Source: an uncultured Helicobacteraceae bacterium | GTDB taxonomy: Bacteria > Campylobacterota > Campylobacteria > Campylobacterales > SZUA-545 | Direction: 5' to 3' | Assembly: GCA_963542625.1 (NCBI GenBank) | Contig: CAUTXO010000001.1 | Location: forward strand, 3,068-67,067 | Length of the DNA: 64,000 nt | Shown here: positions 1 through 64,000 of the stretch, one piece after another | Layout of the letters: each line of letters begins with the position of its first letter | Numbering within the stretch: position 1 is the first letter of the stretch | The notes under the pieces: model-generated | Databases searched by the model: none | Seen by the model: the letters and a program-made list of their open reading frames with translations, nothing else | Told to the model about the DNA's origin: nothing | Position numbers and translations under genes: made by a program

Positions 1-1
1 A

Positions 2-367
2 AACGCCGCTGGGATCTCGCGCTCTAGGGTCTATGTGGCAAACATTTTAAAGTGCCGCCCGCCGGGCAACCGCCGCCCGCAAGAAGCCGAAGCCGCCCTT
101 TGCATAGGCTATCTCTTGCGCCAAATAGAGCTCGTGCAGCCTAAAGTCATCTTTTGCCTAGGATCTACTGCCCTGCGCTATCTTTTAAAAACGGACGTCT
201 CCGTTTCGCGCGCAAGGGGCAAGATCTATTCATTTAAAAATATCCCTGTTCTTGTGAGCTTTCACCCAAGCTATTTGCTTAGAAACCCAAGCGCCAAAGG
301 GCTTGCCTACGCCGATTGCCTACTCCTAAAAGATCTGCTGGAAAAAAACGGAATACTTTTAGCTTAA
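2..367 (+). CDS. Uracil-DNA glycosylase family 4, C-terminal part (5' end outside window)
   Basis: The frame is open from base 2. The translation ...VYVANILKCRPPGNRRP...CLGSTALRYLL...SFHPSYLLRNP matches family-4 UDG (SPO1 polymerase-related) signature segments. Confidence 0.7.
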   Translation, partial: NAAGISRSRVYVANILKCRPPGNRRPQEAEAALCIGYLLRQIELVQPKVIFCLGSTALRYLLKTDVSVSRARGKIYSFKNIPVLVSFHPSYLLRNPSAKGLAYADCLLLKDLLEKNGILLA

Positions 368-386
368 TACCCAGCAAAGGACGGAT

Positions 387-1196
387 ATGCAAACAGGATT
401 TTATTCAAACGCGGGCGGTATGGTGGCGCAATTTAACCGCCTAAACGTTGTTTCTAATAACCTTGCAAACCTAAACACGAGCGGCTACAAGCGCGACGAC
501 CTTGTCATTGGCGATTATATGCGCCTTTATAAGGAAAAGCGCGACATTTTGCCCATCGACAATCACACGCGAGACGGTAGCAAGTTTCTAAACCGCTCCA
601 TTATGCGCGTCCCGCACGTGGTGGAGAGCTTTACAGACACGGGCGTTGGCGGCCTAGAGCACACGGGCAATAGCCTAGATCTTGCGCTAAAGGACGCTAA
701 CCTTTACTTCGCCGTGCAAACGCAAGGCGGCGTAAAATACACGCGCAAAGGGAATTTTGTGCTAAATGAAAACGGCGAGATTGCCACGCAAGAAGGAGAC
801 CGGCTGCTTGGTGCAAACGGCGCGCCTATTCGCCTGCCGCACGGGTTTGACATCAACATCACAGACGAAGGCGATATCTACCTAAACAACGAGCAAAACT
901 TGCAAGATGGTGGCGCGGCGGTTGGTAGGGTAAAAGTTGTTAGCTTTGATAACCCAAAATACCTAAAAAAGGTAGGCGACAATTACTACGAAAGCCAGCG
1001 TCCGGAGATCCAGCGAAACGGCGGCGGGCTCATCGCTCAGGGCTTTGTGGAAAAAAGCAACGTCAATGCCGTTAAAGAAATGACCGCGCTCATTGAAATA
1101 AACCGCTTGGCGGGGATGTATCAAAAAGTAATGGATACGCAAATGAACGAACTAAACAGCGACGCTATTGCAAAGCTCGCCACAATAAAAGCTTAA
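387..1196 (+). CDS. Flagellar basal-body rod protein (FlgF / FlgG2 type)
   Basis: ATG with an AAGGA-type RBS. The N-terminus has the rod-protein motif NNLANLNTSGYKRD and the C-terminus has the conserved rod domain (VEKSNVN...EMTALIEINR). It lies directly upstream of flgG, as in Campylobacter. Confidence 0.85.
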   Translation: MQTGFYSNAGGMVAQFNRLNVVSNNLANLNTSGYKRDDLVIGDYMRLYKEKRDILPIDNHTRDGSKFLNRSIMRVPHVVESFTDTGVGGLEHTGNSLDLALKDANLYFAVQTQGGVKYTRKGNFVLNENGEIATQEGDRLLGANGAPIRLPHGFDINITDEGDIYLNNEQNLQDGGAAVGRVKVVSFDNPKYLKKVGDNYYESQRPEIQRNGGGLIAQGFVEKSNVNAVKEMTALIEINRLAGMYQKVMDTQMNELNSDAIAKLATIKA

Positions 1197-1205
1197 GGAG
1201 AGAAA

Positions 1206-1991
1206 ATGCTTAGATCTTTATACACAGCCGCAACGGGAATGAAGGCGCAGCAGCTAGGCGTTGATACCATCGCAAACAACATCGCAAACGTCAATACCAT
1301 TGGCTACAAAAAGCAGCGCGCGGAGTTTTCGGATCTCATCTACCAAACGATGAAATACGCCGGCACAAACACCAGCGCCACCACGCTTAGCCCCACGGGC
1401 ATAGAAGTTGGGCTTGGTGTGCGGCCCACGTCCATACAGCGGATCTTTACCAAAGGCTCATTCAAAGAAACGGGCAACGACCTAGACATCGCTATTAACG
1501 AGCGCGGGTTTTTTCAGATCCAGCTTCCCGATGGCAACATCGGCTACACAAAAGACGGCAGCTTTAAGCTAGACAACACGGGGCAAATCGTAACCTCAGA
1601 CGGCTACCCGCTCATTCCAAACATCGTGCTCCCGCTTGATGCTACCTTTATTCAAGTTGGGCGCGACGGCACGGTGTCTGGGATCTTAGCAGGCGGCGGC
1701 AACGCGCAGTTTGGGCAGATTGAGCTTGCAAACTTCATTAACCCAGCTGGCTTGCACGCGCTAGGCGACAACAACTTTTTAGAAACAGTGGCAAGCGGCG
1801 CGCCCGTTATTGGCATACCAGGGCAAAACGGCTTTGGCGAGACCTTGCAAAAAAGTCTTGAGCTTGCAAATGTGCAGCTTGTTGTTGAAATGACGGATCT
1901 AATCAGCACGCAACGCGCTTATGAAGCCAACTCAAAGTCCATCACCACATCCGACGAAATGCTCCAAACCGTCAATGGACTTAAGCGCTAA
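1206..1991 (+). CDS. flgG: Flagellar distal rod protein FlgG
   Basis: MLRSLYTAATGMKAQQ...NNIANVNTIGYKK at the N-terminus and LELANVQLVVEMTDLISTQRAYEANSK at the C-terminus. RBS is TAAGGAGA. Confidence 0.9.
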   Translation: MLRSLYTAATGMKAQQLGVDTIANNIANVNTIGYKKQRAEFSDLIYQTMKYAGTNTSATTLSPTGIEVGLGVRPTSIQRIFTKGSFKETGNDLDIAINERGFFQIQLPDGNIGYTKDGSFKLDNTGQIVTSDGYPLIPNIVLPLDATFIQVGRDGTVSGILAGGGNAQFGQIELANFINPAGLHALGDNNFLETVASGAPVIGIPGQNGFGETLQKSLELANVQLVVEMTDLISTQRAYEANSKSITTSDEMLQTVNGLKR

Positions 1992-2016
1992 ACGCAAATA
2001 AATTAAAGGAAAAACG

Positions 2017-2610
2017 ATGAAAAAACTACTAATAGCCGGGATCCTTGCGCTATCAGCCGCGGCGCAAGCGCCAAAGCTTTCTTACAGCGAATCTTTCTTG
2101 GAGAAAACGGGCTTTGTTGCAAGCCTTGGGTTTAGCCACGCAAGCGCTAAATTGCACGCTAAAAGCAAGAGCTATGATGATGCTGAAACTCTTAGCGCAA
2201 ATTTACCAAACCTTAGCGCCGGTGTAAAATACGGCAAATTTCTTGCCACCGTCACCATTGAAAACGGCAAGTTAAAAAGCAAAAGCGGCGGCTGGGATAC
2301 AGAATACAAAAGTATGGGCGGGCTATTAAATTTTGACGTGTTGCTTGGCGAAAACGATATTTTTGCCATTCTTGGCGCTGGGATCTCCAAAAACGCATTG
2401 CAAATAAACAGCCAAGAAGAAATAGACGGTTTTAGCTTGGCGCTTAGAGCTGGCGGCGGTTTTGCCAAAAAAATCACAGGTGATACTTACTTTTTTGCAA
2501 CTGGCATTCTTAGATATAGCCCTAAAGTTCTGGACAAAACCTTTGATGACGCTAGCTTTACGCTAAATAAGCTCCTTTCTTTTGGAGCAAACATCGGCAT
2601 TGCGTTTTAG
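2017..2610 (+). CDS. Small outer-membrane beta-barrel protein (putative)
   Basis: Signal peptide MKKLLIAGILALSAAAQA, an alternating amphipathic pattern and a C-terminal ...NIGIAF ending in Phe, typical of OMP beta-barrels. No specific family recognised. Confidence 0.55.
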   Translation: MKKLLIAGILALSAAAQAPKLSYSESFLEKTGFVASLGFSHASAKLHAKSKSYDDAETLSANLPNLSAGVKYGKFLATVTIENGKLKSKSGGWDTEYKSMGGLLNFDVLLGENDIFAILGAGISKNALQINSQEEIDGFSLALRAGGGFAKKITGDTYFFATGILRYSPKVLDKTFDDASFTLNKLLSFGANIGIAF

Positions 2611-2699
2611 GTAGAAACTTACGCCTTAGATTTTGGTCTTTTTCAAGCTCTTTTGATGAGACCAAAACGCATAATGTTTTTATCCAGGCGAGCCAAGAC

Positions 2700-2905
2700 T
2701 ATTAGCAATGAGTGCTAGGATCTAGATGTTTGGATCTAAGCAAGCATAGGATCTACGCCAAATCCAAGATCCTTGCCGCGCCGAAGATCTTGCTAGGATC
2801 TGCACGTGCGTGCTAGTTCTAACCGCACGCCAAAGATCATAGGCGTTCAAGATCTAAGCGCGGGGGGCGGCAAAGCCTAAGATCTAAGCACCAAAGATCT
2901 ACCCG
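2700..2905. repeat. GATC-word-rich intergenic block (RAGATCY array)
   Basis: Lies between the convergent 3' ends of the OMP gene and moeA. Contains repeated aggatct/aagatct/tagatct words separated by gcgc/tagc-type words. Confidence 0.8.
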
Positions 2906-2913
2906 CTGCTAAA

Positions 2914-4164
2914 TTACCTGCTGAAAAAATCTACAAAATCGCTGGTTTGGTGGTCGCGGCTGCTAAAAACCTTTACAAGATCGCCTTTTTTAAAGCCGTT
3001 TGTGCCTTCTTTGCTGACGATAAACGCGTTGCTTAGCGCAAGCGGGCTTATCATACCAGACGAATATTTGTAGCCCTTGTATGGCGCAAATTCCCCCGCG
3101 CTTAGCGTGCCAAAAATCACGTTTGCCCTTTTGCCGCCAAAGGCAAAATCCTCCTTAACGCGCGCGTAAGAAAAGTTGTGGTGGTAAGCCGCCGCGCCCA
3201 TTAGCTTTAAAATAGCAGGCTTGGCAAGGAGCAAATACATCGCCATAGAGCTTAGCGGATTGCCGGGCATTCCCATAAAATACGCGCCCGTTTTGCCGCT
3301 TGTGCCAAAAACGCCGTGCTTGCCGGGCTTTGTTAGGACACCGTGCAGCACCACATCAAGCCCTGCGCGCTCAAAACTGTCTATCGTAAAATCAGCTTCC
3401 CCCACACTCACGCCGCCAAATTCAAGCACAAAATCAAACGCCGCAAGAAGTTTTTTTGCCACCTTTTCTATCTGTTTTTTGTCATCAGGCAGGCTTGGAA
3501 TATACACCGGATCTAGCCCAAGATCCTTTAAAAACGTATAAACGGCGATTGAATTTGAGTTAAAGATCTGGTGCGCGGCGGCGTTTTGCCAAGGCTCTTT
3601 TATCTCATTGCCGCTAGAAACCACCGCAACGCGCGGGCGCGCAAAAACAGGCACCACGCTAAGCCCTTGAGAGGCAATGAGCGCGATTTTTGCCGCATCT
3701 AGCACGGATCCTTTAGCCAAAAGCCCGTCTCCACGCGTGAATTCCTCACCCCTTTTGCGGATATTTGCGCCCTTTTTAATATCCGGCGGCAACAAGATCT
3801 TGCCGTTTTTTTGCGTCTTGACGTCTTCAAATGGCACAACGGCTTCAACGCCACTTTCTACAACCGCGCCCGTCATTATCTTAAACGCCTTGCCGCTTTC
3901 AAGCGCGGCGCCAAGCGGGGCGTCTCCGGCAAAAAATTCAGCGCTAACACTCACTTCTTTGCCCGCGTCGCAAAGCAAAACGCCATAGCCGTCCATCGCG
4001 CTATTGTCAAAGCACGGCAGCTCCTTTTGCACGATGAGATCTTGCGCTAAGATCCGCCCGCGCGCGTTAAAAATACTGACGTATTCACTTAATTTCACGG
4101 GCTCAATGTGCGCCAAAACCTTATCCAAAGCCTCTTCAAGCGGGGCTAGCTTGATTTTTTTCAT
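2914..4164 (-). CDS. moeA: Molybdopterin molybdenumtransferase MoeA
   Basis: 416 aa. Contains the CFDNSAMDGYGV motif and the MoeA domain order. Divergent from moaA. Confidence 0.85.
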   Translation of the reverse strand: MKKIKLAPLEEALDKVLAHIEPVKLSEYVSIFNARGRILAQDLIVQKELPCFDNSAMDGYGVLLCDAGKEVSVSAEFFAGDAPLGAALESGKAFKIMTGAVVESGVEAVVPFEDVKTQKNGKILLPPDIKKGANIRKRGEEFTRGDGLLAKGSVLDAAKIALIASQGLSVVPVFARPRVAVVSSGNEIKEPWQNAAAHQIFNSNSIAVYTFLKDLGLDPVYIPSLPDDKKQIEKVAKKLLAAFDFVLEFGGVSVGEADFTIDSFERAGLDVVLHGVLTKPGKHGVFGTSGKTGAYFMGMPGNPLSSMAMYLLLAKPAILKLMGAAAYHHNFSYARVKEDFAFGGKRANVIFGTLSAGEFAPYKGYKYSSGMISPLALSNAFIVSKEGTNGFKKGDLVKVFSSRDHQTSDFVDFFSR

Positions 4165-4216
4165 CCATATTCCTTTAGAATTTTTTTGTATTATAAGGTT
4201 TTTTTAAAGGTAAATA

Positions 4217-5164
4217 GTGCTGATAGACACCTACGGGCGGAGCGTGGATTACATACGGATCTCCGTCACAAGCCGCTGCAACTTTAAATGCGCCTACTGT
4301 ATGCCCTGCGCCGAAGACGCTAGTGAAGACGCCCTAAGTCTTGACGAGCTGTTTTTTGTGGCTAGTATTGCCGTGAAAAATGGGATCAAAAAAATACGCA
4401 TAACAGGTGGCGAGCCCTTGCTACGAAAGGATTTGCCGGAGTTCATTCAAAGGCTTCACACCGCCGCGCCGCACGTGGAAATTAACCTAACCACAAACGG
4501 CTATTTGTTGCAAGAATACGCCACCGCACTTGCGCGCGCGGGGCTAAAAAGGGTGAATGTCTCGCTAGATACGCTTGACCCTGTGCGCTTTAAGCTCATC
4601 ACAAAATACGACGCTTTGCAAAGGGTGCTTGGCGGCATTGGCGCGGCGGGGCAAGCGGGGCTAAAAATCAAGCTAAATACCGTCGTTATGGGCGGGATCA
4701 ACGACGATGAGATCATAAGCTTGCTTGAATTTGCCGGGCAAAAAAGGTTATTTTTACGCTTTATTGAATTTATGCCAAATGTTTATGCTAGCAGCAAGCT
4801 ACGAACCGTTACGGCAAAAGAAATTTTGCAGATAATCGGCGCGAAATATGAGTATAAAAAAATAGAAAAGGATCTTTTTGGCCCGGCTAGCTTATTTGAG
4901 CTAAAAAACGGGCAGGCGTTTGGGATAATCGAGCCGCACAAGGACGATTTTTGCAAGACGTGCAACCGCCTAAGGCTCACGGCAAACGGGAATTTTGTGC
5001 CTTGCCTTTTTTACGATGACTCGCTAAACGTGAAAAACGCCGCCGCGCAAAAGGACGCCAGCAAAATAGAGGCGATCTTAAAAGACGCTGTGATGAAAAA
5101 GCCTGAAAAAAACCTTTGGACGGAGCAGGTGTCAAACAGAGCCTTTTGGGAGACGGGCGGGTAG
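4217..5164 (+). CDS. moaA: GTP 3',8-cyclase MoaA (radical SAM)
   Basis: SVTSRCNFKCAYCMP CX3CX2C motif near the N-terminus, a C-terminal Cys cluster (FCKTCNRLRLTANG) and a terminal ETGG. GTG start. Confidence 0.9.
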   Translation: MLIDTYGRSVDYIRISVTSRCNFKCAYCMPCAEDASEDALSLDELFFVASIAVKNGIKKIRITGGEPLLRKDLPEFIQRLHTAAPHVEINLTTNGYLLQEYATALARAGLKRVNVSLDTLDPVRFKLITKYDALQRVLGGIGAAGQAGLKIKLNTVVMGGINDDEIISLLEFAGQKRLFLRFIEFMPNVYASSKLRTVTAKEILQIIGAKYEYKKIEKDLFGPASLFELKNGQAFGIIEPHKDDFCKTCNRLRLTANGNFVPCLFYDDSLNVKNAAAQKDASKIEAILKDAVMKKPEKNLWTEQVSNRAFWETGG

Positions 5165-5596
5165 GCGCTTAAGATCTTGCGCCTTGAGATGGTTTAGATC
5201 CTAGCACAAAGAACTAGCGCAAGATCTTGCGCTTTGCGTGGCTTGGATCTTAGCCAGGGCTCAAAATCTTGCGCCTTGAAAGGGCTTGGTCCTAGCGCGC
5301 CAAAGATCCAGCACCAAGCACTAGCGCTAGATCTAACTCAAGATCTAGTAAAGATCCAAAGCTTGCACGGCTTTACCTTTGGCGCGCTTAAGATCTAGCC
5401 CCTAAGATCTTGCCAAGCCGCGCCTAAGTTTGCGCCTAGATCTAGGATCCGTCAAGATCTAAGGCTGCCTAAGATCTTAGATCTAAGACAAAAGAGCCAA
5501 AAATCTAGCACTAAGCACTAGCGCTAGATCTCGCCAAGATCCACAGCACCAGCTTAGATCTAGCCCTAAGATCTTGCTAACTAGCCCCAAAGCCAG
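5165..5596. repeat. GATC-word-rich intergenic block (RAGATCY array)
   Basis: About 19 GATC in 431 nt by hand count, against about 1.7 expected. Includes the perfect 16-nt palindrome gcgcaagatcttgcgc at 5217-5232. Lies between convergent gene ends. Confidence 0.85.
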
Positions 5597-6514
5597 CTAA
5601 TCTGCTTGCTCGTTTAACATTTTGTATTTATCGCAACCCTGCCCAAAGCCCAAATCACAAGCCTTGCTGAATAACTCCTTTGCCGTTTGCTTGTCTTTTT
5701 TGACGCCTTGCCCGTTGTAGTATAAAGCCCCTAAATTAAAGCAAGCGCCGCCATATCCTAGCTCGCAAGCCTTTTGCCAAAACTCGGCTGCCTTTTTGTA
5801 ATTCTGTTTTACGCCATCTGTGCCGTGATAATATGAATGCCCCAATACGTAGCAAGCCTCGCCGTGCCCCAGCTCGCAAGCTTTTTCAAACAGCGCAGCC
5901 GCTTTTTTTAGATCTTGCCCCACGCCCCTTCCACGCTTATAGAAAGCCCCTAAATTAAAGCAGCTCTCGCCATCGCCTAATTCGCAGGCTTTTTCAAACA
6001 GTGCGGCTGCTTTTTCGTCGCTTTGCTCCACGCCCAGCCCATCTCTATACAAAATGCCTAAATTGGCGCAAGCTATGCCATTCCCCATCTCGCAGGCTTT
6101 TTTGAAAAATTCGCGCGCTTTTTTATAGTCTTGCGTTACACCTTGTCCTTGCGCGCATAAAACCCCAAGATTATGGCAAGCGCCCATATCTCCCAGCTCG
6201 CAAGCCCTTTGCCAAAACTTGACCGCCTTTTGTAGATCTTGCGCTACGCCCTGTTCTCTTATGTATAAAACTCCCGCACTAAAGCAAGCTTCCCCATCGC
6301 CTAGCGCGCAAGCTTTTTCAAAGAGTTTAAGCGCTTTTTCGTCGCTTTGCTCCACGCCCAGCCCATTTGCATATAAAACTCCCAAATCAAAGCAAGCCGG
6401 GTAAAACCCAAGCGCACAAGCTTTTTCGTAAAACTTGGCATCTCTTTTGTGATCTTGCTTGCGTTTGATTTTATCTAAGCCAAGTGCTTTAAAAATTGCA
6501 CGTAAAAATCCCAT
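5597..6514 (-). CDS. Sel1-repeat, cysteine-rich protein (Hcp-like)
   Basis: About eight tandem repeats of roughly 36 aa of the form KAxxxFxKACELGxGxACxNLGxLYxxGxGVxQD with paired Cys. No obvious signal peptide. Confidence 0.85.
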   Translation of the reverse strand: MGFLRAIFKALGLDKIKRKQDHKRDAKFYEKACALGFYPACFDLGVLYANGLGVEQSDEKALKLFEKACALGDGEACFSAGVLYIREQGVAQDLQKAVKFWQRACELGDMGACHNLGVLCAQGQGVTQDYKKAREFFKKACEMGNGIACANLGILYRDGLGVEQSDEKAAALFEKACELGDGESCFNLGAFYKRGRGVGQDLKKAAALFEKACELGHGEACYVLGHSYYHGTDGVKQNYKKAAEFWQKACELGYGGACFNLGALYYNGQGVKKDKQTAKELFSKACDLGFGQGCDKYKMLNEQAD

Positions 6515-6691
6515 TTATTGCCCTTTAACTAACGCCCGCATTATGCCGCGCCTGCTCTAAAAGCTTGCGCCCAAAGGTTTCTTGCGCCAAGAACGGCAAA
6601 AGTTTTAAATCTGTAGCGCTTTTTCAGTTAGTGTTAATAAAATTATTGCAATAATCACGCCGTATAAAAATTATTATTTAAGGAAAAGCAA

Positions 6692-7009
6692 ATGGGACAA
6701 GCTATTGAATTAACTGCCGAGAATTTCGACAGCACAGTTAGCGAAGGCGTTGTTGTAGTAGATTTTTGGGCACCTTGGTGCGGACCTTGTAGAATGGTCG
6801 GACCTGTTATCGAAGAATTAGCAGGCGATTTTAAAGGCAAAGTAAAGGTTTGCAAGGTAAATACTGATGAAAACCAAGACATTGCCGTTAAATTTGGCAT
6901 AAGATCCATACCTACTATTATGTTTTTCAAAGACGGTGAGCAAAAAGATATGATTATAGGTGCCGCTGGCAAAGATTCCTTTGTAGAAAAAATCAACGCC
7001 CTGCTCTAA
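6692..7009 (+). CDS. trxA: Thioredoxin
   Basis: 105 aa. VVDFWAPWCGPCRM active site. Confidence 0.95.
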   Translation: MGQAIELTAENFDSTVSEGVVVVDFWAPWCGPCRMVGPVIEELAGDFKGKVKVCKVNTDENQDIAVKFGIRSIPTIMFFKDGEQKDMIIGAAGKDSFVEKINALL

Positions 7010-7017
7010 GGTAAGGC

Positions 7018-7461
7018 TTGATTTACAAAAACCAAAGATACGGTAAATTATTTTTTACCTCCTTTTTTGGTGCTTTAATGGTAGCAGTGGCCTTTGGCTA
7101 CTCAAGCTACCGTTATAGCCGTTTTAATTTTCTTGACTTTTCACAACTCACACTTTATGAAAAATTAGACGTATTTGCGCCAAAGGCGGACGAATACATT
7201 CTGATTTTTTACTCATCAAAACAAACTGATCTAAGCCTAGTTACAAAAAAAATAAACGCGGGCAATACGCCGATTTTGGCGATTGACTTTGCGCAAAATG
7301 TGCGCCAAAGTAGCAAGGATCTAACCGTCATCACAGGTGGTTTTAACGAGCTTTTAAAGGTCGTTCATAAAATGCGCGTAACGCACCTTCCAAGCGCACT
7401 CTACATTAAAAAAGAGAGAAACGCCCTGTATAAACAAAACAGTAGTTTCTTAATGTTATAA
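7018..7461 (+). CDS. Hypothetical membrane-anchored protein
   Basis: TTG start 9 nt after trxA. One N-terminal hydrophobic helix (LFFTSFFGALMVAVAFGY). No recognisable motif. Supported only by ORF length and its position between trxA and trxB. Confidence 0.4.
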   Translation: MIYKNQRYGKLFFTSFFGALMVAVAFGYSSYRYSRFNFLDFSQLTLYEKLDVFAPKADEYILIFYSSKQTDLSLVTKKINAGNTPILAIDFAQNVRQSSKDLTVITGGFNELLKVVHKMRVTHLPSALYIKKERNALYKQNSSFLML

Positions 7462-7492
7462 TCCGCGCTAATTCAATTTTTGGAGATAAATT

Positions 7493-8422
7493 ATGATAGA
7501 TCTAGCAATTGTAGGCGGCGGGCCAGCAGGGCTTACAGCCGGTTTATACGCAACAAGAGGCGGTTTGAAAAACGTAATTATGTTTGAGCCTGGAATGCCC
7601 GGCGGGCAAATCACAAGCTCAAGCGAGATAGAAAATTACCCCGGTCAGCTAGAGGTGGTAAGCGGCTTGGATCTTATGCAAGATTGGCCTAAGCAAGCGC
7701 AAAAATTCGGGCTAAAACACGAGATGAAAGAAGTTCTAAGCATTCAAAAGGTGCAAGATACTTTTGTTTTGGAGCTTTCCGACAAAACAAGCGTTGAAGC
7801 CGCGAGCGTCATCGTGGCAACCGGTAGCGTCCCTAAAAAGGGCGGCTTTAAAGGCGAGAGCGAATTTTTTGGACGCGGGATTAGCACCTGTGCCACTTGC
7901 GACGGCTTTTTCTACAAAAACAAAGAAGTTGCAATGATAGGCGGCGGCGACAGCGCGCTTGAAGAGGCAATTTATATGAGCCACATCGCGTCAAAGGTGT
8001 ATTTGATCCACAGGAGAGATAGTTTTAGAGCCTCTCCGACAACCGTTGCAAGAGTGAAAGAAAACGACAAAATAGAGCTAGTTTTAAATGCTGCGGTTGA
8101 AGAAGTTTTTGGCGATACTTCTGGCGTTAGCGGCGTGAGAGTAAAAACACCAGATGGCGAAAGGACGATTAACGTCCCAGGCGTTTTTGTTTTCGTCGGC
8201 AGAGACGTAAAAAACTCTATTTTAAAAGACAAAAACGGGAATTTTATCTGCGAGATGACGCAAAACGGTCAGGTAAAAACGGATCTTAAAATGCACACAA
8301 GCCTAAAGGGGCTTTTTGTGGCGGGCGATGTGCGCGAAGATGCCGCGCGCCAAGTTGTTTGCGCCGCTAGCGACGGAGCCGTTGCCGCACTAGAAGCAAT
8401 CGCCTTTTTGCAAGGGCATTAA
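7493..8422 (+). CDS. trxB: Thioredoxin-disulfide reductase
   Basis: GGGPAG FAD motif, CATCDG redox-active site and GGGDSALEEA NADPH motif. Confidence 0.95.
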   Translation: MIDLAIVGGGPAGLTAGLYATRGGLKNVIMFEPGMPGGQITSSSEIENYPGQLEVVSGLDLMQDWPKQAQKFGLKHEMKEVLSIQKVQDTFVLELSDKTSVEAASVIVATGSVPKKGGFKGESEFFGRGISTCATCDGFFYKNKEVAMIGGGDSALEEAIYMSHIASKVYLIHRRDSFRASPTTVARVKENDKIELVLNAAVEEVFGDTSGVSGVRVKTPDGERTINVPGVFVFVGRDVKNSILKDKNGNFICEMTQNGQVKTDLKMHTSLKGLFVAGDVREDAARQVVCAASDGAVAALEAIAFLQGH

Positions 8423-9195
8423 TGATAAGGGTTGGCATACACGGCGGATCCGGTAGGGTCGGCAATATGCTCATTGACGCGCTTAGTAGCGCCAAAGATC
8501 TTGCGCTTGCTTGCGTTTATGTGAGAAGCCGCGTCAATTTTACCGCCACGCAAGACGTTTTAGTCACAAACTCGCTAGAAGAATTTCTAAAGCATAGCGA
8601 CGTAGTCGTGGATTTTACAAGCCCAGGTGGCACGCAAAACCTTTTGGCAAAGGCAATTGAGTTTAAACCAACGTCGCTTGTTGTGGGCACGACGGGGCTT
8701 GGCGCAGATCTAATGGGCTTGCTAAATGAAGCGGCGCAAAAAATGCCCGTTTTTTACGCTACAAATATGTCCTTAGGCGTCGCGGTTTTAAACCGGCTTG
8801 TTTTTGAAGCGAGCAAGATCTTAAGGGATTTTGACGCCGAAATTTACGAAATGCACCACCGCCACAAAAAGGACGCGCCAAGCGGGACGGCGCTAACGCT
8901 TGCAAAAAGCGTAGCAGCAGCAAGGGGCTTAGATCTTGACGCCGTGCGAGTTAGCGCAAGGGACGGCATAACCGGCGAGCGCACAAAAGACGAGATAGCC
9001 GTTATGTCTTTTAGGGGCGGAGATATCGTCGGCGAGCACACCGTCGGGTTTTACTCAAGCGGCGAGTTTTTGCGGCTTTCACACACCGCGACCGATAGAA
9101 AAACCTTTGCACTTGGCGCGCTAAAAGCGGCGGCGTGGCTAAGCAGCAAAAAAAACGGGCTTTATTCAATCAAAGATCTGTTGCAATTTGAATAG
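8422..9195 (+). CDS. dapB: 4-hydroxy-tetrahydrodipicolinate reductase
   Basis: GxxGRVG N-terminus and the EMHHRHKKDAPSGTAL signature. TAATG overlap with trxB. Confidence 0.9.
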   Translation: MIRVGIHGGSGRVGNMLIDALSSAKDLALACVYVRSRVNFTATQDVLVTNSLEEFLKHSDVVVDFTSPGGTQNLLAKAIEFKPTSLVVGTTGLGADLMGLLNEAAQKMPVFYATNMSLGVAVLNRLVFEASKILRDFDAEIYEMHHRHKKDAPSGTALTLAKSVAAARGLDLDAVRVSARDGITGERTKDEIAVMSFRGGDIVGEHTVGFYSSGEFLRLSHTATDRKTFALGALKAAAWLSSKKNGLYSIKDLLQFE

Positions 9196-10531
9196 TTTTA
9201 ACGAAAAATGCGCCGTCGTCGGCGTGTTTAATGTTGAAAATTCCGCAAAAATCGCCTACCTAGCGCTTTACTCAATGCAGCACCGGGGGCAAGAAGCAGC
9301 GGGCATAAGCTCAAGCGACGGCAAAAAAATCAAAACCGTAAAAGGGCTTGGGCTTGTTTCGCAAGTTTTTACAAAAGAAGGGCTAGCTAGCCTAAGCGGC
9401 GCTTTATCCATTGGGCATAATCGGTATTCAACCGCTGGCGCAAACAGCATTGAAGACGCGCAGCCCCTTTGCGCGACGCTAAATAGCGGAGATCTTGCGC
9501 TAGCGCACAACGGAAACCTAACAAACAGCCGCGCCCTAAGAGAAGCGCTCATCAAAAACGGGGCGGTTTTTCAGTCGCAAACCGACACAGAAAACATCAT
9601 TCACATCATCGCAAGAAGCAAGGAAGCGTCGCTAACAGAGCGCGTAAAAGAAGCACTTTTGCAAATAAAAGGCGCGTATTCGCTCGTGTTTTTGAGCGCG
9701 GATCTAATGATAGCTGCTAGGGATCCAAACGGCATACGGCCACTTTGCATAGGCGCGCTAGGGGGTGGCTTCATCGTTGCGAGTGAAACCTGCGCCTTTG
9801 ATTTAGTCGGCGCAAAATACCTAAGAGACATAGATCCAGCGGAGATGGTCGTGTTTGAAAGTGGGGGGCTTAGATCCATCAAGTTCGCCACGCCAAACGC
9901 AAAGCACTGTATTTTTGAGAGCGTTTATTTTGCAAGATCTGATAGCCTGCTGCGCGGCAAAACCGCCTACGAAACAAGAAAGCAAATGGGTAGAGAGCTA
10001 GCAAGGCAAGATGACCTAAAAGCCGACATCGTCGTGCCCGTCCCAGCTAGCGCAATCCCGCACGCCATAGGCTACGCCGAGCAAACGGGCATTCCGCTTG
10101 AGCTTGCCATCACCAAAAGCCACGCTGGGCGGAGCTTTATCCAACCGCTAAAAGAAGTCAGGGATCTTATGGTAAGGCAAAAGCTAAAGCCTATCCGTGA
10201 GCTCATTTACGGCAAGATCTTGGCGCTAATAGACGACTCAATCGTGCGCGGCACCACAGGCAAGCAAATAATTAGCTTGCTTTTTGAAGCCGGCGCAAAG
10301 GAAGTGCATATGCGCGTGGCGTCGCCGCCTGTTTGCTACCCGTGCTTTTACGGCATTGACACGCCAAGCAAGAGTGAGCTCATCGTCGCGCGGCTTGGCA
10401 TTGAAAAAACGGCGCAAGCGTTAGGGGCAAACTCGCTTAAATTCCTAAGCCTTAGCGCGCTAAAAAAAAGCGTTGAAGATAGCGGCAACTTTTGCTGTGC
10501 GTGCTTTGACGGAAAGTATTTTCACAAATGA
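9188..10531 (+). CDS. purF: Amidophosphoribosyltransferase
   Basis: Short propeptide followed by CAVVGVF (Ntn Cys), a PRPP-binding loop (LIDDSIVRGTT) and C-terminal Cys ligands. TTG start overlapping the dapB end. Confidence 0.9.
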   Translation: MNSFNEKCAVVGVFNVENSAKIAYLALYSMQHRGQEAAGISSSDGKKIKTVKGLGLVSQVFTKEGLASLSGALSIGHNRYSTAGANSIEDAQPLCATLNSGDLALAHNGNLTNSRALREALIKNGAVFQSQTDTENIIHIIARSKEASLTERVKEALLQIKGAYSLVFLSADLMIAARDPNGIRPLCIGALGGGFIVASETCAFDLVGAKYLRDIDPAEMVVFESGGLRSIKFATPNAKHCIFESVYFARSDSLLRGKTAYETRKQMGRELARQDDLKADIVVPVPASAIPHAIGYAEQTGIPLELAITKSHAGRSFIQPLKEVRDLMVRQKLKPIRELIYGKILALIDDSIVRGTTGKQIISLLFEAGAKEVHMRVASPPVCYPCFYGIDTPSKSELIVARLGIEKTAQALGANSLKFLSLSALKKSVEDSGNFCCACFDGKYFHK

Positions 10532-11469
10532 GCCAGCAAATGGGCTTGAGCGTGCTAACTTTTGGCGTGTATCTTAGGCAAAAATACGGCGTGCGTGTGC
10601 GCAAGATCCCAATATCTGTGAGCGGTTTTACCTGCCCCAACATAGACGGGACGGTCCTAAAAGGCGGCTGCACTTATTGCGACAACAGCTCCTTTAGCCC
10701 AAACCTAGCGCAAGAAAGTGGCGCGTTTTTTTTAAGTAGCCGCAGCGCGCAAAACCCGCTTCTTGGCGCACAGCTAGAGCAGGTGCAGTGGCAAATTTCG
10801 CAAACTTCGGCGTTTTTTGCAAGGCAATACGGGACGCAAAAATTCATCGCCTATTTTCAGTCGTTTTCAAATTCATACGCGCCACTTGAGACACTAGAAG
10901 CGCTTTATAATAAGGCGCTAGCGGCAAAAGACGTCATCGGAATTAGCGTCGGCACAAGGGCTGATTGTGTTAGCGATGACTTTTTGCGCCTGCTAAAAAA
11001 CCTAAAAACGCAAGAGATCTGGCTAGAAATCGGCGTGCAAAGCGCATTTAACAATACGCTAAAAATCATCAATCGCGGCGAGCGTTTTGAAGACATCGCG
11101 GCGGTTATTTCAAAGGCCGTGCGCGCCGGGATCAACGTTTGCGCGCATTTAATATACGGGCTGCCGAATGAAACGCAAAGCCATTTTATGCAAAGCCTTA
11201 GCGCGGTTTTAGCCCTAGGCGTGCAATCGTTAAAGATCCACCCGCTCTACATCACAAAAAACACTGTGCTAGAAAGGCTTTATCACGCCGGGCGCGTCCA
11301 GCTTTTAGCGCAAGAAGAATACGTCCGCGCCGTGCAAAAATCGCTTGAAATTATTCCACCGCACGTCATTATCCAGCGCCTAACCGCCGGCACTGATGAC
11401 CCAAGCCTAGTTGCCCCACTTTGGTGCAAAAACAAAAACGCGCTTAGGGCTAAGATCTTACGCAAATAA
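10528..11469 (+). CDS. Radical SAM protein, TIGR01212 (YhcC-like) family
   Basis: SGFTCPNIDGTVLKGGCTYCDN motif characteristic of this family. ATGA overlap with purF. Confidence 0.8.
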   Translation: MSQQMGLSVLTFGVYLRQKYGVRVRKIPISVSGFTCPNIDGTVLKGGCTYCDNSSFSPNLAQESGAFFLSSRSAQNPLLGAQLEQVQWQISQTSAFFARQYGTQKFIAYFQSFSNSYAPLETLEALYNKALAAKDVIGISVGTRADCVSDDFLRLLKNLKTQEIWLEIGVQSAFNNTLKIINRGERFEDIAAVISKAVRAGINVCAHLIYGLPNETQSHFMQSLSAVLALGVQSLKIHPLYITKNTVLERLYHAGRVQLLAQEEYVRAVQKSLEIIPPHVIIQRLTAGTDDPSLVAPLWCKNKNALRAKILRK

Positions 11470-11689
11470 ACACGCACCAAACGCAATAGCAAAGTCGCTA
11501 CAAGATCTAGCGCCTTAGATTTTGCAAAAGCAAAACACACGAAAAGTATTGAATTATTAATTTTACATTAAGCTTTAAATCTTTGGCTCAGAGTTCATAC
11601 AGCAATAGCCAAAACCACACAAACAAAACAAAACGGTAATATGATTAAACATTTTTTATATATGATCACATTTTTTCAAAGGTAAAAAG

Positions 11690-13654
11690 ATGAATTTTTT
11701 TAATAATTCAATATCAAACAAGCTTGTATTTGCGACGATTTTTGTGCTTTTTGCGGGGCTTGCCGTATTTACTTCAAACAACTACATAACGCTCAAAAAA
11801 GATCAGATTGAAGAGTCGGACAAATCAAAAGCAGACATCATAAAAGTTGCCGAGCTTTACATCGACCTTTACTTCAAAAAAATCACGTATTTTGTAGATA
11901 ACATCGAGCGATCCTTGCCAAACGAAAGCCCTTCAAAAGAAGATTTCTTCAAAATTATGGATAACGTTTCAAGCTTTAGTGACTTTGACTCAATCTACAT
12001 CGGCACAAACGCCGGCGTGCTGATTGCCGCAGACAAAGCAGACGGCTACAAACCTTATTACGACGGCGCTGGCTACTCAGATTATGACCCGCGCACTAGG
12101 GATTGGTATAAGGCGGCGCAAGACAAAACCAAGCCCGTTTTTACAAAGCCATACGTGGATAAGACGACAAACAAGCTTGCCATCAGCATTGCCAAGCCTT
12201 TGCGCAAGGGCTCGCAGGTGATTGCGGTGGCGGCGGCGGATATTTATATAGAAGATTTTGTGGGGATTATTTCGCAAATTAAGACGAGCAAAACGAGCTC
12301 AACTTTCATCTTAGATCCGGCGAGCAAAGATATGCTAATAGACGCCAATAAGGATCTGATTATGTTGCAAGATCCTACGCTAAAGGCTGCTGTGGCGCTG
12401 ATTGTTTCCAAACACGCGCAAACGCCAAACAAAGCCTTTCATTACGAGTTTGGCGGCAGCAAAAAAGACTGCGTTTGCTCGCAAAACAAGCTAACGGGCT
12501 GGCTGATTTGCATTTCAAACGAGACGTCCGATTACGACGAAAAGCTAAACGCCACGCTGTTTCATCAGATTTTGTTTTCTTTCGTTTTTCTAGGACTAAC
12601 GGCACTAATATTGTTTTTTATTATAAAACACAGCTTAAAACCAGTTGAAATAATCAAGGGCGCGCTGCTTGGATTTTTTGAATTTTTAAACCATAAGGCT
12701 GGCTCGGCAAGGCTTATTGGGCTTAAATCAGGCGATGAATTTGGCGTGATGGCGGCGATGATTGACGAAAACATCACGCAAGTCCAAAGGAATTTAAAAG
12801 AAGAAGCGGCGCTAATTGCGGCTGTGAATAACTTTGCGAGCGAAATCAATGGCGGGAATTTTAGCGCCACAATCCAAGCGCAAACACAGAACAAGATCCT
12901 AAACGAGCTAAAGGCGGCGCTTTTGGCGGTGGCAAACACGCTAAAAACCAAAGTGGCAAAAAACGCCAAAGAAACCCTTGCGCTGCTTAGGGAGTATCAG
13001 AATAAAAATTTTAGTGCGCGGCTTGACGATGCGGCGACGCTCACAAAAGGGGTAAATGATCTTGGCGGGGCGATAGAGGCTATGCTAAAAAATTCACTTT
13101 CACAAGGCCTAGCGCTAGAAGAAAAATCCACCAACCTTAACAACCTTGTAACTAATCTAAATAAATCCTCCACCGAGCAAGCCGCAAGCCTTGAGGAAGC
13201 CAGCGCCTCAATAGAAGAGCTCACCAGTTCAATGAATTCAATGACAAGCAAGGCTGACGAAGTAATCACGCAAAGCGAGGACATCAAAAACATCTTAAAC
13301 GTCATCAAAGATATTGCCGACCAAACCAACTTGCTTGCCCTAAATGCCGCCATTGAAGCCGCACGCGCAGGAGAAGCAGGGCGGGGCTTTGCCGTGGTTG
13401 CCGATGAAGTGAGAAAGCTAGCAGAGCGCACACAAAAAAGCTTGACGGAGATTGAAACCAACACGAACTTGCTTGTCCAAGCTATCAACGAAATGAGCAC
13501 AGGCGTGAAAGAACAAGCCATCGGAATCTCTCAAATCAACGAAGCGATGGGCTTGCTTGATAAACTAACGCAAGATAACACAAACCTAGCGACAAACACA
13601 AGCCGCATTGCAAACGAAGTAAATGAAATGGCAAAAAATATGATAAACAAATAG
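11690..13654 (+). CDS. Methyl-accepting chemotaxis protein with Cache-type periplasmic sensor
   Basis: N-terminal TM helix, a Cache-like segment ([12 protein letters not shown]), a second TM helix, and the conserved signalling hairpin [38 protein letters not shown]. Confidence 0.9.
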
Positions 13655-13815
13655 CACAACTTAAAAATAGGTTAAGGCTTTGGGGTGTGAAAAATTTTTA
13701 TTTTTATAAAATGTTGTTATTTTATTTTTTACTGGCTATAATCGCAAATTCAATTTAATGCATAAGGCTTAATTATGAATTTGTATAAAAAATCACAACA
13801 AAAGGAATTGTTCTA

Positions 13816-15675
13816 ATGTTTAAATCGATGTCTGTAAAACTAAGGCTAGTAATTTTATCATCAACGCTGAGTTTGTTTCTTTTGATCGTCTCTTTTTTGT
13901 CGTTCAACGCACTTGGCACAATCGCCAAAAGCGCTAATGAAATGTATCAGAAAAACACAAGAAGTATCGTGCTTGTCTCAAGATTAAATATGGTTTATTT
14001 GCGCCTTAGGCTAGAGATCTTACGCACAAACGGCGGTAATGCAGATTACGCAAGATTTAATTCAATTTATAATACTTTCGACGAAGAATTCAAAAATTTT
14101 AACAGAGAATATCCGCAAACATATTTTGACGAGCAAGACAAAATCGACCACGAAAAATTAAAAAGTCTTATGGATATGTATATGGTAGCGGTGCAAGAAA
14201 TTATGGAAGAAATTAAAAATAACGCCGCGCTAGATCCGGTGGTGCTAAAAAGACTCGCAGAATACGGCACAAAATCAAGAGAAGCCATAAGCAATATGCT
14301 AACGCTCAATGAGAACGCATCAAAACAGGCGATAGAATTCAACAACAACAAGGCAAGCCAAATCAACATTTTGCTTGTTACGGTCACGATCTTAGCGACG
14401 GTTCTAGCGTTTGTGCTGTCCGTTTTAATCATAAAAAGCATCATAAATCCGCTTGAAAAAATCCAAAACGGCTTGCTTGAGTTCTTTAAATTCATCACGG
14501 GAGAGAGCAAAACGTCATCGCAAATCAATTACGACGGCAGGGACGAATTCGCCGTGATGGCAAAGGCGGTTAATCAAAACATCGAAGAAATCAGAGGCGG
14601 ACTTGCAAAAGATAGGGAAATGATTGCAGAAACCGCGAAGGTAATGTCCATTTGCGTTGAGGGGGATCTAGACCAAACAATTAGCTCCACGCCAAACAAC
14701 CCAGAGCTTACCGAGCTTAGAAAAATGATAAACCACTTTTTAGATGAGTTTAAATCCGCGATAAAGGGCACGGTGCACGTCCTAAACACCTACGCAAGCG
14801 GCGATTTTACAATCCGCATTCCAGAGCAAGCCGCCATAAAAGACAAAAAAGGCTTGATAGACGGCATCAATTTTCTAGGGCGCGAAGTCTCAAAAATGCT
14901 AACCCTTTCGCTCAGGCAGGGCGAAACTTTGGCGGACAAATCCGCTGTGCTTAACGGATCTGTTAATTCCATAAGCCGTGGCGCAAACGAGCAAGCCGCA
15001 AGCCTTGAAGAAATTGCCGCAAGCATAGAAGAAATCAGCGCGTCGATGGAGCATATGAATACCAAAGCCGATCAAGTCATAGCGCAAAGCGAAGACATAA
15101 AAAGCATTCTGTTAATTATCAAAGATATCGCGGATCAAACGAATTTGCTTGCTCTTAACGCCGCGATTGAAGCCGCGCGCGCGGGCGAGCACGGGCGTGG
15201 CTTTGCCGTCGTTGCCGATGAAGTGCGAAAGCTAGCCGAGCGAACGGCAAAAAGCCTTTCAGAGATTGAAACCAACGCAAATATTCTAGTGCAAAGCATT
15301 AATGATATGAGCGGATCTATCAAAGAGCAAAGCGAGGGCGTTTCTCAAATAAGCGACGCAATCAGCCAGCTTGACGGCGTAACGCAAGGCAACGCCGCCG
15401 CCGCGGATAGCACCGGCAAGGTTGCGATAGAAGTTAGCGAGATGTCAAAAGTGGCGGTAGAAAGCGCGAGATCCAAGAAGTTTGAAATAATAGAAGAAGG
15501 CGGCGCGGACAGAGCGCAAGATCTAGGCGCAGGCGTAGGCGCGGGCACGCACACTTCAAGCGGCGCTAGCGCTCAAGAGCCAGCACGCGAGCAAACGCCG
15601 CCAGCAAACGCGCAAACAGAACAAACGCACGACGAACCACAAACTAGAACAAGAAAGATCCTAAAGCCGCTCTAG
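13816..15675 (+). CDS. Methyl-accepting chemotaxis protein (helical-bundle sensor) with low-complexity C-terminal tail
   Basis: Two TM helices, a HAMP-like region and the signalling hairpin [38 protein letters not shown]. The last 65 aa or so are Q/T/A/P/G-rich. Confidence 0.9.
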
Positions 15676-16003
15676 GCTAGGATCTTAGGCGCTAGCACAC
15701 GCCCCGCTCAAACAAAACGCGCGTAAATTTTTAGCACCCCGCAAATTTTGCGCGCGTGTTTATTGGAGCTAAGCAAGTTCTTGCGTAAATCCAAGCAGGC
15801 AAACTCATACGAAGGGCGAGCTTAGATCTAAAACCGCGCGCACAAAAACGCAATGCAAAATCCTAAGCCGTTAAAGCATTTGTATCCGTGCTTGGCACGC
15901 GTAAGATCTTTTAAAAATCGCCTTTATATATGGATCTAAACCTAGCGGCACACCGGCTAAATTCAGCTTTTTAAGCAAAATTGCCCTACACTTTGAATAA
16001 TAT

Positions 16004-16018
16004 TTTCAAATTCAAAGG
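16004..16018. promoter_or_regulatory. Possible Fur-box-like AT-rich dyad upstream of the TonB-dependent receptor
   Basis: tgaataatattttca is partly palindromic (10/15 positions), resembles the TGATAATnATTATCA-type consensus only loosely, and ends 10 nt before the start codon. Confidence 0.2.
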
Positions 16019-16027
16019 ATCAAAAAA

Positions 16028-18802
16028 ATGAAGGCATTTGCTTTGCTGTTTGCCGGCTTCATCGCCGCAACGGCAGGAGTAACATTTGTAGAGGGGGGAC
16101 CACATAAGCCGCGCACACAGCTAGAAACGCAAGATCTGCAACAAAACTTCAGCACTCATTCACAAGCACAAAATCCAAGACAAACGTATAGCCAGACGGC
16201 TTTGGCGCAAAATAAACCACAAGCTCTCACGCAAGATCTAAGCCACCAAGCAAAGGAACCAGGAGCGCAAGATCTTAGCAAAAACAAGGCGCAAGGGCTA
16301 AGGGCACAAACTCAAACGGCAAGTGGCGGCTTGGATCTAGGACGCGGGATTATCACAGCAGCAGCGGATCTAGCAAGCGCAAACTCTCGCGCAAGTTCTA
16401 GCACCGGATCTAACAGCAGCGACGGCACCAACGGCACAAAATCTAGCGCAAAAGCTGGCGTTGGATACGACAACGGCACTAGCACAGATCCAAACACAAA
16501 CGCGGGCGGCAACACCGGCACAGGATCTAACGCTGGCGTGGGCGCAAACGCGGACGTAAAAACAAACGCAAACACAAAGCTAGATCTCATAGCAAGATCT
16601 AACGCCATAGCCCTTGCTGATACAAATGCGCTTGCAAGCGCAAACAGCAGCGCAAGATCTAGCACAGGATCTAACGGCAGCACCAGTGCAAACAAAGGCA
16701 CAGAAACCACCACCAGCGCAAAACAAACCGCAAGAAGGCGCGTGCAAGATCTAGGCACAATCGCCGTGAGCGCCACAGTTAGCCGCGTCAATTCCCTTGG
16801 CTACGCCGGCTCGCTTGGCGTCTTGCAATCGCGCGACCTAGACACGCAGCAAAACATCATAGACGCGCTCAAAAATATGCCGGGCATTGACGGCGGAATG
16901 GACGTCGGCCGCCAAGCGGGCAAGCAGTTTCAAATACGCGGCTTTGGCTACCAAAGCGAGGAGCGCGTCATCATCAAACAAGACGGCGTGGCGCGTTCGC
17001 CGGGGCTTTACTCCAATATGATCTCTAGCTTCCGCTCGGACACGGACATCTTAAAACGCGTTGAAGTCGTCAAGGGCACAAGCTCCATTTTGCACGGATC
17101 TGGCGCAATCGGCGGGGTCATCACAATGCAAACAAAAGACGCTTCTGACTACCTGCGCGCGGGGCGGCAAGCCGGCGCGATGCTTGGCGCGCGATACGAA
17201 ACAAACAATATGAAAAGCGTTCGCGGCGCACTTTACGCAGCGCCTGATAATACGCCGTTTGAGATCCTAGCTTACGGCAAAGAAGCGCGCCACAAAACGA
17301 TCCGCTACGCAGAAGGCGGCTCGCATTACGCGCAAAAAAGCGACGATTACGACGACCTTGCAAACGATGAAAAAATCACAGACTTTTTCCTAAAAGTTGG
17401 CGCAAAGTTCGGCGATCACAGCGCAAAAATAAGCCTTTTTGACTTCACGGAGCGCATTAAAACAACCTGGCAAAGCCTTTGGCAATTCTCAAAAACAGAC
17501 GAAGATCTCTTCGTATCCGGCAAAATCACGCAGCGCGATTACACGGCGCAATACGCCTACCACCCCGTATCAAACCTCGTGCAGCTTGAATTAAAAGCCT
17601 ACCACTCGCAGGCAAAATACGCGCGCGGATACGACACCACAGGCAGCAGCGGGCGCACCGTCGCAAACTACACAAACAAAGAGCACCGCTGGGGGCTAGA
17701 AGCAAAAAACACGGCAAGGCTAGAGAGCGAACTTTTATTGCAAGAGATAGTAGCGGGCGCGGATTACGCAAACAGGGCAGAATACGCGGAGTTTATCATT
17801 AACGGCGCAGCAAAAAACCAGCCAAGCCATCCAAACGAATACCACAACTACGGCGCCTACGCGCAAGACACGCTCACAGCCGGCGCCTTTGACTTAACAC
17901 TTGGCGCGCGCTACGACGGCTTTTTGCGGCGCATTAAAAAACCCGGCACAAAGGATTTTAGCGGCAGCCGTTTTAGCCCACGCGTGGCGGCGGCATATGC
18001 GCTAGGCGAGCTCACGTTTTTGGCTGGCTACAGCGAGAGTTTCCGCGCGCCAACCCCGCACGAAACCTCATCAAGCGGCCCCATCAACCGCGCGTATTAT
18101 TACCTACCAAACCCAAATTTGCGCCCAGAAATCGGCAAGGAGCTAGAAGCTGGGGCTAGCTACGCAAACACTTGGCAAAACGGCACGCTAAGCGCAAAAG
18201 CAATGTTTTTTGACGGAAAAATCAAGGATATGATAGACATTCGCCCGCGTAAAGATCTTGGCACGCCGCCGGCTGATGGGAGCCTAAACCCCGCGCAATA
18301 CGGGCAATACATCAACGTAGATAGCGCAAGAAGGCGCGGCGCGGAGATAACAGCAAGCCACCGCACGGACAAAACGCGCGTGGCGGCAAGCTTTGAAACC
18401 TTGCGCCTTTACGATGAAAAAACGAACAAAAACATCAACAATCACGCGGACAAAATCATTCTTAGCGCCGGTTTTTCGCCCGTTGCCGCACTGGATCTTA
18501 ATATGCGGCTAAGCCACTGGCTAAAGCCAAACTCCAAGCCCGCTTCTTACGAGGGGCGCGTGCGGGAAGGCGGGCGGATTGTCACAAAAACTTTCTACTA
18601 CGCAGATAAAGCGTTTAGTGTCGTTGATCTTTGGGCGCGGCTAGCGCTTGAGCGGGTCTTTACGGGGTTTGACGCGCTAACGCTTAAAGTCGGCGTGAAT
18701 AATGTTTTTGACAAGCAATACATCAACGCCAACCGCACAAAAGACACGCCCATCGTAGGGCTTGGGCGCAATATTTGGAGCGATTTGGAGCTACGCTTTT
18801 AG
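16028..18802 (+). CDS. TonB-dependent outer-membrane receptor with a low-complexity N-terminal extension of about 220 aa
   Basis: Signal peptide, a TonB-box-like DLGTIAVSATVSRV at about aa 243, plug motifs (FQIRGFG, VEVVKGTSSILHGSGAIGGVI) and a C-terminal ...WSDLELRF. Confidence 0.85.
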   Translation: MKAFALLFAGFIAATAGVTFVEGGPHKPRTQLETQDLQQNFSTHSQAQNPRQTYSQTALAQNKPQALTQDLSHQAKEPGAQDLSKNKAQGLRAQTQTASGGLDLGRGIITAAADLASANSRASSSTGSNSSDGTNGTKSSAKAGVGYDNGTSTDPNTNAGGNTGTGSNAGVGANADVKTNANTKLDLIARSNAIALADTNALASANSSARSSTGSNGSTSANKGTETTTSAKQTARRRVQDLGTIAVSATVSRVNSLGYAGSLGVLQSRDLDTQQNIIDALKNMPGIDGGMDVGRQAGKQFQIRGFGYQSEERVIIKQDGVARSPGLYSNMISSFRSDTDILKRVEVVKGTSSILHGSGAIGGVITMQTKDASDYLRAGRQAGAMLGARYETNNMKSVRGALYAAPDNTPFEILAYGKEARHKTIRYAEGGSHYAQKSDDYDDLANDEKITDFFLKVGAKFGDHSAKISLFDFTERIKTTWQSLWQFSKTDEDLFVSGKITQRDYTAQYAYHPVSNLVQLELKAYHSQAKYARGYDTTGSSGRTVANYTNKEHRWGLEAKNTARLESELLLQEIVAGADYANRAEYAEFIINGAAKNQPSHPNEYHNYGAYAQDTLTAGAFDLTLGARYDGFLRRIKKPGTKDFSGSRFSPRVAAAYALGELTFLAGYSESFRAPTPHETSSSGPINRAYYYLPNPNLRPEIGKELEAGASYANTWQNGTLSAKAMFFDGKIKDMIDIRPRKDLGTPPADGSLNPAQYGQYINVDSARRRGAEITASHRTDKTRVAASFETLRLYDEKTNKNINNHADKIILSAGFSPVAALDLNMRLSHWLKPNSKPASYEGRVREGGRIVTKTFYYADKAFSVVDLWARLALERVFTGFDALTLKVGVNNVFDKQYINANRTKDTPIVGLGRNIWSDLELRF

Positions 18803-18950
18803 GCTACTTGGGAGTGAGCTTTTGTGGCTTTGGGATTTATCGCGGCAAAAGATCTCGACACGCAAACAGGCGTAAAAACAATTGGTGGAAAAAACGGCAA
18901 GGCTTGGCAAATTTTGGCGTTCTAAAGCCTAGACAGTTAAAGCTGCTACG

Positions 18951-19307
18951 CTAAAAAACCAGCATTACGCGCAAAGCTAGCCTTGCCAAAATACGACCGG
19001 CGTTTATCTGCGCGCCGAAGTTTTGTTGCAAAAGGCACCATTAGTCTTTAACTTGCCTAGCATTTGCGACTTTGTGCTTTACGCTATGAGCTGTTAAAAA
19101 TTTTGATAGCTCAGTGCTGTATATGTTTGTCGCTTCAAACAAAACAAGCGCATTACTATCTAAGCGCCTAAGCAAGGCAAATAAGCCTGCTTGATTAAAA
19201 CTAACTTTAAAATATTCGTTAGTCTCATAAACTGTAATGTCAAGTTTAGTCTTTGAGACGTCAATTCCGTAATGCATAAAAAGTCCTTTTTTGCGCGGCG
19301 TTTGCAA
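18951..19307 (-). pseudogene. IS110-family transposase, N-terminal remnant (stop-interrupted, 3' part missing)
   Basis: HYGIDVSKTKLDITV...LFEATNIYSTELSKFL...KVANARQVKD matches the DEDD N-terminal domain of IS110 transposases. After the TAA the same frame continues with ...QINAGRILARLA (resembling KIDARILARLA) and then ends. About 120 aa are left of the more than 300 aa expected. Confidence 0.6.
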
Positions 19308-19972
19308 TCAATAAAAAAAATCTCTTGTGCGAGCTTTGCGCTCTTGTTTATAAAATTCTTTTTATTGCGTGTATTGCGCTTATTTAGAAACAGCATTGCT
19401 TTTTGACTAACTTACGAACTCGAAGTTCAAGATCTTTGAAAAACTTATGATGTTTCTTGGGGGTATGATGCAAGAGATCTTTGAGCGCCGACAGTGCGCG
19501 GATCTTGCAAAGATCTTTGCCGTAATTTCTGCTGCGTGGTTGATTTGCGGGGTGTAGATCTTGCAATGGATTTGCCAAAGAACCGGTGCAAATACCGCGA
19601 GTAGCAATACGCAAAGGTTTTAAATGCGCTTAGCGTCCAGAGCAAAGAGATTAGCAAGCCAAGTGTTTGCCAAGCCAAGCAATCAAAAACCAAGCGCTAG
19701 CCAACCTAGCCAAAGCAACCATTCTACCGTTGCTGCTGCTTAAAAGCGCTAGATCTTTGCAAAGGTTTTGGCAACAGCCAAGCCAAAGACCACCCGCCTC
19801 GTGCTACTGCTGCACCGTGCCACGCCAACGCTTCTAAACCGCCGCTATGCCGCCCGCACTACTGCCACCGCTACTTCACACCCGCGCCACGCCACACCGC
19901 GCAAACGCTGCCACGCGCTACGCCAACGCTGCTACCACTCTGCGCCAAACAAAACCCGCATTGCCGCAAAGC

Positions 19973-20446
19973 TTAGCTTGGGTTGGCGGGCAAATCCGCG
20001 CCGGCGCTAGTGCTAGCGTCTAAGATCTTGGCTAAATCAATGACTGGAATTAGCTCATCACCTAGCAAAAAACAGCTTTTTGCAAAGTCTAGGCTGCGCC
20101 CCTGCACCGTAACGCTGCCGCTACTAAGCTCCCCCGCGCTCACTTCGTGCGGCAAAAGAATTTCATCGGCTAAAACGCAACAGCGCATTTTTTCTGCCTT
20201 GTAAGCCGTCTCCATCACAATTAGCCCCGTTTTTTTGCCAGGATCTGCCGGCAGCCCGCCAAGCAAAAACGCAAGATCCACCACCGCCAAAACATTGCCC
20301 CTGACGTTTGCAAGCCCTAAAATTTCCTTAGAAAAATTAGGGATTTTTTGAATGGAAAACTCTAGCGCAATCTCCGTAACCGCGCCAAAATCCACCGCAA
20401 ATTTGCGCCCGCTAAGCTTAAAAATCAAAAAAAGTTCGTTCATCAT
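19973..20446 (-). CDS. cheW: Chemotaxis coupling protein CheW
   Basis: CheW-like domain (FKLSGRKFAVDFGAVTEI...GLANVRGNVLAVVDLA). ATGA overlap with the cheA stop. Confidence 0.9.
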   Translation of the reverse strand: MMNELFLIFKLSGRKFAVDFGAVTEIALEFSIQKIPNFSKEILGLANVRGNVLAVVDLAFLLGGLPADPGKKTGLIVMETAYKAEKMRCCVLADEILLPHEVSAGELSSGSVTVQGRSLDFAKSCFLLGDELIPVIDLAKILDASTSAGADLPANPS

Positions 20447-22725
20447 TTGTTTTGCGCGATGAGCTTTGGAAGGTCTAAGATTAGCGCAATTTCCGTCCCC
20501 CCAAGCATCGCCACGCTGTCTATGACCCCTCTTTCATTAAAGTATTTGCCAAGCGGTTTTATCACCATTTGCGCTTCACCTAAAAGCTCGTCGGTGGCGA
20601 TTGCAAAGACGTTTTCTTTGTGCCTGACGACCACCGCGTTTCTGCGCGTGGCTTGGCTTTTCAAGCCAAAAAAGCTCTCAAGATCTATCACTTTTAGCTC
20701 ATTGCCAGGCGTGGCATTTGCGCCGCTTGCGCCGTTTGCCGCACCCGCGCTAAGATCTGCGCCAGAGCAAATCTGCACGCCCGCTAAGATCTCATCGCTA
20801 ATTGCAACGCCTGCTTGGATCTTTGCGCCGCCTAAGATCTTACCGCTAGCGCCACCGCCACCGCCGCTAGCCCCCGCGCCACCTGTGAGCGGGATCCAAA
20901 CGCTAGATATTAGCCCGTCCGCGCCGCTAAGATCTTGCGCGCTGCTAAGCCCCGTGCCCTGGCGGCTAAGATCTTGCCTACCCGCCGCGCCCAAGCCGCC
21001 CAAACTCCACCGGCTAGGATCCGCCGCAAAACTTCCCAGATCTTCAAGCGCCACGCACTCGCTAATGCTCTCAAGCCCTATGGCAAAAAGCACGCCGCCT
21101 TGCCTAAAGAAAAAGCCCTGCGTGATGGCAAGCGACGGCGGCAAAAAGATGTCAAACCTTGTGCCCGCGCCCTTTTTTGTTTGAATGCTAATGCTGCCGC
21201 GTAGGTCGTCGATGTTTTTTTTCACCACGTCAAGCCCCACGCCGCGCCCTGAAATATTACTAACCGTGCGCGCGGTGCTAAGGCCTGGCAAAAACATCAG
21301 GTTCAAAAGCTCGCTTTGGCTTAGCTTAGCACCCGGCAAAATCAGCCCACGCGCGGCGCTTGCTTGGCGGATCCGCTCTAAATCTATGCCCGCGCCGTCG
21401 TCTTCTACGCGAATATGCACGTAGCCGTTTTCGTATTCGGCGCTAAGTAGCAAGCGCGCGGTCTTGTTTTTGCCAAGCTGCTCCCTAACCTGCGGCGGCT
21501 CTATGGCGTGGTCAAGAGAGTTTCTAATTAAGTGCATAAGCGGGTCTTTTAAATGCCCGGCGATGGTTTTGTCAATCTGCGTTTTTGTGCCGGCTAGCTC
21601 CAGAAAAACGGACTTGCCAAGCGCGCTTGAGAGCTCATAAACGCTGCGTTTAAAGCGCTCGAAAATCTCGCCGATTGGTATCATACGCGTTTGCAAAGAA
21701 AGCTCGTGCAACTCCTTAAAATGCATTGATAGCTTGAAGATCTTCTCCTTTAGCTCGCTAGGAGCGCTCGCGCTTAGGCTGTTTTGCACGGAGGCGTTTA
21801 GGATTGCCATTTCTTGCATTAGGCTGATGATTTTGTCGATTTTTTCAACTTCTATGCGCGCAAACTTCTTAAATTCTTGCGGCTCAGCTGGCTGCTCGCT
21901 TGCAAAAACGCCCTGCGCCGCAAGGGTTTTTAGTAAATGCGGCCTTGTTTTATAAAGCTCCCCAGCGGCTGCTTTGCTTATCCCGCACGCAAAAACATCG
22001 ACGCTAAAAAACTCGCCAAAGCGCGCCAAATAATCCTTTGCCTCTTGCACCTGCGCGGCTTGGATATTAAACTCAAAGCCAAGCAAAAGCGGGTCTTGGA
22101 AACTCTCAAGCGGGGCAAGATCTGTGGTGTCCGTAAAAAACTCGCCGAGCTTAAAATTTGCGTCAAGATCTTGCAAAAAGCCCGCTAAATCAAAGCCCGC
22201 TAGGCTTTTTTGCGCGCGCATAGATACGTGCAAGGTGTCCTTACAAGCCAGCGCGCCTGTGATAGATCTAGCGCCTGAATTAACCCACGCGTTAGATCCA
22301 GCGCCTGCGCTAAGATCTACGCCCCAGCCCGCATTTAGATCTTTGCCAGCGCTAGGATCCACGCCCGCGCCCGCTCCCGCGCCCAAAATACCAAAGGCGC
22401 CTTGCTGTGAAAGGCTTTGCGCGGTTTCATCGCTTTGGTCTAGCATTAGCGCTAGCTTGTCACTCTCTTGCAAAATGGCGTTTAGATCTGCTTGCGTTAG
22501 CGCCGCGCGCGATTTTAAATCGCCAATGCGCTGCTCGAGCTCGTGCGCGGCTGTGGCAAGATCTTTAAAGCCCACCATAAGCGCGTTGCCCTTTATCGTG
22601 TGAATGACGCGGAATATTAGGTCTAAAAGCTCTTGTTTTGGAAGACTGTTATCCAAAATGCTTTGCTCTATTTGCTCTAGGCCCTGCGCCGCTTCTTGCC
22701 TAAACTCCTGCCCTACGCTAAGCAA
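20443..22725 (-). CDS. cheA: Chemotaxis histidine kinase CheA (no C-terminal receiver domain; two low-complexity insertions)
   Basis: Hpt site IHTIKGNALMVGF, HATPase motifs (HLIRNSLDHAIE, DDGAGID, GRGVGLDVV) and a C-terminal CheW-like domain. TTG start. Confidence 0.9.
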   Translation of the reverse strand: MLSVGQEFRQEAAQGLEQIEQSILDNSLPKQELLDLIFRVIHTIKGNALMVGFKDLATAAHELEQRIGDLKSRAALTQADLNAILQESDKLALMLDQSDETAQSLSQQGAFGILGAGAGAGVDPSAGKDLNAGWGVDLSAGAGSNAWVNSGARSITGALACKDTLHVSMRAQKSLAGFDLAGFLQDLDANFKLGEFFTDTTDLAPLESFQDPLLLGFEFNIQAAQVQEAKDYLARFGEFFSVDVFACGISKAAAGELYKTRPHLLKTLAAQGVFASEQPAEPQEFKKFARIEVEKIDKIISLMQEMAILNASVQNSLSASAPSELKEKIFKLSMHFKELHELSLQTRMIPIGEIFERFKRSVYELSSALGKSVFLELAGTKTQIDKTIAGHLKDPLMHLIRNSLDHAIEPPQVREQLGKNKTARLLLSAEYENGYVHIRVEDDGAGIDLERIRQASAARGLILPGAKLSQSELLNLMFLPGLSTARTVSNISGRGVGLDVVKKNIDDLRGSISIQTKKGAGTRFDIFLPPSLAITQGFFFRQGGVLFAIGLESISECVALEDLGSFAADPSRWSLGGLGAAGRQDLSRQGTGLSSAQDLSGADGLISSVWIPLTGGAGASGGGGGASGKILGGAKIQAGVAISDEILAGVQICSGADLSAGAANGASGANATPGNELKVIDLESFFGLKSQATRRNAVVVRHKENVFAIATDELLGEAQMVIKPLGKYFNERGVIDSVAMLGGTEIALILDLPKLIAQNK

Positions 22726-23240
22726 ATGCCTATCCCAAGCCCTGAAAATACGCGCTTGATTTGCTCGCTAGCGCCTTCTATCACTAGGGTTTTTGACTGC
22801 TTTTGTAAAAATAAATGCAAAGAAATTAAGAATAAGATCTTGCTTGTTTGCTCACCTGGCGCCGTGATAGCGGGCGTTGCCGCCGGATCTGCGCTTGGAT
22901 CTAAGCTGGCGTTTGGATCTCTGGCGGTGCCAAGATCTAAGGTAGCGCTAGGATCTACGCCGGCGCTTAGATCTTCGCCAACACTTAGATCTGCGCTAGG
23001 ATCCGCACTCACGCTTAGATCTTCGCCAGCATTTGGATCCGCGCCTAGATCCGCACCGCTGCCTAAGATCCCCGCCGCGCCGCCAAAGATTTTTGAAACA
23101 TCAACTTTCACAGTCGCGGTGAGCTCAAAAGCCTGCGCGGCAATCTCACGCGCTAGACCCCCTAGCCCAGCTGCGCTTAGATCTAGCGGCAAATCAAGCC
23201 TTGTGTGGTCTTGCATAATGCTAATCATCGCCGCGCACAA
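22713..23240 (-). CDS. Hypothetical protein, possibly a STAS-like fold split by a D/L/S/A/G-rich insertion
   Basis: The ends resemble a STAS domain (VKVDVSKIFGGAAGI ... KTLVIEGASEQIKRVFSGLGI). The middle 80 aa or so are encoded by RAGATCY repeats. It overlaps the clpB stop and the cheA start. The assignment is weak. Confidence 0.35.
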   Translation of the reverse strand: MCAAMISIMQDHTRLDLPLDLSAAGLGGLAREIAAQAFELTATVKVDVSKIFGGAAGILGSGADLGADPNAGEDLSVSADPSADLSVGEDLSAGVDPSATLDLGTARDPNASLDPSADPAATPAITAPGEQTSKILFLISLHLFLQKQSKTLVIEGASEQIKRVFSGLGIGICLA

Positions 23241-25803
23241 CCCTTGTTTGCAAGCTGCCGCCTTGCTCGTAGAAAGAAATTTTATCCCCCGCGCCTAGCT
23301 CGTCTTTTAAAATAAGCTCTGCAAGGCTATCTTCTACAAGATTATCAATAGCGCGTTTTAGCGGCCGCGCGCCAAAGACTGGGTCAAAACCCGCGCTCGC
23401 AATAAAAGCAACGGCGCTATCATCTAAAGAAAGTTCGATTTTTTTTGCCTTGAGCTTTGCCGTTAGCTGCTTGCTTAAAAGGCGCACGATTTGCTCGCAT
23501 TCCCTTTGGCTAAGCGGGTTAAATACAATCACGTCGTCTAGGCGGTTGATGAATTCTGGCTTAAAATGGCGCTTTAGCTCATCTTGCACGGCTGCCTTTT
23601 GCGCGGCGGGCTCGCTAATGCTAGCAATCTGGCTCGATGCAATGTTAGACGTCAAAATGATAATGGTGTTTTTAAAATCCACCGTAACGCCCTTGTTGTC
23701 GGTTAAGCGCCCATCATCTAGCACCTGCAAAAGCAAATTAAAGACGTCTGGGTGCGCCTTTTCCACTTCGTCAAACAAAATAATGCTATATGGTTTTTTG
23801 CGAACCGCCATCGTTAGCTGCCCGCCTTCATCATAGCCCACATAGCCAGGCGGCGCGCCAACAAGACGCGAAACGGCGTGCTTTTCCATATATTCGCTCA
23901 TATCAAAACGCACCAGCGCCTTTTGCGTGTCAAACAAAAACTCAGCCAAGATCTTAGCCGTTTGCGTTTTCCCCACGCCCGTTGGCCCTAGAAATAAAAA
24001 GCTTCCAAGCGGGCGGTTTTCATCGTTTAGCCCCGCCTTGCTGCGCTTAATCGCCCGCGCTAGGGCTTGCACGGCGGCTTCTTGCCCCACCACGCCTTGC
24101 TTTAAGATCTCTTCCACTTTTAAAAACTTCTCGCGCTCGCTCGCTAGCATTTTGCTAACGGGAATGCCCGTCCATTTAGAAACCACATCAGCAACGCCCT
24201 CTTCATCGACGCTATTTTTCAAAAGCGTGCCTTCTTTCTCCATCGCCGCCCATTTATCCGCAAGCGTGGCTGCTTCTTGCTCTAGCTTTGGGATCTCGCC
24301 GTATTCTATCTGCGCGGCGGCGTTATAATCGGCTTCTCTTTTTGCCGCTTCTGCACGGCGTTTTGCCGCTTCTAGCGCCTGCTTTTTCTTGCCAATCTCA
24401 TCAAAAACGCTGCTTTCAAGGTCAAAACGCGCTTCTAAAACCGCCCTTTTCTCTTGCAAAGACGCAAGCTCTTTTTCCACTTGCAAAAGCCGCTCGGCGT
24501 CTTTGTTTTCTTTCTCCATCAAAAGCGCTTGCTGCTCCACGCTAAGGCGCGAAATATCGCGCAAGATCTTATCTAGCGCGGCTGGTCTTGACTCAAGCTG
24601 TAACTTAATCTGGCTCGCGGCTTCGTCAATTAAATCGATAGATTTATCAGGCAAAAACCTATCGCTAATGTAGCGCGCGGAGAGATTAACAGCCGCAACG
24701 AGCGCGCCGTCTGTGATGGAGATCTTGTGGAAGTTTTCAAGGCTTTCTTTAATTCCACGCATAATCGATAGCGCCTCATAAATGCTTGGCTCATTCACGG
24801 TAATTGGCTGGAAGCGCCTTTGCATAGCCGCGTCTGCTTCAAAATACTTTCTGTATTCTTTTTGCGTCGTCGCGCCAATCGTGCGTAGCTCCCCGCGCGC
24901 AAGGGCGGGCTTTAGCAAATTTGCCGCGTCCATACTGCCCTCAAGCGCGCCCGCGCCTATAATCGTGTGAATTTCATCGATGAATAAAATCACGTTAGAT
25001 CTTTTCTTGACTTCATCGATGACGGCCTTTAAGCGCTCCTCAAACTCGCCGCGGTATTTCGCCCCCGCAATTAGCAAGCCCATATCAAGCGTAAAAATCG
25101 TCTTATTTTGCAGGGTTTGCGGCACATCGCGTGCCACAATTCTTGCGGCAAGCCCTTCTACAATCGCCGTTTTTCCAACGCCCGCTTCGCCAATTAAAAT
25201 AGGATTATTCTTAGTTTTCCGCAATAAAATTTCAATCGCGCGCTTAATCTCATCGTCTCTGCCAATGACAGGGTCAAGCCCGCCCTGCCGAGCCTTTTTT
25301 GTAAGATCTACGCCGTATTTTTCAAGCGCTTGTAAGTTCTCATCGGCGCTAGCGCTATCGATTTTTTTATCGCCCCTAATCTCTTTTAGCGCGCGCGCTA
25401 GGGCGCTAGGATCTACGTAATCTTTTAGTAGCGGCGCAAGATCTTCAAGGTTTGCAAGCAGCCAAGTATCCGCAGAAATAAAGCTATCGCCTTGCTTGGT
25501 GGCAAGCCCTTGCGCCTTGCTTAGCCCATCTAGGCTTTGGCGCGAAAGGCGGATGCTATCCTTCGTAACGCCTTGCGAGACCACGCCTTGCGCTGCCTGG
25601 CTTTGCAAGAAAAGCTCCAGCGCCTTGCTGTCAATGCCAAGCTTATTAAGCGCCTGACGCAAAATGGAGTTTGTGGTGGTAACCTGCGCCCAGAGAATGT
25701 GGAGATCCACCACTTCTGGGTTTTTGTTTAAGAGCGCTAGGCTCACGGCGGAATTTAGCGCGTTTGCCATTTGCTCGGTGAGTTTTTCAAAAATATCGGG
25801 CAT
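23221..25803 (-). CDS. clpB: ATP-dependent chaperone ClpB
   Basis: 860 aa. Two AAA+ modules ([15 protein letters not shown] and [15 protein letters not shown]) and a long coiled-coil M domain. Confidence 0.95.
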
Positions 25804-25884
25804 AAATCTCCTTTGTGGCGGCTCAAATCTTGCCGCGCTCGCAAAAAGACGGTTATTTTACCCATTTTTTTATACACTTAGCCT

Positions 25885-26493
25885 ATGAGAGGACTTTACG
25901 CCATCACCGACGCCAAGCTGACAAAATACGACGGGATCTTAGAATTTGCTATGGCGGCTTTGCGCGGCGGGGCGCGGATCTTGCAGCTACGCGATAAAGA
26001 TCTAAACGATATTGAGCTCTACCCAATCGCTATGCAATTGCGCCACGTTTGCCATCTCTACGGCGCGAAATTCATCGTAAATGATAGGCTAGATCTTGCC
26101 ATTAAAGTGCGCGCTGATGGCGTTCATTTAGGGCGTGATGACGCCGATGTGAAACTAGCGCGCAAGATCTACGACAAAATCATCGGCGTTTCTTGTTATG
26201 GAGACGTTGAATACGCGCTAAAAATGCAGCGCGCGGGGGCTAGCTACGTGGCGTTTGGGAGTTTTTTTGCCTCGCCTACCAAACCGCACGCGCAACGAGT
26301 TTCGCTCGATGTAATCAACGCCGCCAAAGCGCGCCTTAGCATTCCGCTAGCTGTAATTGGCGGGATAAAAGCGCAAAACACGCAAGATCTAATCGCCCGC
26401 GGGGCGGATATGGTTTGCGTAATCTCTGACCTTTGGAGCGCGCGCAACGTAGAAGAAAAAGCCCGCGAATTTAGCTCTTGCTTTTGGGGGTAA
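25885..26493 (+). CDS. thiE: Thiamine-phosphate synthase
   Basis: 202 aa. LYAITD...LQLRDKD...VHLG.DD...GVSC...YVAFGSFF.SPTK...AIGGI pattern typical of ThiE. Confidence 0.9.
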   Translation: MRGLYAITDAKLTKYDGILEFAMAALRGGARILQLRDKDLNDIELYPIAMQLRHVCHLYGAKFIVNDRLDLAIKVRADGVHLGRDDADVKLARKIYDKIIGVSCYGDVEYALKMQRAGASYVAFGSFFASPTKPHAQRVSLDVINAAKARLSIPLAVIGGIKAQNTQDLIARGADMVCVISDLWSARNVEEKAREFSSCFWG

Positions 26494-26524
26494 GATCTAA
26501 CGCGCCAAACGTCAAGATCCTGCG

Positions 26525-26754
26525 CCAAAGATCCACGCGCTAAAATCCAAAATCCGTGCAACGCCAGCGTTAAGATCCAAGACTTAGATCTTAGATCCAA
26601 GCCATAAGATCTAGCGCACCAAAGATCCACGCGCTAAAATCCAAAATCCGTGCAACGCCAGCGTTAAGATCCGCCGCTTAAATCTTAGATCTACACCCCA
26701 AGATCTAGCACGCCAAAGATCCGCACTTAAAACCAAAACCTAGCGCTAAGATCC
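26525..26754. repeat. Tandem repeat with 94-bp period, 2 perfect plus 1 degenerate copy
   Basis: The 54-nt core ccaaagatccacgcgctaaaatccaaaatccgtgcaacgccagcgttaagatcc is identical at 26525-26578 and 26619-26672. A degenerate, shorter third copy lies at 26713-26754. Confidence 0.9.
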
Positions 26755-26767
26755 ACACGCCCGCGCG

Positions 26768-27508
26768 TTAAATCATATTCACGTTTAGGTCACTGGGGCT
26801 ATCAATCTCCACCCAGCCGCCGTCGATAAAAACGGGATAAACATCGCCAAAGCGATTGATGAGAAGCTGAAGAAAGCTCGTCATATACATATTTTCAAAG
26901 CTCTGGCCGTCAAAACTCGCGCGCCTATCAAGGCCATCGTAAAACTCCACCACACGTGCAAGCGCTACGCGGCGAATTTTAATAAGCCCGATGTATTGCC
27001 CCTGCACCTCATCAAGCGAGGCGGGCTTTTTGCCAAGCTCTATTATCTTGCCGCCTGAAATTTTCATCGTTTCTGCGTCGCTAAGCGGGTCTTGCATACG
27101 CGCGCGCCAAAGGGCAAGCCAAGATCTATCCACCACCACGCTCACATCGTGCGGCGCGGCAATGAGCGCCTGCAAAACCTCTGGGCGGTAGGCTATGTCC
27201 GTGTAAGAAATAATCAAGTCGTCCGTGTCAAAAAATTCGCGCGCGCAAAAAAGCGTGGCGACCATATTGCTTGACGCAAACGCCTTGTTTTCAAAAAATT
27301 CCACGCCGCCGCACCCCTGCAAATGCGCCCTTAGCACGTCAAATTTGTAGCCGCCAACGACGGCGATTTTATCCACCAAGGGCCCCGCTAAATCTAGCGC
27401 GCGGTCAATGAGCGGCTTGCCCTGATACGCCACCATACATTTGGGCTTGTCTAAAGTGAGCGGGCGCAAGCGTTTGCCCTGCCCTGCTGCTAGCAAAATA
27501 AGCTTCAC
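26768..27508 (-). CDS. Nucleotidyltransferase (Cj1416-like; candidate CTP:phosphoglutamine cytidylyltransferase)
   Basis: MKLILLAAGQGKRLRPLTLDKPKCMV NTP-transferase signature. GTG start in a GTGA overlap with the upstream gene. Synteny with the MeOPN cassette. Confidence 0.8.
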   Translation of the reverse strand: MKLILLAAGQGKRLRPLTLDKPKCMVAYQGKPLIDRALDLAGPLVDKIAVVGGYKFDVLRAHLQGCGGVEFFENKAFASSNMVATLFCAREFFDTDDLIISYTDIAYRPEVLQALIAAPHDVSVVVDRSWLALWRARMQDPLSDAETMKISGGKIIELGKKPASLDEVQGQYIGLIKIRRVALARVVEFYDGLDRRASFDGQSFENMYMTSFLQLLINRFGDVYPVFIDGGWVEIDSPSDLNVNMI

Positions 27509-28140
27509 GTATCGCCTTTAAAAAAATGTTTGATTAGGTTCATTTGCGCTTGACAAAAGGGCTCGTCGCGCTCGGTGTGCCAGTTTTGCGCAAAGATCCT
27601 AAGGCTTTTGTGCTCTATAGCTTTGATAACGCCCACGCTGTTTGTGGCGCTTGCGATTAGCTCGCTAGCCAAAGCTTCTATGCGGTAGTTGTGGTAAGAA
27701 TTGACGTCTCGTATGGCACTAAGATCTGCGGCGTATTTTGACGCGCCATTAACGCGCAAGCTGTGGCGCACGCGGACTTCGCCAGCCACTTTGGCAAAGC
27801 TGCTGCCAAAAAATTCGGCTACAAGCTGCATTCCGCGGCAAATGCCAAAAATGGGCAAGGCGTTTTTGATGGCAAAATCTAGCAAGGATCTTTCGTATTC
27901 ATCGCGCATTTTAGATAGCGGATCTTGCGGACTATTGACGCTAAGGTCGTTCCCGCCGCTAAGAAGCACGCCAGCTAGCCCCAAATCTGCAGCGTAGCAC
28001 GCGGGGTCTAGCTCGTATGGCAAAAGCACAGGCGTAAAACCAAGCGCGGCGATGAGCTTTGGCAAGCGAAGATCTAGGCAAGATCTTAGCTCGCCGTGCG
28101 CGGGATCTGTGGCTAGGCGTAAAGTTATGCCGATTTTCAC
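27505..28140 (-). CDS. Class-I glutamine amidotransferase / peptidase C26-like hydrolase (Cj1417-like)
   Basis: GGNDL...FGICRGMQL nucleophile elbow and a downstream H..E region. The preferred start is GTG at 28140 (GTGA overlap with the upstream stop). The longest ORF starts at 28170. Confidence 0.8.
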   Translation of the reverse strand: MKIGITLRLATDPAHGELRSCLDLRLPKLIAALGFTPVLLPYELDPACYAADLGLAGVLLSGGNDLSVNSPQDPLSKMRDEYERSLLDFAIKNALPIFGICRGMQLVAEFFGSSFAKVAGEVRVRHSLRVNGASKYAADLSAIRDVNSYHNYRIEALASELIASATNSVGVIKAIEHKSLRIFAQNWHTERDEPFCQAQMNLIKHFFKGDT

Positions 28141-30461
28141 GCTAGAGCCTTTACGCGCGCCCTTAGGCAATCAAGCTCTATAAGCTCTGCGCGTGCAAGC
28201 TCGGCAAAAAGCGGCTCGCCGCAACCAATCGCCGCGGGCAAGCCAAGCTCGGCGCAACGCACCGCCATATGCGAATTTGCTCCGCCATAGCAAGTGATTA
28301 GCCCCGCGATGCCCTTGCCAAACAAAAAGTCATAGCCCGGGTCGGCGTTTTTTATGCAAACGATTTTGCCCGCTAGATCTTGCTCGTAAGGCTCGCCGCG
28401 GCTTGCCGTAACGCTTGCTAGCCCGATGAAATTTGCCTTGCCGCCGCCAATAAAAAACTCGTAAATATCGCTCTGCTGCGTGATTAAAGACGGCAGCTGC
28501 AAGGCTTTGGTGAATTCAAAGGCGTCTTTATTTTGCTTGATGTTTGTTAAAAATAAATTATCCAAATTGTCAAATTCTAGCGTGCTGTAAAGGTTTTTAA
28601 TAACGGCAAAGTCTAAAAACGCCAAGTCTTGCGCGCCGATGCCGCTTTTTGCGCCAAGATCCCCCAGCAAGGAGATTACTTGGCTTAGGTGGCGCGTGAA
28701 TAAAAATTTAGAATACTCGCGCGCTTCTATGGCGTCTTTTATGAATTTTACAAGCCCCGCCGCGCTTGTTTTTAAGCCGTTTTCTACGATCTGCGCGGAG
28801 ATTTTTTCTAGCTGAGCCTGACTAAACGCAAACTCTTTTGTGTCTTTAAACGCGCCCCCCCCCCCGCTGCTACGCGCGCCGAAATATCTATCGTAGTCCT
28901 CGTCGTATCGTGGCGATGTGATGTCGTAAGTGTTGGGGCGCAAATGCCCGTAAAGCTTTAGGAATTCGCCCTTTTCTAGGCGCGCAAAGTCTTTATTCAT
29001 CGTCTTAGAAACGGTGTTTATGCTAGCCAAAAACTCCGCGCGCTCTGGTTCGCTCATAATCCCCTCACTCACAAAAGAATTGAGAATTTGCGTGGCAATA
29101 AACGCCGCGCGCGCCAGCCCCGCAAAGGCTAGCGTGCCATAGCGCTTGCAATCTTCTGTGAGCCAATAAATCGTATCAATAAGCGGCAGCCCAGCATTCA
29201 TCACCGATGAAAATTTTTCATCTAGCAAGGCGATTTTCTCAAGGTCGCGCTGAAAATGCCCGCTCGGGGCTAAAATGCTATTGGTTAGATCCAAAAGCGC
29301 AAACTCAATGCGCTTGATTTCATTGGCGCTAAAGCCTTTGGATCTTAGCCTTTCTAAGCGCCCCGAAATGCCGAAAAAATAGCAAGAAAAGACAATCTCA
29401 AACTCGACCTTATCGTGCAAATGCGCGTTTTGCGCCAGCTCGTCCAGATAATATTCAACGAGTTTTTCGGCAATGTTTTCGTGCAAATTCTTTGGCAAAA
29501 AGGAGTTAAACGAAACGCGCACGTCAATGTATGGAATGCCAAAAAAGCTCACAAGCAGCGGAAACGAGCGCAAATTTCTGTAGCCATAATTGTCGCGCTG
29601 ATACGCCCAAATTTCATCCGTGATGAATTCTTTGTAAAGGCTAAGCGCTAGTTTTTTAGGCCTTAGCCCGATGATTTCAGCGGGGTTCCAATCAGGCATA
29701 ACGCCAAAAATGCTCCTTTTGCCAAGCAATTTTGGGTGGGGGCTGCTTAGTTTTTCGATTTTTTTAGAAAGCTTAGATAGCGCTAGATCTAGGTTCAGCG
29801 CGCTTTTGCCACTAGAATGCGTAAATGCAAGCGGCCTAGCTTGCAAGATAAACACCCGCTCATCGCAAACGGCAAACTCAATGTCAAGGGCGGGATTATC
29901 TAAAACGCTTTCAAGCTCGCGCGCGGCGTCTAAGATCCGCGCTAGATCTTTAGCGGCTGGCCTGTGATCTTTATAGCAAACAAAGGTCTTAAGATCTGCC
30001 TTGCCGCCTGCTGTAACGCTTGTTGTATCGCCGTTTTGTGAGTAATTGACGGTGTAATACGGCGCGCCAGAGGCGCTGAGTGTAAAAATCACGCCGCTAG
30101 CGCCAACGCCACTAAGCATTTCTTGCACAAAAACTTCATCTTGCGCGCAAGGGTTTTTATACGATGCAAAAACGCGCTCGATTGCCGCCTTAAGATCCGC
30201 CGCATTTGGCGCAACGTTTAAAACGCTCTCAAACGCCCCCGCGTTGCTAAAATGCTCTGCGTCTTCATTCACAGACGATGAGCGCACAATAAGCGGAGCG
30301 GAAAACTTTGCCAGCACCGCGCCCACAATGCCTGCCGCGTCTTTTTGAAAATCCGCGTAAGAAAACACGGCAAGCTCTAGCACGGCGGATTTTTTCAGGC
30401 GCCCTTGTAAAAATAAAAGAGTTTGTGCTTTGGAGCGGGTCATACTTTTTTTGCCATCCAC
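28137..30461 (-). CDS. PEP-utilising-enzyme family kinase (Cj1418-like; candidate L-glutamine kinase)
   Basis: 774 aa. An N-terminal PPDK_N/ATP-grasp-like region and a C-terminal phosphohistidine swivel domain (ITCYGGANSHMAVRCAELGLPAAIG). An alternative ATG at 30443 gives an ATGA overlap with the upstream stop. Confidence 0.8.
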   Translation of the reverse strand: MDGKKSMTRSKAQTLLFLQGRLKKSAVLELAVFSYADFQKDAAGIVGAVLAKFSAPLIVRSSSVNEDAEHFSNAGAFESVLNVAPNAADLKAAIERVFASYKNPCAQDEVFVQEMLSGVGASGVIFTLSASGAPYYTVNYSQNGDTTSVTAGGKADLKTFVCYKDHRPAAKDLARILDAARELESVLDNPALDIEFAVCDERVFILQARPLAFTHSSGKSALNLDLALSKLSKKIEKLSSPHPKLLGKRSIFGVMPDWNPAEIIGLRPKKLALSLYKEFITDEIWAYQRDNYGYRNLRSFPLLVSFFGIPYIDVRVSFNSFLPKNLHENIAEKLVEYYLDELAQNAHLHDKVEFEIVFSCYFFGISGRLERLRSKGFSANEIKRIEFALLDLTNSILAPSGHFQRDLEKIALLDEKFSSVMNAGLPLIDTIYWLTEDCKRYGTLAFAGLARAAFIATQILNSFVSEGIMSEPERAEFLASINTVSKTMNKDFARLEKGEFLKLYGHLRPNTYDITSPRYDEDYDRYFGARSSGGGGAFKDTKEFAFSQAQLEKISAQIVENGLKTSAAGLVKFIKDAIEAREYSKFLFTRHLSQVISLLGDLGAKSGIGAQDLAFLDFAVIKNLYSTLEFDNLDNLFLTNIKQNKDAFEFTKALQLPSLITQQSDIYEFFIGGGKANFIGLASVTASRGEPYEQDLAGKIVCIKNADPGYDFLFGKGIAGLITCYGGANSHMAVRCAELGLPAAIGCGEPLFAELARAELIELDCLRARVKALA
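28855..28865 (-). repeat. Poly-G(11) homopolymer inside the glutamine-kinase-like gene
   Basis: Run of 11 C on the + strand. It encodes GGGG in ...RSSGGGGAFKD and is in frame (ON) here. Confidence 0.95.
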
Positions 30462-31267
30462 ATTCTCGTTGTGTATTTGATGTCAAACTCAAGCGGCAAC
30501 GAATGCTCTAGTTTGTAGGCGATCTTGCCAAAAAGCGCTCTGCCTTCTTCGGTGCTAAGATCCCAGTATGGGTTTTTCACGCTCTGCCAGGCTTTGATGT
30601 AATTCTCCCTGCTTTGGCGGAAGTAAAAATCCTGCTCTATAAAGCAAATCTCATCAAAAAGCGCGCGCTGCGTTAGCAAAAATGGCTTTTGATCTTCGCG
30701 CCTAACGCCGCCTGAATAGTTTGGCAATAAGTCCTTGATGACTTCTTGCGCCGTTTCTTGGATTGGGTCGTCAAGATCCCTGTGATTCCACATACAAGCA
30801 AAGCAGCCGCGGGGCTTTAAGATCCTAGCCGTTTCTTTAAGCGCTAGCTCTCTATCTACCACGTTAAAGCTGCTGCCAAAGGTTACAAGATCAAAGCTAG
30901 CATCATCTAGCGTGGTTTCTGTTGCGCCCGCTTTATACCAGGTGGCGTCTTTGCCCTTTGTTCTTTCTATGCCGATTTCTCTCATTGCGTCGTTTGGCTC
31001 AACGGCGCTAACCTTCAAGCCCCGCTCTAGGAGCATAAGCGTTAGGTTTGCCGTGCCAGCGCCTAGATCTGCGGCAACGCCGCGCGGTTTTTCTTGTGCG
31101 CCGTTTTGCGCCCCGCCTTTGCCGCCAAACGCCCATTCGCAAAGCAAGTCTATTGCCTTTGGGCTGTAATTTGGGCGGTAGGTGTAAAACGCCGCGTGCT
31201 TAGTGTAGTTCCATTCTGTTTTGTAGAGCGTGGATTGCCCCCCCCCCCGCTGCTGTAAATTTTTCAT
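30440..31267 (-). CDS. Class I SAM-dependent methyltransferase (Cj1419/Cj1420-like)
   Basis: ADLGAGTANLTLML SAM motif I and FDLVTFGSSFNV motif. Poly-G tract at codons 7-10. Confidence 0.8.
   Translation of the reverse strand: MKNLQQRGGGQSTLYKTEWNYTKHAAFYTYRPNYSPKAIDLLCEWAFGGKGGAQNGAQEKPRGVAADLGAGTANLTLMLLERGLKVSAVEPNDAMREIGIERTKGKDATWYKAGATETTLDDASFDLVTFGSSFNVVDRELALKETARILKPRGCFACMWNHRDLDDPIQETAQEVIKDLLPNYSGGVRREDQKPFLLTQRALFDEICFIEQDFYFRQSRENYIKAWQSVKNPYWDLSTEEGRALFGKIAYKLEHSLPLEFDIKYTTRMWMAKKV
31238..31248 (-). repeat. Poly-G(11) homopolymer at codons 7-10 of the methyltransferase gene
   Basis: Run of 11 C on the + strand. It encodes MKNLQQRGGGQ and is in frame (ON). Confidence 0.95.
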
Positions 31268-31270
31268 TTT

Positions 31271-32035
31271 TCATATCCTTTGCGCCGTCCACGCTCTGAT
31301 TTTATACGGGACGGAAATTATGTCAAGTCCTGAGATCTTGCCTTCTATCATCGCCAAAACTTCCTCCCATTTGTCTCCCGCTTGCGCTTGAATGTCATTG
31401 ACGCTTTTCCACGCGCCGATGTAGCGCTCGCGGCTCATATGCTCGGTGTAGTCAATCTCTGCAAAAAAGCAATTCTTAAAATGCCCGCTGCTCTCAATGA
31501 CCGCCGTCCAGTCCTTGGTGTTTTGCGCCCCGCTTGAAACGCGCTTTAGATCTGGCAGCATTGCGCGGATCTGCTCTTCTATCTCATAAAACACCGTCCC
31601 TTCTTGCAAGTTGCGCGGATTCCACATCGCCGTGAATGAGCCGCCAGGCTTTAAGATCCGCCTAAACTCAGCAAGCGCCGCGGGCGCGTCCGTCCAGTGG
31701 AATGAGCTTGCCATTATCACCCAGTCGTAAGACCCTGCTTCTAGCCCCGTGCTCTCAGCGCTTGCCTTATGCCACGCTGCCTTAGTGTTTTTCGTGTATT
31801 CCACGCCCTCGCTTCGCATTGCGTCGTTTGGCTCAACGGCGGTAACAGCTAGCCCAATATTGCAAAGCATTTTTGTGAGCTTGCCCGTGCCCGCACCAAC
31901 TTCTGCGACCGCAAAATCTCCCCTTGCCGCGCCCCGCTCATTCACGCACAAAAAGAGCTTTTCTAATAGCACACTGCTATACGCGGGGCGGTTGTGGTAG
32001 TCCTTTGCCACCTGTGTAAAATCGCCTTGTTTCAC
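31271..32035 (-). CDS. Class I SAM-dependent methyltransferase (Cj1419/Cj1420-like)
   Basis: AEVGAGTGKLTKML motif I and YDWVIMASSFHW. Paralogous to the neighbouring methyltransferase. GTGA overlap with the upstream gene. Confidence 0.8.
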   Translation of the reverse strand: MKQGDFTQVAKDYHNRPAYSSVLLEKLFLCVNERGAARGDFAVAEVGAGTGKLTKMLCNIGLAVTAVEPNDAMRSEGVEYTKNTKAAWHKASAESTGLEAGSYDWVIMASSFHWTDAPAALAEFRRILKPGGSFTAMWNPRNLQEGTVFYEIEEQIRAMLPDLKRVSSGAQNTKDWTAVIESSGHFKNCFFAEIDYTEHMSRERYIGAWKSVNDIQAQAGDKWEEVLAMIEGKISGLDIISVPYKIRAWTAQRI

Positions 32036-32553
32036 TGTTCTCCTATCAATTTAAGAATTTGCGCCGCCTTTAGATCTAGGGCGTCTTGCCTTGTGTTGTC
32101 TATTTTTAAGTGGCAGTTTTTTGGCATATCAAAAGCTAAATCCATTCCAACGACGTTTTTTACGCCGCCATTTGCCCCGCTAGAAAAGCCGCTGTATAGC
32201 CCCTTTTGGTCGCGCCGTTTGAGCTCATCAAGGGAGCATTCTATAAAGATCTCGTAATACTCACGGACGTTTTTGCGGTTTTGCTCGAAGATCTCGCCAT
32301 AAAGAGACATCGTGGCGCAAACGACGTTAATATCCTGCCCGACCAAAAACGCGCACATAGCCGAGATCCGCCTAGCGTTTAAGAGCCTATCGGCGGGCGT
32401 GTGGCCTAGGTCGTTACCCAAAATGGCGCGGAAGGAGTCGCCGTCTAAAAATACTGTGTTTGGGTGGCGCTTTTTTAGGCGCGCAAAAACTTCTTTGCCG
32501 ATGGTGGTTTTGCCGCTACCGCTTAGCCCTGTGATCCAAATGAGTTTAGCCAT
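32032..32553 (-). CDS. APS-kinase-fold kinase (CysC/Cj1415-like; candidate cytidine diphosphoramidate 3'-kinase)
   Basis: MAKLIWITGLSGSGKTTIGKEV P-loop at the chosen ATG (32553), then FLDGD..R. The longer ORF to 32775 only adds repeat-encoded low-complexity sequence. Confidence 0.85.
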   Translation of the reverse strand: MAKLIWITGLSGSGKTTIGKEVFARLKKRHPNTVFLDGDSFRAILGNDLGHTPADRLLNARRISAMCAFLVGQDINVVCATMSLYGEIFEQNRKNVREYYEIFIECSLDELKRRDQKGLYSGFSSGANGGVKNVVGMDLAFDMPKNCHLKIDNTRQDALDLKAAQILKLIGEQ

Positions 32554-33922
32554 TTTTACCGCTTTGTGCTGGTGTGCGCGTTTGCGCTGGGGCGCTAGAT
32601 CTTGTGCTAGATCTTGCGGCGTTAGATCCAGCAAAGTTAGCACCAGCACCCATAAATCCTGCGGCGTCTTGCGCGGTTTGTTCGCCTTGCGCTTCTTGCG
32701 CGCCGTTAGATCCCGCGTTAGATCTCGCGCCACTGGATCTGCCATTTGCTGCGCGGATCTCATCACGCAAGGCAAGCACGCTTTCTACCACCGCGCATTT
32801 TTTGGCTTTGTAACGCAAAATAAACACGATGTTTTTCACAAAGCGCCTAAAAATAATCATCGGCTTTAACACCCCTAAGCGCTCTAAAAACCTAAGCACC
32901 GGCACGGTTAAAAGATGCGAATACTCGTAAGAATAATGAAACGAAAGCAAGTTTAATAAATTCACGCGTGAGTCGCCTAAAAGCTCTGCGCGGCAAATGG
33001 CGCTTTGGCTCATATCCGCCTTGGTGCAAAGCTTGTAGCCAGCGGCAAGATAAAGCGGCGCAAACATAGTCTCAAAGGCAAGCTGTTCTTCTTGGCTTAG
33101 GGCATCGTAAGTGATTTCTTTTTGCACTTCAAGCATCAGGTCTCCTTTAGCAGATTCATACTCCCAAGCCTTACCCATAAAGGTAGCCTTTAGCAAAGAT
33201 GGCGTAAATTCCAAGCCGACACGCTCGCAAAGATCTTTCATACAAACGTCTGGATCCATATGCAAATCTTCTAACCTAAGCGTGATGTAATTAGCAAGAT
33301 CCTTATGCAAAAAGTAATTTTTCATCCCGAATTTATACGCTTCTAATAAGCCCAAAACATAATTTACAGCCGTATTTTTTAACTTTTGCTTTAGCCTGAT
33401 GTGAGAAACGATGGCATTACTCATATCCCTAAACATATGCACGATAAAAACGTTTTTAAAGATAGCCTCTCGTTCTTTTAAGTAGAGCTCGCTCGGGTTT
33501 GAATGAATGTGCTCTACTATGTGCGTTACGTTTGTAAAATTAAAGCAAGCGGCAATAGCTGCGTAAAAACTTTCTATGTAATTTTTAACGGATCTTTGCC
33601 TAGCCGCTGCTGGAATAAAAACGTCCTTAAACTTCTGCGTATCAAAACTTAAGGTGTTTTTGCTGTAAAAAAAGTTATTTGCCGTGCTGAATTTATTCAC
33701 GTAAGGGTCTCTAAAAAAGCTCTCGCAAAGCATATCAAGCGACAAATCCATACGCGATGAAAAAAACTCATAACTATCAAAAAAACCGCTTGGCACAAAG
33801 GCAACGTTTTTATGCCCGTCTAGCATACTTTGAAGCAAGCTAGATCCGCTCCTGCTATGCACGTAAATATAGATGATTGTAAGATGTTCTAAACTTTTCA
33901 TTTTATCTGCAATAAATTCCAA
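32546..33922 (-). CDS. Sulfotransferase-fold protein (candidate phosphoramidate transferase) with low-complexity C-terminal tail
   Basis: IYVHSRSGSSLLQSMLDGH resembles the 5'-phosphosulfate-binding loop of bacterial sulfotransferases. An alternative ATG at 33901 gives an ATGA overlap. The last 70 aa or so are A/S/G/Q-rich. It overlaps the kinase start by 8 nt. Confidence 0.6.
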   Translation of the reverse strand: MEFIADKMKSLEHLTIIYIYVHSRSGSSLLQSMLDGHKNVAFVPSGFFDSYEFFSSRMDLSLDMLCESFFRDPYVNKFSTANNFFYSKNTLSFDTQKFKDVFIPAAARQRSVKNYIESFYAAIAACFNFTNVTHIVEHIHSNPSELYLKEREAIFKNVFIVHMFRDMSNAIVSHIRLKQKLKNTAVNYVLGLLEAYKFGMKNYFLHKDLANYITLRLEDLHMDPDVCMKDLCERVGLEFTPSLLKATFMGKAWEYESAKGDLMLEVQKEITYDALSQEEQLAFETMFAPLYLAAGYKLCTKADMSQSAICRAELLGDSRVNLLNLLSFHYSYEYSHLLTVPVLRFLERLGVLKPMIIFRRFVKNIVFILRYKAKKCAVVESVLALRDEIRAANGRSSGARSNAGSNGAQEAQGEQTAQDAAGFMGAGANFAGSNAARSSTRSSAPAQTRTPAQSGKNG

Positions 33923-35532
33923 AAGATGTATTCGTAATTTGCCCGCGCGCGCATATGATCTTCAAACATTTTCCAAATGCCCTTTTTGTTAAAGCGCTCA
34001 TCTAGGGATCCTATGCGCTCACTTAAGAGTTCTTTTAACTCGTTTCTAAACCAAGCGCCAAGCGGGACGCTAAAGCCCCTTTTTGGCCTAGCTGTTAGAT
34101 CTTGCGGGATTAGCCCCTTTAAAAGCTCGCGCAATAAAAATTTGTTTGCGCGCAAATAAAAGGGCAAAGAGTTTGCAAATTCCACAAAACGGCTATCCAA
34201 AAAAGGCGCAACGGCATCTAGCCCATAATAATAAGACGCACCAAAGGACTTCACAAAAACATCGCCTGTTAAATAATGCCTTTTATCAAGGGCGTTTAGG
34301 CTTTGTTCAATGTTACGTGGATCTAAGGGTGCGCGCTCTCCCAAAAGCTCATAAAACCCAAGACGCCTACCTTGCAAAAAATCCGCGCTAAAGACTTTTG
34401 AAAGATCCCAGGGCTTAAGAGCGCCAAAAACGGACGCGTAGATATTTTCAAGGCTTGGATTTTTCACAAAAAACGCGGCTTTTTTAAGCCTTTGCACGTT
34501 TGAATATTCAAATGCCAAGCCAAGCAAAGATCTAAGCGCACTAGGAATTGGGCGCAAAATCCTATACGCGCGCCTTGTGAATTGGTAGCGTTTATAGCCA
34601 AAAAAAAGCTCGTCCGCGCCATCGCCACCTAAAGCCACCTTAACGTGCTTGGCGGTTTCTTTGCAAAGTAGCATAAAAGCAAGGCTTGAAGTATCGCCAA
34701 AGGGCTCGTAATACGCCTTGCCAAAATCTTGCATCAGCGCCAAAACATCTTTTGCGCTAAAGATGAATTCAAAATGTTCGGTTTGCAAATATTTGGATGT
34801 TTGCGCAGCAAAGGGTGCTTCGTTATATGCGCGCTCTTTAAAAGCCACCGTAAATGTTTTTAGCTTTGATGTTTTTTTAGCAGCAATGGCGGCTAAAGCC
34901 GAGCTATCCACGCCCCCGCTTAAAAAAACGCCGATGTCTTCTTTTGGCGCTGGCAAACAAAGATCCAAAAGGCGCCTTGCTTCTTCTAGGGCTTCCTTTA
35001 GATTGTAGTTTTTTGCATCTTGCACGCTAGCGTAATAGATCTTTGGCGCTTCTAATTTTTTGCAAAATTCCAAATACATACCGCCGTAAAGCTTTTTTAC
35101 ACCGTCAAAATAGCAAGTGCCAAATGGGTAAAAGCCAAAGCTAACGAATTTAATCAGCACGTCTTGATTTGCGTTTTTTAAAAAATTTTCAGGTAGCAAA
35201 TCCGCCCTTAGCGCAAAGGCAAATTCGCCACCACCATAGGCGTAATACAAGGGCTTGCTACCGATTTTATCTTGCATAAGGTATAGCTTGCCAGCGGTTT
35301 TATCAAACAGCACAATTATAAATGTGCCGTAAAGTTTGTTTAAGATCCTAGCCGCGCCTAGCTTTCGCAATTCTTGCAAAAACTCTTCAGCGGTTTTTGC
35401 CTTGCTAAGATCTAGCGGTTCAAAAGTAGCGCCGTATATTGAGCCGTAAAAGCTAAGCTCAAAGTCTGCGCCTAAAATGTTATTGCCAAGATCTCCCGTA
35501 ATCTTTACGCCGTTTGCCGTGGTTAGGTTCAT
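33898..35532 (-). CDS. Asparagine-synthase-family amidoligase lacking the N-terminal Cys nucleophile
   Basis: PP-loop FLSGGVDSSALAAIA is present. The N-terminus MNLTTANG... has no Cys2, whereas the two paralogues start MCGI. Confidence 0.8.
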   Translation of the reverse strand: MNLTTANGVKITGDLGNNILGADFELSFYGSIYGATFEPLDLSKAKTAEEFLQELRKLGAARILNKLYGTFIIVLFDKTAGKLYLMQDKIGSKPLYYAYGGGEFAFALRADLLPENFLKNANQDVLIKFVSFGFYPFGTCYFDGVKKLYGGMYLEFCKKLEAPKIYYASVQDAKNYNLKEALEEARRLLDLCLPAPKEDIGVFLSGGVDSSALAAIAAKKTSKLKTFTVAFKERAYNEAPFAAQTSKYLQTEHFEFIFSAKDVLALMQDFGKAYYEPFGDTSSLAFMLLCKETAKHVKVALGGDGADELFFGYKRYQFTRRAYRILRPIPSALRSLLGLAFEYSNVQRLKKAAFFVKNPSLENIYASVFGALKPWDLSKVFSADFLQGRRLGFYELLGERAPLDPRNIEQSLNALDKRHYLTGDVFVKSFGASYYYGLDAVAPFLDSRFVEFANSLPFYLRANKFLLRELLKGLIPQDLTARPKRGFSVPLGAWFRNELKELLSERIGSLDERFNKKGIWKMFEDHMRARANYEYIFWNLLQIK

Positions 35533-36668
35533 TTGCCATCGCCATTTAAACGCAAAAATTCATACAAACCCGCTAGCTTAACGCTCCAGCTAAGCCTTTC
35601 TTTTGCCATTTTTTGCATATCTTTTTGCGCTTGCTCTAGATCTAGGGCATCGTAAAATTCCACAATACGCTCTAAATCAATCTGCGTTTCGTTTGCTTCA
35701 AGCTTTAAGGCAAAGCTTTCCTGCGCGTTTAGATCCACGTCATCATAAGCATAAACAAAGGGTATCCCCCGCGCAATGTATTCGCGCGTTTTTAGGGCGC
35801 AAGCTTGCTGTATTTTGTTGCGGAAAACAGCAAGGCTTGAGATGGCAAGGTCGCACGATGAAAACTCAAGATCTAGCTTCTCACGCCCAAGCAAACCGCA
35901 AACGGTTATATCAACAAGCGGGTTTTTAATAGAGCTAATATGCTGCTCTTGGCTAGCTGTAACTTTCCCTACAATTTTGAGCGAGATCTTTTTAGCGCCG
36001 CGATACGCCTTGGCGCCGGCTAAGATCCTATCCAAACCGTGCCAATGCGTAAAATTAGACGCTACAAAGATTATCCTAAGATCTATGACGCGCTTTTGCC
36101 TTTTTACAAAACTAAAAGCGTTTTCATCTATGCCGTTTGAAAAAACAAAAAACGGCTTAGCTCTTAAGATCTTGCGCTCTTGCAAGGCGGCAATCTCCCC
36201 CGTTACCGCAACAAACCCACGCACAAAATTCAAATAAAACAGCGACAAAATGCTTTCAACAAAAGCCTTTATTTTGTTTTTTACGCCACCGCTTGCGGAT
36301 ATTTCCATAATCTCGTTCGTATGATGCTCGGAAAATATTTTTTTGCCGTATTTAAGCGCAAAGAAAAAGGATGAAAAATCAGAATTTGCGTAGCGTAAAA
36401 CAATCAAATCATATTTATTCAAATCAACCGTTTTTGCAAGTAGGTAGTATCTAAAAAGCTTCCTAGCTATCCGGTCTATGGCGGGGTGAAAAAACGGCGC
36501 GGGGCTAACTAAATGCAAATTGCCATATGTGCCGTTTGTGCCAGAATTTAAAAGGATAAAGTCCATATCCAAGCCAGCCTTTGCGGCTAGAAGCGCCTGC
36601 TCTTTTAACTTTTTTTCAACACCGCAAATGCTACCTGATAAAAAAATATTAATGTGCGCTACTTTCAA
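35529..36668 (-). CDS. Glycosyltransferase, GT-B (group 1/GT4-like)
   Basis: FSNGIDENAF..., ...IFVASNF..HGLDRIL and LKTREYIARGIPFV resemble the GT4 donor-binding C-terminal half. Confidence 0.6.
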   Translation of the reverse strand: MKVAHINIFLSGSICGVEKKLKEQALLAAKAGLDMDFILLNSGTNGTYGNLHLVSPAPFFHPAIDRIARKLFRYYLLAKTVDLNKYDLIVLRYANSDFSSFFFALKYGKKIFSEHHTNEIMEISASGGVKNKIKAFVESILSLFYLNFVRGFVAVTGEIAALQERKILRAKPFFVFSNGIDENAFSFVKRQKRVIDLRIIFVASNFTHWHGLDRILAGAKAYRGAKKISLKIVGKVTASQEQHISSIKNPLVDITVCGLLGREKLDLEFSSCDLAISSLAVFRNKIQQACALKTREYIARGIPFVYAYDDVDLNAQESFALKLEANETQIDLERIVEFYDALDLEQAQKDMQKMAKERLSWSVKLAGLYEFLRLNGDGK

Positions 36669-37713
36669 TAATTTCCTTTACTATTTTTTCACACGCTCTG
36701 CCGTCGCCGTATAGGGGCTTAACCGGCTTTGAAACGCTTTTTATTTTTAGATAAGCATTTATCATACTATTGCCCCCCCCCCCGACCAGAACATTTGCGC
36801 CTTCATCTACTAGCTCGCTCCATTCTGTTTCATCTCTTGCAACAACGCAACGCTTACCAAAAAAATACGCTTCCTTTTGCAAACCGCCACTATCGGTTAT
36901 GGCAACTGAGCAATGCAAAAGCAGCCAGATCATCTCCAAATAGCCAACTGGATCTGTGACGCAAATATCGCCGGTAGAAATTCCAAAAGCATCAAGCGCG
37001 CCTTTTGTGCGTGGGTGGAGCGGCAAAACCACTTGCTCGTGCTTTGCAATTTCACGCAAGCCGCTAAAAATACTTTCAAGACGCGCTTTATCGTCCGTGT
37101 TTTCTGCTCTGTGAATGGTAGCAAGCACAAAGTTTGAGCTAAGATCTAGCCCCGGGCGCCTTGCTTTTTCTTTGTAATACAGGGCGCCGTCAAACATCAC
37201 ATCGCCACTATTTACAACGCGCACGCCAAAATTTCCAAAGCCCTCACGCTCTAAATTTTGCACGGCAAGATCCGTAGGGCAAAACAAAAACGCGCTTAGT
37301 CTGTCGGTTAAGATCCTGTTTATTTCTTCTGGCATTTTCATATTAAAACTACGCAAGCCCGCTTCAATATGCGCGATTTTTATATGCAACTTAGCAGCAG
37401 TAAGCGCCGCGGCTAGCGTTGAGTTTGTGTCGCCATAAACTAGCACAAGATCTGGTGATAGCTCTAGCATAACGCTCTCTAGCGCTTCCATCATTTTTGC
37501 CGTTTGCGCCGCGTGGGAATTTGCCCTGATGTTTAGCTTAAAGTGCGGTTTTGGAATGTCTAGCTCGTCAAAAAATATATCGCTCATATTAAGATCATAG
37601 TGCTGACCGGTATGGATTATAAACTCTTGTATCTCGGTGTTTTTTAGCGCCCGGCTAAAGCTTGCCGCCTTTATAAATTGCGGCCTGGCGCCTAAAACGG
37701 TTGCTATCTTCAT
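36649..37713 (-). CDS. wecB: UDP-N-acetylglucosamine 2-epimerase (non-hydrolysing type)
   Basis: MKIATVLGARPQFIKAA..., HTGQHYD, VLVYGDTNSTLA, HIEAGLRSFN, TDSGGLQKEA signature blocks. Confidence 0.9.
   Translation of the reverse strand: MKIATVLGARPQFIKAASFSRALKNTEIQEFIIHTGQHYDLNMSDIFFDELDIPKPHFKLNIRANSHAAQTAKMMEALESVMLELSPDLVLVYGDTNSTLAAALTAAKLHIKIAHIEAGLRSFNMKMPEEINRILTDRLSAFLFCPTDLAVQNLEREGFGNFGVRVVNSGDVMFDGALYYKEKARRPGLDLSSNFVLATIHRAENTDDKARLESIFSGLREIAKHEQVVLPLHPRTKGALDAFGISTGDICVTDPVGYLEMIWLLLHCSVAITDSGGLQKEAYFFGKRCVVARDETEWSELVDEGANVLVGGGGNSMINAYLKIKSVSKPVKPLYGDGRACEKIVKEIIESSAH
36773..36783 (-). repeat. Poly-G(11) homopolymer near the 3' end of wecB
   Basis: Run of 11 C on the + strand. 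It encodes VGGGGNS and lies about 105 nt upstream of the overlapping glycosyltransferase start. Confidence 0.95.
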
Positions 37714-39524
37714 TCTATGCCGCCAAAAACTTCAAGCCATTTTGCGTAGGCAATCACTCTCCAAAACTTACCGCTGTAAGCTTGCTTGCCGCTTATAAAC
37801 GCATCAAAATCGCTCAAGATCTTTTCATTTATATACTTGCTTTTTTGCGCCGCCAAAGCTAGCTCGTCCCGCAAAAAAACGTGATGCTTTTTAAACCAAA
37901 GCGCTTCAGGCGTTGCAAAACCTATCTTATCTTTTCTAGATGAAATGATTGCCGGCAAGATCTTAGCCAAAGCTTCACGCAAGATCCGTTTAGTTTGCCC
38001 ACGGTGAATTTTACGCGTTTTATCAGCACAAAGCAAAAACTCCACCAAGCGATAATCCAAAAACGGCAACCTAGATTCAACGGACGAAAACATAGAATTC
38101 CTATCTTCATAGTGCAAAAGCGCCGGTAGGTTGGTGTGGAAGATCTGCGCTAGGGACATTTTGGCTAGGTTACTGCTGCGCTCTCCATAATCTATATACG
38201 GGAATTTAACGTCTATGTTTTTAAATAAATCCGTATTTAGCCACGCGCTCTTTGCGGGCTTAACTAGCTTTTTTATAAACGCCGGCAGTGTGTAAAACAG
38301 CGCCCTGGCAATCAAATAAAACTTTGAAATACCGTGCATCTTGCTAAGGGCTGCTACTTCTTTTGTAAATAAGCCAAACTGAAACTTCACCAAGCATTCC
38401 GACAAAAACGAGTAAAAATATTCATTGTAGCCGCCTAAGATCTCATCGGCACCCTGACCGTCTAGCATAACCTTTATGCCAAGATCTTTCGCCCTTTCAA
38501 ACACGCAAAATTGCGCAAAAATGGACGTTGAAGCATAGGGAACATCTTGCGCGTATATGGTTTTTTTCAAAAAATCCGCATCAAGGAGCCTATCTAGATC
38601 TGGGTAGATCTTATGGCTTGCGATGTTTTTTTGGCTTGCCACACCATCTATAAACAAGCTCTCGTCTATGTTTTTATCCGCGTAGCAAGCGCTAACACAG
38701 TCTAGGCGCTTATCGCTCAAAACATCATCTGCCATAGAAACAATGGACGAGCTATCAAGCCCACCAGATAGACAAGATCCAACACTCACATCCGCCCTAA
38801 GCCGCAAAGAAACAGCGGATCTAAAAAGCTCCAAAAAGTCTGCGGATCTAGTCTGCGGCTCATACCACTTGCTGATACTATAAGAATTAGCTTGCAAGTC
38901 GTAAAGTAGCTTTTCGCCCGCGCACAGCTGCTTTATGGATCTAAAGAATGTATTTTGATTGTAGTCTATCAGCGCGTTTTGCAAAAAGTTATACACAGCT
39001 TCTTCATCAACGCACGCGTCAAAGTTTTCAAGGGCTACAAACTGCTTAATCTCCGAGCCAAACACAAAAAAATCACCTATTTTTGAGTAGTAAAAAGGCT
39101 TAACGCCAAACCTATCCCTAGCGCAAAAAACGGTTTTTTGTAGTTTGTCGTAAATGGCAAAAGCCCACATACCGTTTAAGCGCCATAAGCAATCTTGCCC
39201 AAAGAAATCATAGGCTGCTAAAATAACTTCCGTATCGCCAGCGGTTGTGAAGGCATAGCCCTTATCTAAAAGCTCTTGTTTTAATTCTTGGAAGTTGTAG
39301 ATCTCGCCGTTATATACAATCGTGTAGCGCTCCAAATAAGACATAGGCTGATTAGAACAAGCCCCAAGATCTACGATAGAAAGCCTGCGATGCCCAAGCG
39401 CCACGCCATCATCTACAAAAACACCCGAAGAATCTGGCCCCCTGTGCTTGACGGCGTCAAGCATAAGCGGCAAGTAGCCCTTTGGTATAGGCTTATTAGC
39501 TAGTATGCCTGCTATGCCACACAT
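37710..39524 (-). CDS. Asparagine synthase (glutamine-hydrolysing) family amidotransferase
   Basis: MCGIAG Ntn nucleophile, HRRLSIVD and PP-loop CLSGGLDSSSIVSMA. Confidence 0.85.
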   Translation of the reverse strand: MCGIAGILANKPIPKGYLPLMLDAVKHRGPDSSGVFVDDGVALGHRRLSIVDLGACSNQPMSYLERYTIVYNGEIYNFQELKQELLDKGYAFTTAGDTEVILAAYDFFGQDCLWRLNGMWAFAIYDKLQKTVFCARDRFGVKPFYYSKIGDFFVFGSEIKQFVALENFDACVDEEAVYNFLQNALIDYNQNTFFRSIKQLCAGEKLLYDLQANSYSISKWYEPQTRSADFLELFRSAVSLRLRADVSVGSCLSGGLDSSSIVSMADDVLSDKRLDCVSACYADKNIDESLFIDGVASQKNIASHKIYPDLDRLLDADFLKKTIYAQDVPYASTSIFAQFCVFERAKDLGIKVMLDGQGADEILGGYNEYFYSFLSECLVKFQFGLFTKEVAALSKMHGISKFYLIARALFYTLPAFIKKLVKPAKSAWLNTDLFKNIDVKFPYIDYGERSSNLAKMSLAQIFHTNLPALLHYEDRNSMFSSVESRLPFLDYRLVEFLLCADKTRKIHRGQTKRILREALAKILPAIISSRKDKIGFATPEALWFKKHHVFLRDELALAAQKSKYINEKILSDFDAFISGKQAYSGKFWRVIAYAKWLEVFGGIE

Positions 39525-40461
39525 TTATAAACTTCCTTATAAGGGCATTTGGCAAATTCAAAACGCTTGCTACGTATTTGTTTATAGGGCGCATCTTTAG
39601 CCCTAATAATAAATGATGCCCCCCCCCCGCAGCTATTTTTTGAAAAAACCTAAGCAAGGCTATATTTAGCGTGTTATAAACGTTGGTGCTAAAATCTTGC
39701 CTACCGTCAAAAAACCCATAGCGCGTCCAGATGCTGTAAAAATTCCAAATGCTAAGATTTGAGTTTAGAAAATCTAAGCCTAATTTAAAATCCGGCGCAT
39801 ACGTATTGTCTTCTAGCGATAGCTCGTAAATGCCAACAAGAGAGAATAAAAACCCGTCCAAAACAAGGCTTAGCGGATAAGCCGCGTATTCTTCAAAATA
39901 GACCTTGCCATTATGCGTGGCTCTTACCCCGCCGTTTGCAATATCTATCCTATACATATTAGCACCCGCGCGCGCAAGATCTAAGTATTTGCCGTCCCTT
40001 GTAAAATGAAACCACCTAATCAAAAGGCTTATAATCAAGCCTTGCGCCATTGCAGAAACCCAGCCGCTTTTAAGGAGCGTTTTGCCGTTGTGCCAATTAA
40101 AATTATAAGGCCACTTTTTGGCGCCAATACCACCCGCGCTATGATCTAAGCAAGACGCTTCAATCCAAGCAACAGCCGAAGAAACGCGGTTTATAAAGAT
40201 CTCATCGCTAGTTTCTAAAAACTTTTGAAAGTTCAAAAGCCCATAATACGCAAGATAAGACGGATTCACAAAAAAACCATCATCATAGCGCGTTAGCAAA
40301 ACGCCCGCGCTATCTATTTTGTATCTCTGCCCTAGCGCAAGAGTGCCTATTTGCCAAAGATCTTGGCTATAAAAAACATACTTGCCTGCGTGTGAATAAT
40401 CATCGTTTAAGCGCACATCAACATCTTGGCAAAAATCTTTGAAGTAGGTCATTATTTCCAA
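39496..40461 (-). CDS. D-glucuronyl C5-epimerase C-terminal-domain-like protein
   Basis: SGWVSAMAQGLIISLLIR...TRDGKYLDLA...GGV...YFEEY...LVLDGFLFSLVGIYELS matches the conserved blocks of the glucuronyl C5-epimerase C-terminal family. An alternative ATG lies at 40452. Confidence 0.65.
   Translation of the reverse strand: MEIMTYFKDFCQDVDVRLNDDYSHAGKYVFYSQDLWQIGTLALGQRYKIDSAGVLLTRYDDGFFVNPSYLAYYGLLNFQKFLETSDEIFINRVSSAVAWIEASCLDHSAGGIGAKKWPYNFNWHNGKTLLKSGWVSAMAQGLIISLLIRWFHFTRDGKYLDLARAGANMYRIDIANGGVRATHNGKVYFEEYAAYPLSLVLDGFLFSLVGIYELSLEDNTYAPDFKLGLDFLNSNLSIWNFYSIWTRYGFFDGRQDFSTNVYNTLNIALLRFFQKIAAGGGHHLLLGLKMRPINKYVASVLNLPNALIRKFINVWHSRHTS
39619..39628 (-). repeat. Poly-G(10) homopolymer in the C5-epimerase-like gene
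   Basis: Run of 10 C on the + strand. It encodes AAGGGHH and lies about 95 nt upstream of the overlapping AsnB-family start. Confidence 0.95.
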
Positions 40462-41294
40462 GCTTTAACGTAAGAAAACCAACCAAGCTTGCCCTCAAAA
40501 CTTTCCAAAAAGCCCTTTGGCAATAAATACCCAATAGGCCAAAACATCCATTTCTGAACAAGCTTATTAAACACATACACGTATCGAAATTCAGACATCA
40601 TAGATCTAAGCTCATCGTTTGAATACATATCGCCCTTTGGGTTGCCAAAGCCATCAACGGCATTTAAAAGCTCCTTTCTAGACATACCAAGATAGCGCGG
40701 GTGTATAAACGGTAGCATATTGAAGTTCCACATACTAAGCAAGCTGTTTTTATGATAAAACATCATTATTAGGCGCCCCCCCCCCCGCAGGACTCTATAA
40801 GCTTCGTTTATCGCCTTTTGCGTGTTTGGTGTGTGATGCAAAACTCCCATTGAGCACACGCAATCAAACGTGTTATCTTCAAACGGCAACTCTTCAGCAT
40901 TTGCAACAAAAATATCCCCGCTAAGCCCCAAAGATCTAAAGCGGCTTTTTGTTATATCCACAGCCGTTTGCGTAATGTCTATTCCCGTTACAAAGGCCCC
41001 GTTTTTTGCGTAATGGCTAAGCACATAACCGTTACCACAACCTATATCCAAAACCTTTTTGCCACTAAAGCTCGGATACTCGTGCAAGTTATAAGAAAAT
41101 TCCAAACTCTCGTTTTTTTCTCTAAAGGCATCGCCTTTTTTGAAATACATTTCGCTACCAAATTCTTCATTAATGGCGCTTGAACCTACCGGGTTTTTAT
41201 CCCAAAACTCTTTAACATCGTCAATCGTAATACTCAGCTTATATCCTTTATAAAACACCGCAACATCTAGTGCAAGCCGGAAACATTCCAACAC
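40452..41294 (-). CDS. Class I SAM-dependent methyltransferase
   Basis: KVLDIGCGNGYVLSHYA motif I, FDCVCSMGVLHHTP and GGRLIMMF. Confidence 0.8.
   Translation of the reverse strand: MLECFRLALDVAVFYKGYKLSITIDDVKEFWDKNPVGSSAINEEFGSEMYFKKGDAFREKNESLEFSYNLHEYPSFSGKKVLDIGCGNGYVLSHYAKNGAFVTGIDITQTAVDITKSRFRSLGLSGDIFVANAEELPFEDNTFDCVCSMGVLHHTPNTQKAINEAYRVLRGGGRLIMMFYHKNSLLSMWNFNMLPFIHPRYLGMSRKELLNAVDGFGNPKGDMYSNDELRSMMSEFRYVYVFNKLVQKWMFWPIGYLLPKGFLESFEGKLGWFSYVKAWK
40776..40786 (-). repeat. Poly-G(11) homopolymer in the methyltransferase gene
   Basis: Run of 11 C on the + strand. It encodes LRGGGRL. Confidence 0.95.
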
Positions 41295-42336
41295 GCCTTA
41301 GCGAGCTTCTAAAATCTTTCATTTTTTTACCATTCCAAATACTTCCAAAACTTTCTTTCATAATATTTCCCATCACGATATGAAAACAGCGCGTCATAAT
41401 AATCACATCACCGTTAGCCATAAACTGCGCCTGCTCCCAAGGGACGCGACAGTGATCCCTTGAAAATATTTTTTTAGGATCCGTAAAATACATTTTTGCA
41501 TCTTCAGCACTATTAAAATAAGGAGTTTGTATAAGATGAACCCCCCCCCCTTGCTTAATAATTTTTGCCGCTTTCTGAAGATTTTCATACATCAGATCAT
41601 AATCAATTGTTTCAGGGAAAATCGAGCTAATGCACGTTGGTGTGGCGCGCGCTATATCGCCAAAGTATTTGTTGTGTGTATTTGCCATATCCTGCGTAAC
41701 AAAATTCAAATGAGAAAACGCAACTTGCGTTGGGTGGATCTTAATAACTTCACGCGCAAAATCTTCCAAATGCAAGTAATTCCAATCCGACACAACGTGA
41801 TTTATCAGCCTTTCTTTTATGCCAAGATCCTTAGCCCTTAAAAAACCTTCAACGGCATTGGCGTAAGATTTGCCACCCCCGCCTCTTATTTTGTCGTGAA
41901 TCTCTGCTGTGCCGTCTAAAGAGATAGAAAGCGTATCAAGCCCGGCTGAAGCTAGGTCGTCTATTTTTTTAGGAAGCAAAAGCCCGTTTGTACCAACTTG
42001 CGTTTTGCAACCCTTTTTCTTGGCGTATTCAATTGCCGCTGGCAAATGCTTCCAAAGCAAGGGCTCGGTAGAAATAATGGCAATCACCGGGCGCACGGGG
42101 GCTAGCTCATCCACAATGCGCTTAAAAACTTCAAGCGGCATATCCATATTCGCCGAAAGCATGTTAAGCGTAAATTGTGTATCCGTTTGGTTTTGCCCCA
42201 CATCGCACATCTTGCAAAACAAGTTACAACGCGAATTGACTATTATATAAACCATCTTAGGCCACAAAGCGCTACTGCCTAAAAGGTGGCGGTTTATCTT
42301 TAGCCTAACGTATGGCACTAAATTTTTTAATTGCAT
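41248..42336 (-). CDS. Radical SAM enzyme with C-terminal Cys-rich (SPASM/twitch-like) region
   Basis: IVNSRCNLFCKMCDV CX3CX2C motif and C-terminal Cys residues (DHCRVPW...TRCF...PACTRCCG). The preferred ATG at 42336 (MQLKNLV...) overlaps the upstream stop (TGATG). The longest ORF extends to 42381. Confidence 0.8.
   Translation of the reverse strand: MQLKNLVPYVRLKINRHLLGSSALWPKMVYIIVNSRCNLFCKMCDVGQNQTDTQFTLNMLSANMDMPLEVFKRIVDELAPVRPVIAIISTEPLLWKHLPAAIEYAKKKGCKTQVGTNGLLLPKKIDDLASAGLDTLSISLDGTAEIHDKIRGGGGKSYANAVEGFLRAKDLGIKERLINHVVSDWNYLHLEDFAREVIKIHPTQVAFSHLNFVTQDMANTHNKYFGDIARATPTCISSIFPETIDYDLMYENLQKAAKIIKQGGGVHLIQTPYFNSAEDAKMYFTDPKKIFSRDHCRVPWEQAQFMANGDVIIMTRCFHIVMGNIMKESFGSIWNGKKMKDFRSSLRRVGMFPACTRCCGVL
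41541..41550 (-). repeat. Poly-G(10) homopolymer in the radical SAM gene
   Basis: Run of 10 C on the + strand. It encodes KQGGGVH. Confidence 0.95.
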
Positions 42337-43508
42337 CAGGCAAGCTCTTTTTTCAAAATAACAAAATCGCCGTCTTTCCACTGCGTGCCATTAAAAGATC
42401 CGTTAACAATAAGCTCAAAACTATCCCTTAAATACCCCGCCATACTTTCCGTGCTGTGCTTTTTGTAGACAAGATCTTGCGCCGCTGCTGCAACGCCTTC
42501 GTAATCTTTTATATTGCGTAATAGATCTTTAATCTGCCTTATTGGATCCCCAAGATCTAGCTCCACATAATGCACGTTTTCTTTAAAGCCCATATCAGAA
42601 AATCCATAAGGCGCCACACAAAGCAAAAGCGATTTGTTAGCCGGGATCTCAAAAAACTTCCTAATAGCGGTTTTGTATTGGCTACCATCGGTAAAGGAGA
42701 TCTTAGACGTCGCCAAATGCTCTTCAAAAATAAAGTTATAAAGCTTCATCGTTACGATGTTTGAATACGGCTTAAGCCCCAACCTATTAAAAAGCGAATA
42801 CGCAAAGTTATGGATCCTGCGCGGCATAGTGATCTCTTTTGCTTGCTTAACCTGCTCTCTTAACGCCCGGCGCTGATAATAAAGCACGCCCTCTACGGAA
42901 AAATCGTATTTTCTGTGCTCTAGGCAAGAGTATCTAAATTCACTAGGTGCAATGGTATGGTAAAAAGAAATTGTCCTGTGCTTATACCTATTTACAAACT
43001 CGTAATAATCGTCATTTAAAAGCCCTACGTGCTTTTCTTTGTCTATGCCGGGGAGATCTTTCATCGCAACTAAATATTGCGTCCCCATACCTATATAATA
43101 AGCGCCCTGTTCTTCGTAGGCCTTCATAATGTACGTCGGAAAATTGTGAAAGTCAAACATTTCCTTAAAGACGAGGTTTGTATTTTTCAAAGACGCTATA
43201 TCCCTAGCAATAGCCGGCAAATAATAAATGTGTTCTATTGGGTAGTGAATAAACCTATATTTTCTGTATTCGTTTAGGTATTTTGCGTTGATTGGTTGGG
43301 TGGAAAAATACGGAAAGCAAATATCATCAACGACAATATCAAAGCCACCGTGCCTTTCTATGTAAGCGTTCAAGCCCTCTTTTAGCGTTTTTTCATCGGA
43401 AAACCCTGGTCCAAAAAAATAAGCGTTTAATTTTCTAAAGATGGTTAAATAGTTTCTATCTGTAGGGTTTAAATACTCATTGTAAGCACCGATGTAAAGT
43501 ATCCTCAC
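42336..43508 (-). CDS. Hypothetical protein, possibly a CgeB-like glycosyltransferase-family domain
   Basis: 390 aa. The C-terminal half (IRKFFEIPANKSLLLC...VHYVELD...IKDLL...) loosely resembles Glyco_trans_1_2/CgeB-type domains. GTGA overlap with the upstream stop. Confidence 0.45.
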   Translation of the reverse strand: MRILYIGAYNEYLNPTDRNYLTIFRKLNAYFFGPGFSDEKTLKEGLNAYIERHGGFDIVVDDICFPYFSTQPINAKYLNEYRKYRFIHYPIEHIYYLPAIARDIASLKNTNLVFKEMFDFHNFPTYIMKAYEEQGAYYIGMGTQYLVAMKDLPGIDKEKHVGLLNDDYYEFVNRYKHRTISFYHTIAPSEFRYSCLEHRKYDFSVEGVLYYQRRALREQVKQAKEITMPRRIHNFAYSLFNRLGLKPYSNIVTMKLYNFIFEEHLATSKISFTDGSQYKTAIRKFFEIPANKSLLLCVAPYGFSDMGFKENVHYVELDLGDPIRQIKDLLRNIKDYEGVAAAAQDLVYKKHSTESMAGYLRDSFELIVNGSFNGTQWKDGDFVILKKELA

Positions 43509-44176
43509 AAAAATCCTTCGTTAAAGATCTTATCAATCACGCTAAGTCCGCCTAAAAACTCGCTTGTATTCACCTGCGCGTAAGCTTGTGGCGCAAAGTT
43601 TTGCGCGAGCAATTCTATCTTTGATTCTCTGAATTTTGCCGCGTCTTGGTAGCCACCCGCACCCCCGCCATACATATACGCCCCGCACCCCGCCGCGCGC
43701 ACTAGGTCAATTAGCAATTCATTAGAAGAAGAGCAAAAGCCAAAGCTTGAAGCAAACAAGATCTTGCCGGCTGTCTTAATCCCAAAGCGCTCACAAATGG
43801 CAAGAATGGCCTGCACGTTATACTCCGCCACGTTTTCTTTGGCGCATTCAACTAGCCCAAAGATAAAATCCGCGTGCTCCTTAAAATGCGGCGCGCGCGC
43901 GTAATTTGCCTTGAGCGTTTTAACAGCCTTTGCGCGCCAAGCTTCACCGGCAAAAAGCGTCTCGTTTATTTTCCAAAGCCCACGCGGGCGCACAATTGGC
44001 GCGGTTAGCCAAGCCTTGCGCCCGGCAATGTTTATCGCCACGCGGTTTGTGTATGTGCCGCTGCCCTTTTTCTCAAATTGCACGCTGTCTAAAAACACAA
44101 AGCGGTCGGCGCGGCGAATCTTGTCAAAAAACCCAAGCCAAGGGAAAAAGTTTGGCTGATGAATGGCGCAAATCAT
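43505..44176 (-). CDS. WbqC-family protein
   Basis: MICAIHQPNFFPWLGFFDKI...FVFLDSVQF is the characteristic WbqC N-terminal signature. ATGA overlap. Confidence 0.75.
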   Translation of the reverse strand: MICAIHQPNFFPWLGFFDKIRRADRFVFLDSVQFEKKGSGTYTNRVAINIAGRKAWLTAPIVRPRGLWKINETLFAGEAWRAKAVKTLKANYARAPHFKEHADFIFGLVECAKENVAEYNVQAILAICERFGIKTAGKILFASSFGFCSSSNELLIDLVRAAGCGAYMYGGGAGGYQDAAKFRESKIELLAQNFAPQAYAQVNTSEFLGGLSVIDKIFNEGFL

Positions 44177-44694
44177 CTAAAAAGGCTCATAATCGCAAGA
44201 TCTCTAAGCTCGCCGTCTATAAAAGCGTGGCGCCTTAGCAAGCCCTCGCGCACAAAGCCAAGCCGCTCGTATAATCTCGCCGCGCGCGTATTAAAGTCAA
44301 AAACATACAGGTAAATTTTTTGCAAGTCTAGCGCGCCAAAGCCGTAAGAGATAAGCTTGCCTAAGGCGCGGCTGCCGTAGCCTTTGGACGTGTAGGCAAG
44401 ATCTATGCGCGCGCGTAGCTCGGCGGTTTTGCTTACAAGATCTATGCCGTATAGCCCACAAGATCCAATAAGCTCATCGCCCAAAAAAATGCCAAAAAAC
44501 ACCGTGCTTGCATCGCGCCTTAGGGCGTCAAACCACTCCGCGTGGCTTTTAAAATCCACCGGCTTATAGCGGGCGCTAAAGCGCACAAGGTCAGCGTCGT
44601 TAATAAGCTCAAAAAGCCGCGCAAGATCTTGTTCGCCCCGCACCGCGCCAAGCCTTAGTGCGCTTTGGTTGGCGCCGCTGCTTAGCGCTTCCAC
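44173..44694 (-). CDS. GNAT-family N-acetyltransferase
   Basis: About 170 aa. Acetyl-CoA-binding-type segment (YTSKGYGSRALGKLISYGF) and a C-terminal ...RLYERLGFVREG. Confidence 0.75.
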   Translation of the reverse strand: MEALSSGANQSALRLGAVRGEQDLARLFELINDADLVRFSARYKPVDFKSHAEWFDALRRDASTVFFGIFLGDELIGSCGLYGIDLVSKTAELRARIDLAYTSKGYGSRALGKLISYGFGALDLQKIYLYVFDFNTRAARLYERLGFVREGLLRRHAFIDGELRDLAIMSLFR

Positions 44695-45413
44695 GTGTCT
44701 TCCAAGCGGATCTTATAATCCGCGCGCGTGGCGGCGTATCTGTGATTTGGCGCAAACGCCGCGTCTAGCCCCGCTAAATACGAGCTAAGCATTTTGTTAA
44801 GCGGTTGTTCGTAGGTGTTGCCCCCCCCCCCGGAGAGATGAAACGGGTGGAAAAGCACCTGTATAAGCCTTGTGCGCGATGTTTGCAAAAAGCTTTCTGG
44901 GTCTTTGTTTCTGAAAGAAAAGCAAGAGTCGCTCATATAAATTTCATCGCTGAAAATCCGGCTGTCATACGCGCTAAGCAGCCCCGTGTTTTCCAAATAA
45001 ATATTATGAATACTGGGGCTGTGCATACTAAAAGACGCCACGCGCTCTTGCGTTAGATCTTCTAGCATTTGGCACTCTTTTTGTAAAAGCGCGGTTAGCT
45101 CAAGCGGATCTGCGGCGTTATAAACAAGCGGGTCAAAGTGCAAGCCAACCTCTGCGCGGCTTGCCATACGGCGCAAAAGCCCGCGTGAATGCGTGCTAAA
45201 GGCGTTGTAAAGTGGCGAGGTCAAAAGCACGTAATAAGTGGCGCGAATCCCAAGATCTACCTCACGCTCAAAGAGTTCGTAGGCAATATCTATGGACGCG
45301 TCTATGTCGTGGCGCAATAAGATCCCGTGCTTTAGGCTTTGAAAGTCTTTGATTTGGTGCGTTTCATACTTAGCGATTGTCTCTAAGTAGATCTCTTGTT
45401 TAAACATATTCAT
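44682..45413 (-). CDS. Polysaccharide-deacetylase-like protein (tentative)
   Basis: GILLRHDIDASIDIA...GIRATYYVL resembles the N-terminal metal-binding region of divergent CE4-like deacetylases found in O-antigen loci. Weak. Confidence 0.5.
   Translation of the reverse strand: MNMFKQEIYLETIAKYETHQIKDFQSLKHGILLRHDIDASIDIAYELFEREVDLGIRATYYVLLTSPLYNAFSTHSRGLLRRMASRAEVGLHFDPLVYNAADPLELTALLQKECQMLEDLTQERVASFSMHSPSIHNIYLENTGLLSAYDSRIFSDEIYMSDSCFSFRNKDPESFLQTSRTRLIQVLFHPFHLSGGGGNTYEQPLNKMLSSYLAGLDAAFAPNHRYAATRADYKIRLEDTWKR
44821..44831 (-). repeat. Poly-G(11) homopolymer in the deacetylase-like gene
   Basis: Run of 11 C on the + strand. It encodes LSGGGGNT. Confidence 0.95.
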
Positions 45414-45443
45414 AGCTATCCTTAAAAACGCAAATTGTAACGC

Positions 45444-45980
45444 TTAGGGGTTTAAAGGCGCTAGGCGTCTTAGCTCTTTTGCTGGCGTGCCAGCGTAAAT
45501 GCCAAAGGGGGCTAGATCTTTAGTAACCACGCTGCCCGCGCCCACAATGCTTGACTTGCCGATTGTTACACCGGGCAAAATAACGGCATTTGCGCCTATC
45601 CAAACGTCGTCTTCTATGACGACCTTTTTGGCTGCAATCGTGCCCTTTGTGTGAAGCGCGATGATGTTGCAAAGCTCAGAATTATTCGGCGATGAAGAGC
45701 AAATCACGGTAACGCCCGGCGCAATCGCCACGCGCGCGCCAATTTTAAGCAGCGGCTCGTAATCATCAGAGACGATGAAGTTTTGATTAATCACGCTGCC
45801 ATCTCCGATGAAAACGCCCGTCATTGCAAAAAAGATCTTGCGCGTTTTGTTGTCCGGGTGATTTGCGCCCAGCCAGCGCAAGAGTTTGTCCGGCAAAGCG
45901 CGCGCGGTTTTTCTGATTTTTTCATCGCTCATATCCGCGTAATCAAACATTAGCTCGTTAATTATTTTGCTGTTCGTCAT
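45444..45980 (-). CDS. Hexapeptide-repeat (LbH) acyl/acetyltransferase
   Basis: Repeated [LIV]G-x4 hexapeptide pattern (IGARVAIAPGVTVI..., IEDDVWIGANAVILPGVTIGKSSIVGAGSVV). Confidence 0.8.
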   Translation of the reverse strand: MTNSKIINELMFDYADMSDEKIRKTARALPDKLLRWLGANHPDNKTRKIFFAMTGVFIGDGSVINQNFIVSDDYEPLLKIGARVAIAPGVTVICSSSPNNSELCNIIALHTKGTIAAKKVVIEDDVWIGANAVILPGVTIGKSSIVGAGSVVTKDLAPFGIYAGTPAKELRRLAPLNP

Positions 45981-46989
45981 TTTTATCTCCTTTTAGCTCC
46001 CCAAATGGTAGGACGTAAAAGCCTGAATATTCTTTCAAAAGCTCGTCTTTTGTGGCGTGCAAAACGTCCTTGTTTGCTAGGCTGATGAAGTATTTATACT
46101 CCCGCTGGCTTGCCGCAAATTTTTTCTTAAACCTATACACGCCGTCTTGGCCAAGCCACGTCCCGCCCCAATTCCACCATTCATAGCCAGCGCTTGCTGC
46201 CTTTTGCATTGCGGTAAAAATCACAAGCGGCAAGGCTTGAAGGCTTCTAAATTCTTCCACCACAGCTGGCGTGAAATACTCAACCGTTTTGTTGTAGTAA
46301 AAAACAAGCAAGGCCGCCACCGGCTCGCCGTTTAGATCTGCTGTAAAGATCTCGTAATCCGCTGTGGGCGTAAAAAACTCCGGCAAACGCGCAAAAAACT
46401 CCCGAGTTTTTGTCTGCCCACCAAGCTTTGAGATGTTTTGCTGGTGCGTTTGGTATAAAAAATCGCTAGCTGAATTATCCACCGCCACTCTCACGCCGGC
46501 GTTTTGCGCCTTTTTAATGTTGCGCCTTGCGCTTGCGTCAAGCCCTGCTAAGATCTCATCCGGCTTTGCAAGAGGCGTGAATTGCCCTATGCGCTTGTCC
46601 GTGTAGTCAAAGCGCGCAAGATCTTGCAAGGCGCTATCAAGCGGGTTTTGAATATACACGCTGCACGCCGCACGCGCGCTTAAGTCTTCGTAGTGCGCTT
46701 TTAACGCCTCAAAGGCTTGCTCGGCTTTGCTAAAGATCCCGCCGTTGCTGCCAAAATACGCAAGCGAATTAATCACGCGCCCGTATTTGCCACCCTTTGC
46801 CACAAGCGGCAAGGCGCCTTGTATCTCTCCGCCATCGTCTAGGGCTAGCGCATAAAGGCTTTGCGCGCCTAAAAATTCTTCCAAAAACCGCTTGTATTTC
46901 ACGCTATGGTAAAAAAGGCTGTGCGAAAACTCGTGCAAAAATCGCTCGTATCTTTCAAAAAGCGGCTCATCAAGCGTTACAATTTTCAT
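45958..46989 (-). CDS. FemAB-like / GNAT-fold aminoacyl- or acyl-transferase
   Basis: About 343 aa from the ATG at 46989 (ATGA overlap with the upstream stop). The C-terminal part (NGEPVAALLVFYYNKTVEYF...YRFKKKF) resembles FemAB/lipid II glycyltransferase-like families seen in EPS loci. Confidence 0.55.
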   Translation of the reverse strand: MKIVTLDEPLFERYERFLHEFSHSLFYHSVKYKRFLEEFLGAQSLYALALDDGGEIQGALPLVAKGGKYGRVINSLAYFGSNGGIFSKAEQAFEALKAHYEDLSARAACSVYIQNPLDSALQDLARFDYTDKRIGQFTPLAKPDEILAGLDASARRNIKKAQNAGVRVAVDNSASDFLYQTHQQNISKLGGQTKTREFFARLPEFFTPTADYEIFTADLNGEPVAALLVFYYNKTVEYFTPAVVEEFRSLQALPLVIFTAMQKAASAGYEWWNWGGTWLGQDGVYRFKKKFAASQREYKYFISLANKDVLHATKDELLKEYSGFYVLPFGELKGDKNDEQQNN

Positions 46990-48995
46990 AAGATCCCTTG
47001 CGCTGCATAGGTTTGCAACCATTTTTCAAAGTTAATCAAGCTCCAAATAAAAAGCCGCCTGTTTTCCTTGCCGTCAAAGTGGCGCTGGGCGATTTCGCGC
47101 ACTTTTTTAGGGTCTAAAAACTCATACATCGCCGCGTTTTTATTGCCGATGACAAGGCGCACAAAATCCACGCTCTGCCCCCTAAACCACGTGCTATCCG
47201 GGCTTGAAAAGCCCTGCTTTACACCCGCTGCGATGTCTTGCGGAATGTAATCTTTTACCGCTTGGCGCAAGATCTTCTTGCCGTCGTTTGTCTTTTGAAA
47301 GTAGGTGCTAGCCTTAGAAAGGCTGTTTTCATCAATTTTTACCACTTCCTGCAAATTAGCTAGCTTAAAATTAACGGGCAAGCTGCAAGCAAAATCCACA
47401 AGATCATTGTCTAAAAACGGCACGCGCGTTTCTAGCCCGTGCGCCATAGAAAGCTTGTCTTCAACCGTCAGCAAGCCGCGCAAAAAGGTCTTTGCTTCAA
47501 AGTAAAGAGAATGGTTGATGTAGTCCTGCGGCGAGTTATTTTTAACGTTTTTCTTAAAGACGTTTCTAAAGATCTCAATCGTCTGCACGTGCGCCACATC
47601 AGATCTAATAGGCTCAAAGAGTTCTTTTAGGTCGCGGTTTGGTAGCAATCTTTGCCAAAAAACGTAGTATTTGTTGATGTAATCGTCAAAATTCGTGCTG
47701 GCTGCGGCGCGGTAATACCGCCACGGATACCCGCCAAAGAGTTCGTCGCCGCCAATGCCGCTTAGCGCCACCTTGACAAAACGGCTAGCAAGCTTTGAGG
47801 CGTAGAAGTTTGGGTAGCTCTGCCCAATGCGCGGCTCTTCTAAATGATACGCAAAAAGCGGCAAGCAACGCTGCATATCGCCAGATTTTAGCACCATCTC
47901 GTAATGCTCGGTTTGGAAGATATAGCTAAGGCGCTCCGCGCGCGCGCGCTCGTCAAAGCTTAGCTCTATCCCGCTTGCGCTGCTTAGATCAAAGCCCACT
48001 GTAAAGGTTTTTAAAAGTGGCAATTTTGACGCCGCCACAGCCGTTATGCTGCCGCTATCTATGCCGCCTGATAAAAAACTGCCGATCTCAACGTCGCTAG
48101 CAAGCTGGCGCGAAACGGCTTGCGCAAAGAGTTCTTTTAGCTTTTTGGTAGCGGATACTTCATCTAGCGAGCCATCTTGAAAGAAGTTAAAATCCCAATA
48201 AAGGCTTTTTTTAAAGCTCCTTTTGTTTAGATCTAGCTCAATAAAAGATCCTGGCTCTAGGAGCCTAATCTCAGCAAAAAACGTCCTATCTGTAAAGATA
48301 TTTTGAAAGGTAAAATACTCATAAAACGCCGCCTTATCAAGGGAAAAGCTAAGATCTTTATATTCTAAAATCGCCTTATTTTCGCTCGCAAAAATGAAAA
48401 ACCCGTCTTTAAAGTAGTAGTAAAGCGGCTTAATGCCGTAGCGGTCACGCGCGATGAAAAACTTCTTTTTGCGGTTATCCCACAGCGCAAAGGCAAACAT
48501 ACCGTTAAATTCCTTGACGCAAGCCGTGCCGTAGTGAATGTAGGCGTATAAAATCACTTCTGTATCGCTTGAAGTTTTGAACTTATACCCAAGCGCGGCG
48601 AGCCTTGCGCGAAGATCTTGGTAGTTGTAGATCTCGCCGTTAAAAACAATCCAAACTTCGCGGGAGATGTCGCTCATTGGCTGATGCGCGGCGGGGCTAA
48701 GATCTATAATGCTAAGGCGTCTGTGCGCCATCATAAGGTCGTAATCGTGGAAGTTCAGCTCAGCCTGCGCACTCTCGTCTTCTTCGCACATCAAAAGCGG
48801 GGAAATGGCTTTAAAATTTCTGTCCGTTAGGTTTTGGTAAAACGAAACGCCAGGCGCGGATTTTGTCCCCGTGTGAAAATACAAATACCCAGCGTCGTCC
48901 CTGCCCCTGTGAGCGATTTTATCCGCCATAGGCCTTAATAAAGCCGGATTTACAAAGGGCTTATCCAAGCTTAACGCACCGACAATTCCGCACAT
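46986..48995 (-). CDS. Asparagine synthase (glutamine-hydrolysing) family amidotransferase; first gene of the operon
   Basis: MCGIVG Ntn nucleophile, HRRLSIIDLS and PP-loop FLSGGIDSGSITAVA. 669 aa. Confidence 0.85.
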   Translation of the reverse strand: MCGIVGALSLDKPFVNPALLRPMADKIAHRGRDDAGYLYFHTGTKSAPGVSFYQNLTDRNFKAISPLLMCEEDESAQAELNFHDYDLMMAHRRLSIIDLSPAAHQPMSDISREVWIVFNGEIYNYQDLRARLAALGYKFKTSSDTEVILYAYIHYGTACVKEFNGMFAFALWDNRKKKFFIARDRYGIKPLYYYFKDGFFIFASENKAILEYKDLSFSLDKAAFYEYFTFQNIFTDRTFFAEIRLLEPGSFIELDLNKRSFKKSLYWDFNFFQDGSLDEVSATKKLKELFAQAVSRQLASDVEIGSFLSGGIDSGSITAVAASKLPLLKTFTVGFDLSSASGIELSFDERARAERLSYIFQTEHYEMVLKSGDMQRCLPLFAYHLEEPRIGQSYPNFYASKLASRFVKVALSGIGGDELFGGYPWRYYRAAASTNFDDYINKYYVFWQRLLPNRDLKELFEPIRSDVAHVQTIEIFRNVFKKNVKNNSPQDYINHSLYFEAKTFLRGLLTVEDKLSMAHGLETRVPFLDNDLVDFACSLPVNFKLANLQEVVKIDENSLSKASTYFQKTNDGKKILRQAVKDYIPQDIAAGVKQGFSSPDSTWFRGQSVDFVRLVIGNKNAAMYEFLDPKKVREIAQRHFDGKENRRLFIWSLINFEKWLQTYAAQGIL

Positions 48996-49330
48996 TTCTT
49001 TCCTTTAAAAACCGTTATTCTACAAAAACAAGGCAAAAGTAAGCCCGCGCGGGTTTGGTAGCGCTTAGCGCGGCTAGATCTTGCGCGCTAGATCCACGCT
49101 AGATCCGTAACAGATCTTAGCGCCCGCGCGTAACGCGTTGGCTTAGATCTAAGCGCCAAGCGTGCGGATTGGCACTGGCAAGATCTATGCTAGATCTAGC
49201 ACGCGCAAGATCTTACCCCTACGCGATGCTTTTTCTTTTTTTAATTATGGTAGGGGTAGATCTTGACTAGGATTTGCGCTAGATCTAAGCGCTTGTGTTT
49301 TTTCTTTTTTAAATTAGGGGGAAAGGGATG

Positions 49331-49672
49331 GTAGATCTTAACTAAGATCTGTTAGCTAGATCTAGAGTTAGATCTTGACTAAGATCTTTTTTTAGGGGGA
49401 AGGGGGCTTGAATTGCTGCGTCACGGCTCCCGTTCCCCTTTGAACCCCCAGCCCCCGACGACGCTTTTTAAAGGGGCATAGCTACGCTATGCAAATTAGA
49501 AAAAATAAACTGCATAGCCTTTGGCTATGCCCCTTAAGAAGCGTGCTGTGGTTTAGGGGTTTGGGGGAAGTGGGTGGCTCGCAACTTGACCCCCTTTCCC
49601 CCAAAAGAAAAAAAATACAAGATCTAATAGGCGCCTTAGAGCTAGCTAACAGATCTTAGTCAAGATCTTAGC
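49331..49672. repeat. Imperfect palindrome of about 340 bp centred near 49502
   Basis: Arm pairs: 49343-49386 with 49621-49668; 49394-49410 (agggggaagggggcttg) with 49582-49602 (caacttgaccccctttccccc); 49472-49482 (aggggcatagc) with 49524-49534 (gctatgcccct), perfect 11 bp; 49486-49493 (gctatgca) with 49511-49518 (tgcatagc), perfect 8 bp. Confidence 0.85.
49429..49456 (-). other. Canonical G-quadruplex motif (G3+N1-7 x4) on the minus strand
   Basis: The + strand reads ccc gtt cccc tttgaa ccccc ag ccccc. The mirror arm at 49556-49577 (ggggtttgggggaagtgggtgg) is a near-motif on the + strand. Confidence 0.5.
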
Positions 49673-49832
49673 CCCCAAGATCTTAGCCTTAGAAAAAACA
49701 TAAGATCTAAACGGTGCTTTAGATCTGGCTAACAGATCTTAGGCAAGATCTTAAGTCAAAGTGGGTGGCGTAAAGATCCACGCTTGGTGGTGGCGGGCAC
49801 GATTCGTGCAAGATCTCACACCGTAGATCCGG

Positions 49833-51419
49833 CTAGTTCTGCCTTAATAGATCCTGCATTTTCACAGGAATGCCGAGAATTTTTCTATACATATAGTAGT
49901 TCGTCAAAACCTTCTTGCCATAATCGCGCGACTCCTTGTATGGCACAAGCTCAATGCTTAAAAACGGGTCGTATTTGCCGCCTTTAAAGAGCTTGCTAAC
50001 GACAAGCCGGTTTGTAAAACCGCTGCCTCCGTTGTAGGCGTAGGCAATTAGGAGCGGGTTTTTTTTGTAAATGTCGCGCAGGTAGTCGATGTGCGAAACG
50101 GCGTAGAGCAAGATCCTATCAACGCTAAAAAAATCCGGCAAATAGGCGCTTTCTTTTCTTGTTTTTGCGATGCTTCTTATCAAAAATGGCATCATTTGCA
50201 TAGCGCCGATGGCGTAAGAATGCGAAAGCGCGCACGGAAAAAACCCGCTTTCTTGCTTTGCCAAAGCCAAAATTAACGCCTGATACTCCTTATCTAGCGC
50301 GGATAATTTCTTCTTCCACGGGTTGATGAAATACTCATACTCAAAGCGCTCTAGCCTAGAATAAACCGCCGCCCTAAAAGGCTCGGCGTGCGGTCCGCCA
50401 AGCTCAAGCAGCAAGTGCTTTAGATCTTGCTTACTAGCGCCGCGCAACCTTTGCAAAAAGGCGTCTAGGTAGAAAGGATCTTGCGTTTTTTTAAGCTCAA
50501 GCGGCTTGGATCTTGGCAGCGCGGGCGCGGCGGTTTTGTAGTTTGGCGGCGGGGCTAGCGCGGACTTTTCCCTAAAATAAACGGTGTAAAAGTTGATGTT
50601 TGTGCTCTCAGTAAGCCCAGCGCGCGGCTCCTTTGCGCCGGTGATAAGCCAAAGCCAGAAGTTGATTTTATCCTTGCCGCTTGAAGTTTTTGTGTGCTTT
50701 AGCGCCTGCTTTAAGCCTTTGATGGCAAGGGCTTCATTGCCTTTTTTTAGCGCCAGCATTGCGTAAAAAAACGCGGCATTTGCGCCAAGATTTTTCACGT
50801 CTAGCTTCAAAACCGAGCCGCTGATGGCATTTAGCGAAGTTTCAAGCGCAACGTGCTCGACGGATCTATCCAAATAATACCCCGCCTCAAGCGCGTCTAT
50901 GAAACCACGAGAAAGCCGCACGTCTAACTTGTTTGCGCGGCATTTTGTACCGCAAAGGCTAAAGGCTTTTACGGCGGTTTGGGCGTTTGACGTCTTGAAA
51001 TGCTTTGCGTCTGCCATATAGAATAGGATCTTAGCAAGCGCGGCGTCGGCGTCTTTGTAGCGCAGGGCTAGGACGATTTTATCGCTTTGCGAGAGCTCCG
51101 CCGCCTTTACAAAAGAAAAGCCTAGAAGCGAGCACTCAAGCGGAGCGCTCACAAGCTCTTCTGGGGCTAGCGCTTGGCATTTTAGGTAGTCCTTTAGCGC
51201 CGCGTCTTGCGTGATTTTTAGCAAGGCTTCCACGTGTGCGCGCTTAATGTCTTTGACGGAGTAGAAGATCTCTTGCGCCCGCGCCGCGTCTTGCGTGCTT
51301 TGCAAAAACAAAAGCGCGTAAAAATCCCTAGCCCTTGATGGCGGCTTGGACGCTAAAAACTCATAACTAACCGCATAAACAAAGGACGCAACAAGCAAAA
51401 AGGCTATGATTTTTTTCAA
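49833..51419 (-). CDS. slt: Soluble lytic murein transglycosylase (Slt family)
   Basis: Signal peptide, a long helical superhelical N-terminal region and a C-terminal SLT domain (LALAKQESGFFPCALSHSYAIGAMQMMPF...AYNGG). Confidence 0.85.
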   Translation of the reverse strand: MKKIIAFLLVASFVYAVSYEFLASKPPSRARDFYALLFLQSTQDAARAQEIFYSVKDIKRAHVEALLKITQDAALKDYLKCQALAPEELVSAPLECSLLGFSFVKAAELSQSDKIVLALRYKDADAALAKILFYMADAKHFKTSNAQTAVKAFSLCGTKCRANKLDVRLSRGFIDALEAGYYLDRSVEHVALETSLNAISGSVLKLDVKNLGANAAFFYAMLALKKGNEALAIKGLKQALKHTKTSSGKDKINFWLWLITGAKEPRAGLTESTNINFYTVYFREKSALAPPPNYKTAAPALPRSKPLELKKTQDPFYLDAFLQRLRGASKQDLKHLLLELGGPHAEPFRAAVYSRLERFEYEYFINPWKKKLSALDKEYQALILALAKQESGFFPCALSHSYAIGAMQMMPFLIRSIAKTRKESAYLPDFFSVDRILLYAVSHIDYLRDIYKKNPLLIAYAYNGGSGFTNRLVVSKLFKGGKYDPFLSIELVPYKESRDYGKKVLTNYYMYRKILGIPVKMQDLLRQN

Positions 51420-51694
51420 AGCATTAAACCAGCAAGCAGCCTATCGAGCGTCGTTAAAGCCAAAATGACAATCACGGGGGAGAGATCTATGCCAGAAATC
51501 ACCGTCGGCAAAAGCCGCCTAAACCTTGCAAACACAGGTTCGGTTAGGCGCAAAAGGATTTGCATAACGGGGTTAAAAGTATCCACCCTAGCCCAAGAAA
51601 GCACCGCCGCAACAATCACAACCCAAATGTAAAGCCAAATGATTTGATGAAGCAAAAACGCCAAAGCGTCTAAGATTGCGTATAAAAAATTCAT
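51416..51694 (-). CDS. yggT: YggT-family membrane protein
   Basis: 92 aa with two TM helices. ...LSWARVDTFNPVMQILLRLTEPVFARFRRLLP...IDLSPV matches the YggT pattern. Confidence 0.75.
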   Translation of the reverse strand: MNFLYAILDALAFLLHQIIWLYIWVVIVAAVLSWARVDTFNPVMQILLRLTEPVFARFRRLLPTVISGIDLSPVIVILALTTLDRLLAGLML

Positions 51695-51734
51695 ACCGTC
51701 TCCAAAAACACAAGTTTAGCCAAGCAGGCTTAAA

Positions 51735-51880
51735 CCAGCGCGGATCTTAGCTTGGATCTTGCACACCGTGAGTGACTTTACGCAATGAGACTAGCGTTAA
51801 GATCTGTCAAGATCTTACGCCCAAGATCCACAGCAAACGGCGCTAAAGATCCTAGCCCAAGATCTAGCGCCTAAGATCTT
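51735..51880. repeat. GATC-word-rich intergenic block containing a dispersed repeat copy
   Basis: 51811-51878 (gatcttacgcccaagatccacagcaaacggcgctaaagatcctagcccaagatctagcgcctaagatc) is closely related to 58799-58868. Confidence 0.8.
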
Positions 51881-51881
51881 C

Positions 51882-52586
51882 TCAAAACGGCCAAAGAAAG
51901 CTAAGGAGTTTTGTGCCCCAGCCCTTTTCTACCGAGCTTTCTACGTCGCCTTCGGTTTTGTAAAGGATCCTAGCGTCGGCAATTAAATTGGAATTTATCC
52001 TGTTTTGCAAGTCTATGTCGTAAGATCTTGCGACCCCGCTTAGCTGAATGACTTGCTTTTCGCCATTGACTAAAATTTCTTTTGAGCCTTCTATGAAATA
52101 ATTGCCGTTTGCCATCACTTTGACTATCCTAGCGGCAAGGACGGTATTGAATTGATCCGTTCTATCATTGGATCCGCTGCCTTCAAAGCTTGAGTTTGTG
52201 TTTGAGTTAAAGCCAAAGGCCGTGGCGTTTGCAATGCCCTTTGCAAGCCCGCGTGCGGCGGCGTCTGAGCCCTCATAACTAAACTTTGCCGGCGCAAGGT
52301 TTGAAAGGTTTTTGCGTTCCACTTTTTTAGAGCCCTTTGTGCTAGAGCTTGCGCGCTCGGTGATTATGACGGTTACTATGTCGTTTATTCTCATCGCTTT
52401 TCTGTCGGAAAATAGGGGGTTATCGCCGCTACCATATAAACTGCCTAAATTTTCTACGTCTTCATCTTCAGCCGATGGCATTTGCTCCACGTATTTAGGC
52501 GGTTTAAAGCTAATCTCTGGGCTCAAAGGCTTTGTGCTGCACCCGCTAAAAACAAGCGCCAAAGCCAAAAAAAATGCGTATTTCAT
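51882..52586 (-). CDS. flgH: Flagellar L-ring lipoprotein FlgH
   Basis: Lipobox LVFSGCS. DRKAMRINDIVTVII.E.....K, ARIVKVMANGNYFIEG.KEILVNGE...I.LSG..R signature. Confidence 0.9.
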   Translation of the reverse strand: MKYAFFLALALVFSGCSTKPLSPEISFKPPKYVEQMPSAEDEDVENLGSLYGSGDNPLFSDRKAMRINDIVTVIITERASSSTKGSKKVERKNLSNLAPAKFSYEGSDAAARGLAKGIANATAFGFNSNTNSSFEGSGSNDRTDQFNTVLAARIVKVMANGNYFIEGSKEILVNGEKQVIQLSGVARSYDIDLQNRINSNLIADARILYKTEGDVESSVEKGWGTKLLSFLWPF

Positions 52587-52696
52587 AACAACCTTTCAAT
52601 CAAGCTAAGTCAATTAAACTACCAGCATAGCAATAACAGTTCCGTTTGCTTAAAGTAATCATTGTATAATCGCAAAATTTTTAATGAAAGGCTACA

Positions 52697-53158
52697 ATGG
52701 AAGCGACGGAAACAACGAGCTTAAAACTACAAATCAAGAGCGATACAAAAATCGCAATGCGCGCAAAGGAAATTTTGCGGCGTGACACGCTAAGAAACAT
52801 TACAGCGGCAATCAAACAAGTAGAAATTGACGAGCAAATCGAGGCTTCAAACGAGCGCGTTTGCCAAATAATGCAGGCGATGATTAAAAAAAGAACCGAC
52901 GCCATAGAGCAATACATAGCCGGCAGACGCGACGACTTAGTATCAAGAGCGCAAAGAGAAATAGCCGTTATTAGCGAGTATTTGCCCGAGCAGCTAAGCG
53001 ATGAAGATCTAAGCGCAGAAGTTGCCAAGATCATCGCAGATCTTGGAGCCGCTGGCATTGCAGATCTTGGCAAGGTAATGCAAGAAGCCAAGGCAAGAAT
53101 AGGCGTAAGCGCGTCCGCGCAAAGGATCTCACAAGAGGCCAAAAAACAACTTTCATAG
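52697..53158 (+). CDS. GatB/YqeY-domain protein
   Basis: LKLQIKSDTKIAMRAKE...LRNITAAIKQVEIDE...EYLPEQLSDEDL...IADLG...MGKVM pattern of YqeY. Confidence 0.8.
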   Translation: MEATETTSLKLQIKSDTKIAMRAKEILRRDTLRNITAAIKQVEIDEQIEASNERVCQIMQAMIKKRTDAIEQYIAGRRDDLVSRAQREIAVISEYLPEQLSDEDLSAEVAKIIADLGAAGIADLGKVMQEAKARIGVSASAQRISQEAKKQLS

Positions 53159-53165
53159 GACGCAA

Positions 53166-55745
53166 ATGCCAAACGCTTACGACCCGCAAAACTCCGGCTT
53201 GCTTTATAAATTCTGGGAAGAAAACGGCTTTTTTGAGCCGCAAGACGCCGCCGGCGACAAAACATTTTGCATAATGATGCCCCCACCAAACATCACGGGG
53301 CGGCTCCACATCGGGCACGCGCTGACTTTTACTTTGCAAGACATCATCACGCGATACAAAAGAATGAGCGGGTTTAAGACGCTTTGGCAGCCAGGCACGG
53401 ATCACGCAAGCATTGCGGTAGAAAACATCGTAGAAAAACAGCTAGCGCAAGAAGGGCTAACAAAACAGCAGCTAGGCAGGGAAGAATTTTTGCGCCGTGT
53501 TTGGCAGTGGAAAGAAAAAAGCGGCGCGGACATCGTTCATCAGTTGCGCCGGCTTGGCGTATCGCCGGCTTGGAGCCGCGAGCGTTTTACGATGGACGAT
53601 GGCTTAAGCAAGGCGGTTAGAAAAGCCTTCGTGCAACTTTACAACGAGGGCAATATTTTCAAAGGAAACTATCTTGTCAATTGGTGCGTAAGGTGCGGCG
53701 CGCTATCAGACATCGAAGTAGAATACGAAGAACACAAGGGCAATTTATACTATTTAAAATACTCACTTGATGGCGAAAACGGCTTTGTAACCGTTGCCAC
53801 GACGCGCCCAGAGACTTACTTTGGCGATACCGCCCTTATGGTAAATCCGCACGATGAAAAAAACAAGCACCTAATAGGCAAAACGGCTGTGCTCCCGCTC
53901 ATTGGCACAAAGATCCCAATCATTGCCGATGAATTTGTTGATGAAAGCTTTGGTAGCGGGGTTGTAAAGGTAACACCCGCGCACGATCCAAACGACTACG
54001 AAGTCGGCAAACGCCACGGCTTGGAATTTAAAACTATCTTTGATGAGCGCGGGATCTTAAACAATCTTTGCGGAGATTTTTCAGGGCTTAGCGTTAAAAA
54101 CGTAAGAAGCGCGGTTATAGAAGAGCTGCAAGAAAAGGGCTTTGTGGAAAAAATAGAGCCGCACGTTCATCAAGTGGGGCATTGCTACCGCTGCAACACA
54201 GTGATTGAGCCCTTTATTTCCAAGCAATGGTTTTTGAAAAAGGAAGTCGCGCAAAAGGCGATAGATCTTGTCAATGCCGGGCAAACAAAATTCCACCCGC
54301 AAGGCTGGAAAAACAATTACGACGCTTGGATGCGCGACCTACGCGACTGGTGCATTTCAAGGCAACTTTACTGGGGGCATAAGATCCCCGTTTTTTACTG
54401 CGACGCCTGCGGATACGAAACAGCAAGCGAGCAAGATCTAAGCGTCTGCCCTAAATGCGGCGGCAAAATGCGCGGCGATGAAGACGTGCTAGATACTTGG
54501 TTTAGCTCGGCGTCTTGGCCCTTTTCTACGCTTGGTTGGGGCAATGCGGGTAACCCCAAAACGCGCCCTGACGACCTTAAAAACTACTACCCAAATTCGC
54601 TACTAATCACGGGCTTTGATATTTTGTTTTTCTGGGTGGCTAGAATGCTGATGTTTGGCGTGCATTTTCTGGGGCAAGTGCCTTTTAAAGACGTTTATTT
54701 GCACGCGCTGGTTAAGGACGAAAAGGGGCAAAAAATGAGTAAATCCAAAGGAAACGTGATAGATCCTTTGGAGATTGTGGATACGCTCGGCGCGGATACT
54801 TTGCGCTTTACGCTTGCCGCGCTTGCCGTTCAGGGCAGGGATATTAAGCTTTCAAAAGAGCACCTAACGCAATACAGAAATTTTGCCAACAAGATCTTCA
54901 ACGCAAAAAATTACCTACTCCTAAACACGCAAAACGTGCAAGATCTTGACGCTCCCGCCGTGCAAACGGGGCTTGGAAAGTTTATGCTACATAAGTTTTC
55001 GTGTGCTTTGCGCGAGCTAAAAACAAACCTAGATAGCTACCGCTTTAACGACGCGGCGCTGGTGCTTTACAAGTTTTTCTGGAATGACTTTTGCGACTGG
55101 GGCATAGAATTTGCCAAGGCAAGCCCGCAAAGCGTGCCAGAGCTTGCCGCCATTTTTAAAGAAAGCCTAAAAATGCTGCACCCGTTTATGCCGTTTTTAA
55201 GCGAAGAACTCTACCAAGAGCTAGGCGGCACGGAGCTTACAAAGCAAACGTCCATAATGTCCGCGCCCTTCCCAAGCACGGATTTTAAAGATGAAAAAAC
55301 CGCAGCGGAATTTGAGCTAATAATTGAAGCCGTGCAATCGCTAAGGCGGGCAAAGGTGCCTATCGATATGGCAAACAAAACCGTCAAAAAGGCTTATCTG
55401 CTAACAAGCAAGCACATAAGCGAGCTAGGCTTAATCAAAAAACTAGGCAAGGTTGATGAGCTTGAAATCGTCCAAACCGAGCCAGATGGTTGCGTTAGCG
55501 ATGTGTCGCAAAACCTAAAAAGCCTTATCCCAACGGCGGCGCTAGATCTAAGCGAAGTTAAAGCTAGGCTAAACGCACAAATGGCTAAGGCGCAAAAAGA
55601 GCAAGAAAAGCTTGAGCGTATGCTTGGCAATGAAAATTTTGTTAAAAACGCCCCGCCAGCGGTTGTGGAAGCAAACAAAAAAAATCTAGCCGAAACCCTA
55701 GCGCAAATTAAAAAATTCAGCGACGAACTAAAGCGCCTTAGCTAG
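53166..55745 (+). CDS. valS: Valine--tRNA ligase
   Basis: PPPNITGRLHIGHAL (HIGH), KMSKSKGN (KMSKS), a CP1 editing domain and a C-terminal coiled coil. Confidence 0.95.
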   Translation: MPNAYDPQNSGLLYKFWEENGFFEPQDAAGDKTFCIMMPPPNITGRLHIGHALTFTLQDIITRYKRMSGFKTLWQPGTDHASIAVENIVEKQLAQEGLTKQQLGREEFLRRVWQWKEKSGADIVHQLRRLGVSPAWSRERFTMDDGLSKAVRKAFVQLYNEGNIFKGNYLVNWCVRCGALSDIEVEYEEHKGNLYYLKYSLDGENGFVTVATTRPETYFGDTALMVNPHDEKNKHLIGKTAVLPLIGTKIPIIADEFVDESFGSGVVKVTPAHDPNDYEVGKRHGLEFKTIFDERGILNNLCGDFSGLSVKNVRSAVIEELQEKGFVEKIEPHVHQVGHCYRCNTVIEPFISKQWFLKKEVAQKAIDLVNAGQTKFHPQGWKNNYDAWMRDLRDWCISRQLYWGHKIPVFYCDACGYETASEQDLSVCPKCGGKMRGDEDVLDTWFSSASWPFSTLGWGNAGNPKTRPDDLKNYYPNSLLITGFDILFFWVARMLMFGVHFLGQVPFKDVYLHALVKDEKGQKMSKSKGNVIDPLEIVDTLGADTLRFTLAALAVQGRDIKLSKEHLTQYRNFANKIFNAKNYLLLNTQNVQDLDAPAVQTGLGKFMLHKFSCALRELKTNLDSYRFNDAALVLYKFFWNDFCDWGIEFAKASPQSVPELAAIFKESLKMLHPFMPFLSEELYQELGGTELTKQTSIMSAPFPSTDFKDEKTAAEFELIIEAVQSLRRAKVPIDMANKTVKKAYLLTSKHISELGLIKKLGKVDELEIVQTEPDGCVSDVSQNLKSLIPTAALDLSEVKARLNAQMAKAQKEQEKLERMLGNENFVKNAPPAVVEANKKNLAETLAQIKKFSDELKRLS

Positions 55746-55901
55746 CCGCGCACGCCCCCGCACCCCGCGCAAGATCTAAGCTTACAACCTTACTCTTGCG
55801 CGTCTTGCGCTTACGCGCGAACGGTTTGCGATTTAGCACATTTAACATTTGCGTGCTAAAATTTCGCGGAAGTTTGAGTGAATAAGACTAAAGGATTAAA
55901 A

Positions 55902-57767
55902 ATGCCAAAGCATAAATTTCAGACGGAAGTCAATCAGTTACTAGAGTTAATGATCCATTCTCTTTACTCCAATAAAGAGATTTTTTTGCGCGAGCTCATC
56001 TCCAACGCCTCCGACGCGCTGGATAAGCTAAAATTTCTAACAATCAGCGACGACAAATACAAAAACGTTGAATTCGCGCCGAAAATCGAGATTAAATTCG
56101 ACGAAAAAAACCGCAAAACGCTCACCATTAGCGACACGGGCATTGGAATGAACGAGCAAGATCTAATAGAAAATCTAGGCACAATCGCAAAATCGGGCAC
56201 AAAAAATTTCATTGCAAGCCTAAGCGGCGACAAAAAAAAGGATTCTAGTCTCATCGGGCAGTTTGGCGTGGGATTTTATTCGGGCTTTATGGTGGCGGAT
56301 AGAATCGAAGTTACGAGCAAAAAAGCAGGCGAGGACGCGGCGTTTTCGTGGGTGAGCGACGCAAGCGGCGAGTATGAGATAAACCAAGCCCAGCGTGCTT
56401 CACACGGGACAACGATTGTCCTATATTTAAACGATGAAAACGGCAAAGAATTCGCCAACCGCTGGACGCTAGAGAGCACAATTAAAAAATACTCCAATCA
56501 CATTCCATTCCCGATCTTTTTAGAATTTGAGGAAAAAGAATACGACAAAGACGGCAAAGAAACGGGCAAAACGCTCAAAAACGAGCAAATAAACGCCGCG
56601 AGCGCGCTTTGGAAAAGACCTAAAGCAGAGCTTAAAGACGGCGATTACAATGAATTTTACAAGACAATCAGCCACGATTCAGACGAGCCAATGCTCCACA
56701 TTCACACAAAAGCCGAAGGCACGCTTGAATACACCACGCTTTTTTACATTCCAAAAAAAGCGCCCTTTGATATGTTCCGCGTGGATTACAAGCCAGGCGT
56801 GAAGCTTTACGTCAATAGAGTTTTCATCACCGACGACGAAAAAGAACTGCTGCCAACGTATTTGCGCTTTGTGCGCGGGGTCATAGACTCTTCAGATCTC
56901 CCACTAAACGTCAGCCGCGAGATCTTGCAGCACAACAAGATCCTAAGCAGCATAAGATCAGCAAGCGTCAAGAAGATCTTAGACGAAATTGCAAAAATGG
57001 CGGAAAACGCGGACGTCTACAAAGCCTTTTGGGGTGAGTATTCCCGCGTGATTAAAGAAGGGATCTACCAAGACTACACCAACAAAGACAAGCTCCTAGA
57101 GCTCGCTAGGTTCAAATCGCTAAACAAAGAAGGCTTAATCTCGCTCAAAGAATACAAGCAAGATCTAAAGGAAAAGCAAGACGCCATCTACTTCATCACG
57201 GGCGAAAACGAATGGACGCTAAGGAATTCGCCGCTGCTTGAGGGCTTCAAAAAGCAAGGAATTGACGTGCTAATTTGCGATGAAGACATAGATGAGATTG
57301 TGATCCCATCCATCGGCGAATACGACAAAACGCCGCTAAAAGCCGCAAACCGCGCCACGAATGAAGCGGCAGAGCTTAGCAAAGACGACGCCGAGAAAGC
57401 AAAGCCCGTCATAGAAAAGATCAAAGAAGCGCTGAAGGACAAGGTAAAAGACGTCAAGGCTAGCACGCGCTTGCAAGACTCGCCTTCTTGCGTTGTGGCG
57501 GACGAAAACGACCCGACGGCGCAAATGCAGCAAATGCTAAAGGCGATGGGGCAAACGGCAAATCTCGATGAGATCAAGCCGATTTTGGAGATAAACCCTC
57601 ACCACGCCATCGTTACAAAACTAGCGGCGCTAGAAGATAAGGATCTAATCGCCGCCGTGAGCGAAATGCTCCTAGCGCAGGCAATGCTCCTTGATGGGCG
57701 TCAGCTCAAAGATCCAGTGGTTTTTGCAAACACGCTCAATAAAATAATGGAAAAATCACTACAATAG
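55902..57767 (+). CDS. htpG: Molecular chaperone HtpG (Hsp90)
   Basis: FQTEVNQLLELMIHSLYSNKEIFLRELISNASDALDK and GQFGVGFYS. The ATG at 55902 is preceded by AAGGA, whereas the longest ORF starts at a GTG at 55878. Confidence 0.95.
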   Translation: MPKHKFQTEVNQLLELMIHSLYSNKEIFLRELISNASDALDKLKFLTISDDKYKNVEFAPKIEIKFDEKNRKTLTISDTGIGMNEQDLIENLGTIAKSGTKNFIASLSGDKKKDSSLIGQFGVGFYSGFMVADRIEVTSKKAGEDAAFSWVSDASGEYEINQAQRASHGTTIVLYLNDENGKEFANRWTLESTIKKYSNHIPFPIFLEFEEKEYDKDGKETGKTLKNEQINAASALWKRPKAELKDGDYNEFYKTISHDSDEPMLHIHTKAEGTLEYTTLFYIPKKAPFDMFRVDYKPGVKLYVNRVFITDDEKELLPTYLRFVRGVIDSSDLPLNVSREILQHNKILSSIRSASVKKILDEIAKMAENADVYKAFWGEYSRVIKEGIYQDYTNKDKLLELARFKSLNKEGLISLKEYKQDLKEKQDAIYFITGENEWTLRNSPLLEGFKKQGIDVLICDEDIDEIVIPSIGEYDKTPLKAANRATNEAAELSKDDAEKAKPVIEKIKEALKDKVKDVKASTRLQDSPSCVVADENDPTAQMQQMLKAMGQTANLDEIKPILEINPHHAIVTKLAALEDKDLIAAVSEMLLAQAMLLDGRQLKDPVVFANTLNKIMEKSLQ

Positions 57768-57785
57768 CCCGCAAAAAGGCTGTGC

Positions 57786-58238
57786 TTGGAATCTGTTTTT
57801 ATTCAGGTGGGTGAATTTCACATAGCGAGCGTGCCGACGCTCATTAGCACCGTGCTAGGATCTTGCGTGGCGGTTTGTTTGTTTGACCGCCGCACGAAAA
57901 TCGCCGCGATGAATCACTACCTTTTGCCCTTTGGAATAAATAGCGTTCCGCCGCTTAAATGCGGCGACGCTTCTTGCGAGGCGATGATTAGCCAAATGCT
58001 CGCGCGCGGGGCGACGGCAAATGCCATAGACGCTAAGATTTGCGGCGGGGCAAACATAAGCCGAAGCGGCATAGAAAGTATGAAAATAGGCGAGAAAAAC
58101 GTTCAAATGGCAATCGACGTCTTAGGCAAATATCAGATCAAGATCTCGCATATGGACACAGGCGGCAACATCGGCAGAAAGGTCGCTTTTAACACGCAAA
58201 CAAACACGGTCGATGTGAGCTACACAAACGCGCCGTAA
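57786..58238 (+). CDS. cheD: Chemoreceptor glutamine deamidase CheD
   Basis: LISTVLGSCVAVCLFD...AAMNHYLLP...KICGGANI...GEKNV pattern. TTG start. Confidence 0.8.
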   Translation: MESVFIQVGEFHIASVPTLISTVLGSCVAVCLFDRRTKIAAMNHYLLPFGINSVPPLKCGDASCEAMISQMLARGATANAIDAKICGGANISRSGIESMKIGEKNVQMAIDVLGKYQIKISHMDTGGNIGRKVAFNTQTNTVDVSYTNAP

Positions 58239-58277
58239 AGTATTTTTAAGATAAAGTGGATAAAATTCCGCTTTCTT

Positions 58278-58354
58278 GGCTAGATAGCTCAGCTGGCTAG
58301 AGCGGTGCTCTCATAAGGCACAGGTCGGGAGTTCGAGTCTCCCTCTAGCTACCA
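58278..58354 (+). tRNA. tRNA with anticodon CAT (elongator Met, or Ile2 if lysidine-modified)
   Basis: A 77-nt cloverleaf folded by hand: acceptor ggctaga/tctagct, D arm gctc-agctggctag-gagc, anticodon loop ctCATaa, T arm gggag-ttcgagt-ctccc, and an encoded CCA. Confidence 0.85.
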
Positions 58355-58553
58355 ATCTTGTTTTTTCGTTGTAGCAGTCGCGCCGCACACCGCGCACCGT
58401 GCTCCTTTAGAGCGCTTTTGAGTTTAGCCGTTTAGTTTAGCTTTTTTGGCTTGGCGCTAAACCTATGCACGCGCTAGTTTGTTGCCACCGCCAAGATCTT
58501 AGCAAACGCCGCACAAGAGCCACATTTGCAAAGTGATTTATTTTAAAAACCCC

Positions 58554-58581
58554 TTGACAAACACTGAAGTTTTGTATAAAA
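58554..58581 (+). promoter_or_regulatory. Putative sigma70-type promoter for tRNA-Asn
   Basis: TTGACA at 58554-58559 and tgtATAAAA/TATAAA at 58573-58581 (spacer 15-16 nt), about 18 nt upstream of the tRNA 5' end. Confidence 0.35.
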
Positions 58582-58598
58582 TCGCGTTTTCTTTGCAT

Positions 58599-58673
58599 TC
58601 CGGATTAGCTCAGTGGTAGAGTAGATGGCTGTTAACCATTTGGTCGCAGGTTCGAATCCTGCATCCGGAGCCA
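58599..58673 (+). tRNA. tRNA-Asn (anticodon GTT)
   Basis: A 75-nt cloverleaf: acceptor tccggat/atccgga, D arm agctcagtggtagagt, anticodon loop ctGTTaa, T arm gcagg-ttcgaat-cctgc, and an encoded CCA. Confidence 0.9.
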
Positions 58674-58724
58674 CTTAATCACCCTTACTTCTTGCGCTTT
58701 CAACTCCTGATAAGCCAGCACAAA

Positions 58725-58875
58725 TGTTAGGATCTTTCAAGGCTCCAGCCACACCCCCGCACCGGCTACAAACCGCCAAGATCTTAAGCACTTACGCGCC
58801 AAAGATCCATAGCAAACGGCCCTAAGATCCTACGCCCAAGATCCGTTCAGATCTTACGCCTAAGATCCACCCCGC
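58725..58875. repeat. GATC-word-rich block immediately 3' of tRNA-Asn, containing a dispersed repeat copy
   Basis: 58799-58868 (ccaaagatccatagcaaacggccctaagatcctacgcccaagatccgttcagatcttacgcctaagatcc) is related to 51811-51878. Confidence 0.8.
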
Positions 58876-58927
58876 CAAGCCAAGTGCGCCTAAAAGCTTA
58901 TCTCGTCAAGATACGCGCGCACTTCAT

Positions 58928-59137
58928 CTATGGCCCATCTGCTAGCCACTCTGGAGAGAGCACCTTAATGCAAGGCAGGTAGTAGTAAATAAGCGGCTTA
59001 ATCTCCATCGCGCTTGTAAAATTCACTTCAAGTTCCAAAGATCCGTCGCCATCTTGCCCGCTGATGCGCTTTGCGGCCTGCGCTGAAAATACTTCGTAAC
59101 AGATAGATCTAAAAGCGGCTGTAAAAATTATGCCCAT
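58928..59137 (-). pseudogene. Possible C-terminal fragment of a WYL/WCX-type transcriptional regulator
   Basis: The 69-aa ORF ending ...DGSLELEVNFTSAMEIKPLIYYYLPCIKVLSPEWLA resembles the C-terminal extension of WYL-domain regulators. No HTH or WYL part is present and only 144 nt remain before the divergent gene. Confidence 0.3.
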
Positions 59138-59281
59138 ATTTTTAGAGCTTCAAGAATGTTCCAGGGCTAAACCCGCACTTTTTTACGCAAATACACTCAA
59201 AAGGTATGTAATTTTGGCGCTCTTTTTTGTATTTATGTCGCGTAACATTTCTGCAACACACCAACACACCAAGGAGATCTT

Positions 59282-61314
59282 ATGATAAGACACAACCGCA
59301 AAAGCGCACAGGTAGATAATGAGATTTGCGAGCTAGCTAGCCTTTGGATACTTCGCGTTATATTCAAAAGCGGCAGACAAAAGGAATTCTTAAGATCCGC
59401 GGGCGCTGGCCTTCTTGAATTTTTAGGCATTAGCGCGGATAAGCCAAGCGAGGAGGATCTAAGCGCGCTTAGGCAGAGATTAGCCGCGCTTGAAAAAGCC
59501 CCCGCGCACTGCGCCCTAGCGGATCTAGAGCACAACCTAGATCTCTTGCAAGAAAACCTAGGGCTTAGCAGCGCCGAAAGGGATATTTTGCGCTTCGGGG
59601 CAATCCTACAAAACTACGAGCTAATCTCAGACGCTTGCCGCCTGCTAGGAGATCTAAGTAACCGCCAAGCCGTAAGAGCCATTTCTGAGATCTTAGATCT
59701 AGATCCCGCCAGCGTGCAAGATGCATTCAAAAACGACGGGATCTTTGCTAGATCGGAGCTTGTCAAGCTAAATGGCTATTCAGGGCATTTGTATTCAAAA
59801 ATAGAACTCTTAAACGAAAGCTTTATAAACGCGCTTTTTGTAAGGTGCGCTAGCATTGACGAGCTCTTTGCAAGCGCCATCAAACCTTGCGGCAGCACGG
59901 ATCTTACTCTCAAAAACTACGCTCACATAAAAGAAGATCTGCAAATTTTGCTCTCATTTTTAAAAAACGCCGTGCGCAAAAGACAAGCGGGCGTGAATGT
60001 GCTTTTATACGGGGCGGCGGGCACGGGTAAAACAGAGCTAAGTAAGGTGCTAGCCAAAGAATTGCGCCTAGCGCTTTATGAAGTCACCTACGAAAACGAA
60101 CACGGATATGCGGACGAAAAAGACAGGCTAAAATCCTACCGCCTTGCGCAAAGCCTTTTGCAAGCGGGGGCGAATTTGCTAATGTATGACGAAGCCGAGG
60201 ACGCCTTTAGCACGAAAAATGACGCGCAAAGGCAGCGCGGCAAGGCCTTTGTGAATAGGGCGCTAGAAACAAACAAAGTCCCTACCATTTGGATAACAAA
60301 CGATATTTACAGTATGGACGATGCCGTCGTTAGGCGTTTTAATCTAAGCCTAGAGCTTGGCGTGCCAAACGAGCGTATGCGCGCAAAAATCATCAAAAAT
60401 TACAGCGCGAACCTAATCGGCAATAAATTAATCAGCAAGCTGGCAAAAAACGAGTTCGTCGCGCCGGCGCTTGTGAAAAACGCAAGCTTTGTCGTATCTA
60501 GCCTAGCCCTGCAAAACAAAGCGGGGGCGTTTGAGCGCGTGATAAACAACACGCTAAAAGCGCAAGGCCACCGCGAGATAGAGCAAGATCTGCGCCAAGA
60601 GCAAGACGATGGCTTGCCTAGCAGCTACAACCCGCGCTTTGTTAATTCTAGCTGCAATTTAGGCGCGCTAGTAAGCGGCATCAAGCAAAGTAATAGCGCT
60701 AGGATCTGCCTTTATGGCGTGCCGGGCACGGGCAAAAGCGCCTATGCTAAATTCATCGCCAAAAGCCTAAAAAAGCGCATTATCGTCAAAAAAGGGAGCG
60801 ATCTTTTGTCTATGTGGCTTGGTGGGACGGAGAAAAATATCGCTCAAGCGTTTAAAGAAGCGAGTTCTAAAAAGGCGGTGCTCGTGTTTGATGAAGTGGA
60901 TAGCTTTTTGCAAGATAGGAGCGCGGCGGCAAGGAGCTGGGAAATTACGCAGGTCAATGAAATGCTAGTGCAAATGGAGAGCTTTAGCGGGATTTTCATC
61001 GCCACGACGAATTTGATAGACAACCAGACGCCGCGAGCCTAAGGCGCTTTGACCTAAAGCTTGAATTTGGATATTTGCTGCCTAGCCAAGCGGCGGATCT
61101 ATTCAAAAAAGAATGCAGCGGCTTGAAGCTAGACCACAGCGCAGATCTTAGGCAAAAGGTTGCCAATTTGCAGTTTTTAGCCCCTGGCGACTTTGCGAGC
61201 GTAAAAAGGCAAGCCAAATTTAGGCCAATCAAAACCGCGCTGGACTTTTACGAAAGATTGCAAGCCGAAGTGAGCCTAAAAGCGCTGAGCCAAAACAAAA
61301 GAATAGGATTTTAA
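59282..61314 (+). pseudogene. Double-AAA+ ATPase interrupted by a frameshift (apparent 1-nt deletion) near 61024
   Basis: Two Walker A sites (LLYGAAGTGKTEL and LYGVPGTGKSAYA) with Walker B sites (LLMYDEAED and VLVFDEVDS). Frame 1 ends ...ATTNLIDNQTPRA*. The next frame continues PDAASLRRFDLKLEFGYL..., which is the expected AAA sensor-2 region, through 61314. Confidence 0.65.
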
Positions 61315-61317
61315 AAA

Positions 61318-61326
61318 GGGGGGGGG
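61318..61326 (+). repeat. Intergenic poly-G(9) tract
   Basis: Run of 9 G, 3 nt after the ATPase stop, between convergent gene ends. Confidence 0.9.
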
Positions 61327-61367
61327 CGTTAGATCTTAAGGGCGCAGGGTGCAAGCGTGGTGCGGAT

Positions 61368-64000
<2,633 letters not shown>

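Follow-up and report, generated by a model that had tools for sequence, protein, structure and literature searches.

The non-coding spacer at positions 5165-5596 of the 64,000-nt stretch of DNA analyzed here (the window) is crowded with the word RGATCY, mostly in the form AGATCT. Our leading explanation, to which we give about an even chance, is that the spacer has no sequence-specific job: a genome-wide, probably methylase-linked, word system would have saturated DNA that lies free of constraint at the 3' ends of genes. RGATCY would probably be a word of the HIP1 or RAATTY kind, read by an RGATCY-specific protein that is probably linked to a methylase. The features discussed below are listed in Table 1.

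Table 1. Coordinates of the word layer, the blocks and the neighboring features in the window
Feature	Position	Strand	Description
Word layer, whole window	1-64000	.	233 AGATCT; 419 RGATCY among 474 GATC
Block	2700-2913	.	Convergent genes on each side: 197-aa hypothetical gene and moeA
moaA, radical SAM / Mob_synth_C	4217-5164	+	Stop codon abuts block 5165-5596
Block under study	5165-5596	.	432-nt non-coding spacer, convergent genes on each side
Perfect 18-nt palindrome	5216-5233	.	AGCGCAAGATCTTGCGCT, AGATCT at its center
Internal duplication, copy 1	5299-5345	+	87-92% identity to 5496-5541
Internal duplication, copy 2	5496-5541	+	Pairs with 5299-5345
Sel1-repeat protein gene	5597-6514	-	Stop codon abuts the opposite end of block 5165-5596
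Block downstream of clpB	22860-23090	.	Degenerate 18/36/48-nt tandem units with RGATCY
Block	26494-26767	.	Convergent thiE and nucleotidyl-transferase gene; 13 GATC
837-nt spacer past the 3' end of the SLT gene, first block	49060-49400	.	13 AGATCT
837-nt spacer past the 3' end of the SLT gene, second block	49610-49832	.	83-nt internal duplication
Block in the flgH / yggT spacer	51735-51881	.	Orthologous spacer measures 43 nt in relative L077
Block downstream of tRNA-Asn	58725-58880	.	Richest in indels and most divergent stretch between strains

A sequence-only reading of this DNA had estimated about 19 GATC in the spacer, in an AGATC-rich context, and a motif count gives the same number; all 19 are RGATCY and 13 of them are AGATCT. 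About a quarter of the bases (26%) fall within RGATCY sites, with GCGC (13) and CTAG (14) words scattered among them. The Poisson probability of at least 19 GATC in such a stretch is 3e-14 against a rate of 1/256 per base and 1.6e-9 when the raised GATC rate of the window is taken as the background. Each of the reading frames is interrupted by 8-13 stop codons. The palindrome gcgcaagatcttgcgc that had been described at 5217-5232 is real and can be extended by one base on each side, and the longer form makes a 12-nt perfect inverted repeat with 5171-5182. The internal duplication listed in Table 1 is evidence that the block has grown by local duplication. In the relative L071, the Sel1-repeat gene and the block are both missing, and trx comes 62 nt after moaA. 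The window and L070 differ by one mismatch in the 432 nt of the spacer, which says little, given a local background of only some 1% and a mosaic pattern of divergence.

The word is not a peculiarity of the spacers. No other hexamer is as frequent in the window as AGATCT, with 233 copies against 7.3 +/- 2.7 after dinucleotide-preserving shuffles, and it lies 13.7-fold above the mononucleotide expectation. The sequence-only reading had placed the enrichment at gene 3' ends; dense blocks do occur there, but 162-164 of the 233 copies (70%) are inside coding sequence. RGATCY is found in 49 of the 50 genes, evenly along gene length, although it is missing from the remnant of an IS110 transposase. 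The densities in the window are 3.6 per kb for AGATCT and 6.5 per kb for RGATCY, and the sites in coding sequence are spaced no more evenly than random ones (CV 1.16). AGATCT is also the most enriched in coding sequence of all 4096 hexamers. It occupies 58% of the permissive x-Asp-Leu contexts, 54% of the [KQE]-Ile-[FLSYCW] contexts and 24% of the Arg-Ser contexts. The abundance of RGATCY is high enough to alter protein sequence: the proteins of the window contain 207 DL dipeptides where 117 are expected, and 31 QDL tripeptides where 4.1 are expected, the latter an excess of 7.5-fold.

An excess of this kind might be trivial, that is, it might result from biases in codons or dinucleotides, from duplication of a local segment or from a mobile element, and the codon preferences of these genes (GAT, CTT, CTA, ATC and AAG) do favor AGATCT. 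However, synonymous-codon shuffling, which keeps both codon usage and protein, leaves 37.5 coding copies against the 164 observed (z=23), and the dinucleotide shuffles given above leave fewer still. In addition, the word occurs in nearly every gene, in three independent assemblies and in two related species, and no block is a copy of another; they are dispersed over 66 kb at unrelated loci rather than confined to a local duplication. We consider a compositional or artefactual origin refuted by the shuffles, the clade distribution and the individuality of the blocks, and we give it practically no credence.

The word has a sharply defined shape. In the table of NGATCN contexts, 419 of the 474 GATC are RGATCY, with half-sites that combine independently (233:168:18), and neither TGATCA nor CGATCG occurs in the window. 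The preferred extended form is S-S-Y-W-AGATCT-W-R-S-S, and the extended flanks are alike in coding and intergenic copies of AGATCT. The flank combinations AAGATCTT, TAGATCTA and AAGATCTA number 58, 23 and 79, which fits independence and therefore indicates no selection for stem pairing. The words from which the blocks are built are the words that are over-represented in coding sequence (rho 0.26-0.28), and this agreement persists when hexamers containing GATC are left out. Several other words are depleted in the same genes, including CATG (0.01 of expectation), GTAC (0.03), GGCC (0.18), GAAC (0.25) and TCGA (0.32). RGATCY is a known specificity of methyltransferases and restriction enzymes; restriction-site avoidance was rejected as an explanation because RGATCY is enriched rather than depleted.

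Some of these features call to mind very-short-patch-type repair. In Escherichia coli, Dcm and Vsr convert T:G mismatches to C:G at CCWGG. By analogy, the RGATCY excess could be a by-product of a C5-cytosine methylase of RGATCY specificity and a Vsr-like endonuclease, which would convert T:G to C:G. The near-miss words in the blocks are chiefly RAATCY and RGATTY, the core differences between strains are mostly transitions at the C:G pair of GATC (hand count), GCGC is also enriched in this genome, and the GC content of this species has risen to 47%, from about 37%. Yet a Vsr-type bias predicts a selective loss of RGATTY and RAATCY, and instead most one-off variants of the word are depleted 1.5-4-fold in coding sequence. 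Depletion there is in fact milder for AGATTT and AAATCT (0.54-0.63 of expectation) than for AGACCT, CGATCT and AGATCG (0.23-0.29), so that the pattern is not specific to such repair, and C-to-T is the commonest mutation anyway. Furthermore, the RGATCY methyltransferases described in PMC9723563 and PMC10287943 are N6-adenine (m6A) enzymes. We regard this repair explanation as quite improbable.

The other dense blocks proposed by the sequence-only reading have been located, some at lower density than others. The spacers or blocks at 2611-2913, 26494-26767, 48996-49832 and 51420-51881, which contain the stretches claimed near 2700-2905, 26494-26767, 49070-49830 and 51735-51880, have 19-47 GATC per kb, and the full spacer 2611-2913 has 10 GATC. 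For the stretches claimed at 58725-58875 and in parts of 15676-15900, the host spacers (58239-59281 and 15676-16027) have no more than 10.5 and 14.2 GATC per kb. Two more blocks were not on that list, the one downstream of clpB and one at L075:14456-14994, just past the end of the window, which has 37 GATC in 540 nt. The blocks were said to lie mostly downstream of genes, and this is true of every one of them; the three divergent (promoter) spacers contain no GATC, and the approximately 130 nt that adjoin the start of cheA, near block 22860-23090, are AT-rich and almost devoid of RGATCY. Dense blocks are confined to this species and to places where neither coding nor promoter constraint acts. 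They also have the strand compositional skew that is typical of unconstrained DNA.

Between blocks, homology consists of words only (up to about 10 nt); otherwise, there are local duplications within blocks, for example a 94-nt tandem duplication (26525-26722, 88% identity) in block 26494-26767. A comparison of strains reveals raised divergence in the blocks and word-carrying indels of 15 and 27 nt; the 27-nt insertion, which carries AAGATCT, is in block 49610-49832 of strains L075 and L076. Repeat expansion, which had been offered as one possible origin, therefore describes how the blocks grow, by local duplications and word-carrying indels, but expansion does not explain the excess in coding sequence.

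It had also been suggested that the word is a REP-like element. The REP/BIME elements of enterobacteria are exclusively extragenic and are built on a conserved unit, an imperfect palindrome of 20-40 nt. On such a reading the blocks would be made of palindromic units that form RNA hairpins, stabilize or terminate transcripts and were spread by a RAYT-type transposase. The blocks resemble these elements in being palindrome-rich extragenic clusters at gene 3' ends, with perfect palindromes and inverted repeats, and their predicted RNA folding is far stronger than that of shuffled sequences (z = -6.6 and -3.9). However, such z-scores are expected of any sequence built from self-complementary words, and the flanks of AGATCT behave as independent half-sites with no covariation of a stem. 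No unit longer than about 10 nt is shared between blocks, and most word copies are in genes, as described above. Terminator-like sites in the blocks are not above chance, Rfam and tRNA scans gave no match within the blocks, Pfam assigned no family to the ORFs that run through them, and no RAYT was seen within the window. We therefore rejected membership in the REP/BIME class, and we think a REP-like origin of the blocks very improbable.

The distribution of the word among related organisms is informative. Three independent assemblies of the species have the RGATCY excess, and so do two related species, whose ValRS proteins are 64-68% identical and which have no dense blocks. The observed/expected ratio of AGATCT is 13.7-17.6 in this species, 8.3 and 5-6 in the two relatives and about 2 in further relatives, and its median is 0.57 across 61 unrelated loci. 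The excess is thus limited to one small clade of the Campylobacterota. No block was present in about 75 kb of sequence from relatives, where the orthologous spacers measure 43-62 nt. A scan of genome contigs with MoaA returned only distant MoaA proteins (at most 43% identity) and no relatives, and a search of metagenomes with three close sites gave mostly single chance matches, with none from the clade among the matches listed. Two metagenome contigs of about 36% GC, L151 and L179, have GATC-rich arrays that are unrelated.

Two small tests, with p values of about 0.02 each, show that sites already in place tend to be kept, one across strains and the other across species. Third codon positions differ between strains at 3 of 165 positions within sites (1.8%) and at 347 of 5596 outside (6.2%), an approximately 3-fold conservation in a small sample (odds ratio 0.28, p=0.019). 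Across species, occupancy at jointly permissive positions is correlated (8/2/2/8, odds ratio 16, p=0.023), again in a small sample. In non-coding DNA, the divergence is 2.0% within sites versus 3.5%, which is not significant. The raw turnover of sites between strains, which is unpolarised, is balanced.

These comparisons bear on whether the blocks themselves have a function, namely as high-avidity platforms for a protein that binds RGATCY, perhaps in methylated form; a binding array was among the options of the sequence-only reading. Possible roles would be transcription roadblocks or insulators between convergent genes, nucleoid organizers, or hot spots of uptake and recombination that flank variable gene islands. 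Site density of up to one per 15 nt would suit such arrays, as would their strict placement at 3' ends and between convergent genes, the blocks that bracket the glycan-biosynthesis island (26768-48995) on both flanks, the block that adjoins tRNA-Asn and the trend of the non-coding divergence, which is in the expected direction. However, few stretches evolve faster or differ by more indels between strains than the blocks do, their length and content vary at every locus, and they have neither regular spacing nor a conserved architecture. Moreover, the relatives that have the word excess without blocks imply that such a function is not ancestral. On balance, we consider functional arrays unlikely.

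Returning to a genome-wide word system that saturates unconstrained DNA, one can outline how it might work. The word would be set by a protein with RGATCY specificity of the BstYI or M.Dor12838I type, most likely an orphan DNA methyltransferase resident in the genome, and the methylated site would have a reader of its own. Coupled to recognition, a directional force would favor alleles that create sites and disfavor alleles that destroy them. This force could be the preferential uptake and recombination of self-marked DNA, as with RAATTY and CtsM in Campylobacter jejuni and as proposed for HIP1, or it could be a methylation-directed repair bias (Elhai's ratchet). In neutral DNA, the ratchet and slippage among short repeats would then lead to near close-packing, with one site per 15-25 nt. 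The link from the word to a methylase or any other protein is pure inference from 64 kb, and those 64 kb contain no gene for a DNA methyltransferase, for a restriction enzyme, for Vsr or for competence.

Each candidate force has its difficulties. Uptake drive would be expected to meet diminishing returns at 3.6-6.5 sites per kb, and arrays with 45-68 sites per kb are not an obvious prediction of it; nor are the coding sites more evenly spaced than random. Campylobacterota such as Helicobacter pylori and C. jejuni are not known to have MutS1 or MutL, which weakens a mismatch-repair ratchet of the Elhai type. Nor does the drive itself account for hundreds of extra spacer bases in this species alone.

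The most attractive functional reading is a methylation-marked signal for self-recognition or uptake, because of the exact RGATCY set with its independent half-sites and its methyltransferase and restriction-enzyme specificity, and because the word is clade-specific, present in nearly every gene and missing from the IS110 transposase remnant. In the fuller version of this proposal, which we put forward tentatively and hold to be less probable than saturation of idle DNA, RGATCY would be a methylated self-recognition signal at HIP1-like abundance, and the arrays would be high-avidity hot spots of uptake or recombination, some of which bracket variable islands.

There are also practical consequences. 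The arrays break metagenome assemblies (one contig of a public MAG ends inside an array) and get annotated as spurious genes, and the density of the word could be used to mark self versus recently acquired DNA. The force behind the word is strong, in that it rewrites protein sequence and builds new DNA. Our literature search found no earlier description of AGATCT or RGATCY hyperabundance in Campylobacterota.

How does RGATCY compare with known systems? The DNA uptake sequences of Neisseria (DUS) and Pasteurellaceae (USS) are non-palindromic, oriented words of 9-12 nt that occur about once per kb and do not form arrays. RGATCY is like them in being hyperabundant in genes and spacers, in shaping peptide content, in being clade-specific and in its enrichment in 3' spacers, sometimes as inverted pairs. 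Assignment to this class was rejected, since the core of RGATCY is palindromic and 6-8 nt long, and the word occurs at 3.6 (AGATCT) to 6.5 (RGATCY) per kb.

The RAATTY/CtsM system of methylation-dependent DNA uptake in C. jejuni, as summarized in bioRxiv 10.1101/2024.09.10.611283 and PMC10046745, is another relevant comparison. Both words are 6-bp degenerate palindromes of the form R-NNNN-Y, both belong to a known class of methyltransferase specificity, and both are very frequent in genomes of the same phylum; in motif format, RGATCY is thus what one would expect of a CtsM/RAATTY-type word. The difference is that the frequency of RAATTY is largely compositional in a genome of 30% GC, whereas AGATCT is 14-32-fold over composition.

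There is also a close likeness to HIP1 (GCGATCGC) and the alternate HIPs of cyanobacteria. [quoted passage not shown] RGATCY is not HIP1 itself, since CGATCG is absent and the organism, judging by the names attached to its proteins, belongs to the Campylobacterota, but it is an analogue. It displays the gross over-representation (14-32-fold for AGATCT), the coding excess beyond codon usage and protein sequence, and the conservation above background (in small samples) that characterize a highly iterated palindrome. Like HIP1, it is short and palindromic around GATC, it is abundant in coding and non-coding DNA, most of its one-off variants are depleted, its sites are conserved between genomes, it is limited to a clade, and it coincides with a methyltransferase-type specificity; uptake and repair-ratchet hypotheses are in play for both. 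Unlike HIP1, which is a GC-rich octamer at about 1 per kb, RGATCY is a degenerate 6-bp word at 3.6-6.5 per kb in another phylum, and close-packed arrays at gene 3' ends with 45-68 sites per kb are not mentioned for HIP1 in the excerpts of PMC4390886 and PMC5861425.

The role of HIP1 has been debated for about 30 years, and HIP1 has been studied only in cyanobacteria. RGATCY would be an independent second case of a highly iterated palindrome, outside the cyanobacteria, with a GATC core, a textbook methylase specificity and a phylum in which methylation-dependent DNA uptake is proven. Its clade offers a graded series of species, with excesses of 2-fold, 5-8-fold and 14-18-fold, in which the competing ideas of uptake drive, repair ratchet and selection could be compared by asking which gene gain tracks the excess. 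If RGATCY is a methylated self-recognition signal and the arrays are functional hot spots, as tentatively proposed above, the RAATTY discrimination of C. jejuni and the HIP1 of cyanobacteria would be two cases of one general mechanism.

AGATCT is the top hexamer of the whole window, with 233 copies as compared to 7.3 +/- 2.7 in dinucleotide-preserving shuffles, and about 70% of these copies (162-164) lie within coding sequence. The sequence-only reading had reported an enrichment of GATC in spacers at gene 3' ends; the k-mer counts, far above the shuffles, bear out the enrichment, but the phenomenon is larger than was noted and spans the genes and spacers of the whole window. When synonymous codons were shuffled within each gene, which preserves both the protein sequence and the codon usage, 37.5 +/- 5.5 coding copies were expected and 164 were observed (z=23); AGATCT enrichment ranks first among the 4096 hexamers in this test. 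RGATCY is present in 49 of the 50 genes and is evenly distributed along them. The word fills the majority of the positions that allow it (occupancy is 58% for x-Asp-Leu, 54% for [KQE]-Ile-[FLSYCW] and 24% for Arg-Ser), and protein sequences are bent toward it. For example, the dipeptide DL occurs 207 times versus 117 expected, and the tripeptide QDL (CAA-GAT-CTN) 31 times versus 4.1 expected.

RGATCY accounts for 419 of the 474 GATC sites in the window. AGATCT, AGATCC plus GGATCT, and GGATCC occur in a ratio of 233:168:18, which is consistent with independent half-sites having about 75% A, and TGATCA and CGATCG are both absent (12-14 expected). Most single-base variants beyond the R/Y positions are depleted 1.5-4-fold, the exceptions being AGCTCT, AGATCA and ACATCT, which are near expectation, and AGAGCT, which is enriched. 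Coding and intergenic copies have a common flank consensus, S-S-Y-W-AGATCT-W-R-S-S, and since the left and right flanks are independent, the pairing of hairpin stems is not under selection.

The enriched word set is exactly RGATCY, the sequence recognised by BstYI/XhoII-type enzymes and by N6-adenine methylases such as M.Dor12838I, and full RGATCY methylation has been reported in a Nitratiruptor strain and in A. baumannii A118 (PMC9723563, PMC10287943). RGATCY behaves as would the target of an orphan methylase with a reader. Genes for a DNA methylase, a restriction enzyme or competence were not found in the 64-kb window. Several words are depleted in the same genes relative to the synonymous-shuffle expectation (CATG 0.01, GTAC 0.03, GGCC 0.18, GAAC 0.25, TCGA 0.32 and CCTC 0.28), CATG occurring once and GTAC three times in the 64 kb; GCGC (1007 copies, 1.67-fold) and CGCG (647 copies) are enriched. 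Because classic restriction targets are nearly erased while RGATCY abounds, restriction is clearly not acting against RGATCY. An 88-aa ORF resembles IS110-family transposases at their N-terminus (PF01548, E=1e-5, which is under the gathering score) and is probably a transposase remnant. It lies within about 580 nt of AT-rich DNA having no GATC, which fits the idea that foreign DNA is without the word.

The block under study holds 19 GATC, in agreement with the hand count of about 19, all 19 in RGATCY context and 13 of them as AGATCT. Under a Poisson model, 19 or more GATC in this spacer have a probability of 3e-14 at 1/256 per base and of 1.6e-9 at the window's own GATC rate. The palindrome that had been named at 5217-5232 is present and extends over 18 nt (5216-5233), forming a perfect 12-nt inverted repeat with 5171-5182. 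Each reading frame of the spacer, in all frames, has 8-13 stop codons. As RNA, it folds far more strongly than its shuffles do (z -6.6 and -3.9). Given the independent flanks, a terminator scan that found terminator-like sites at chance level only and an Rfam scan with no match in the blocks, these strong folds are to be expected as a side effect of self-complementary words. Compared with the related species L071 (L071:6446-6509), the Sel1-repeat gene and the block together (5165-6691) form an insertion; in L071 a thioredoxin gene directly follows moaA after a 62 nt gap.

Positions of the blocks, genes, repeats and other features (window coordinates unless a contig is named)
Feature	Position	Strand	Remarks
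Block under study	5165-5596		432-nt spacer between convergent genes
moaA	4217-5164	+	Radical_SAM + Mob_synth_C
Sel1-repeat gene	5597-6514	-
Additional block, previously unnamed	22860-23090
Additional block just past window end, second assembly	L075:14456-14994		37 GATC in 540 nt
Tandem copy	26525-26722		94 nt
Internal copy	49610-49753		83 nt
Internal copy	5299 and 5496		36-47 nt
Block ORF	22713-23240	-	175 aa
Block ORF, second assembly	L075:14460-15077	+	205 aa
IS110-like ORF	19041-19307	-	88 aa
Surface-glycan biosynthesis island	26768-48995		22 kb
Blocks on either side of island	26494-26767, 48996-49832
GATC-word arrays, metagenome contigs	L151:6143-6762, 8535-9308; L179:942-1550, 6069-6686		400-770 nt, 30-51 GATC each

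The other blocks that had been named hold 19-47 GATC per kb, but only 10.5 and 14.2 per kb are found in the spacers holding 58725-58875 and 15676-15900, respectively. Every block lies 3' of some gene's end, where most had been placed before; GATC is absent from the three divergent (promoter) spacers. Homology between blocks is limited to the words, and the longer matches are all local duplications. Strain-to-strain indels fall in the blocks at 49.7, 58.8 and 61.3 kb, the one at 58.8 kb ranking among the most substitution-divergent stretches between strains, and these indels contain entire words (a 27-nt insertion with AAGATCT and a 15-nt TAGATCTTAGTCACA). GATC-to-GATC distances peak at 7, 11-14 and 18 nt, and a fixed period is absent. 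The + strand of the blocks is A+C-rich irrespective of the orientation of the neighbouring gene, just as unconstrained DNA behaves when mutation is strand-biased. The blocks are built from the hexamers that are over-represented in coding sequence (rho 0.26-0.28, kept after GATC-containing hexamers are dropped). The earlier interpretations are supported in part: repeat expansion accounts for block growth, as the local duplications and word-carrying indels indicate, and an uptake or methylation signal is still viable, but the REP-like reading is unsupported, given the independent flanks and no conserved 20-40-nt unit.

Some blocks border or contain other features. The glycan island, in which word density equals that elsewhere, encodes asparagine synthase-like amidotransferases, a sulfotransferase, an APS kinase, methyltransferases, a glycosyltransferase, an epimerase and WbqC. 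The 837-nt spacer at 48996-49832 contains a separate element (49200-49620) with three copies of a T-rich motif (ctttttcttttttaa..tta..gg) and a long G/C-run inverted repeat, gggggaagggggcttgaattgctgcg ... cgcaacttgaccccctttccccc, enclosing an inner one, aaaggggcatagc / gctatgcccctt; possible identities are a small RNA and a MITE. The two block ORFs translate into low-complexity DLS/DPS or KDLRS/PKIQ repeats with no family in a Pfam search, and they are probably spurious genes produced by the arrays; the one in L075 is annotated as a gene in a public collection. A 54.7 kb public-MAG contig terminates within the block at 48996-49832 (L075:1-162 corresponds to about 49700-49832), and so the arrays appear to break short-read assemblies.

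The best protein matches of the window are in the Campylobacterota, and a public MAG of the species, labelled 'Helicobacteraceae bacterium' (GCA_052173315.1), has a 99% identical ValRS. The species is also represented by three further assemblies (L070, L075 and L076; 96.5-97.7% DNA identity), whose word statistics and blocks are the same. The observed/expected ratio of AGATCT declines with phylogenetic distance, from 13.7-17.6 in this species (window and L075) to 8.3 in L077 (ValRS 68% identical), 4.9-6.0 in L071/L078 (64-65%), 2.5 in L080 and about 2 in L081 and L082; 61 unrelated bacterial loci have a median of 0.57 and a maximum of 3.9. GC content is about 37% in the two enriched relatives, which show neither CATG or GTAC avoidance nor GCGC excess and have no dense GATC blocks in about 75 kb. 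The orthologous spacers in these relatives measure only 62 nt (from moaA to the gene after it) and 43 nt (flgH to yggT). Since the relatives have the word excess and not the blocks, the word system predates the species, and the blocks, the GC rise and the extra spacer DNA are species-specific. Among the matches listed, metagenome contigs Ga0126339_10004765 and Ga0126337_10000134 (L151 and L179; about 36% GC) also have arrays of GATC words, of the form TTGAAGATCTTTGCAAGATC; the L151 and L179 arrays are unrelated to the window's clade.

Existing sites tend to be kept. When strains are compared, 3 of 165 third codon positions within RGATCY differ versus 347 of 5596 outside (odds ratio 0.28, p=0.019), as do 7 of 357 non-coding positions versus 87 of 2459, which is in the same direction and not significant. 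Between species, aligned positions permissive in both proteins are occupied in both 8 times, in one only 2+2 times and in neither 8 times (odds ratio 16, p=0.023); 8 of the 31 window sites in the compared orthologues are at the identical position in the relative, versus 0.08 under random placement. These small samples point in the same direction as HIP1, for which Xu et al. (PMC5861425) describe persistence of existing sites. Divergence between the window and L070/L075 is strongly mosaic (0 to 28 differences per 200 nt), which suggests frequent homologous recombination in the population.

As the mechanism behind RGATCY hyperabundance, we infer a directional force tied to site recognition, which in unconstrained sequence would run to saturation, aided by slippage among the many short repeats. 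One candidate force is an uptake or recombination bias favouring self-marked DNA, with precedents in C. jejuni RAATTY/CtsM and in the methylation-dependent enhancement of transformation by HIP1 (bioRxiv 10.1101/2024.09.10.611283; PMC10046745; 10.64898/2026.06.24.733823). However, such a bias would be expected to give diminishing returns at the observed site density, it does not predict arrays, and the site spacing is irregular. Well-studied Campylobacterota are not known to have canonical mismatch repair, which speaks against a second candidate, a methylation-directed repair ratchet. This is the ratchet of Elhai (PMC4390886). Vsr-type repair, a third candidate, would fit poorly with the depletion of one-off variants, which is not specific to deamination products, and direct selection for a chromosomal function is a possible alternative.

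The window word does not fit three other families: DUS/USS are non-palindromic and 9-12 nt long; REP/BIME elements are confined to extragenic DNA and have a conserved unit of 20-40 nt with covarying stems; and restriction-site avoidance would deplete RGATCY, which is enriched. Like the C. jejuni RAATTY signal, the window word has a degenerate palindromic format, but its excess is real, whereas the frequency of RAATTY is largely compositional. The window word has the behaviour of a highly iterated palindrome: it is palindromic with a GATC core, is in 14-32-fold excess, occurs in genes as well as spacers, is conserved and limited to one clade, and has a specificity of methylase type. Unlike HIP1, it is 6 bp long and degenerate, its density is 3-6 times higher, and it occurs in another phylum, the Campylobacterota, in a window without CGATCG. 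For HIP1, the portions of the literature consulted do not mention close-packed arrays at the 3' ends of genes, and literature searches for AGATCT or RGATCY hyperabundance found no earlier report. In conclusion, a HIP-like word in a new phylum and in a new array form is a strong phenomenon, through which the HIP1 question can be approached by comparison.

Follow-up and report, generated by a model that had tools for sequence, protein, structure and literature searches.

Word-dense low-complexity segments in conserved proteins of an uncultured Campylobacter/Helicobacter relative and a genome-wide bias toward the palindrome RGATCY

Conserved proteins of an uncultured Campylobacter/Helicobacter relative carry low-complexity segments that we consider most probably (at roughly 70%) to be translated filler that grew in place out of RGATCY, a hyper-abundant palindrome. 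The word is favored at the DNA level across the genome, its copies within dense coding chains are phase-locked, and the segments evolve under relaxed constraint, with in-frame indels bounded by word repeats. In alignments, the inserts are specific to this lineage, and they are predicted to be disordered. The genome is a 1.75-Mb metagenome assembly (90 contigs, 96% complete), and the work started from a 64,000-nucleotide stretch of one contig, hereafter the window. An initial annotation, made from its sequence alone, had described GATC-word repeats embedded in frame within conserved proteins and had proposed that the repeat is, or was, expanding or mobile and is tolerated in linkers.

Results

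RGATCY is over-represented in coding and non-coding DNA

In the window, we observe 392 matches to RAGATCY versus 14.7 expected from shuffles, and of the 474 GATC sites, 93–94% are part of an RGATCY word. The dominant form is AAGATCTT, with GC-TAAGATCTTA-GC as an extended form. Genome-wide, AAGATCTT occurs in 1,553 copies versus 12 for its reversed control, an over-abundance of a short palindrome of the HIP type. RGATCY as a whole reaches ~6,500 per Mb, with a density of 5.4/kb in coding DNA versus 13/kb in spacers. Among relatives, two genomes show an enrichment of the word of about 10-fold, and it is missing from the other genera. Coding DNA contains 7,976 sites, compared to ~2,500 after synonymous shuffling and ~1,330 after shuffling of codon order, and ordinary coding DNA is 3.2-fold enriched at fixed protein sequence. 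As with HIPs, the excess is found in all three frames of coding DNA as well as in spacers, beyond what codon usage accounts for. The preference is also evident outside the dense segments, where GAT-CTN encodes 78% of D-L dipeptides versus 39% expected, while AGA-TCY for R-S and GGA-TCY for G-S are used at 10x and 11x expectation, respectively. The dipeptides themselves are in modest excess (D-L 1.48x, E-I 1.38x, K-I 1.31x).

An alternative in which the in-gene clusters are functional DNA elements (binding, methylation or uptake arrays), housed in tolerant parts of genes because spacers are scarce and with the peptides as a cost, has several observations in its favor. Between two strains, RGATCY hexamers are somewhat better conserved than the surrounding sequence (3.1% substitutions versus 4.8% outside, p = 0.02, over 22 kb only), and AAGATC ranks first in conservation among 104 frequent hexamers, with GGATCT at rank 88. 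The density of the segments is above the spacer average, and selection is reported to act on HIP1 in coding as well as non-coding sequence (PMC5861425). Against this, regular chromosomal spacing of the word clusters is rejected, their distribution along contigs being random (coefficient of variation 1.0), whole blocks are gained or lost between strains, and genome searches identified no cognate methyltransferase or binding protein. The 96%-complete genome yields no match to a Dam-type methyltransferase (PF02086) and no Vsr; a search for a BglII nuclease likewise returned 0 matches here, but its control was also 0 in every genome. N6_N4_Mtase matches two loci, of which the single strong one carries a DPPY motif. 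We regard functional arrays as an unlikely origin of the clusters.

Segments within conserved proteins of the window

All seven segments described previously are present at the positions given for them, and their translations agree with the peptides first read from them (Table 1). Against 1.5–5 RGATCY/kb in core-domain controls, the listed segments contain about 20–50/kb, with the exception of the MCP tail (~10/kb). The GATC-word vocabulary that all seven had been thought to share is clear in six (19.5–50/kb) and weak in the MCP tail (9.8/kb). Similarly, the proposal that the segments are open on both strands holds for 5/7, each with one stop-free antisense frame, but not for the other 2; in control regions, the sense frame alone is open.

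Table 1. Positions in the window of word-dense segments, the CheA gene and CheA length differences between strains.
Feature	Position	Strand	RGATCY content or basis
CheA histidine kinase gene, 760 aa; Hpt, P2-like, dimerisation, HATPase and CheW-like P5 domains	20443..22725	-	translation, Pfam
CheA P5 insertion, residues ~561-677, ~95 extra residues over three loops	20695..21045	-	10 in 381 bp, 26/kb
12-bp (4-aa) in-frame strain length difference in Gly-rich part of CheA P5 insertion	20847	-	
CheA post-Hpt linker, word-dense, predicted disordered, residues ~100-162	22240..22428	-	5 in 141 bp, 35/kb
42-bp (14-aa) in-frame strain indel in CheA, two GCGCTARGATCYACGCC copies at its bounds	22324..22371	-	
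LigA HhH-BRCT linker, residues 571-585 (15 residues)	61608..61652	-	3 in 86 bp, 35/kb
TonB-dependent receptor (TBDR), N-terminal low-complexity extension from signal peptide to plug domain	16097..16763	+	13, 19.5/kb
MCP C-terminal low-complexity tail, weak member	15472..15675	+	2 only, 9.8/kb
Sulfotransferase-fold protein, C-terminal tail, word-dense	32546..32767	-	7, 31.5/kb
ORF175 middle, degenerate 18-bp (6-aa) in-frame tandem array	22850..23090	-	12, 50/kb

CheA has Pfam matches to Hpt, H-kinase_dim, HATPase_c and CheW and matches solved CheA structures at E 3e-69, but the CheW model covers only residues 674–758 (profile positions 46–136), so the segment interrupts P5, as had been described. 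Gaps stand opposite the P5 insertion in all homologues aligned (19/19), and the site spans 115 residues here versus 20 in E. coli CheA. AlphaFold assigns the insertion a pLDDT of ~22–25, and residues 100–162, which form the post-Hpt linker, are below 50. Within the P5 insertion, four copies of a 16-nt unit, GCSGCTAAGATCTTGC, are separated by 48, 95 and 39, and are thus not periodic.

In LigA, residues 571–585 are the only lineage-specific insertion by alignment and are missing from 16/16 family orthologues. The plug domain of the TBDR begins at residue 262 (Pfam), and a search of the family at E <= 1e-20 gave no orthologues of this receptor. ORF175, the 175-aa reading frame at 22713–23240, had been labeled STAS-like, a label that we abandon as the frame has no Pfam match, whether or not the insert is excised in silico. 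Its array encodes ADLS, EDLS and DPSA units arranged head to tail, with TRF periods of 18, 36 and 48 and eight copies spaced 18 or 12 bp apart. The sulfotransferase-fold tail and the upstream open frame of the APS-kinase gene overlap.

The largest insert that we describe is in RibF, where 232 residues lie inside the kinase domain and are absent in 12/12 family genomes in which both halves of the protein are matched. The protein is 516 aa here and 397 aa in a second strain, a difference of 119 residues, while nearly all homologues found elsewhere are 283–301 aa, the exception being one multidomain protein of 506 aa. The insert contains a 145-nt duplication with copies 399 bp apart. Taken together, the comparisons with CheA homologues and the E. 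coli protein, with LigA orthologues and with RibF across the family bear out the expectation that these segments would prove to be lineage-specific insertions.

The segments vary in length between strains

A second assembly (strain 2), which is ~95% identical to the first and syntenic with it over 22 kb, carries these segments as well. In nine proteins compared between the two strains, both from short-read metagenome assemblies that can collapse repeats, 17/23 indels fall inside the word-dense 14% of residues, and all are in frame. Indels amount to 4.0% of segment DNA versus 0.13% of the remaining coding DNA, and dN/dS is 0.63 in segments versus 0.10 elsewhere. In a third assembly, three proteins show identical indels. 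The low constraint, together with the predicted placement in disordered loops and linkers, agrees with the earlier view that the segments are tolerated there.

As in coding tandem repeats, there is length polymorphism between strains, in accord with the variability that had been anticipated. In addition to RibF and the two CheA differences listed in Table 1, the TBDR extension has a 9-bp in-frame indel at 16420 (dN/dS of 0.62 versus 0.15 in the remaining gene), the MCP tail has a 3-bp indel at 15508 (0.53 versus 0.07), and ORF175 differs by a net 21 bp, while the 95 codons of its flanks contain 0 non-synonymous changes. The 42-bp CheA indel is flanked by two 17-bp word repeats. The LigA linker, on the other hand, differs from that of strain 2 by 2 substitutions but not in length, and the sulfotransferase-fold tail shows no length change.

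Because the frame is conserved between strains, the segments are probably translated. That they are instead artefacts, either of mis-assembly or as stretches left untranslated in pseudogenes or skipped through alternative starts or stops, is a concern for a metagenome assembly of 90 contigs in which short repeats are hard to assemble. We nevertheless consider this very improbable, as the same segments recur in the second assembly, every segment indel in the window (3, 9, 12, 42 and net 21 bp) is in frame or net in frame, and both the P5 strands and the kinase halves of RibF beside the inserts are intact.

Dense word chains occur in many unrelated genes

Across the genome, coding DNA contains 58 chains of at least 6 words versus 2.9 expected under a Poisson model, and 40 chains of at least 8 words versus 0.13 expected. 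An earlier null, in which sites were uniform within each gene, gave 115 chains of at least 4 words versus 95 expected and was replaced by the Poisson model with higher thresholds. The chains stand in frame in many unrelated genes and, besides CheA and LigA, their hosts include CarB, DnaX, FtsK, RibF, TrmB and FliK. The initial annotation had suggested that the insertions might tune linker length in signaling proteins. The inserts are not specific to signaling, since the housekeeping enzymes CarB, RibF, DnaX, FtsK and TrmB carry inserts like those of signaling proteins.

The phase of the words within these chains raises the alternative that selection acts on the protein, favoring acidic, flexible D-L-S or Q-D-P linkers for spacing or solubility, with the DNA word as a by-product of coding. 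Consistent with such selection, 68% of the words in coding chains occupy a single frame, x-D-L/P, and their spacing is phase-locked, with 75% of the intervals divisible by 3 versus 35% of those in spacers. Moreover, the CheA segments have a dN/dS of 0.30 between the two strains, so that some constraint is left. However, non-coding spacers hold the word at a still higher density, in coding DNA its excess extends to every frame, and word-forming codon pairs are used at 2–11x expectation at a fixed dipeptide. The overall dN/dS of 0.63 and the large length changes also speak against it, and hosts ranging from CheA to CarB and RibF share no function. We find this explanation unlikely, to the same degree as functional arrays.

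No discrete mobile element is detected

Slightly less likely still is transposition of a small, discrete mobile repeat, akin to MITEs or Rickettsia palindromic elements, into spacers and, in frame, into genes. Such an element would explain why spacers and genes use one vocabulary and why the insertions are lineage-specific and in unrelated genes. In a blastn-short search of the 1.75-Mb genome, however, the longest non-self match of the seven segments is 28 bp, with many word matches that are typically 16–20 bp, and the segments share no discrete unit of fixed length and family consensus. Word spacing is irregular, the CheA P5 insertion has no significant hairpin (RNA fold z = -0.54 versus shuffles) with only short, imperfect inverted word pairs, and the 3.2-fold enrichment of ordinary coding DNA is inexplicable by transposition. 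With only short words in common with the genome and no significant fold, we reject a discrete mobile element. Of the two possibilities that the initial annotation had left side by side, mobility is thus not upheld, while expansion is corroborated in the form of local duplication, as seen in the 145-nt duplication of RibF and the 18-bp array of ORF175.

Discussion

Proposed accumulation of the word in place

Since RGATCY is enriched in all coding DNA at fixed amino acids, in-place accumulation and slippage provide a better explanation than insertion of an element. We propose that a DNA-level pressure favors RGATCY genome-wide, perhaps because the word is selected as a target of methylation, protein binding or DNA uptake, or because repair or conversion is biased toward it. 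In constrained coding DNA, this pressure would be visible only as codon-pair bias and a modest dipeptide excess. In unconstrained coding DNA, such as surface loops, inter-domain linkers and tails, the word would climb to spacer-like density or above, and adjoining words may then serve as microhomology through which slippage during replication and unequal exchange lead to fast expansion and contraction. The survivors would be in-frame variants in a tolerated phase, mostly those that read x-Asp-Leu or x-Asp-Pro flanked by Gln, Lys, Ser or Ala, and the outcome would be disordered peptides rich in QDLS, QDPS, KDLS, RS and KIL. These peptides are presumably close to neutral in function.

A stronger version can be put forward tentatively, to which we give less credence than to filler as such but more than to the alternatives weighed above. 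In this version, drive or selection at the DNA level for a palindrome of 6–8 bp would continuously generate expanding disordered segments in essential enzymes, and the arrays may be functional DNA sites (methylation, binding, uptake) that genes must host.

Comparison with known systems

The closest parallels include HIP1 (GCGATCGC) and the alternate HIPs of cyanobacteria (Elhai 2015, PMC4390886; Xu, Lawrence & Durand 2018, PMC5861425). HIP1, like RGATCY, is a palindromic short word built around GATC; it is hyper-abundant in non-coding DNA as well as in every frame of coding DNA, and neither codon usage nor a peptide motif explains it. It is also somewhat conserved between genomes, as RGATCY may be. 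Relative to HIP1 as portrayed there, the word here is RGATCY, it occurs outside cyanobacteria, its spacer density is above the coding average, and its genome has no identified cognate methyltransferase, Dam-type or other. It also forms translated arrays of up to 232 residues, and we found no mention of such arrays in the searched parts of PMC4390886 and PMC5861425.

DNA uptake sequences that lie within genes (Findlay & Redfield 2009, PMC2817400) similarly raise the frequency of the peptides that they encode, show a reading-frame bias, prefer poorly conserved genes and positions and constrain function little. RGATCY shares this behavior, in that the dipeptides it encodes are more frequent than expected and the word is concentrated in segments where dN/dS is 0.63. 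The difference is that uptake sequences are single and present at roughly <=1/kb, whereas RGATCY here forms dense arrays that add residues and vary in length between strains.

Rickettsia palindromic elements (RPEs) are in-frame, MITE-like insertions (Ogata et al. 2000, as reviewed in PMC10969869). They, too, bring repeat DNA in frame into numerous conserved genes that are unrelated to one another, at positions where the protein fold accommodates it. However, RPEs are discrete, with a length of ~150 bp and a family consensus, whereas the unit here is a word of at most ~16–20 bp, and the RGATCY segments have no hairpin signal and grow by local duplication. Finally, the segments resemble coding micro- and minisatellites and slippage-evolved linkers in their in-frame length polymorphism and disordered location and, in some cases, in periodicity (the 18-bp array of ORF175 and the 399-bp duplication of RibF), but most are aperiodic, and what they have in common is a palindromic word found across the genome, not a repeat confined to one locus.

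Implications

The case suggests that a word bias at the nucleotide level can write tens to hundreds of disordered residues into conserved, essential proteins, and that such segments turn over between strains that are ~95% identical. It also links HIP1-type palindromes, the proteome effects of uptake sequences and selfish in-frame repeats such as RPEs, which are usually treated apart. If a drive for the palindrome does operate, the lineage would be a natural experiment on the nucleotide-level forces that make protein sequence, and it may serve as a test system for the function of RGATCY. On a practical level, the segments are likely to break short-read assemblies, and they yield spurious antisense ORFs, split Pfam matches such as CheW and Flavokinase, and inflate protein lengths.

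Distribution of the word

Within the window, RAGATCY occurs 392 times compared to 14.7 expected from dinucleotide-preserving shuffles, and 93-94% of the 474 GATC sites have R...Y flanks, giving the palindrome RGATCY (mostly AGATCT). The seven segments listed in the initial annotation (the CheA P5 insert and Hpt linker, the LigA linker, the N-terminus of the TonB-dependent receptor, the MCP and sulfotransferase tails, and the middle of a 175-aa ORF, ORF175) carry 20-50 RGATCY per kb with the exception of the MCP tail (9.8), against 1.5-5 in the core domains of these genes. All of the peptides quoted for them are present in the translations. The segments were also said to be open on both strands: five of the seven have exactly one stop-free antisense frame, which explains the antisense ORFs in the table and others, while the remaining two do not.

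The same bias extends across the metagenome-assembled genome, G000 (1.75 Mb, 46.7% GC, 90 contigs; 1,499 ORFs and 85% coding by our own gene calls), in which the window spans C1:3068-67067: genes carry 5.4 RGATCY per kb and spacers 13.0. Genes contain 7,976 sites in all, whereas synonymous shuffling leaves ~2,500 and codon-order shuffling ~1,330, and enrichment is seen in all three frames (RS/GS 8-fold, x-I-x 4-fold, x-D-L/P 2.4-fold). Outside the dense segments, too, codon pairs that form the word are used in excess: GAT-CTN accounts for 78% of D-L pairs (39% expected), R-S appears as AGA-TCY at 10 times and G-S as GGA-TCY at 11 times expectation, and the dipeptides D-L, K-I and E-I are themselves 1.3-1.5-fold over-used.

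We considered and rejected a discrete mobile element, as the initial annotation's "mobile" repeat would imply. The longest match between the listed segments and the rest of the genome is 28 bp, with many word matches of 16-20 bp otherwise, and folding of the CheA P5 insert is not significant (z = -0.54). Because only short word matches are shared, ordinary coding DNA has the same word bias and no fold is seen, such an element is not supported. The segments probably reflect a DNA word rather than a peptide or an element.

Between G000 and a second strain, substitutions affect 3.1% of positions in word hexamers versus 4.8% in their surroundings (p = 0.02). AAGATC is the best conserved of the frequent hexamers, and the spacing of word clusters is random. 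In G000, AAGATCTT is 129-fold over its reversed control; it is ~10-fold over in two family relatives from other genera (G003 and G008) and low in the remaining family genera. Several GC-richer family genera have GATC at 2-4 times expectation, mainly as CGATCG.

Word arrays within conserved proteins

G000 is the sole member of its genus among the species genomes searched; its CheA is 40% identical to the best homologue among 30 relatives, and LigA orthologues are 50-59% identical. In CheA, the Pfam CheW model covers only residues 674-758 (profile positions 46-136). Alignment with 19 homologues from relatives reveals ~95 extra residues spread across three loops, around which the P5 strands VAISDEILA and LKVIDLESFF are kept, and E. 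coli CheA (6s1k, a solved structure) has 20 residues where this CheA has 115. An AlphaFold model built from 13 sequences gives pLDDT ~22-25 for residues 561-677 and 100-162 between folded flanks, and the inserts are thus predicted to occupy disordered parts. In LigA, the sole lineage-specific insertion relative to 16 family orthologues is residues 571-585, immediately N-terminal to the BRCT domain; it is found in neither G003 nor G008. The proposal of lineage-specific insertions is thus borne out for both proteins.

Defining a chain as words separated by gaps of 45 bp or less, we find 58 coding chains of at least 6 words in 54 genes (2.9 expected) and 40 of at least 8 (0.13 expected) in G000. 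Hosts include CarB (in the linker joining its two halves), DnaX, FtsK (in its linker), TrmB, FliK, a VWA-TPR protein and RibF. The peptides that chains encode show an excess of D, Q, P, S and A and a deficit of hydrophobic residues. Adjacent words lie a multiple of three apart in 75% of cases in coding chains versus 35% in spacers, and the x-Asp-Leu/Pro phase holds 68% of words in coding chains. This phase bias is the signature of translation-level filtering; that the segments are translated is suggested by frame conservation.

RibF provides the most extended case. Its two halves abut directly in the 12 family genomes in which both are matched; the insert is absent from G003, and G008 has no RibF match across the insertion site. 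Apart from one 506-aa multidomain protein, nearly all the other homologues found measure 283-301 aa. RibF is 516 aa in G000 versus 397 aa in the second strain, a difference of 119 residues with two blocks of 57 and 59, and the insert contains an internal 145-nt duplication with copies 399 bp apart. The partial second RibF C-terminus at the start of contig C4 shares 74% identity with residues 443-515; it may represent a fragment of a paralogue or a strain variant within the assembly.

Word arrays, strain differences and related features
Feature	Location	Strand	Description
CheA, 760 aa	window 20443-22725	-	Hpt, dimerisation, HATPase and CheW-like domains (translation, domain matches)
CheA Hpt linker			strain indel, 42 bp
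CheA P5 insert			strain indel, 12 bp
TonB-dependent receptor segment			strain indel, 9 bp
MCP tail			strain indel, 3 bp
ORF175	window 22713-23240		between clpB and cheA; strain indel, net 21 bp
Antisense ORFs	window 20447-21184, 22124-22603, 22696-23298		stop-free antisense frames
Receptor frame shift	window 16099		4-bp (GGGC) strain difference
Spacer word block	window 26503-26614		downstream of TMP-TENI gene; two 36-bp and one 6-bp strain indels
In-frame differences	window 28868; 31084-31110		15 bp; 18 bp
RibF (L049)	C3:26497-28047		232-residue QDL/QDP word array inside riboflavin-kinase (flavokinase) domain
RibF C-terminal copy	C4:128-346		partial
N6_N4 DNA methyltransferase (L040)	C2:9158-10507		DPPY motif; directly downstream of Rho-like gene

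Strain variation

The second strain (GCA_052173315.1, locus L021) encodes near-identical proteins, which NCBI names "MAG: ... [Helicobacteraceae bacterium]", and is syntenic across 22 kb at ~95% identity; like every genome compared, both are short-read metagenome assemblies. Between the two, indels affect 4.0% of bp in the listed segments versus 0.13% of other coding DNA, the substitution rate is 0.073 versus 0.042 elsewhere, and dN/dS is 0.63 versus 0.10. All length changes within the segments are in frame, or net in frame. The CheA Hpt-linker indel is bounded exactly by two copies of GCGCTARGATCYACGCC, and ORF175 contains an 18-bp tandem array. In nine proteins compared between the strains, the word-dense 14% of residues hold 17 of the 23 indels, and a third assembly has identical indels for three proteins. 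The suggestion of a strain-variable, expanding repeat agrees with the in-frame indels and the RibF duplication. The LigA linker and sulfotransferase tail are of equal length in both strains.

In ORF175, the N- and C-terminal parts have no non-synonymous changes in 95 codons between the strains, and no Pfam family is matched, leaving its former "STAS-like" label unconfirmed. The indels in the spacer word block indicate that spacer arrays turn over like coding arrays. Beyond the word-dense segments, the 15-bp and 18-bp differences fall in a PEP-utilising enzyme and a glycan-operon methyltransferase. In the TonB-dependent receptor, just past the signal peptide, the GGGC difference shifts the frame, and the receptor is consequently called 63 residues shorter in the other assembly (861 versus 924 aa); either a phase-variable tract or an error of assembly could account for the difference.

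Comparison with known systems

Like HIP1-type palindromes, the word is independent of reading frame and occurs in coding as well as non-coding DNA (PMC5861425, PMC4390886). Over-use of the encoded peptides and a preference for poorly conserved positions recall the coevolution of uptake sequences with the proteome (PMC2817400). The likeness to Rickettsia palindromic elements is in outcome only, namely in-frame repeat DNA across many genes (PMC10969869), whereas the G000 arrays are without the discrete element that defines them. What appears to be new is the extent: long, phase-locked, fast-evolving and probably translated word arrays within domains of essential enzymes.

Candidate enzymes and other short words

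A Dam-type methyltransferase and Vsr were looked for in G000 and neither was found, and a search for a BglII nuclease was uninformative, its control matching in no genome. The open frame of the N6_N4 methyltransferase itself begins with ~160-190 word-rich, low-complexity residues containing 23 RGATCY. Across the whole genome, CATG, with 14 sites in 1.75 Mb, is near-absent and GTAC, with 109, is rare, while GGCC is 5-fold depleted and GCGC is 4.8-fold over-represented; together these biases look like strong avoidance of restriction sites.

What the first reader, a model, noticed from the sequence alone, without database searches (positions are those of the whole stretch)
26768..33922. Complete MeOPN-type (O-methyl phosphoramidate) donor-pathway cassette with no capsule export genes in sight
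Seen in the sequence: seven contiguous, translationally coupled minus-strand genes.
- A sulfotransferase-fold protein.
- An APS-kinase-fold kinase (GLSGSGKTT).
- Two paralogous class I methyltransferases.
- A 774-aa PPDK_N plus phosphohistidine-swivel enzyme (GGANSHMAVRCAELGLPA).
- A class-I GATase/C26-like hydrolase (FGICRGMQL).
- An NTP-transferase (LAAGQGKRLRP).

Established knowledge: in C. jejuni NCTC 11168 the set cj1415c-cj1420c makes the activated donor for the O-methyl phosphoramidate decoration of the capsule.
- Cj1418 is L-glutamine kinase.
- Cj1416 is CTP:phosphoglutamine cytidylyltransferase.
- Cj1417 is gamma-glutamyl-CDP-amidate hydrolase.
- Cj1415 is cytidine diphosphoramidate 3'-kinase.
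- Cj1419 and Cj1420 are methyltransferases.
- cj1421c and cj1422c transfer the group.

Gene content and order here match, except that the kinase sits next to the putative transferase.

Inference: this organism makes a phosphoramidate-type modification. No kpsMT/kpsCS/kpsDE, wzx/wzy, waaL or pglB is present anywhere in the 64 kb, so the acceptor glycan (capsule, LOS, flagellin glycan or something else) is unknown and may differ from the C. jejuni paradigm.
Basis: partly seen in the sequence, partly recalled or inferred. Interest (0 to 1): 0.8.

Follow-up and report, generated by a model that had tools for sequence, protein, structure and literature searches.

The report
Phosphoramidate sugar-decoration genes with new transferase
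An uncultured relative of Campylobacter carries the full gene set for making the rare O-methyl phosphoramidate surface decoration. The usual transfer enzyme is replaced by a sulfotransferase-like protein, and the genes sit in a switchable 21-gene sugar operon rather than a capsule locus.

Summary
Seven tightly coupled minus-strand genes (26768-33922) have the stated folds.

Six are clear homologues of C. jejuni Cj1416, Cj1417, Cj1418, Cj1419, Cj1420 and Cj1415, at 35-58% identity. The kinase-like enzymes fall in the Cj1418 and Cj1415 families, not PpsA or CysC.

The seventh gene is not a Cj1421/Cj1422 (DUF2972) homologue. It is a rare sulfotransferase-fold protein that keeps both PAPS-type phosphate-binding motifs. 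I infer it is the phosphoramidate transferase, using the PAPS-like donor 3'-phospho-CDP-amidate. The evidence:
- Sulfotransferase-family genes sit beside the cassette in six loci from other lineages.
- A near-identical relative has swapped only this gene's catalytic domain.
- A model of a Cj1421/Cj1422-type protein also resembles sulfotransferases, weakly.

The cassette is the 3' end of a 21-gene operon (to 48995) carrying WecB, a GT4 glycosyltransferase and three AsnB-like enzymes. Seven G10-G11 tracts lie in its coding sequences, which suggests phase variation.

No kps, wzx/wzy, waaL or pglB family matched any ORF of at least 150 aa, and no ATP sulfurylase. The acceptor remains unknown.

The same cassette occurs in many phyla. 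This is a new variant of a known system, supported by sequence and models only.

The parts
26768..27508 (-). CTP:phosphoglutamine cytidylyltransferase homologue (Cj1416-like), 246 aa
   Evidence: Pfam NTP_transf_3 at 3e-16. 49% identity over the full length to the gene at the Cj1416 position of C. jejuni locus L020. Homologue present in 75 of 80 related loci.
27505..28170 (-). gamma-glutamyl-CDP-amidate hydrolase homologue (Cj1417-like); likely start GTG 28140
   Evidence: Pfam Peptidase_C26 and GATase. NCBIfam NF045546 at 3e-40, 138 bits, below the 250-bit cut-off. 35% identity to the C. jejuni protein. The GICRG cysteine and the WH(T/I)E histidine-glutamate motif are conserved.
28137..30461 (-). 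L-glutamine kinase homologue (Cj1418-like); likely start ATG 30443; contains a G11 tract at 28855-28865
   Evidence: PPDK_N plus PEP-utilizers. NF004508 at 948 bits against a cut-off of 501. 47% identity over the full length. H731 aligns with H737 of the C. jejuni protein.
30440..31267 (-). SAM methyltransferase, orthologue of the Cj1419-position gene; G11 tract at codon 7 (31238-31248)
   Evidence: Methyltransf_11. 57% identity to L020_2135_2896 and 30% to its paralogue. Poly-G tract.
31271..32035 (-). SAM methyltransferase, orthologue of the Cj1420-position gene
   Evidence: Methyltransf_11. 58% identity to L020_1272_2075 and 37% to its paralogue.
32032..32553 (-). cytidine diphosphoramidate 3'-kinase homologue (Cj1415-like), 173 aa
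   Evidence: APS_kinase. NF004041 at 186 bits against 127; TIGR00455 at 116 bits, below 138.7. 41% identity to C. jejuni and 65% to the Arcobacteraceae cassette kinase, against 30% to a kinase that sits beside an ATP sulfurylase.
32546..33922 (-). Sulfotransferase-fold protein, the inferred phosphoramidate transferase. Likely start ATG 33901. Catalytic domain about residues 1-300, then a long C-terminal helix and a low-complexity tail.
   Evidence: Sulfotransfer_3 at 38.4 bits. AlphaFold model with pLDDT 76.8. All 50 best PDB matches are PAP(S)-binding sulfotransferase-fold proteins, best E 7.5e-8. 5'-phosphosulfate loop SRSGSS and 3'-phosphate motif R165. Only two close relatives among 1.84 billion representative proteins.
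33898..48995 (-). Upstream part of the same operon (14 genes). In order: AsnB-like without the N-terminal Cys, GT4, WecB, AsnB-like, C5-epim_C, methyltransferase, radical SAM/SPASM, unknown 390 aa, WbqC, GNAT, unknown 243 aa, hexapeptide acetyltransferase, FemAB-like, AsnB-like.
   Evidence: Pfam and NCBIfam. Overlapping or abutting ORFs. The same order is present in the relative L081.
36773..36783 (-). G11 tract in the WecB-like gene. It is one of seven coding-strand G10-G11 tracts; the others are at 28855-28865, 31238-31248, 39619-39628, 40776-40786, 41541-41550 and 44821-44831.
   Evidence: Homopolymer scan. All are in frame. Only one other run of nine or more G or C exists in the 64 kb. 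Tracts are conserved in L081, with one interrupted there.
26522..26709 (.). Two tandem 94-bp AAGATC-rich repeats in the gap between the last cassette gene and convergent thiE
   Evidence: the repeat finder family D1, 88% identity.

Best explanation
The region encodes a MeOPN-type phosphoramidate decoration system.

**Donor synthesis (steps shown only by homology to enzymes characterised in C. jejuni)**
1. [quoted passage not shown]
2. The cytidylyltransferase joins the product to CMP from CTP.
3. The C26-type hydrolase removes glutamate, leaving cytidine diphosphoramidate.
4. The APS-kinase-like enzyme phosphorylates the 3'-OH. This gives 3'-phospho-CDP-amidate, a structural analogue of PAPS.

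**Transfer and methylation (inferred)**
- The sulfotransferase-fold protein encoded immediately upstream, with an 8-nt overlap on the kinase gene, binds this PAPS-like donor through its retained 5'- and 3'-phosphate motifs.
- It transfers the phosphoramidate to a hydroxyl of a cytoplasmically assembled acceptor.
- The two methyltransferases supply the O-methyl group. At which step they act is unknown, as it is in C. jejuni.

**Acceptor (inferred)**
- The acceptor is most likely the sugar product of the same 21-gene operon (WecB, GT4, three AsnB-like amidotransferases, acetyltransferases).
- A kps capsule encoded in the window is excluded, because there are no such genes.

**Regulation and host**
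- Seven in-frame poly-G tracts, two of them in the glutamine kinase and the Cj1419-like methyltransferase, would let the decoration switch on and off by slipped-strand mispairing.
- The host is an uncultured, deep-branching member of Campylobacterota.
For: **Donor enzymes**
- Family assignments and identities to a C. jejuni capsule locus.
- The genes co-occur in 63 of 80 loci from many phyla.

**Transferase**
- Sulfotransferase fold with both phosphate-binding motifs.
- No ATP sulfurylase among the window's ORFs of at least 150 aa. A locus that looks like genuine sulfation, holding a distant relative, carries Sulfotransfer_3, ATP sulfurylase and APS kinase together.
- Pfam-positive Sulfotransfer_3 genes sit next to the cassette in six other loci: a Campylobacterales MAG with the same order (sulfotransferase-like gene, kinase, methyltransferase, glutamine kinase), an alphaproteobacterial MAG, a Bryobacterales MAG, two Steroidobacteraceae MAGs and an unclassified proteobacterial MAG.
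- In contig L082 the kinase and methyltransferase are 98.8% and 98.6% identical to the window. The catalytic domain of the sulfotransferase-like protein is only about 41% identical, and the upstream gene differs. The breakpoint lies inside the gene at about window 32903. This is the behaviour expected of the acceptor-specific component.
- The known MeOPN transferase family (DUF2972) has an invariant R-D-P-I-S motif. Nine of the ten best PDB matches of its AlphaFold model are sulfotransferases.

**Operon and phase variation**
-.
- Six of the poly-G genes of C. jejuni NCTC 11168 lie in its capsule cluster (PMC8437040).

**Pathway knowledge**
- Cj1415-Cj1418 make CDP-phosphoramidate 3'-phosphate. 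Loss of Cj1421 or Cj1422 removes MeOPN (PMC11800397).
Against: - No chemistry has been observed for this organism.
- The hydrolase scores below NCBIfam's curated cut-off (138 bits against 250).
- The sulfotransferase-like protein has no detectable sequence homology to Cj1421/Cj1422: BLASTP E 0.12 and hhalign probability 4.8%.
- The structural link of the DUF2972 proteins to sulfotransferases is weak: Foldseek E 0.03-0.5, TM about 0.4.
- In the closest relative, L081, the sulfotransferase-like gene carries a 1-nt deletion outside any homopolymer. It is therefore dispensable, or that assembly has an error.
- The operon contains only one recognisable glycosyltransferase and no initiating transferase, flippase or exporter. 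The acceptor may be encoded elsewhere.
- Only 64 kb of the genome is visible.
Confidence: 0.6

Rival explanations
1. The donor cassette is genuine, but the sulfotransferase-like protein is not the phosphoramidate transferase. The real transferase (a DUF2972 protein) and a conventional kps capsule locus lie elsewhere in the genome, so this is the C. jejuni paradigm split over two loci.
For: Only 64 kb is visible. The sulfotransferase-like gene is frameshifted in relative L081 while the cassette is intact. Helicobacter, Wolinella and Campylobacter loci with the cassette carry DUF2972 genes.
Against: No DUF2972 gene lies within about 26 kb downstream or 30 kb upstream of the cassette. In those other genera it is usually adjacent. 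The sulfotransferase-kinase coupling recurs in three diverged versions: the window, L082 and L006. The allele swap ends precisely inside this gene.
Confidence: 0.15
2. The sulfotransferase-fold protein is a true PAPS-dependent sulfotransferase. It sulfates a glycosaminoglycan-like polymer made by the upstream genes (the C5-epimerase-like protein, WecB and GT4). Its position next to the phosphoramidate cassette is incidental.
For: It passes the Pfam Sulfotransfer_3 threshold, and its best structural matches are sulfotransferases. A glucuronyl C5-epimerase C-terminal domain protein is in the same low-GC block.
Against: No ATP sulfurylase was found among the window's ORFs of at least 150 aa. The only APS-kinase-like gene belongs with the Cj1415-type cassette kinases and stays 98.8% conserved with the cassette when the sulfotransferase-like domain is swapped. 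A sulfation-type locus holding a distant relative does carry ATP sulfurylase. Sulfotransferase-family genes recur beside the cassette in unrelated phyla.
Confidence: 0.1
3. The cassette feeds a product that is not a glycan. One possibility is a phosphoramidate-bearing peptide or small molecule matured by the radical SAM/SPASM, FemAB-like and AsnB-like enzymes. Another is a protein side chain, by analogy with tyrosylprotein sulfotransferases.
For: The top structural matches are tyrosylprotein sulfotransferases. The operon holds radical SAM/SPASM, FemAB-like and three AsnB-like genes, which also occur in peptide pathways. No flippase or exporter is present.
Against: WecB (302 bits against a cut-off of 210), GT4, WbqC and hexapeptide and PseH-like acetyltransferases are sugar-pathway enzymes. 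The FemAB-like and AsnB-like proteins match best the models linked to the PEP-CTERM exopolysaccharide system. No precursor-peptide gene was noticed, though the search was not exhaustive.
Confidence: 0.07

Closest known systems
C. jejuni NCTC 11168 MeOPN genes cj1415c-cj1422c (capsule locus)
   Same: All six donor and methyltransferase genes have homologues here, at 35-58% identity. The order from the two methyltransferases through glutamine kinase and hydrolase to cytidylyltransferase is the same. The catalytic histidine and the Cys-His-Glu residues are conserved. Poly-G tracts lie in the locus (PMC11800397, PMC8437040).
   Different: - There is no DUF2972 transferase; a Sulfotransfer_3-family protein stands in its place.
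- The kinase gene lies upstream of the methyltransferases instead of at the 3' end.
- There are no kpsC/kpsS or other kps genes nearby.
- The poly-G tracts sit in the glutamine kinase and the Cj1419-like gene, not in the transferase.
- The host is a different, deep-branching lineage.
Cassette-bearing loci of enterohepatic Helicobacter and Wolinella (L014, L022, L026, L027, L063, L073)
   Same: The kinase-first gene order is shared. AsnB-like genes, and in several of these loci hexapeptide acetyltransferase or WecB-like genes, lie nearby. Homologues of cj1419-cj1422 in enterohepatic Helicobacter have been noted before (PMC6247508).
   Different: L022 and L073 carry DUF2972 genes (none was detected within the fetched flanks of L014, L026, L027 or L063) and all six carry a CysQ-like phosphatase gene. 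The window has neither.
PAPS-dependent sulfation (ATP sulfurylase, APS kinase, sulfotransferase)
   Same: The chemical logic is the same: a nucleoside 5'-diphospho-X donor activated by 3'-phosphorylation and used by a sulfotransferase-fold enzyme. The 5'-phosphosulfate loop and the 3'-phosphate motif are retained.
   Different: The activating branch is glutamine kinase, cytidylyltransferase and hydrolase, not ATP sulfurylase. The nucleotide is presumably cytidine, and the group transferred would be a phosphoramidate. Compare the sulfation-type locus L083.
MeOPN-like gene cluster reported in Borg extrachromosomal elements (bioRxiv 10.1101/2024.11.05.622173)
   Same: It is another report of Cj1416-Cj1418-like genes outside Campylobacter, in a region rich in glycoconjugate genes.
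   Different: That cluster was assigned from structure predictions only. The passages I read assign only Cj1416-, Cj1417- and Cj1418-like functions. It belongs to an archaeal element.

Membership tests
MeOPN donor pathway (Cj1415-Cj1418) | L-glutamine kinase: ATP-grasp/PPDK_N domain plus a phosphohistidine swivel domain of the Cj1418 family | tested here: met
   NF004508 at 948 bits against a cut-off of 501; PEP synthase and PPDK models at 63 bits or less. 47% identity over 769 aligned residues. H731 aligns with H737.
MeOPN donor pathway (Cj1415-Cj1418) | CTP:phosphoglutamine cytidylyltransferase (Cj1416 family) | tested here: met
   49% identity over the full length to the C. jejuni gene in the same position. 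NTP_transf_3. No dedicated curated model matched, so the substrate is inferred.
MeOPN donor pathway (Cj1415-Cj1418) | gamma-glutamyl-CDP-amidate hydrolase (Cj1417 family, class I amidotransferase triad) | tested here: inconclusive
   Best NCBIfam family is NF045546 (3e-40), but 138 bits is below the 250-bit cut-off. 35% identity. The Cys and His-Glu motifs are conserved.
MeOPN donor pathway (Cj1415-Cj1418) | Cytidine diphosphoramidate 3'-kinase (Cj1415 family, not CysC) | tested here: met
   NF004041 at 186 bits against 127; TIGR00455 at 116 bits, below 138.7. 41-65% identity to cassette kinases against 30% to a sulfurylase-linked kinase.
MeOPN donor pathway (Cj1415-Cj1418) | Formation of 3'-phospho-CDP-amidate, and a phosphoramidate on a surface polymer | not testable with these tools
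   Needs enzyme assays and 31P or HR-MAS NMR.
Cj1419/Cj1420 methyltransferase pair | Two paralogous class I SAM methyltransferases directly upstream of the glutamine kinase | tested here: met
   Reciprocal best matches at 57% and 58%; cross-matches at 30% and 37%.
MeOPN transferases Cj1421/Cj1422 (DUF2972, PF11186) | A protein with the DUF2972 domain and the conserved N-terminal region | tested here: not met
   No PF11186 match for any window ORF of at least 150 aa. tblastn with two DUF2972 proteins found nothing. BLASTP of the sulfotransferase-like protein against a 614-aa family member gave E 0.12.
Sulfotransferase fold (Pfam Sulfotransfer_3) | Fold with a 5'-phosphosulfate-binding loop and a 3'-phosphate-binding Arg/Ser motif | tested here: met
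   38.4 bits against 27. Alignment to the CurM sulfotransferase motifs. R165 invariant and G26 nearly invariant in 68 sequences. Foldseek best E 7.5e-8, with all 50 best matches of this fold.
PAPS-dependent sulfation system | ATP sulfurylase (sat or cysDN) supplying APS in the same locus or genome | tested here: not met
   None among the window's ORFs of at least 150 aa. The rest of the genome could not be examined.
ABC-transporter (kps) capsule locus | kpsM, kpsT, kpsE, kpsD, kpsC and kpsS flanking the biosynthetic genes | tested here: not met
   No ABC transporter, ABC-2, Wza-type export or Capsule_synth family hits. tblastn with KpsC and KpsS was negative.
Poly-G phase-variable contingency genes | Homopolymeric G/C tract of 8-9 or more inside the coding sequence, with length differences between isolates that change the frame | tested here: inconclusive
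   Seven G10-G11 tracts lie inside the coding sequences, all in frame. Relative L081 has G10 against G11 in the glutamine kinase with different flanks, also in frame, and an interrupted tract in the radical SAM gene. No frame-changing length variant was seen.

The most novel reading that the evidence does not exclude
Sulfotransferase-fold proteins would be the general catalysts of phosphoramidate transfer from 3'-phospho-CDP-amidate. The class would include this rare family, the Sulfotransfer_3 genes beside the cassette in other phyla, an unannotated family with similar motifs in 31 mostly Acidobacteriota loci, and the DUF2972 enzymes of C. jejuni.

In that case phosphoramidate decoration is not a Campylobacter capsule peculiarity. 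It would be a widespread, PAPS-like group-transfer chemistry acting on non-capsular acceptors. Here its acceptor-binding domain is exchanged between strains, and its donor supply is phase-variable.
Probability: 0.35. Interest if true: 0.8.

Novelty: new variant of a known kind. Interest (0 to 1): 0.62.

Why it matters
[quoted passage not shown] Here the full donor cassette sits in a deep-branching uncultured relative. The same cassette turned up in Acidobacteriota, Bryobacterales, Geobacter, Spirochaetes, Arcobacteraceae and an archaeal MAG. The chemistry is probably much more widespread than assumed.
- **Mechanism.** The transfer step is the least understood part of the pathway. A sulfotransferase-fold enzyme coupled to the 3'-kinase gives a concrete, testable mechanism (a PAPS-like donor used by a PAPS-type enzyme). 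It also offers a small soluble candidate for biochemistry.
- **Biology.** The locus shows how a conserved donor module can be combined with exchangeable, acceptor-specific transferases and with poly-G switches. This matters for phage receptors, serotyping and glycoconjugate vaccine design in Campylobacterota.

Tried and rejected
- **Solved structures.** PDB sequence searches for Cj1415-Cj1417 homologues returned only generic APS kinases, GATases and nucleotidyltransferases.
- **ST versus DUF2972.** BLASTP and hhalign were not significant. Only motif-level correspondence was seen, so I do not claim homology.
- **Cluster-10 family.** This is the family present in 31 loci. hhalign and a PDB profile search gave weak matches to sulfotransferase motifs only, E 0.003-0.5. 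It is recorded as a lead, not a result.
- **DUF2972 profile versus PDB sequences.** No meaningful match.
- **Primary literature.** The three Raushel-laboratory papers I requested (PMC5938747, PMC5629633, PMC6643271) are not held. Pathway facts come from later open-access papers.
- **Source record.** An exact-sequence look-up of ClpB, and of its 100%-identical cluster representative, failed. A ClpB homologue search only placed the organism among Campylobacterota, with the nearest other sequence at 66% identity.
- **APS-binding motif.** I considered the change from FISP to T(M/I)S(L/M) a marker of cytidine specificity. I dropped it because a kinase next to an ATP sulfurylase also lacks FISP.
- **Promoters and terminators.** Scans at the operon ends gave counts no higher than shuffled sequence.
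- **L081 frameshift.** The frameshift in the sulfotransferase-like gene is not in a homopolymer. I do not call it phase variation.

Full report
**1. What is in the sequence**

Their Pfam families are listed here:

| Coordinates | Pfam family |
|---|---|
| 26768-27508 | NTP_transf_3 |
| 27505-28170 | Peptidase_C26/GATase |
| 28137-30461 | PPDK_N plus PEP-utilizers |
| 30440-31267 | Methyltransf_11 |
| 31271-32035 | Methyltransf_11 |
| 32032-32775 | APS_kinase |
| 32546-33922 | Sulfotransfer_3 |

Three gene starts need correcting:
- The kinase begins at ATG 32553 (173 aa).
- The sulfotransferase-like gene (ST below) most likely begins at ATG 33901.
- The glutamine kinase probably begins at ATG 30443.

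With these starts every junction is an ATGA/GTGA overlap, an 8-nt overlap or a 3-nt gap.

**2. Do the genes belong to the MeOPN families?**

Scanning a collection of one genome per species with the 774-aa protein gave 225 relatives. I fetched 80 loci. One of them, L020, is a C. jejuni capsule locus. Its gene order is DUF2972 gene, two methyltransferases, glutamine kinase, hydrolase, cytidylyltransferase, kinase, kpsC, kpsS.

| Window protein | C. jejuni counterpart in L020 | Identity |
|---|---|---|
| Cytidylyltransferase | Cj1416 position | 49% |
| Hydrolase | Cj1417 position | 35% |
| Glutamine kinase | Cj1418 position | 47%, full length |
| Methyltransferase 30440-31267 | Cj1419 position | 57% |
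| Methyltransferase 31271-32035 | Cj1420 position | 58% |
| Kinase | Cj1415 position | 41% |

Curated NCBIfam models agree:
- NF004508 scores 948 bits (cut-off 501) for the glutamine kinase, against at most 63 bits for any PEP synthase or PPDK model.
- NF004041 scores 186 bits (cut-off 127) for the kinase. The genuine APS-kinase model TIGR00455 stays below its cut-off.
- NF045546, gamma-glutamyl-CDP-amidate hydrolase, is by far the best family for the C26 protein. Its 138 bits are below the 250-bit cut-off.

H731 of the swivel domain aligns with H737 of the C. jejuni protein, and the hydrolase keeps its Cys and His-Glu motifs.

According to PMC11800397, Cj1415-Cj1418 together make CDP-phosphoramidate 3'-phosphate. 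In that paper Cj1419 and Cj1420 have no assigned function, and loss of Cj1421 or Cj1422 removes MeOPN.

**3. Gene order and distribution**

The kinase lies upstream of the glutamine kinase in 69 of the 74 loci that have one. The C. jejuni NCTC 11168-type order occurs in only five.

Kinase, at least one methyltransferase, glutamine kinase, hydrolase and cytidylyltransferase are all present in 63 of 80 loci. These loci come from Acidobacteriota, Bryobacterales, Steroidobacteraceae, Geobacter, Spirochaetaceae, Arcobacteraceae, Sulfuricurvum, Helicobacter, Wolinella, Campylobacter and a Thermoplasmatales MAG.

The literature I could read treats MeOPN as restricted to Campylobacter (PMC6429109, PMC9561416). 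Gene-level homologues have been noted in enterohepatic Helicobacter (PMC6247508) and in Borg elements.

**4. The seventh gene**

ST is not a Cj1421/Cj1422 homologue. Those proteins carry DUF2972. No DUF2972 sequence is detectable in the window, and BLASTP between the two is not significant.

ST passes the Sulfotransfer_3 threshold. It aligns with the CurM sulfotransferase at two motifs: the 5'-phosphosulfate loop (SRSGSS) and the 3'-phosphate motif (FRDMSNAIVS). In an alignment with 67 distant relatives R165 is invariant and G26 nearly so.

An AlphaFold model (mean pLDDT 76.8) gives 50 best PDB matches that are all PAP(S)-binding sulfotransferase-fold proteins, with a best E of 7.5e-8.

ST is rare. 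Among 1.84 billion representative proteins only two are close (94% and 51% identity). The next best has E 1e-12.

**5. Why I think ST is the phosphoramidate transferase**

1. *Chemistry.* The Cj1415 product is a 3'-phosphorylated nucleoside 5'-diphospho-X compound, as PAPS is. ST retains the motifs that bind those two phosphates.
2. *No sulfate activation.* The window has no ATP sulfurylase among its ORFs of at least 150 aa. The locus of a distant ST relative, L083, carries Sulfotransfer_3, ATP sulfurylase and APS kinase together.
3. *Recurrence.* Pfam-positive Sulfotransfer_3 genes lie directly beside the cassette in L006, L040, L062, L066, L077 and L079. L006 is a Campylobacterales MAG with the same order and an overlapping sulfotransferase-kinase junction.
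4. *Allele swap.* Contig L082 comes from a close relative. Its kinase and methyltransferase are 98.8% and 98.6% identical to the window's, and the nucleotide identity is 92% from window position 32903 downstream. The first 330 or so residues of its ST are only about 41% identical, and the gene upstream is a GT4-type glycosyltransferase instead of an AsnB-like gene. A breakpoint inside the gene that keeps the C-terminal helix and exchanges the catalytic domain along with the upstream glycan genes is what one expects of the acceptor-specific enzyme. GC content agrees: 0.39-0.45 from ST to the 390-aa gene, against 0.49-0.53 for the donor genes.
5. *The known transferases.* Thirteen DUF2972 proteins share an invariant R-D-P-I-S motif and a nearly invariant glycine in an HGxG-like stretch. 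I modelled P0333, a 615-aa C. jejuni protein that one source names 'putative sugar transferase' (mean pLDDT 79.1). Nine of its ten best PDB matches are sulfotransferases. The statistics are weak: E 0.03-0.5, Foldseek probability 0.60-0.99 (six of the nine at 0.87 or above) and TM about 0.4.

Points 1-4 are moderately strong. Point 5 is suggestive only.

**6. Context**

The cassette is the 3' end of a gap-free run of 21 minus-strand genes ending at 48995. The upstream genes, starting next to ST, are:
- an AsnB-like protein without the N-terminal cysteine
- a GT4 glycosyltransferase
- a non-hydrolysing UDP-GlcNAc 2-epimerase (WecB model, 302 bits against a cut-off of 210)
- a second AsnB-like protein
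- a C5-epim_C protein
- a methyltransferase
- a radical SAM/SPASM protein
- a 390-aa protein with no family match
- WbqC
- a PseH-like GNAT
- a 243-aa protein with no family match
- a hexapeptide acetyltransferase
- a FemAB-like protein
- a third AsnB-like protein

The flanks are housekeeping and motility genes: cheA/cheW, clpB and thiE on one side; an SLT-domain gene, flgH, valS and htpG on the other.

I scanned every ORF of at least 150 aa in the window. None matched an ABC-transporter or polysaccharide-export family, an O-antigen flippase, polymerase or ligase family, or an oligosaccharyltransferase family. I take that as absence of kps, wzx/wzy, waaL and pglB; KpsC and KpsS were also tested directly by tblastn.

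ST has no signal peptide or membrane span in the model, so the transfer would be cytoplasmic. The acceptor is most simply the sugar product of this operon. With only one clear glycosyltransferase and no initiating enzyme or exporter, that remains open.

**7. Poly-G tracts**

Seven G10-G11 runs lie on the coding strand inside operon genes: the glutamine kinase, the Cj1419-like methyltransferase, WecB, the C5-epim_C gene, the third methyltransferase, the radical SAM gene and the 243-aa gene. All are in frame. The whole 64 kb holds only one other run of nine or more G or C.

The close relative L081 is about 98% identical over the ST-gene region aligned, has the same gene order, and comes from sequencing run SRR33858005. 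It keeps five of the tracts in the stretch I fetched. One of these is G10 instead of G11 with different flanks. A sixth tract, in the radical SAM gene, is interrupted. L081 does not reach the seventh tract.

In C. jejuni NCTC 11168, six of the 29 poly-G/C tracts lie in the capsule cluster (PMC8437040). Phase variation is therefore likely here, but no frame-changing variant was observed.

**8. Host**

The ClpB encoded next to the cassette has one 100%-identical database cluster, held by NCBI, ENA and Logan. Otherwise it is at most 66% identical to any sequence. Its nearest neighbours are Campylobacterales MAGs, Hydrogenimonas, Nitratiruptor and Nitrosophilus.

The best glutamine kinase match among species-representative genomes is 51%. 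The window therefore comes from an uncultured, deep-branching member of Campylobacterota.

**9. Verdict**

- The system works like the C. jejuni MeOPN pathway, but it fails the membership tests for the DUF2972 transferase and for the kps context.
- I class it as a new variant of a known kind.
- My confidence that the cassette is a phosphoramidate donor pathway is high, about 0.85.
- My confidence that ST is the transferase is moderate. The overall statement stands at 0.6.

Noticed in passing
window 28855-28865, 31238-31248, 36773-36783, 39619-39628, 40776-40786, 41541-41550, 44821-44831: Seven in-frame G10-G11 tracts sit on the coding strand of operon genes. Only one other run of nine or more G or C is present in the 64 kb (G9 at 61318-61326). 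These are probably phase-variation switches, two of them in donor-pathway genes.
   Followed up: partly
L082:206-1654 compared with window 32546-33901: A related contig has near-identical kinase and methyltransferase genes (about 99% aa). Its sulfotransferase-like catalytic domain is only about 41% identical, and the upstream gene differs. The recombination breakpoint lies inside the gene near window 32903.
   Followed up: yes
L081:9537-10891 (alignment A1, column 368): The closest relative (about 98% identical over the aligned ST-gene region, same gene order) has a single-base deletion that splits the sulfotransferase-like gene. It is not in a homopolymer, so it is either a pseudogene or an assembly error.
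   Followed up: partly
window 32546-43508 compared with 26768-32553 and 43505-48995: The middle block of the operon has GC 0.39-0.45. The donor cassette has 0.49-0.53 and the 5' block 0.47-0.53. The operon looks like a mosaic assembled from parts of different origin.
   Followed up: partly
21 related loci, e.g. L026:15558-16400, L006:12920-13666, L063:13298-14083: A CysQ/inositol-monophosphatase-family gene accompanies the cassette in 21 of 80 loci. In L006 it lies between the hydrolase and cytidylyltransferase genes. It could remove the 3'-phosphate from the spent nucleotide, as CysQ does for PAP. The window has none.
   Followed up: partly
31 related loci, e.g. L048:14777-15850 (alignment A6): An unannotated protein family lies next to the cassette in 31 loci, mostly Acidobacteriota. 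It has a GxGR loop, an R-H-P-L-D-S motif and an L-R-L-E-D-F motif reminiscent of sulfotransferases. Profile comparisons were not significant.
   Followed up: partly
window, 25 sites, e.g. 26492, 26606, 26700, 32594, 32606, 49073: The 10-mer AAGATCTARC occurs 25 times against 0.13 expected from shuffles, in genes and between them. It may be an uptake-signal-like or repeat-element motif.
   Followed up: no
window 26522-26709: Two tandem 94-bp AAGATC-rich repeats (88% identical) fill the gap between the last cassette gene and convergent thiE.
   Followed up: no
window 33898-35532: The AsnB-like gene that overlaps the start of the sulfotransferase-like gene lacks the N-terminal catalytic cysteine, and its amidotransferase domain is weak. 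It is probably not glutamine-dependent.
   Followed up: no
9 related loci, e.g. L038:14639-15910 (alignment A5): A conserved protein of about 425 aa accompanies the cassette in nine loci, mostly Acidobacteriota-type MAGs. Its N-terminus looks like a signal peptide and it carries metallophosphoesterase-like GNHDY motifs.
   Followed up: no
window 23221-25803: Apart from one identical database cluster, the ClpB is at most 66% identical to any sequence. The host is a poorly sampled Campylobacterota lineage.
   Followed up: partly
window 14001-18000: AT skew is unusually high (0.27-0.33) over a chemoreceptor gene and a TonB-dependent receptor gene.
   Followed up: no
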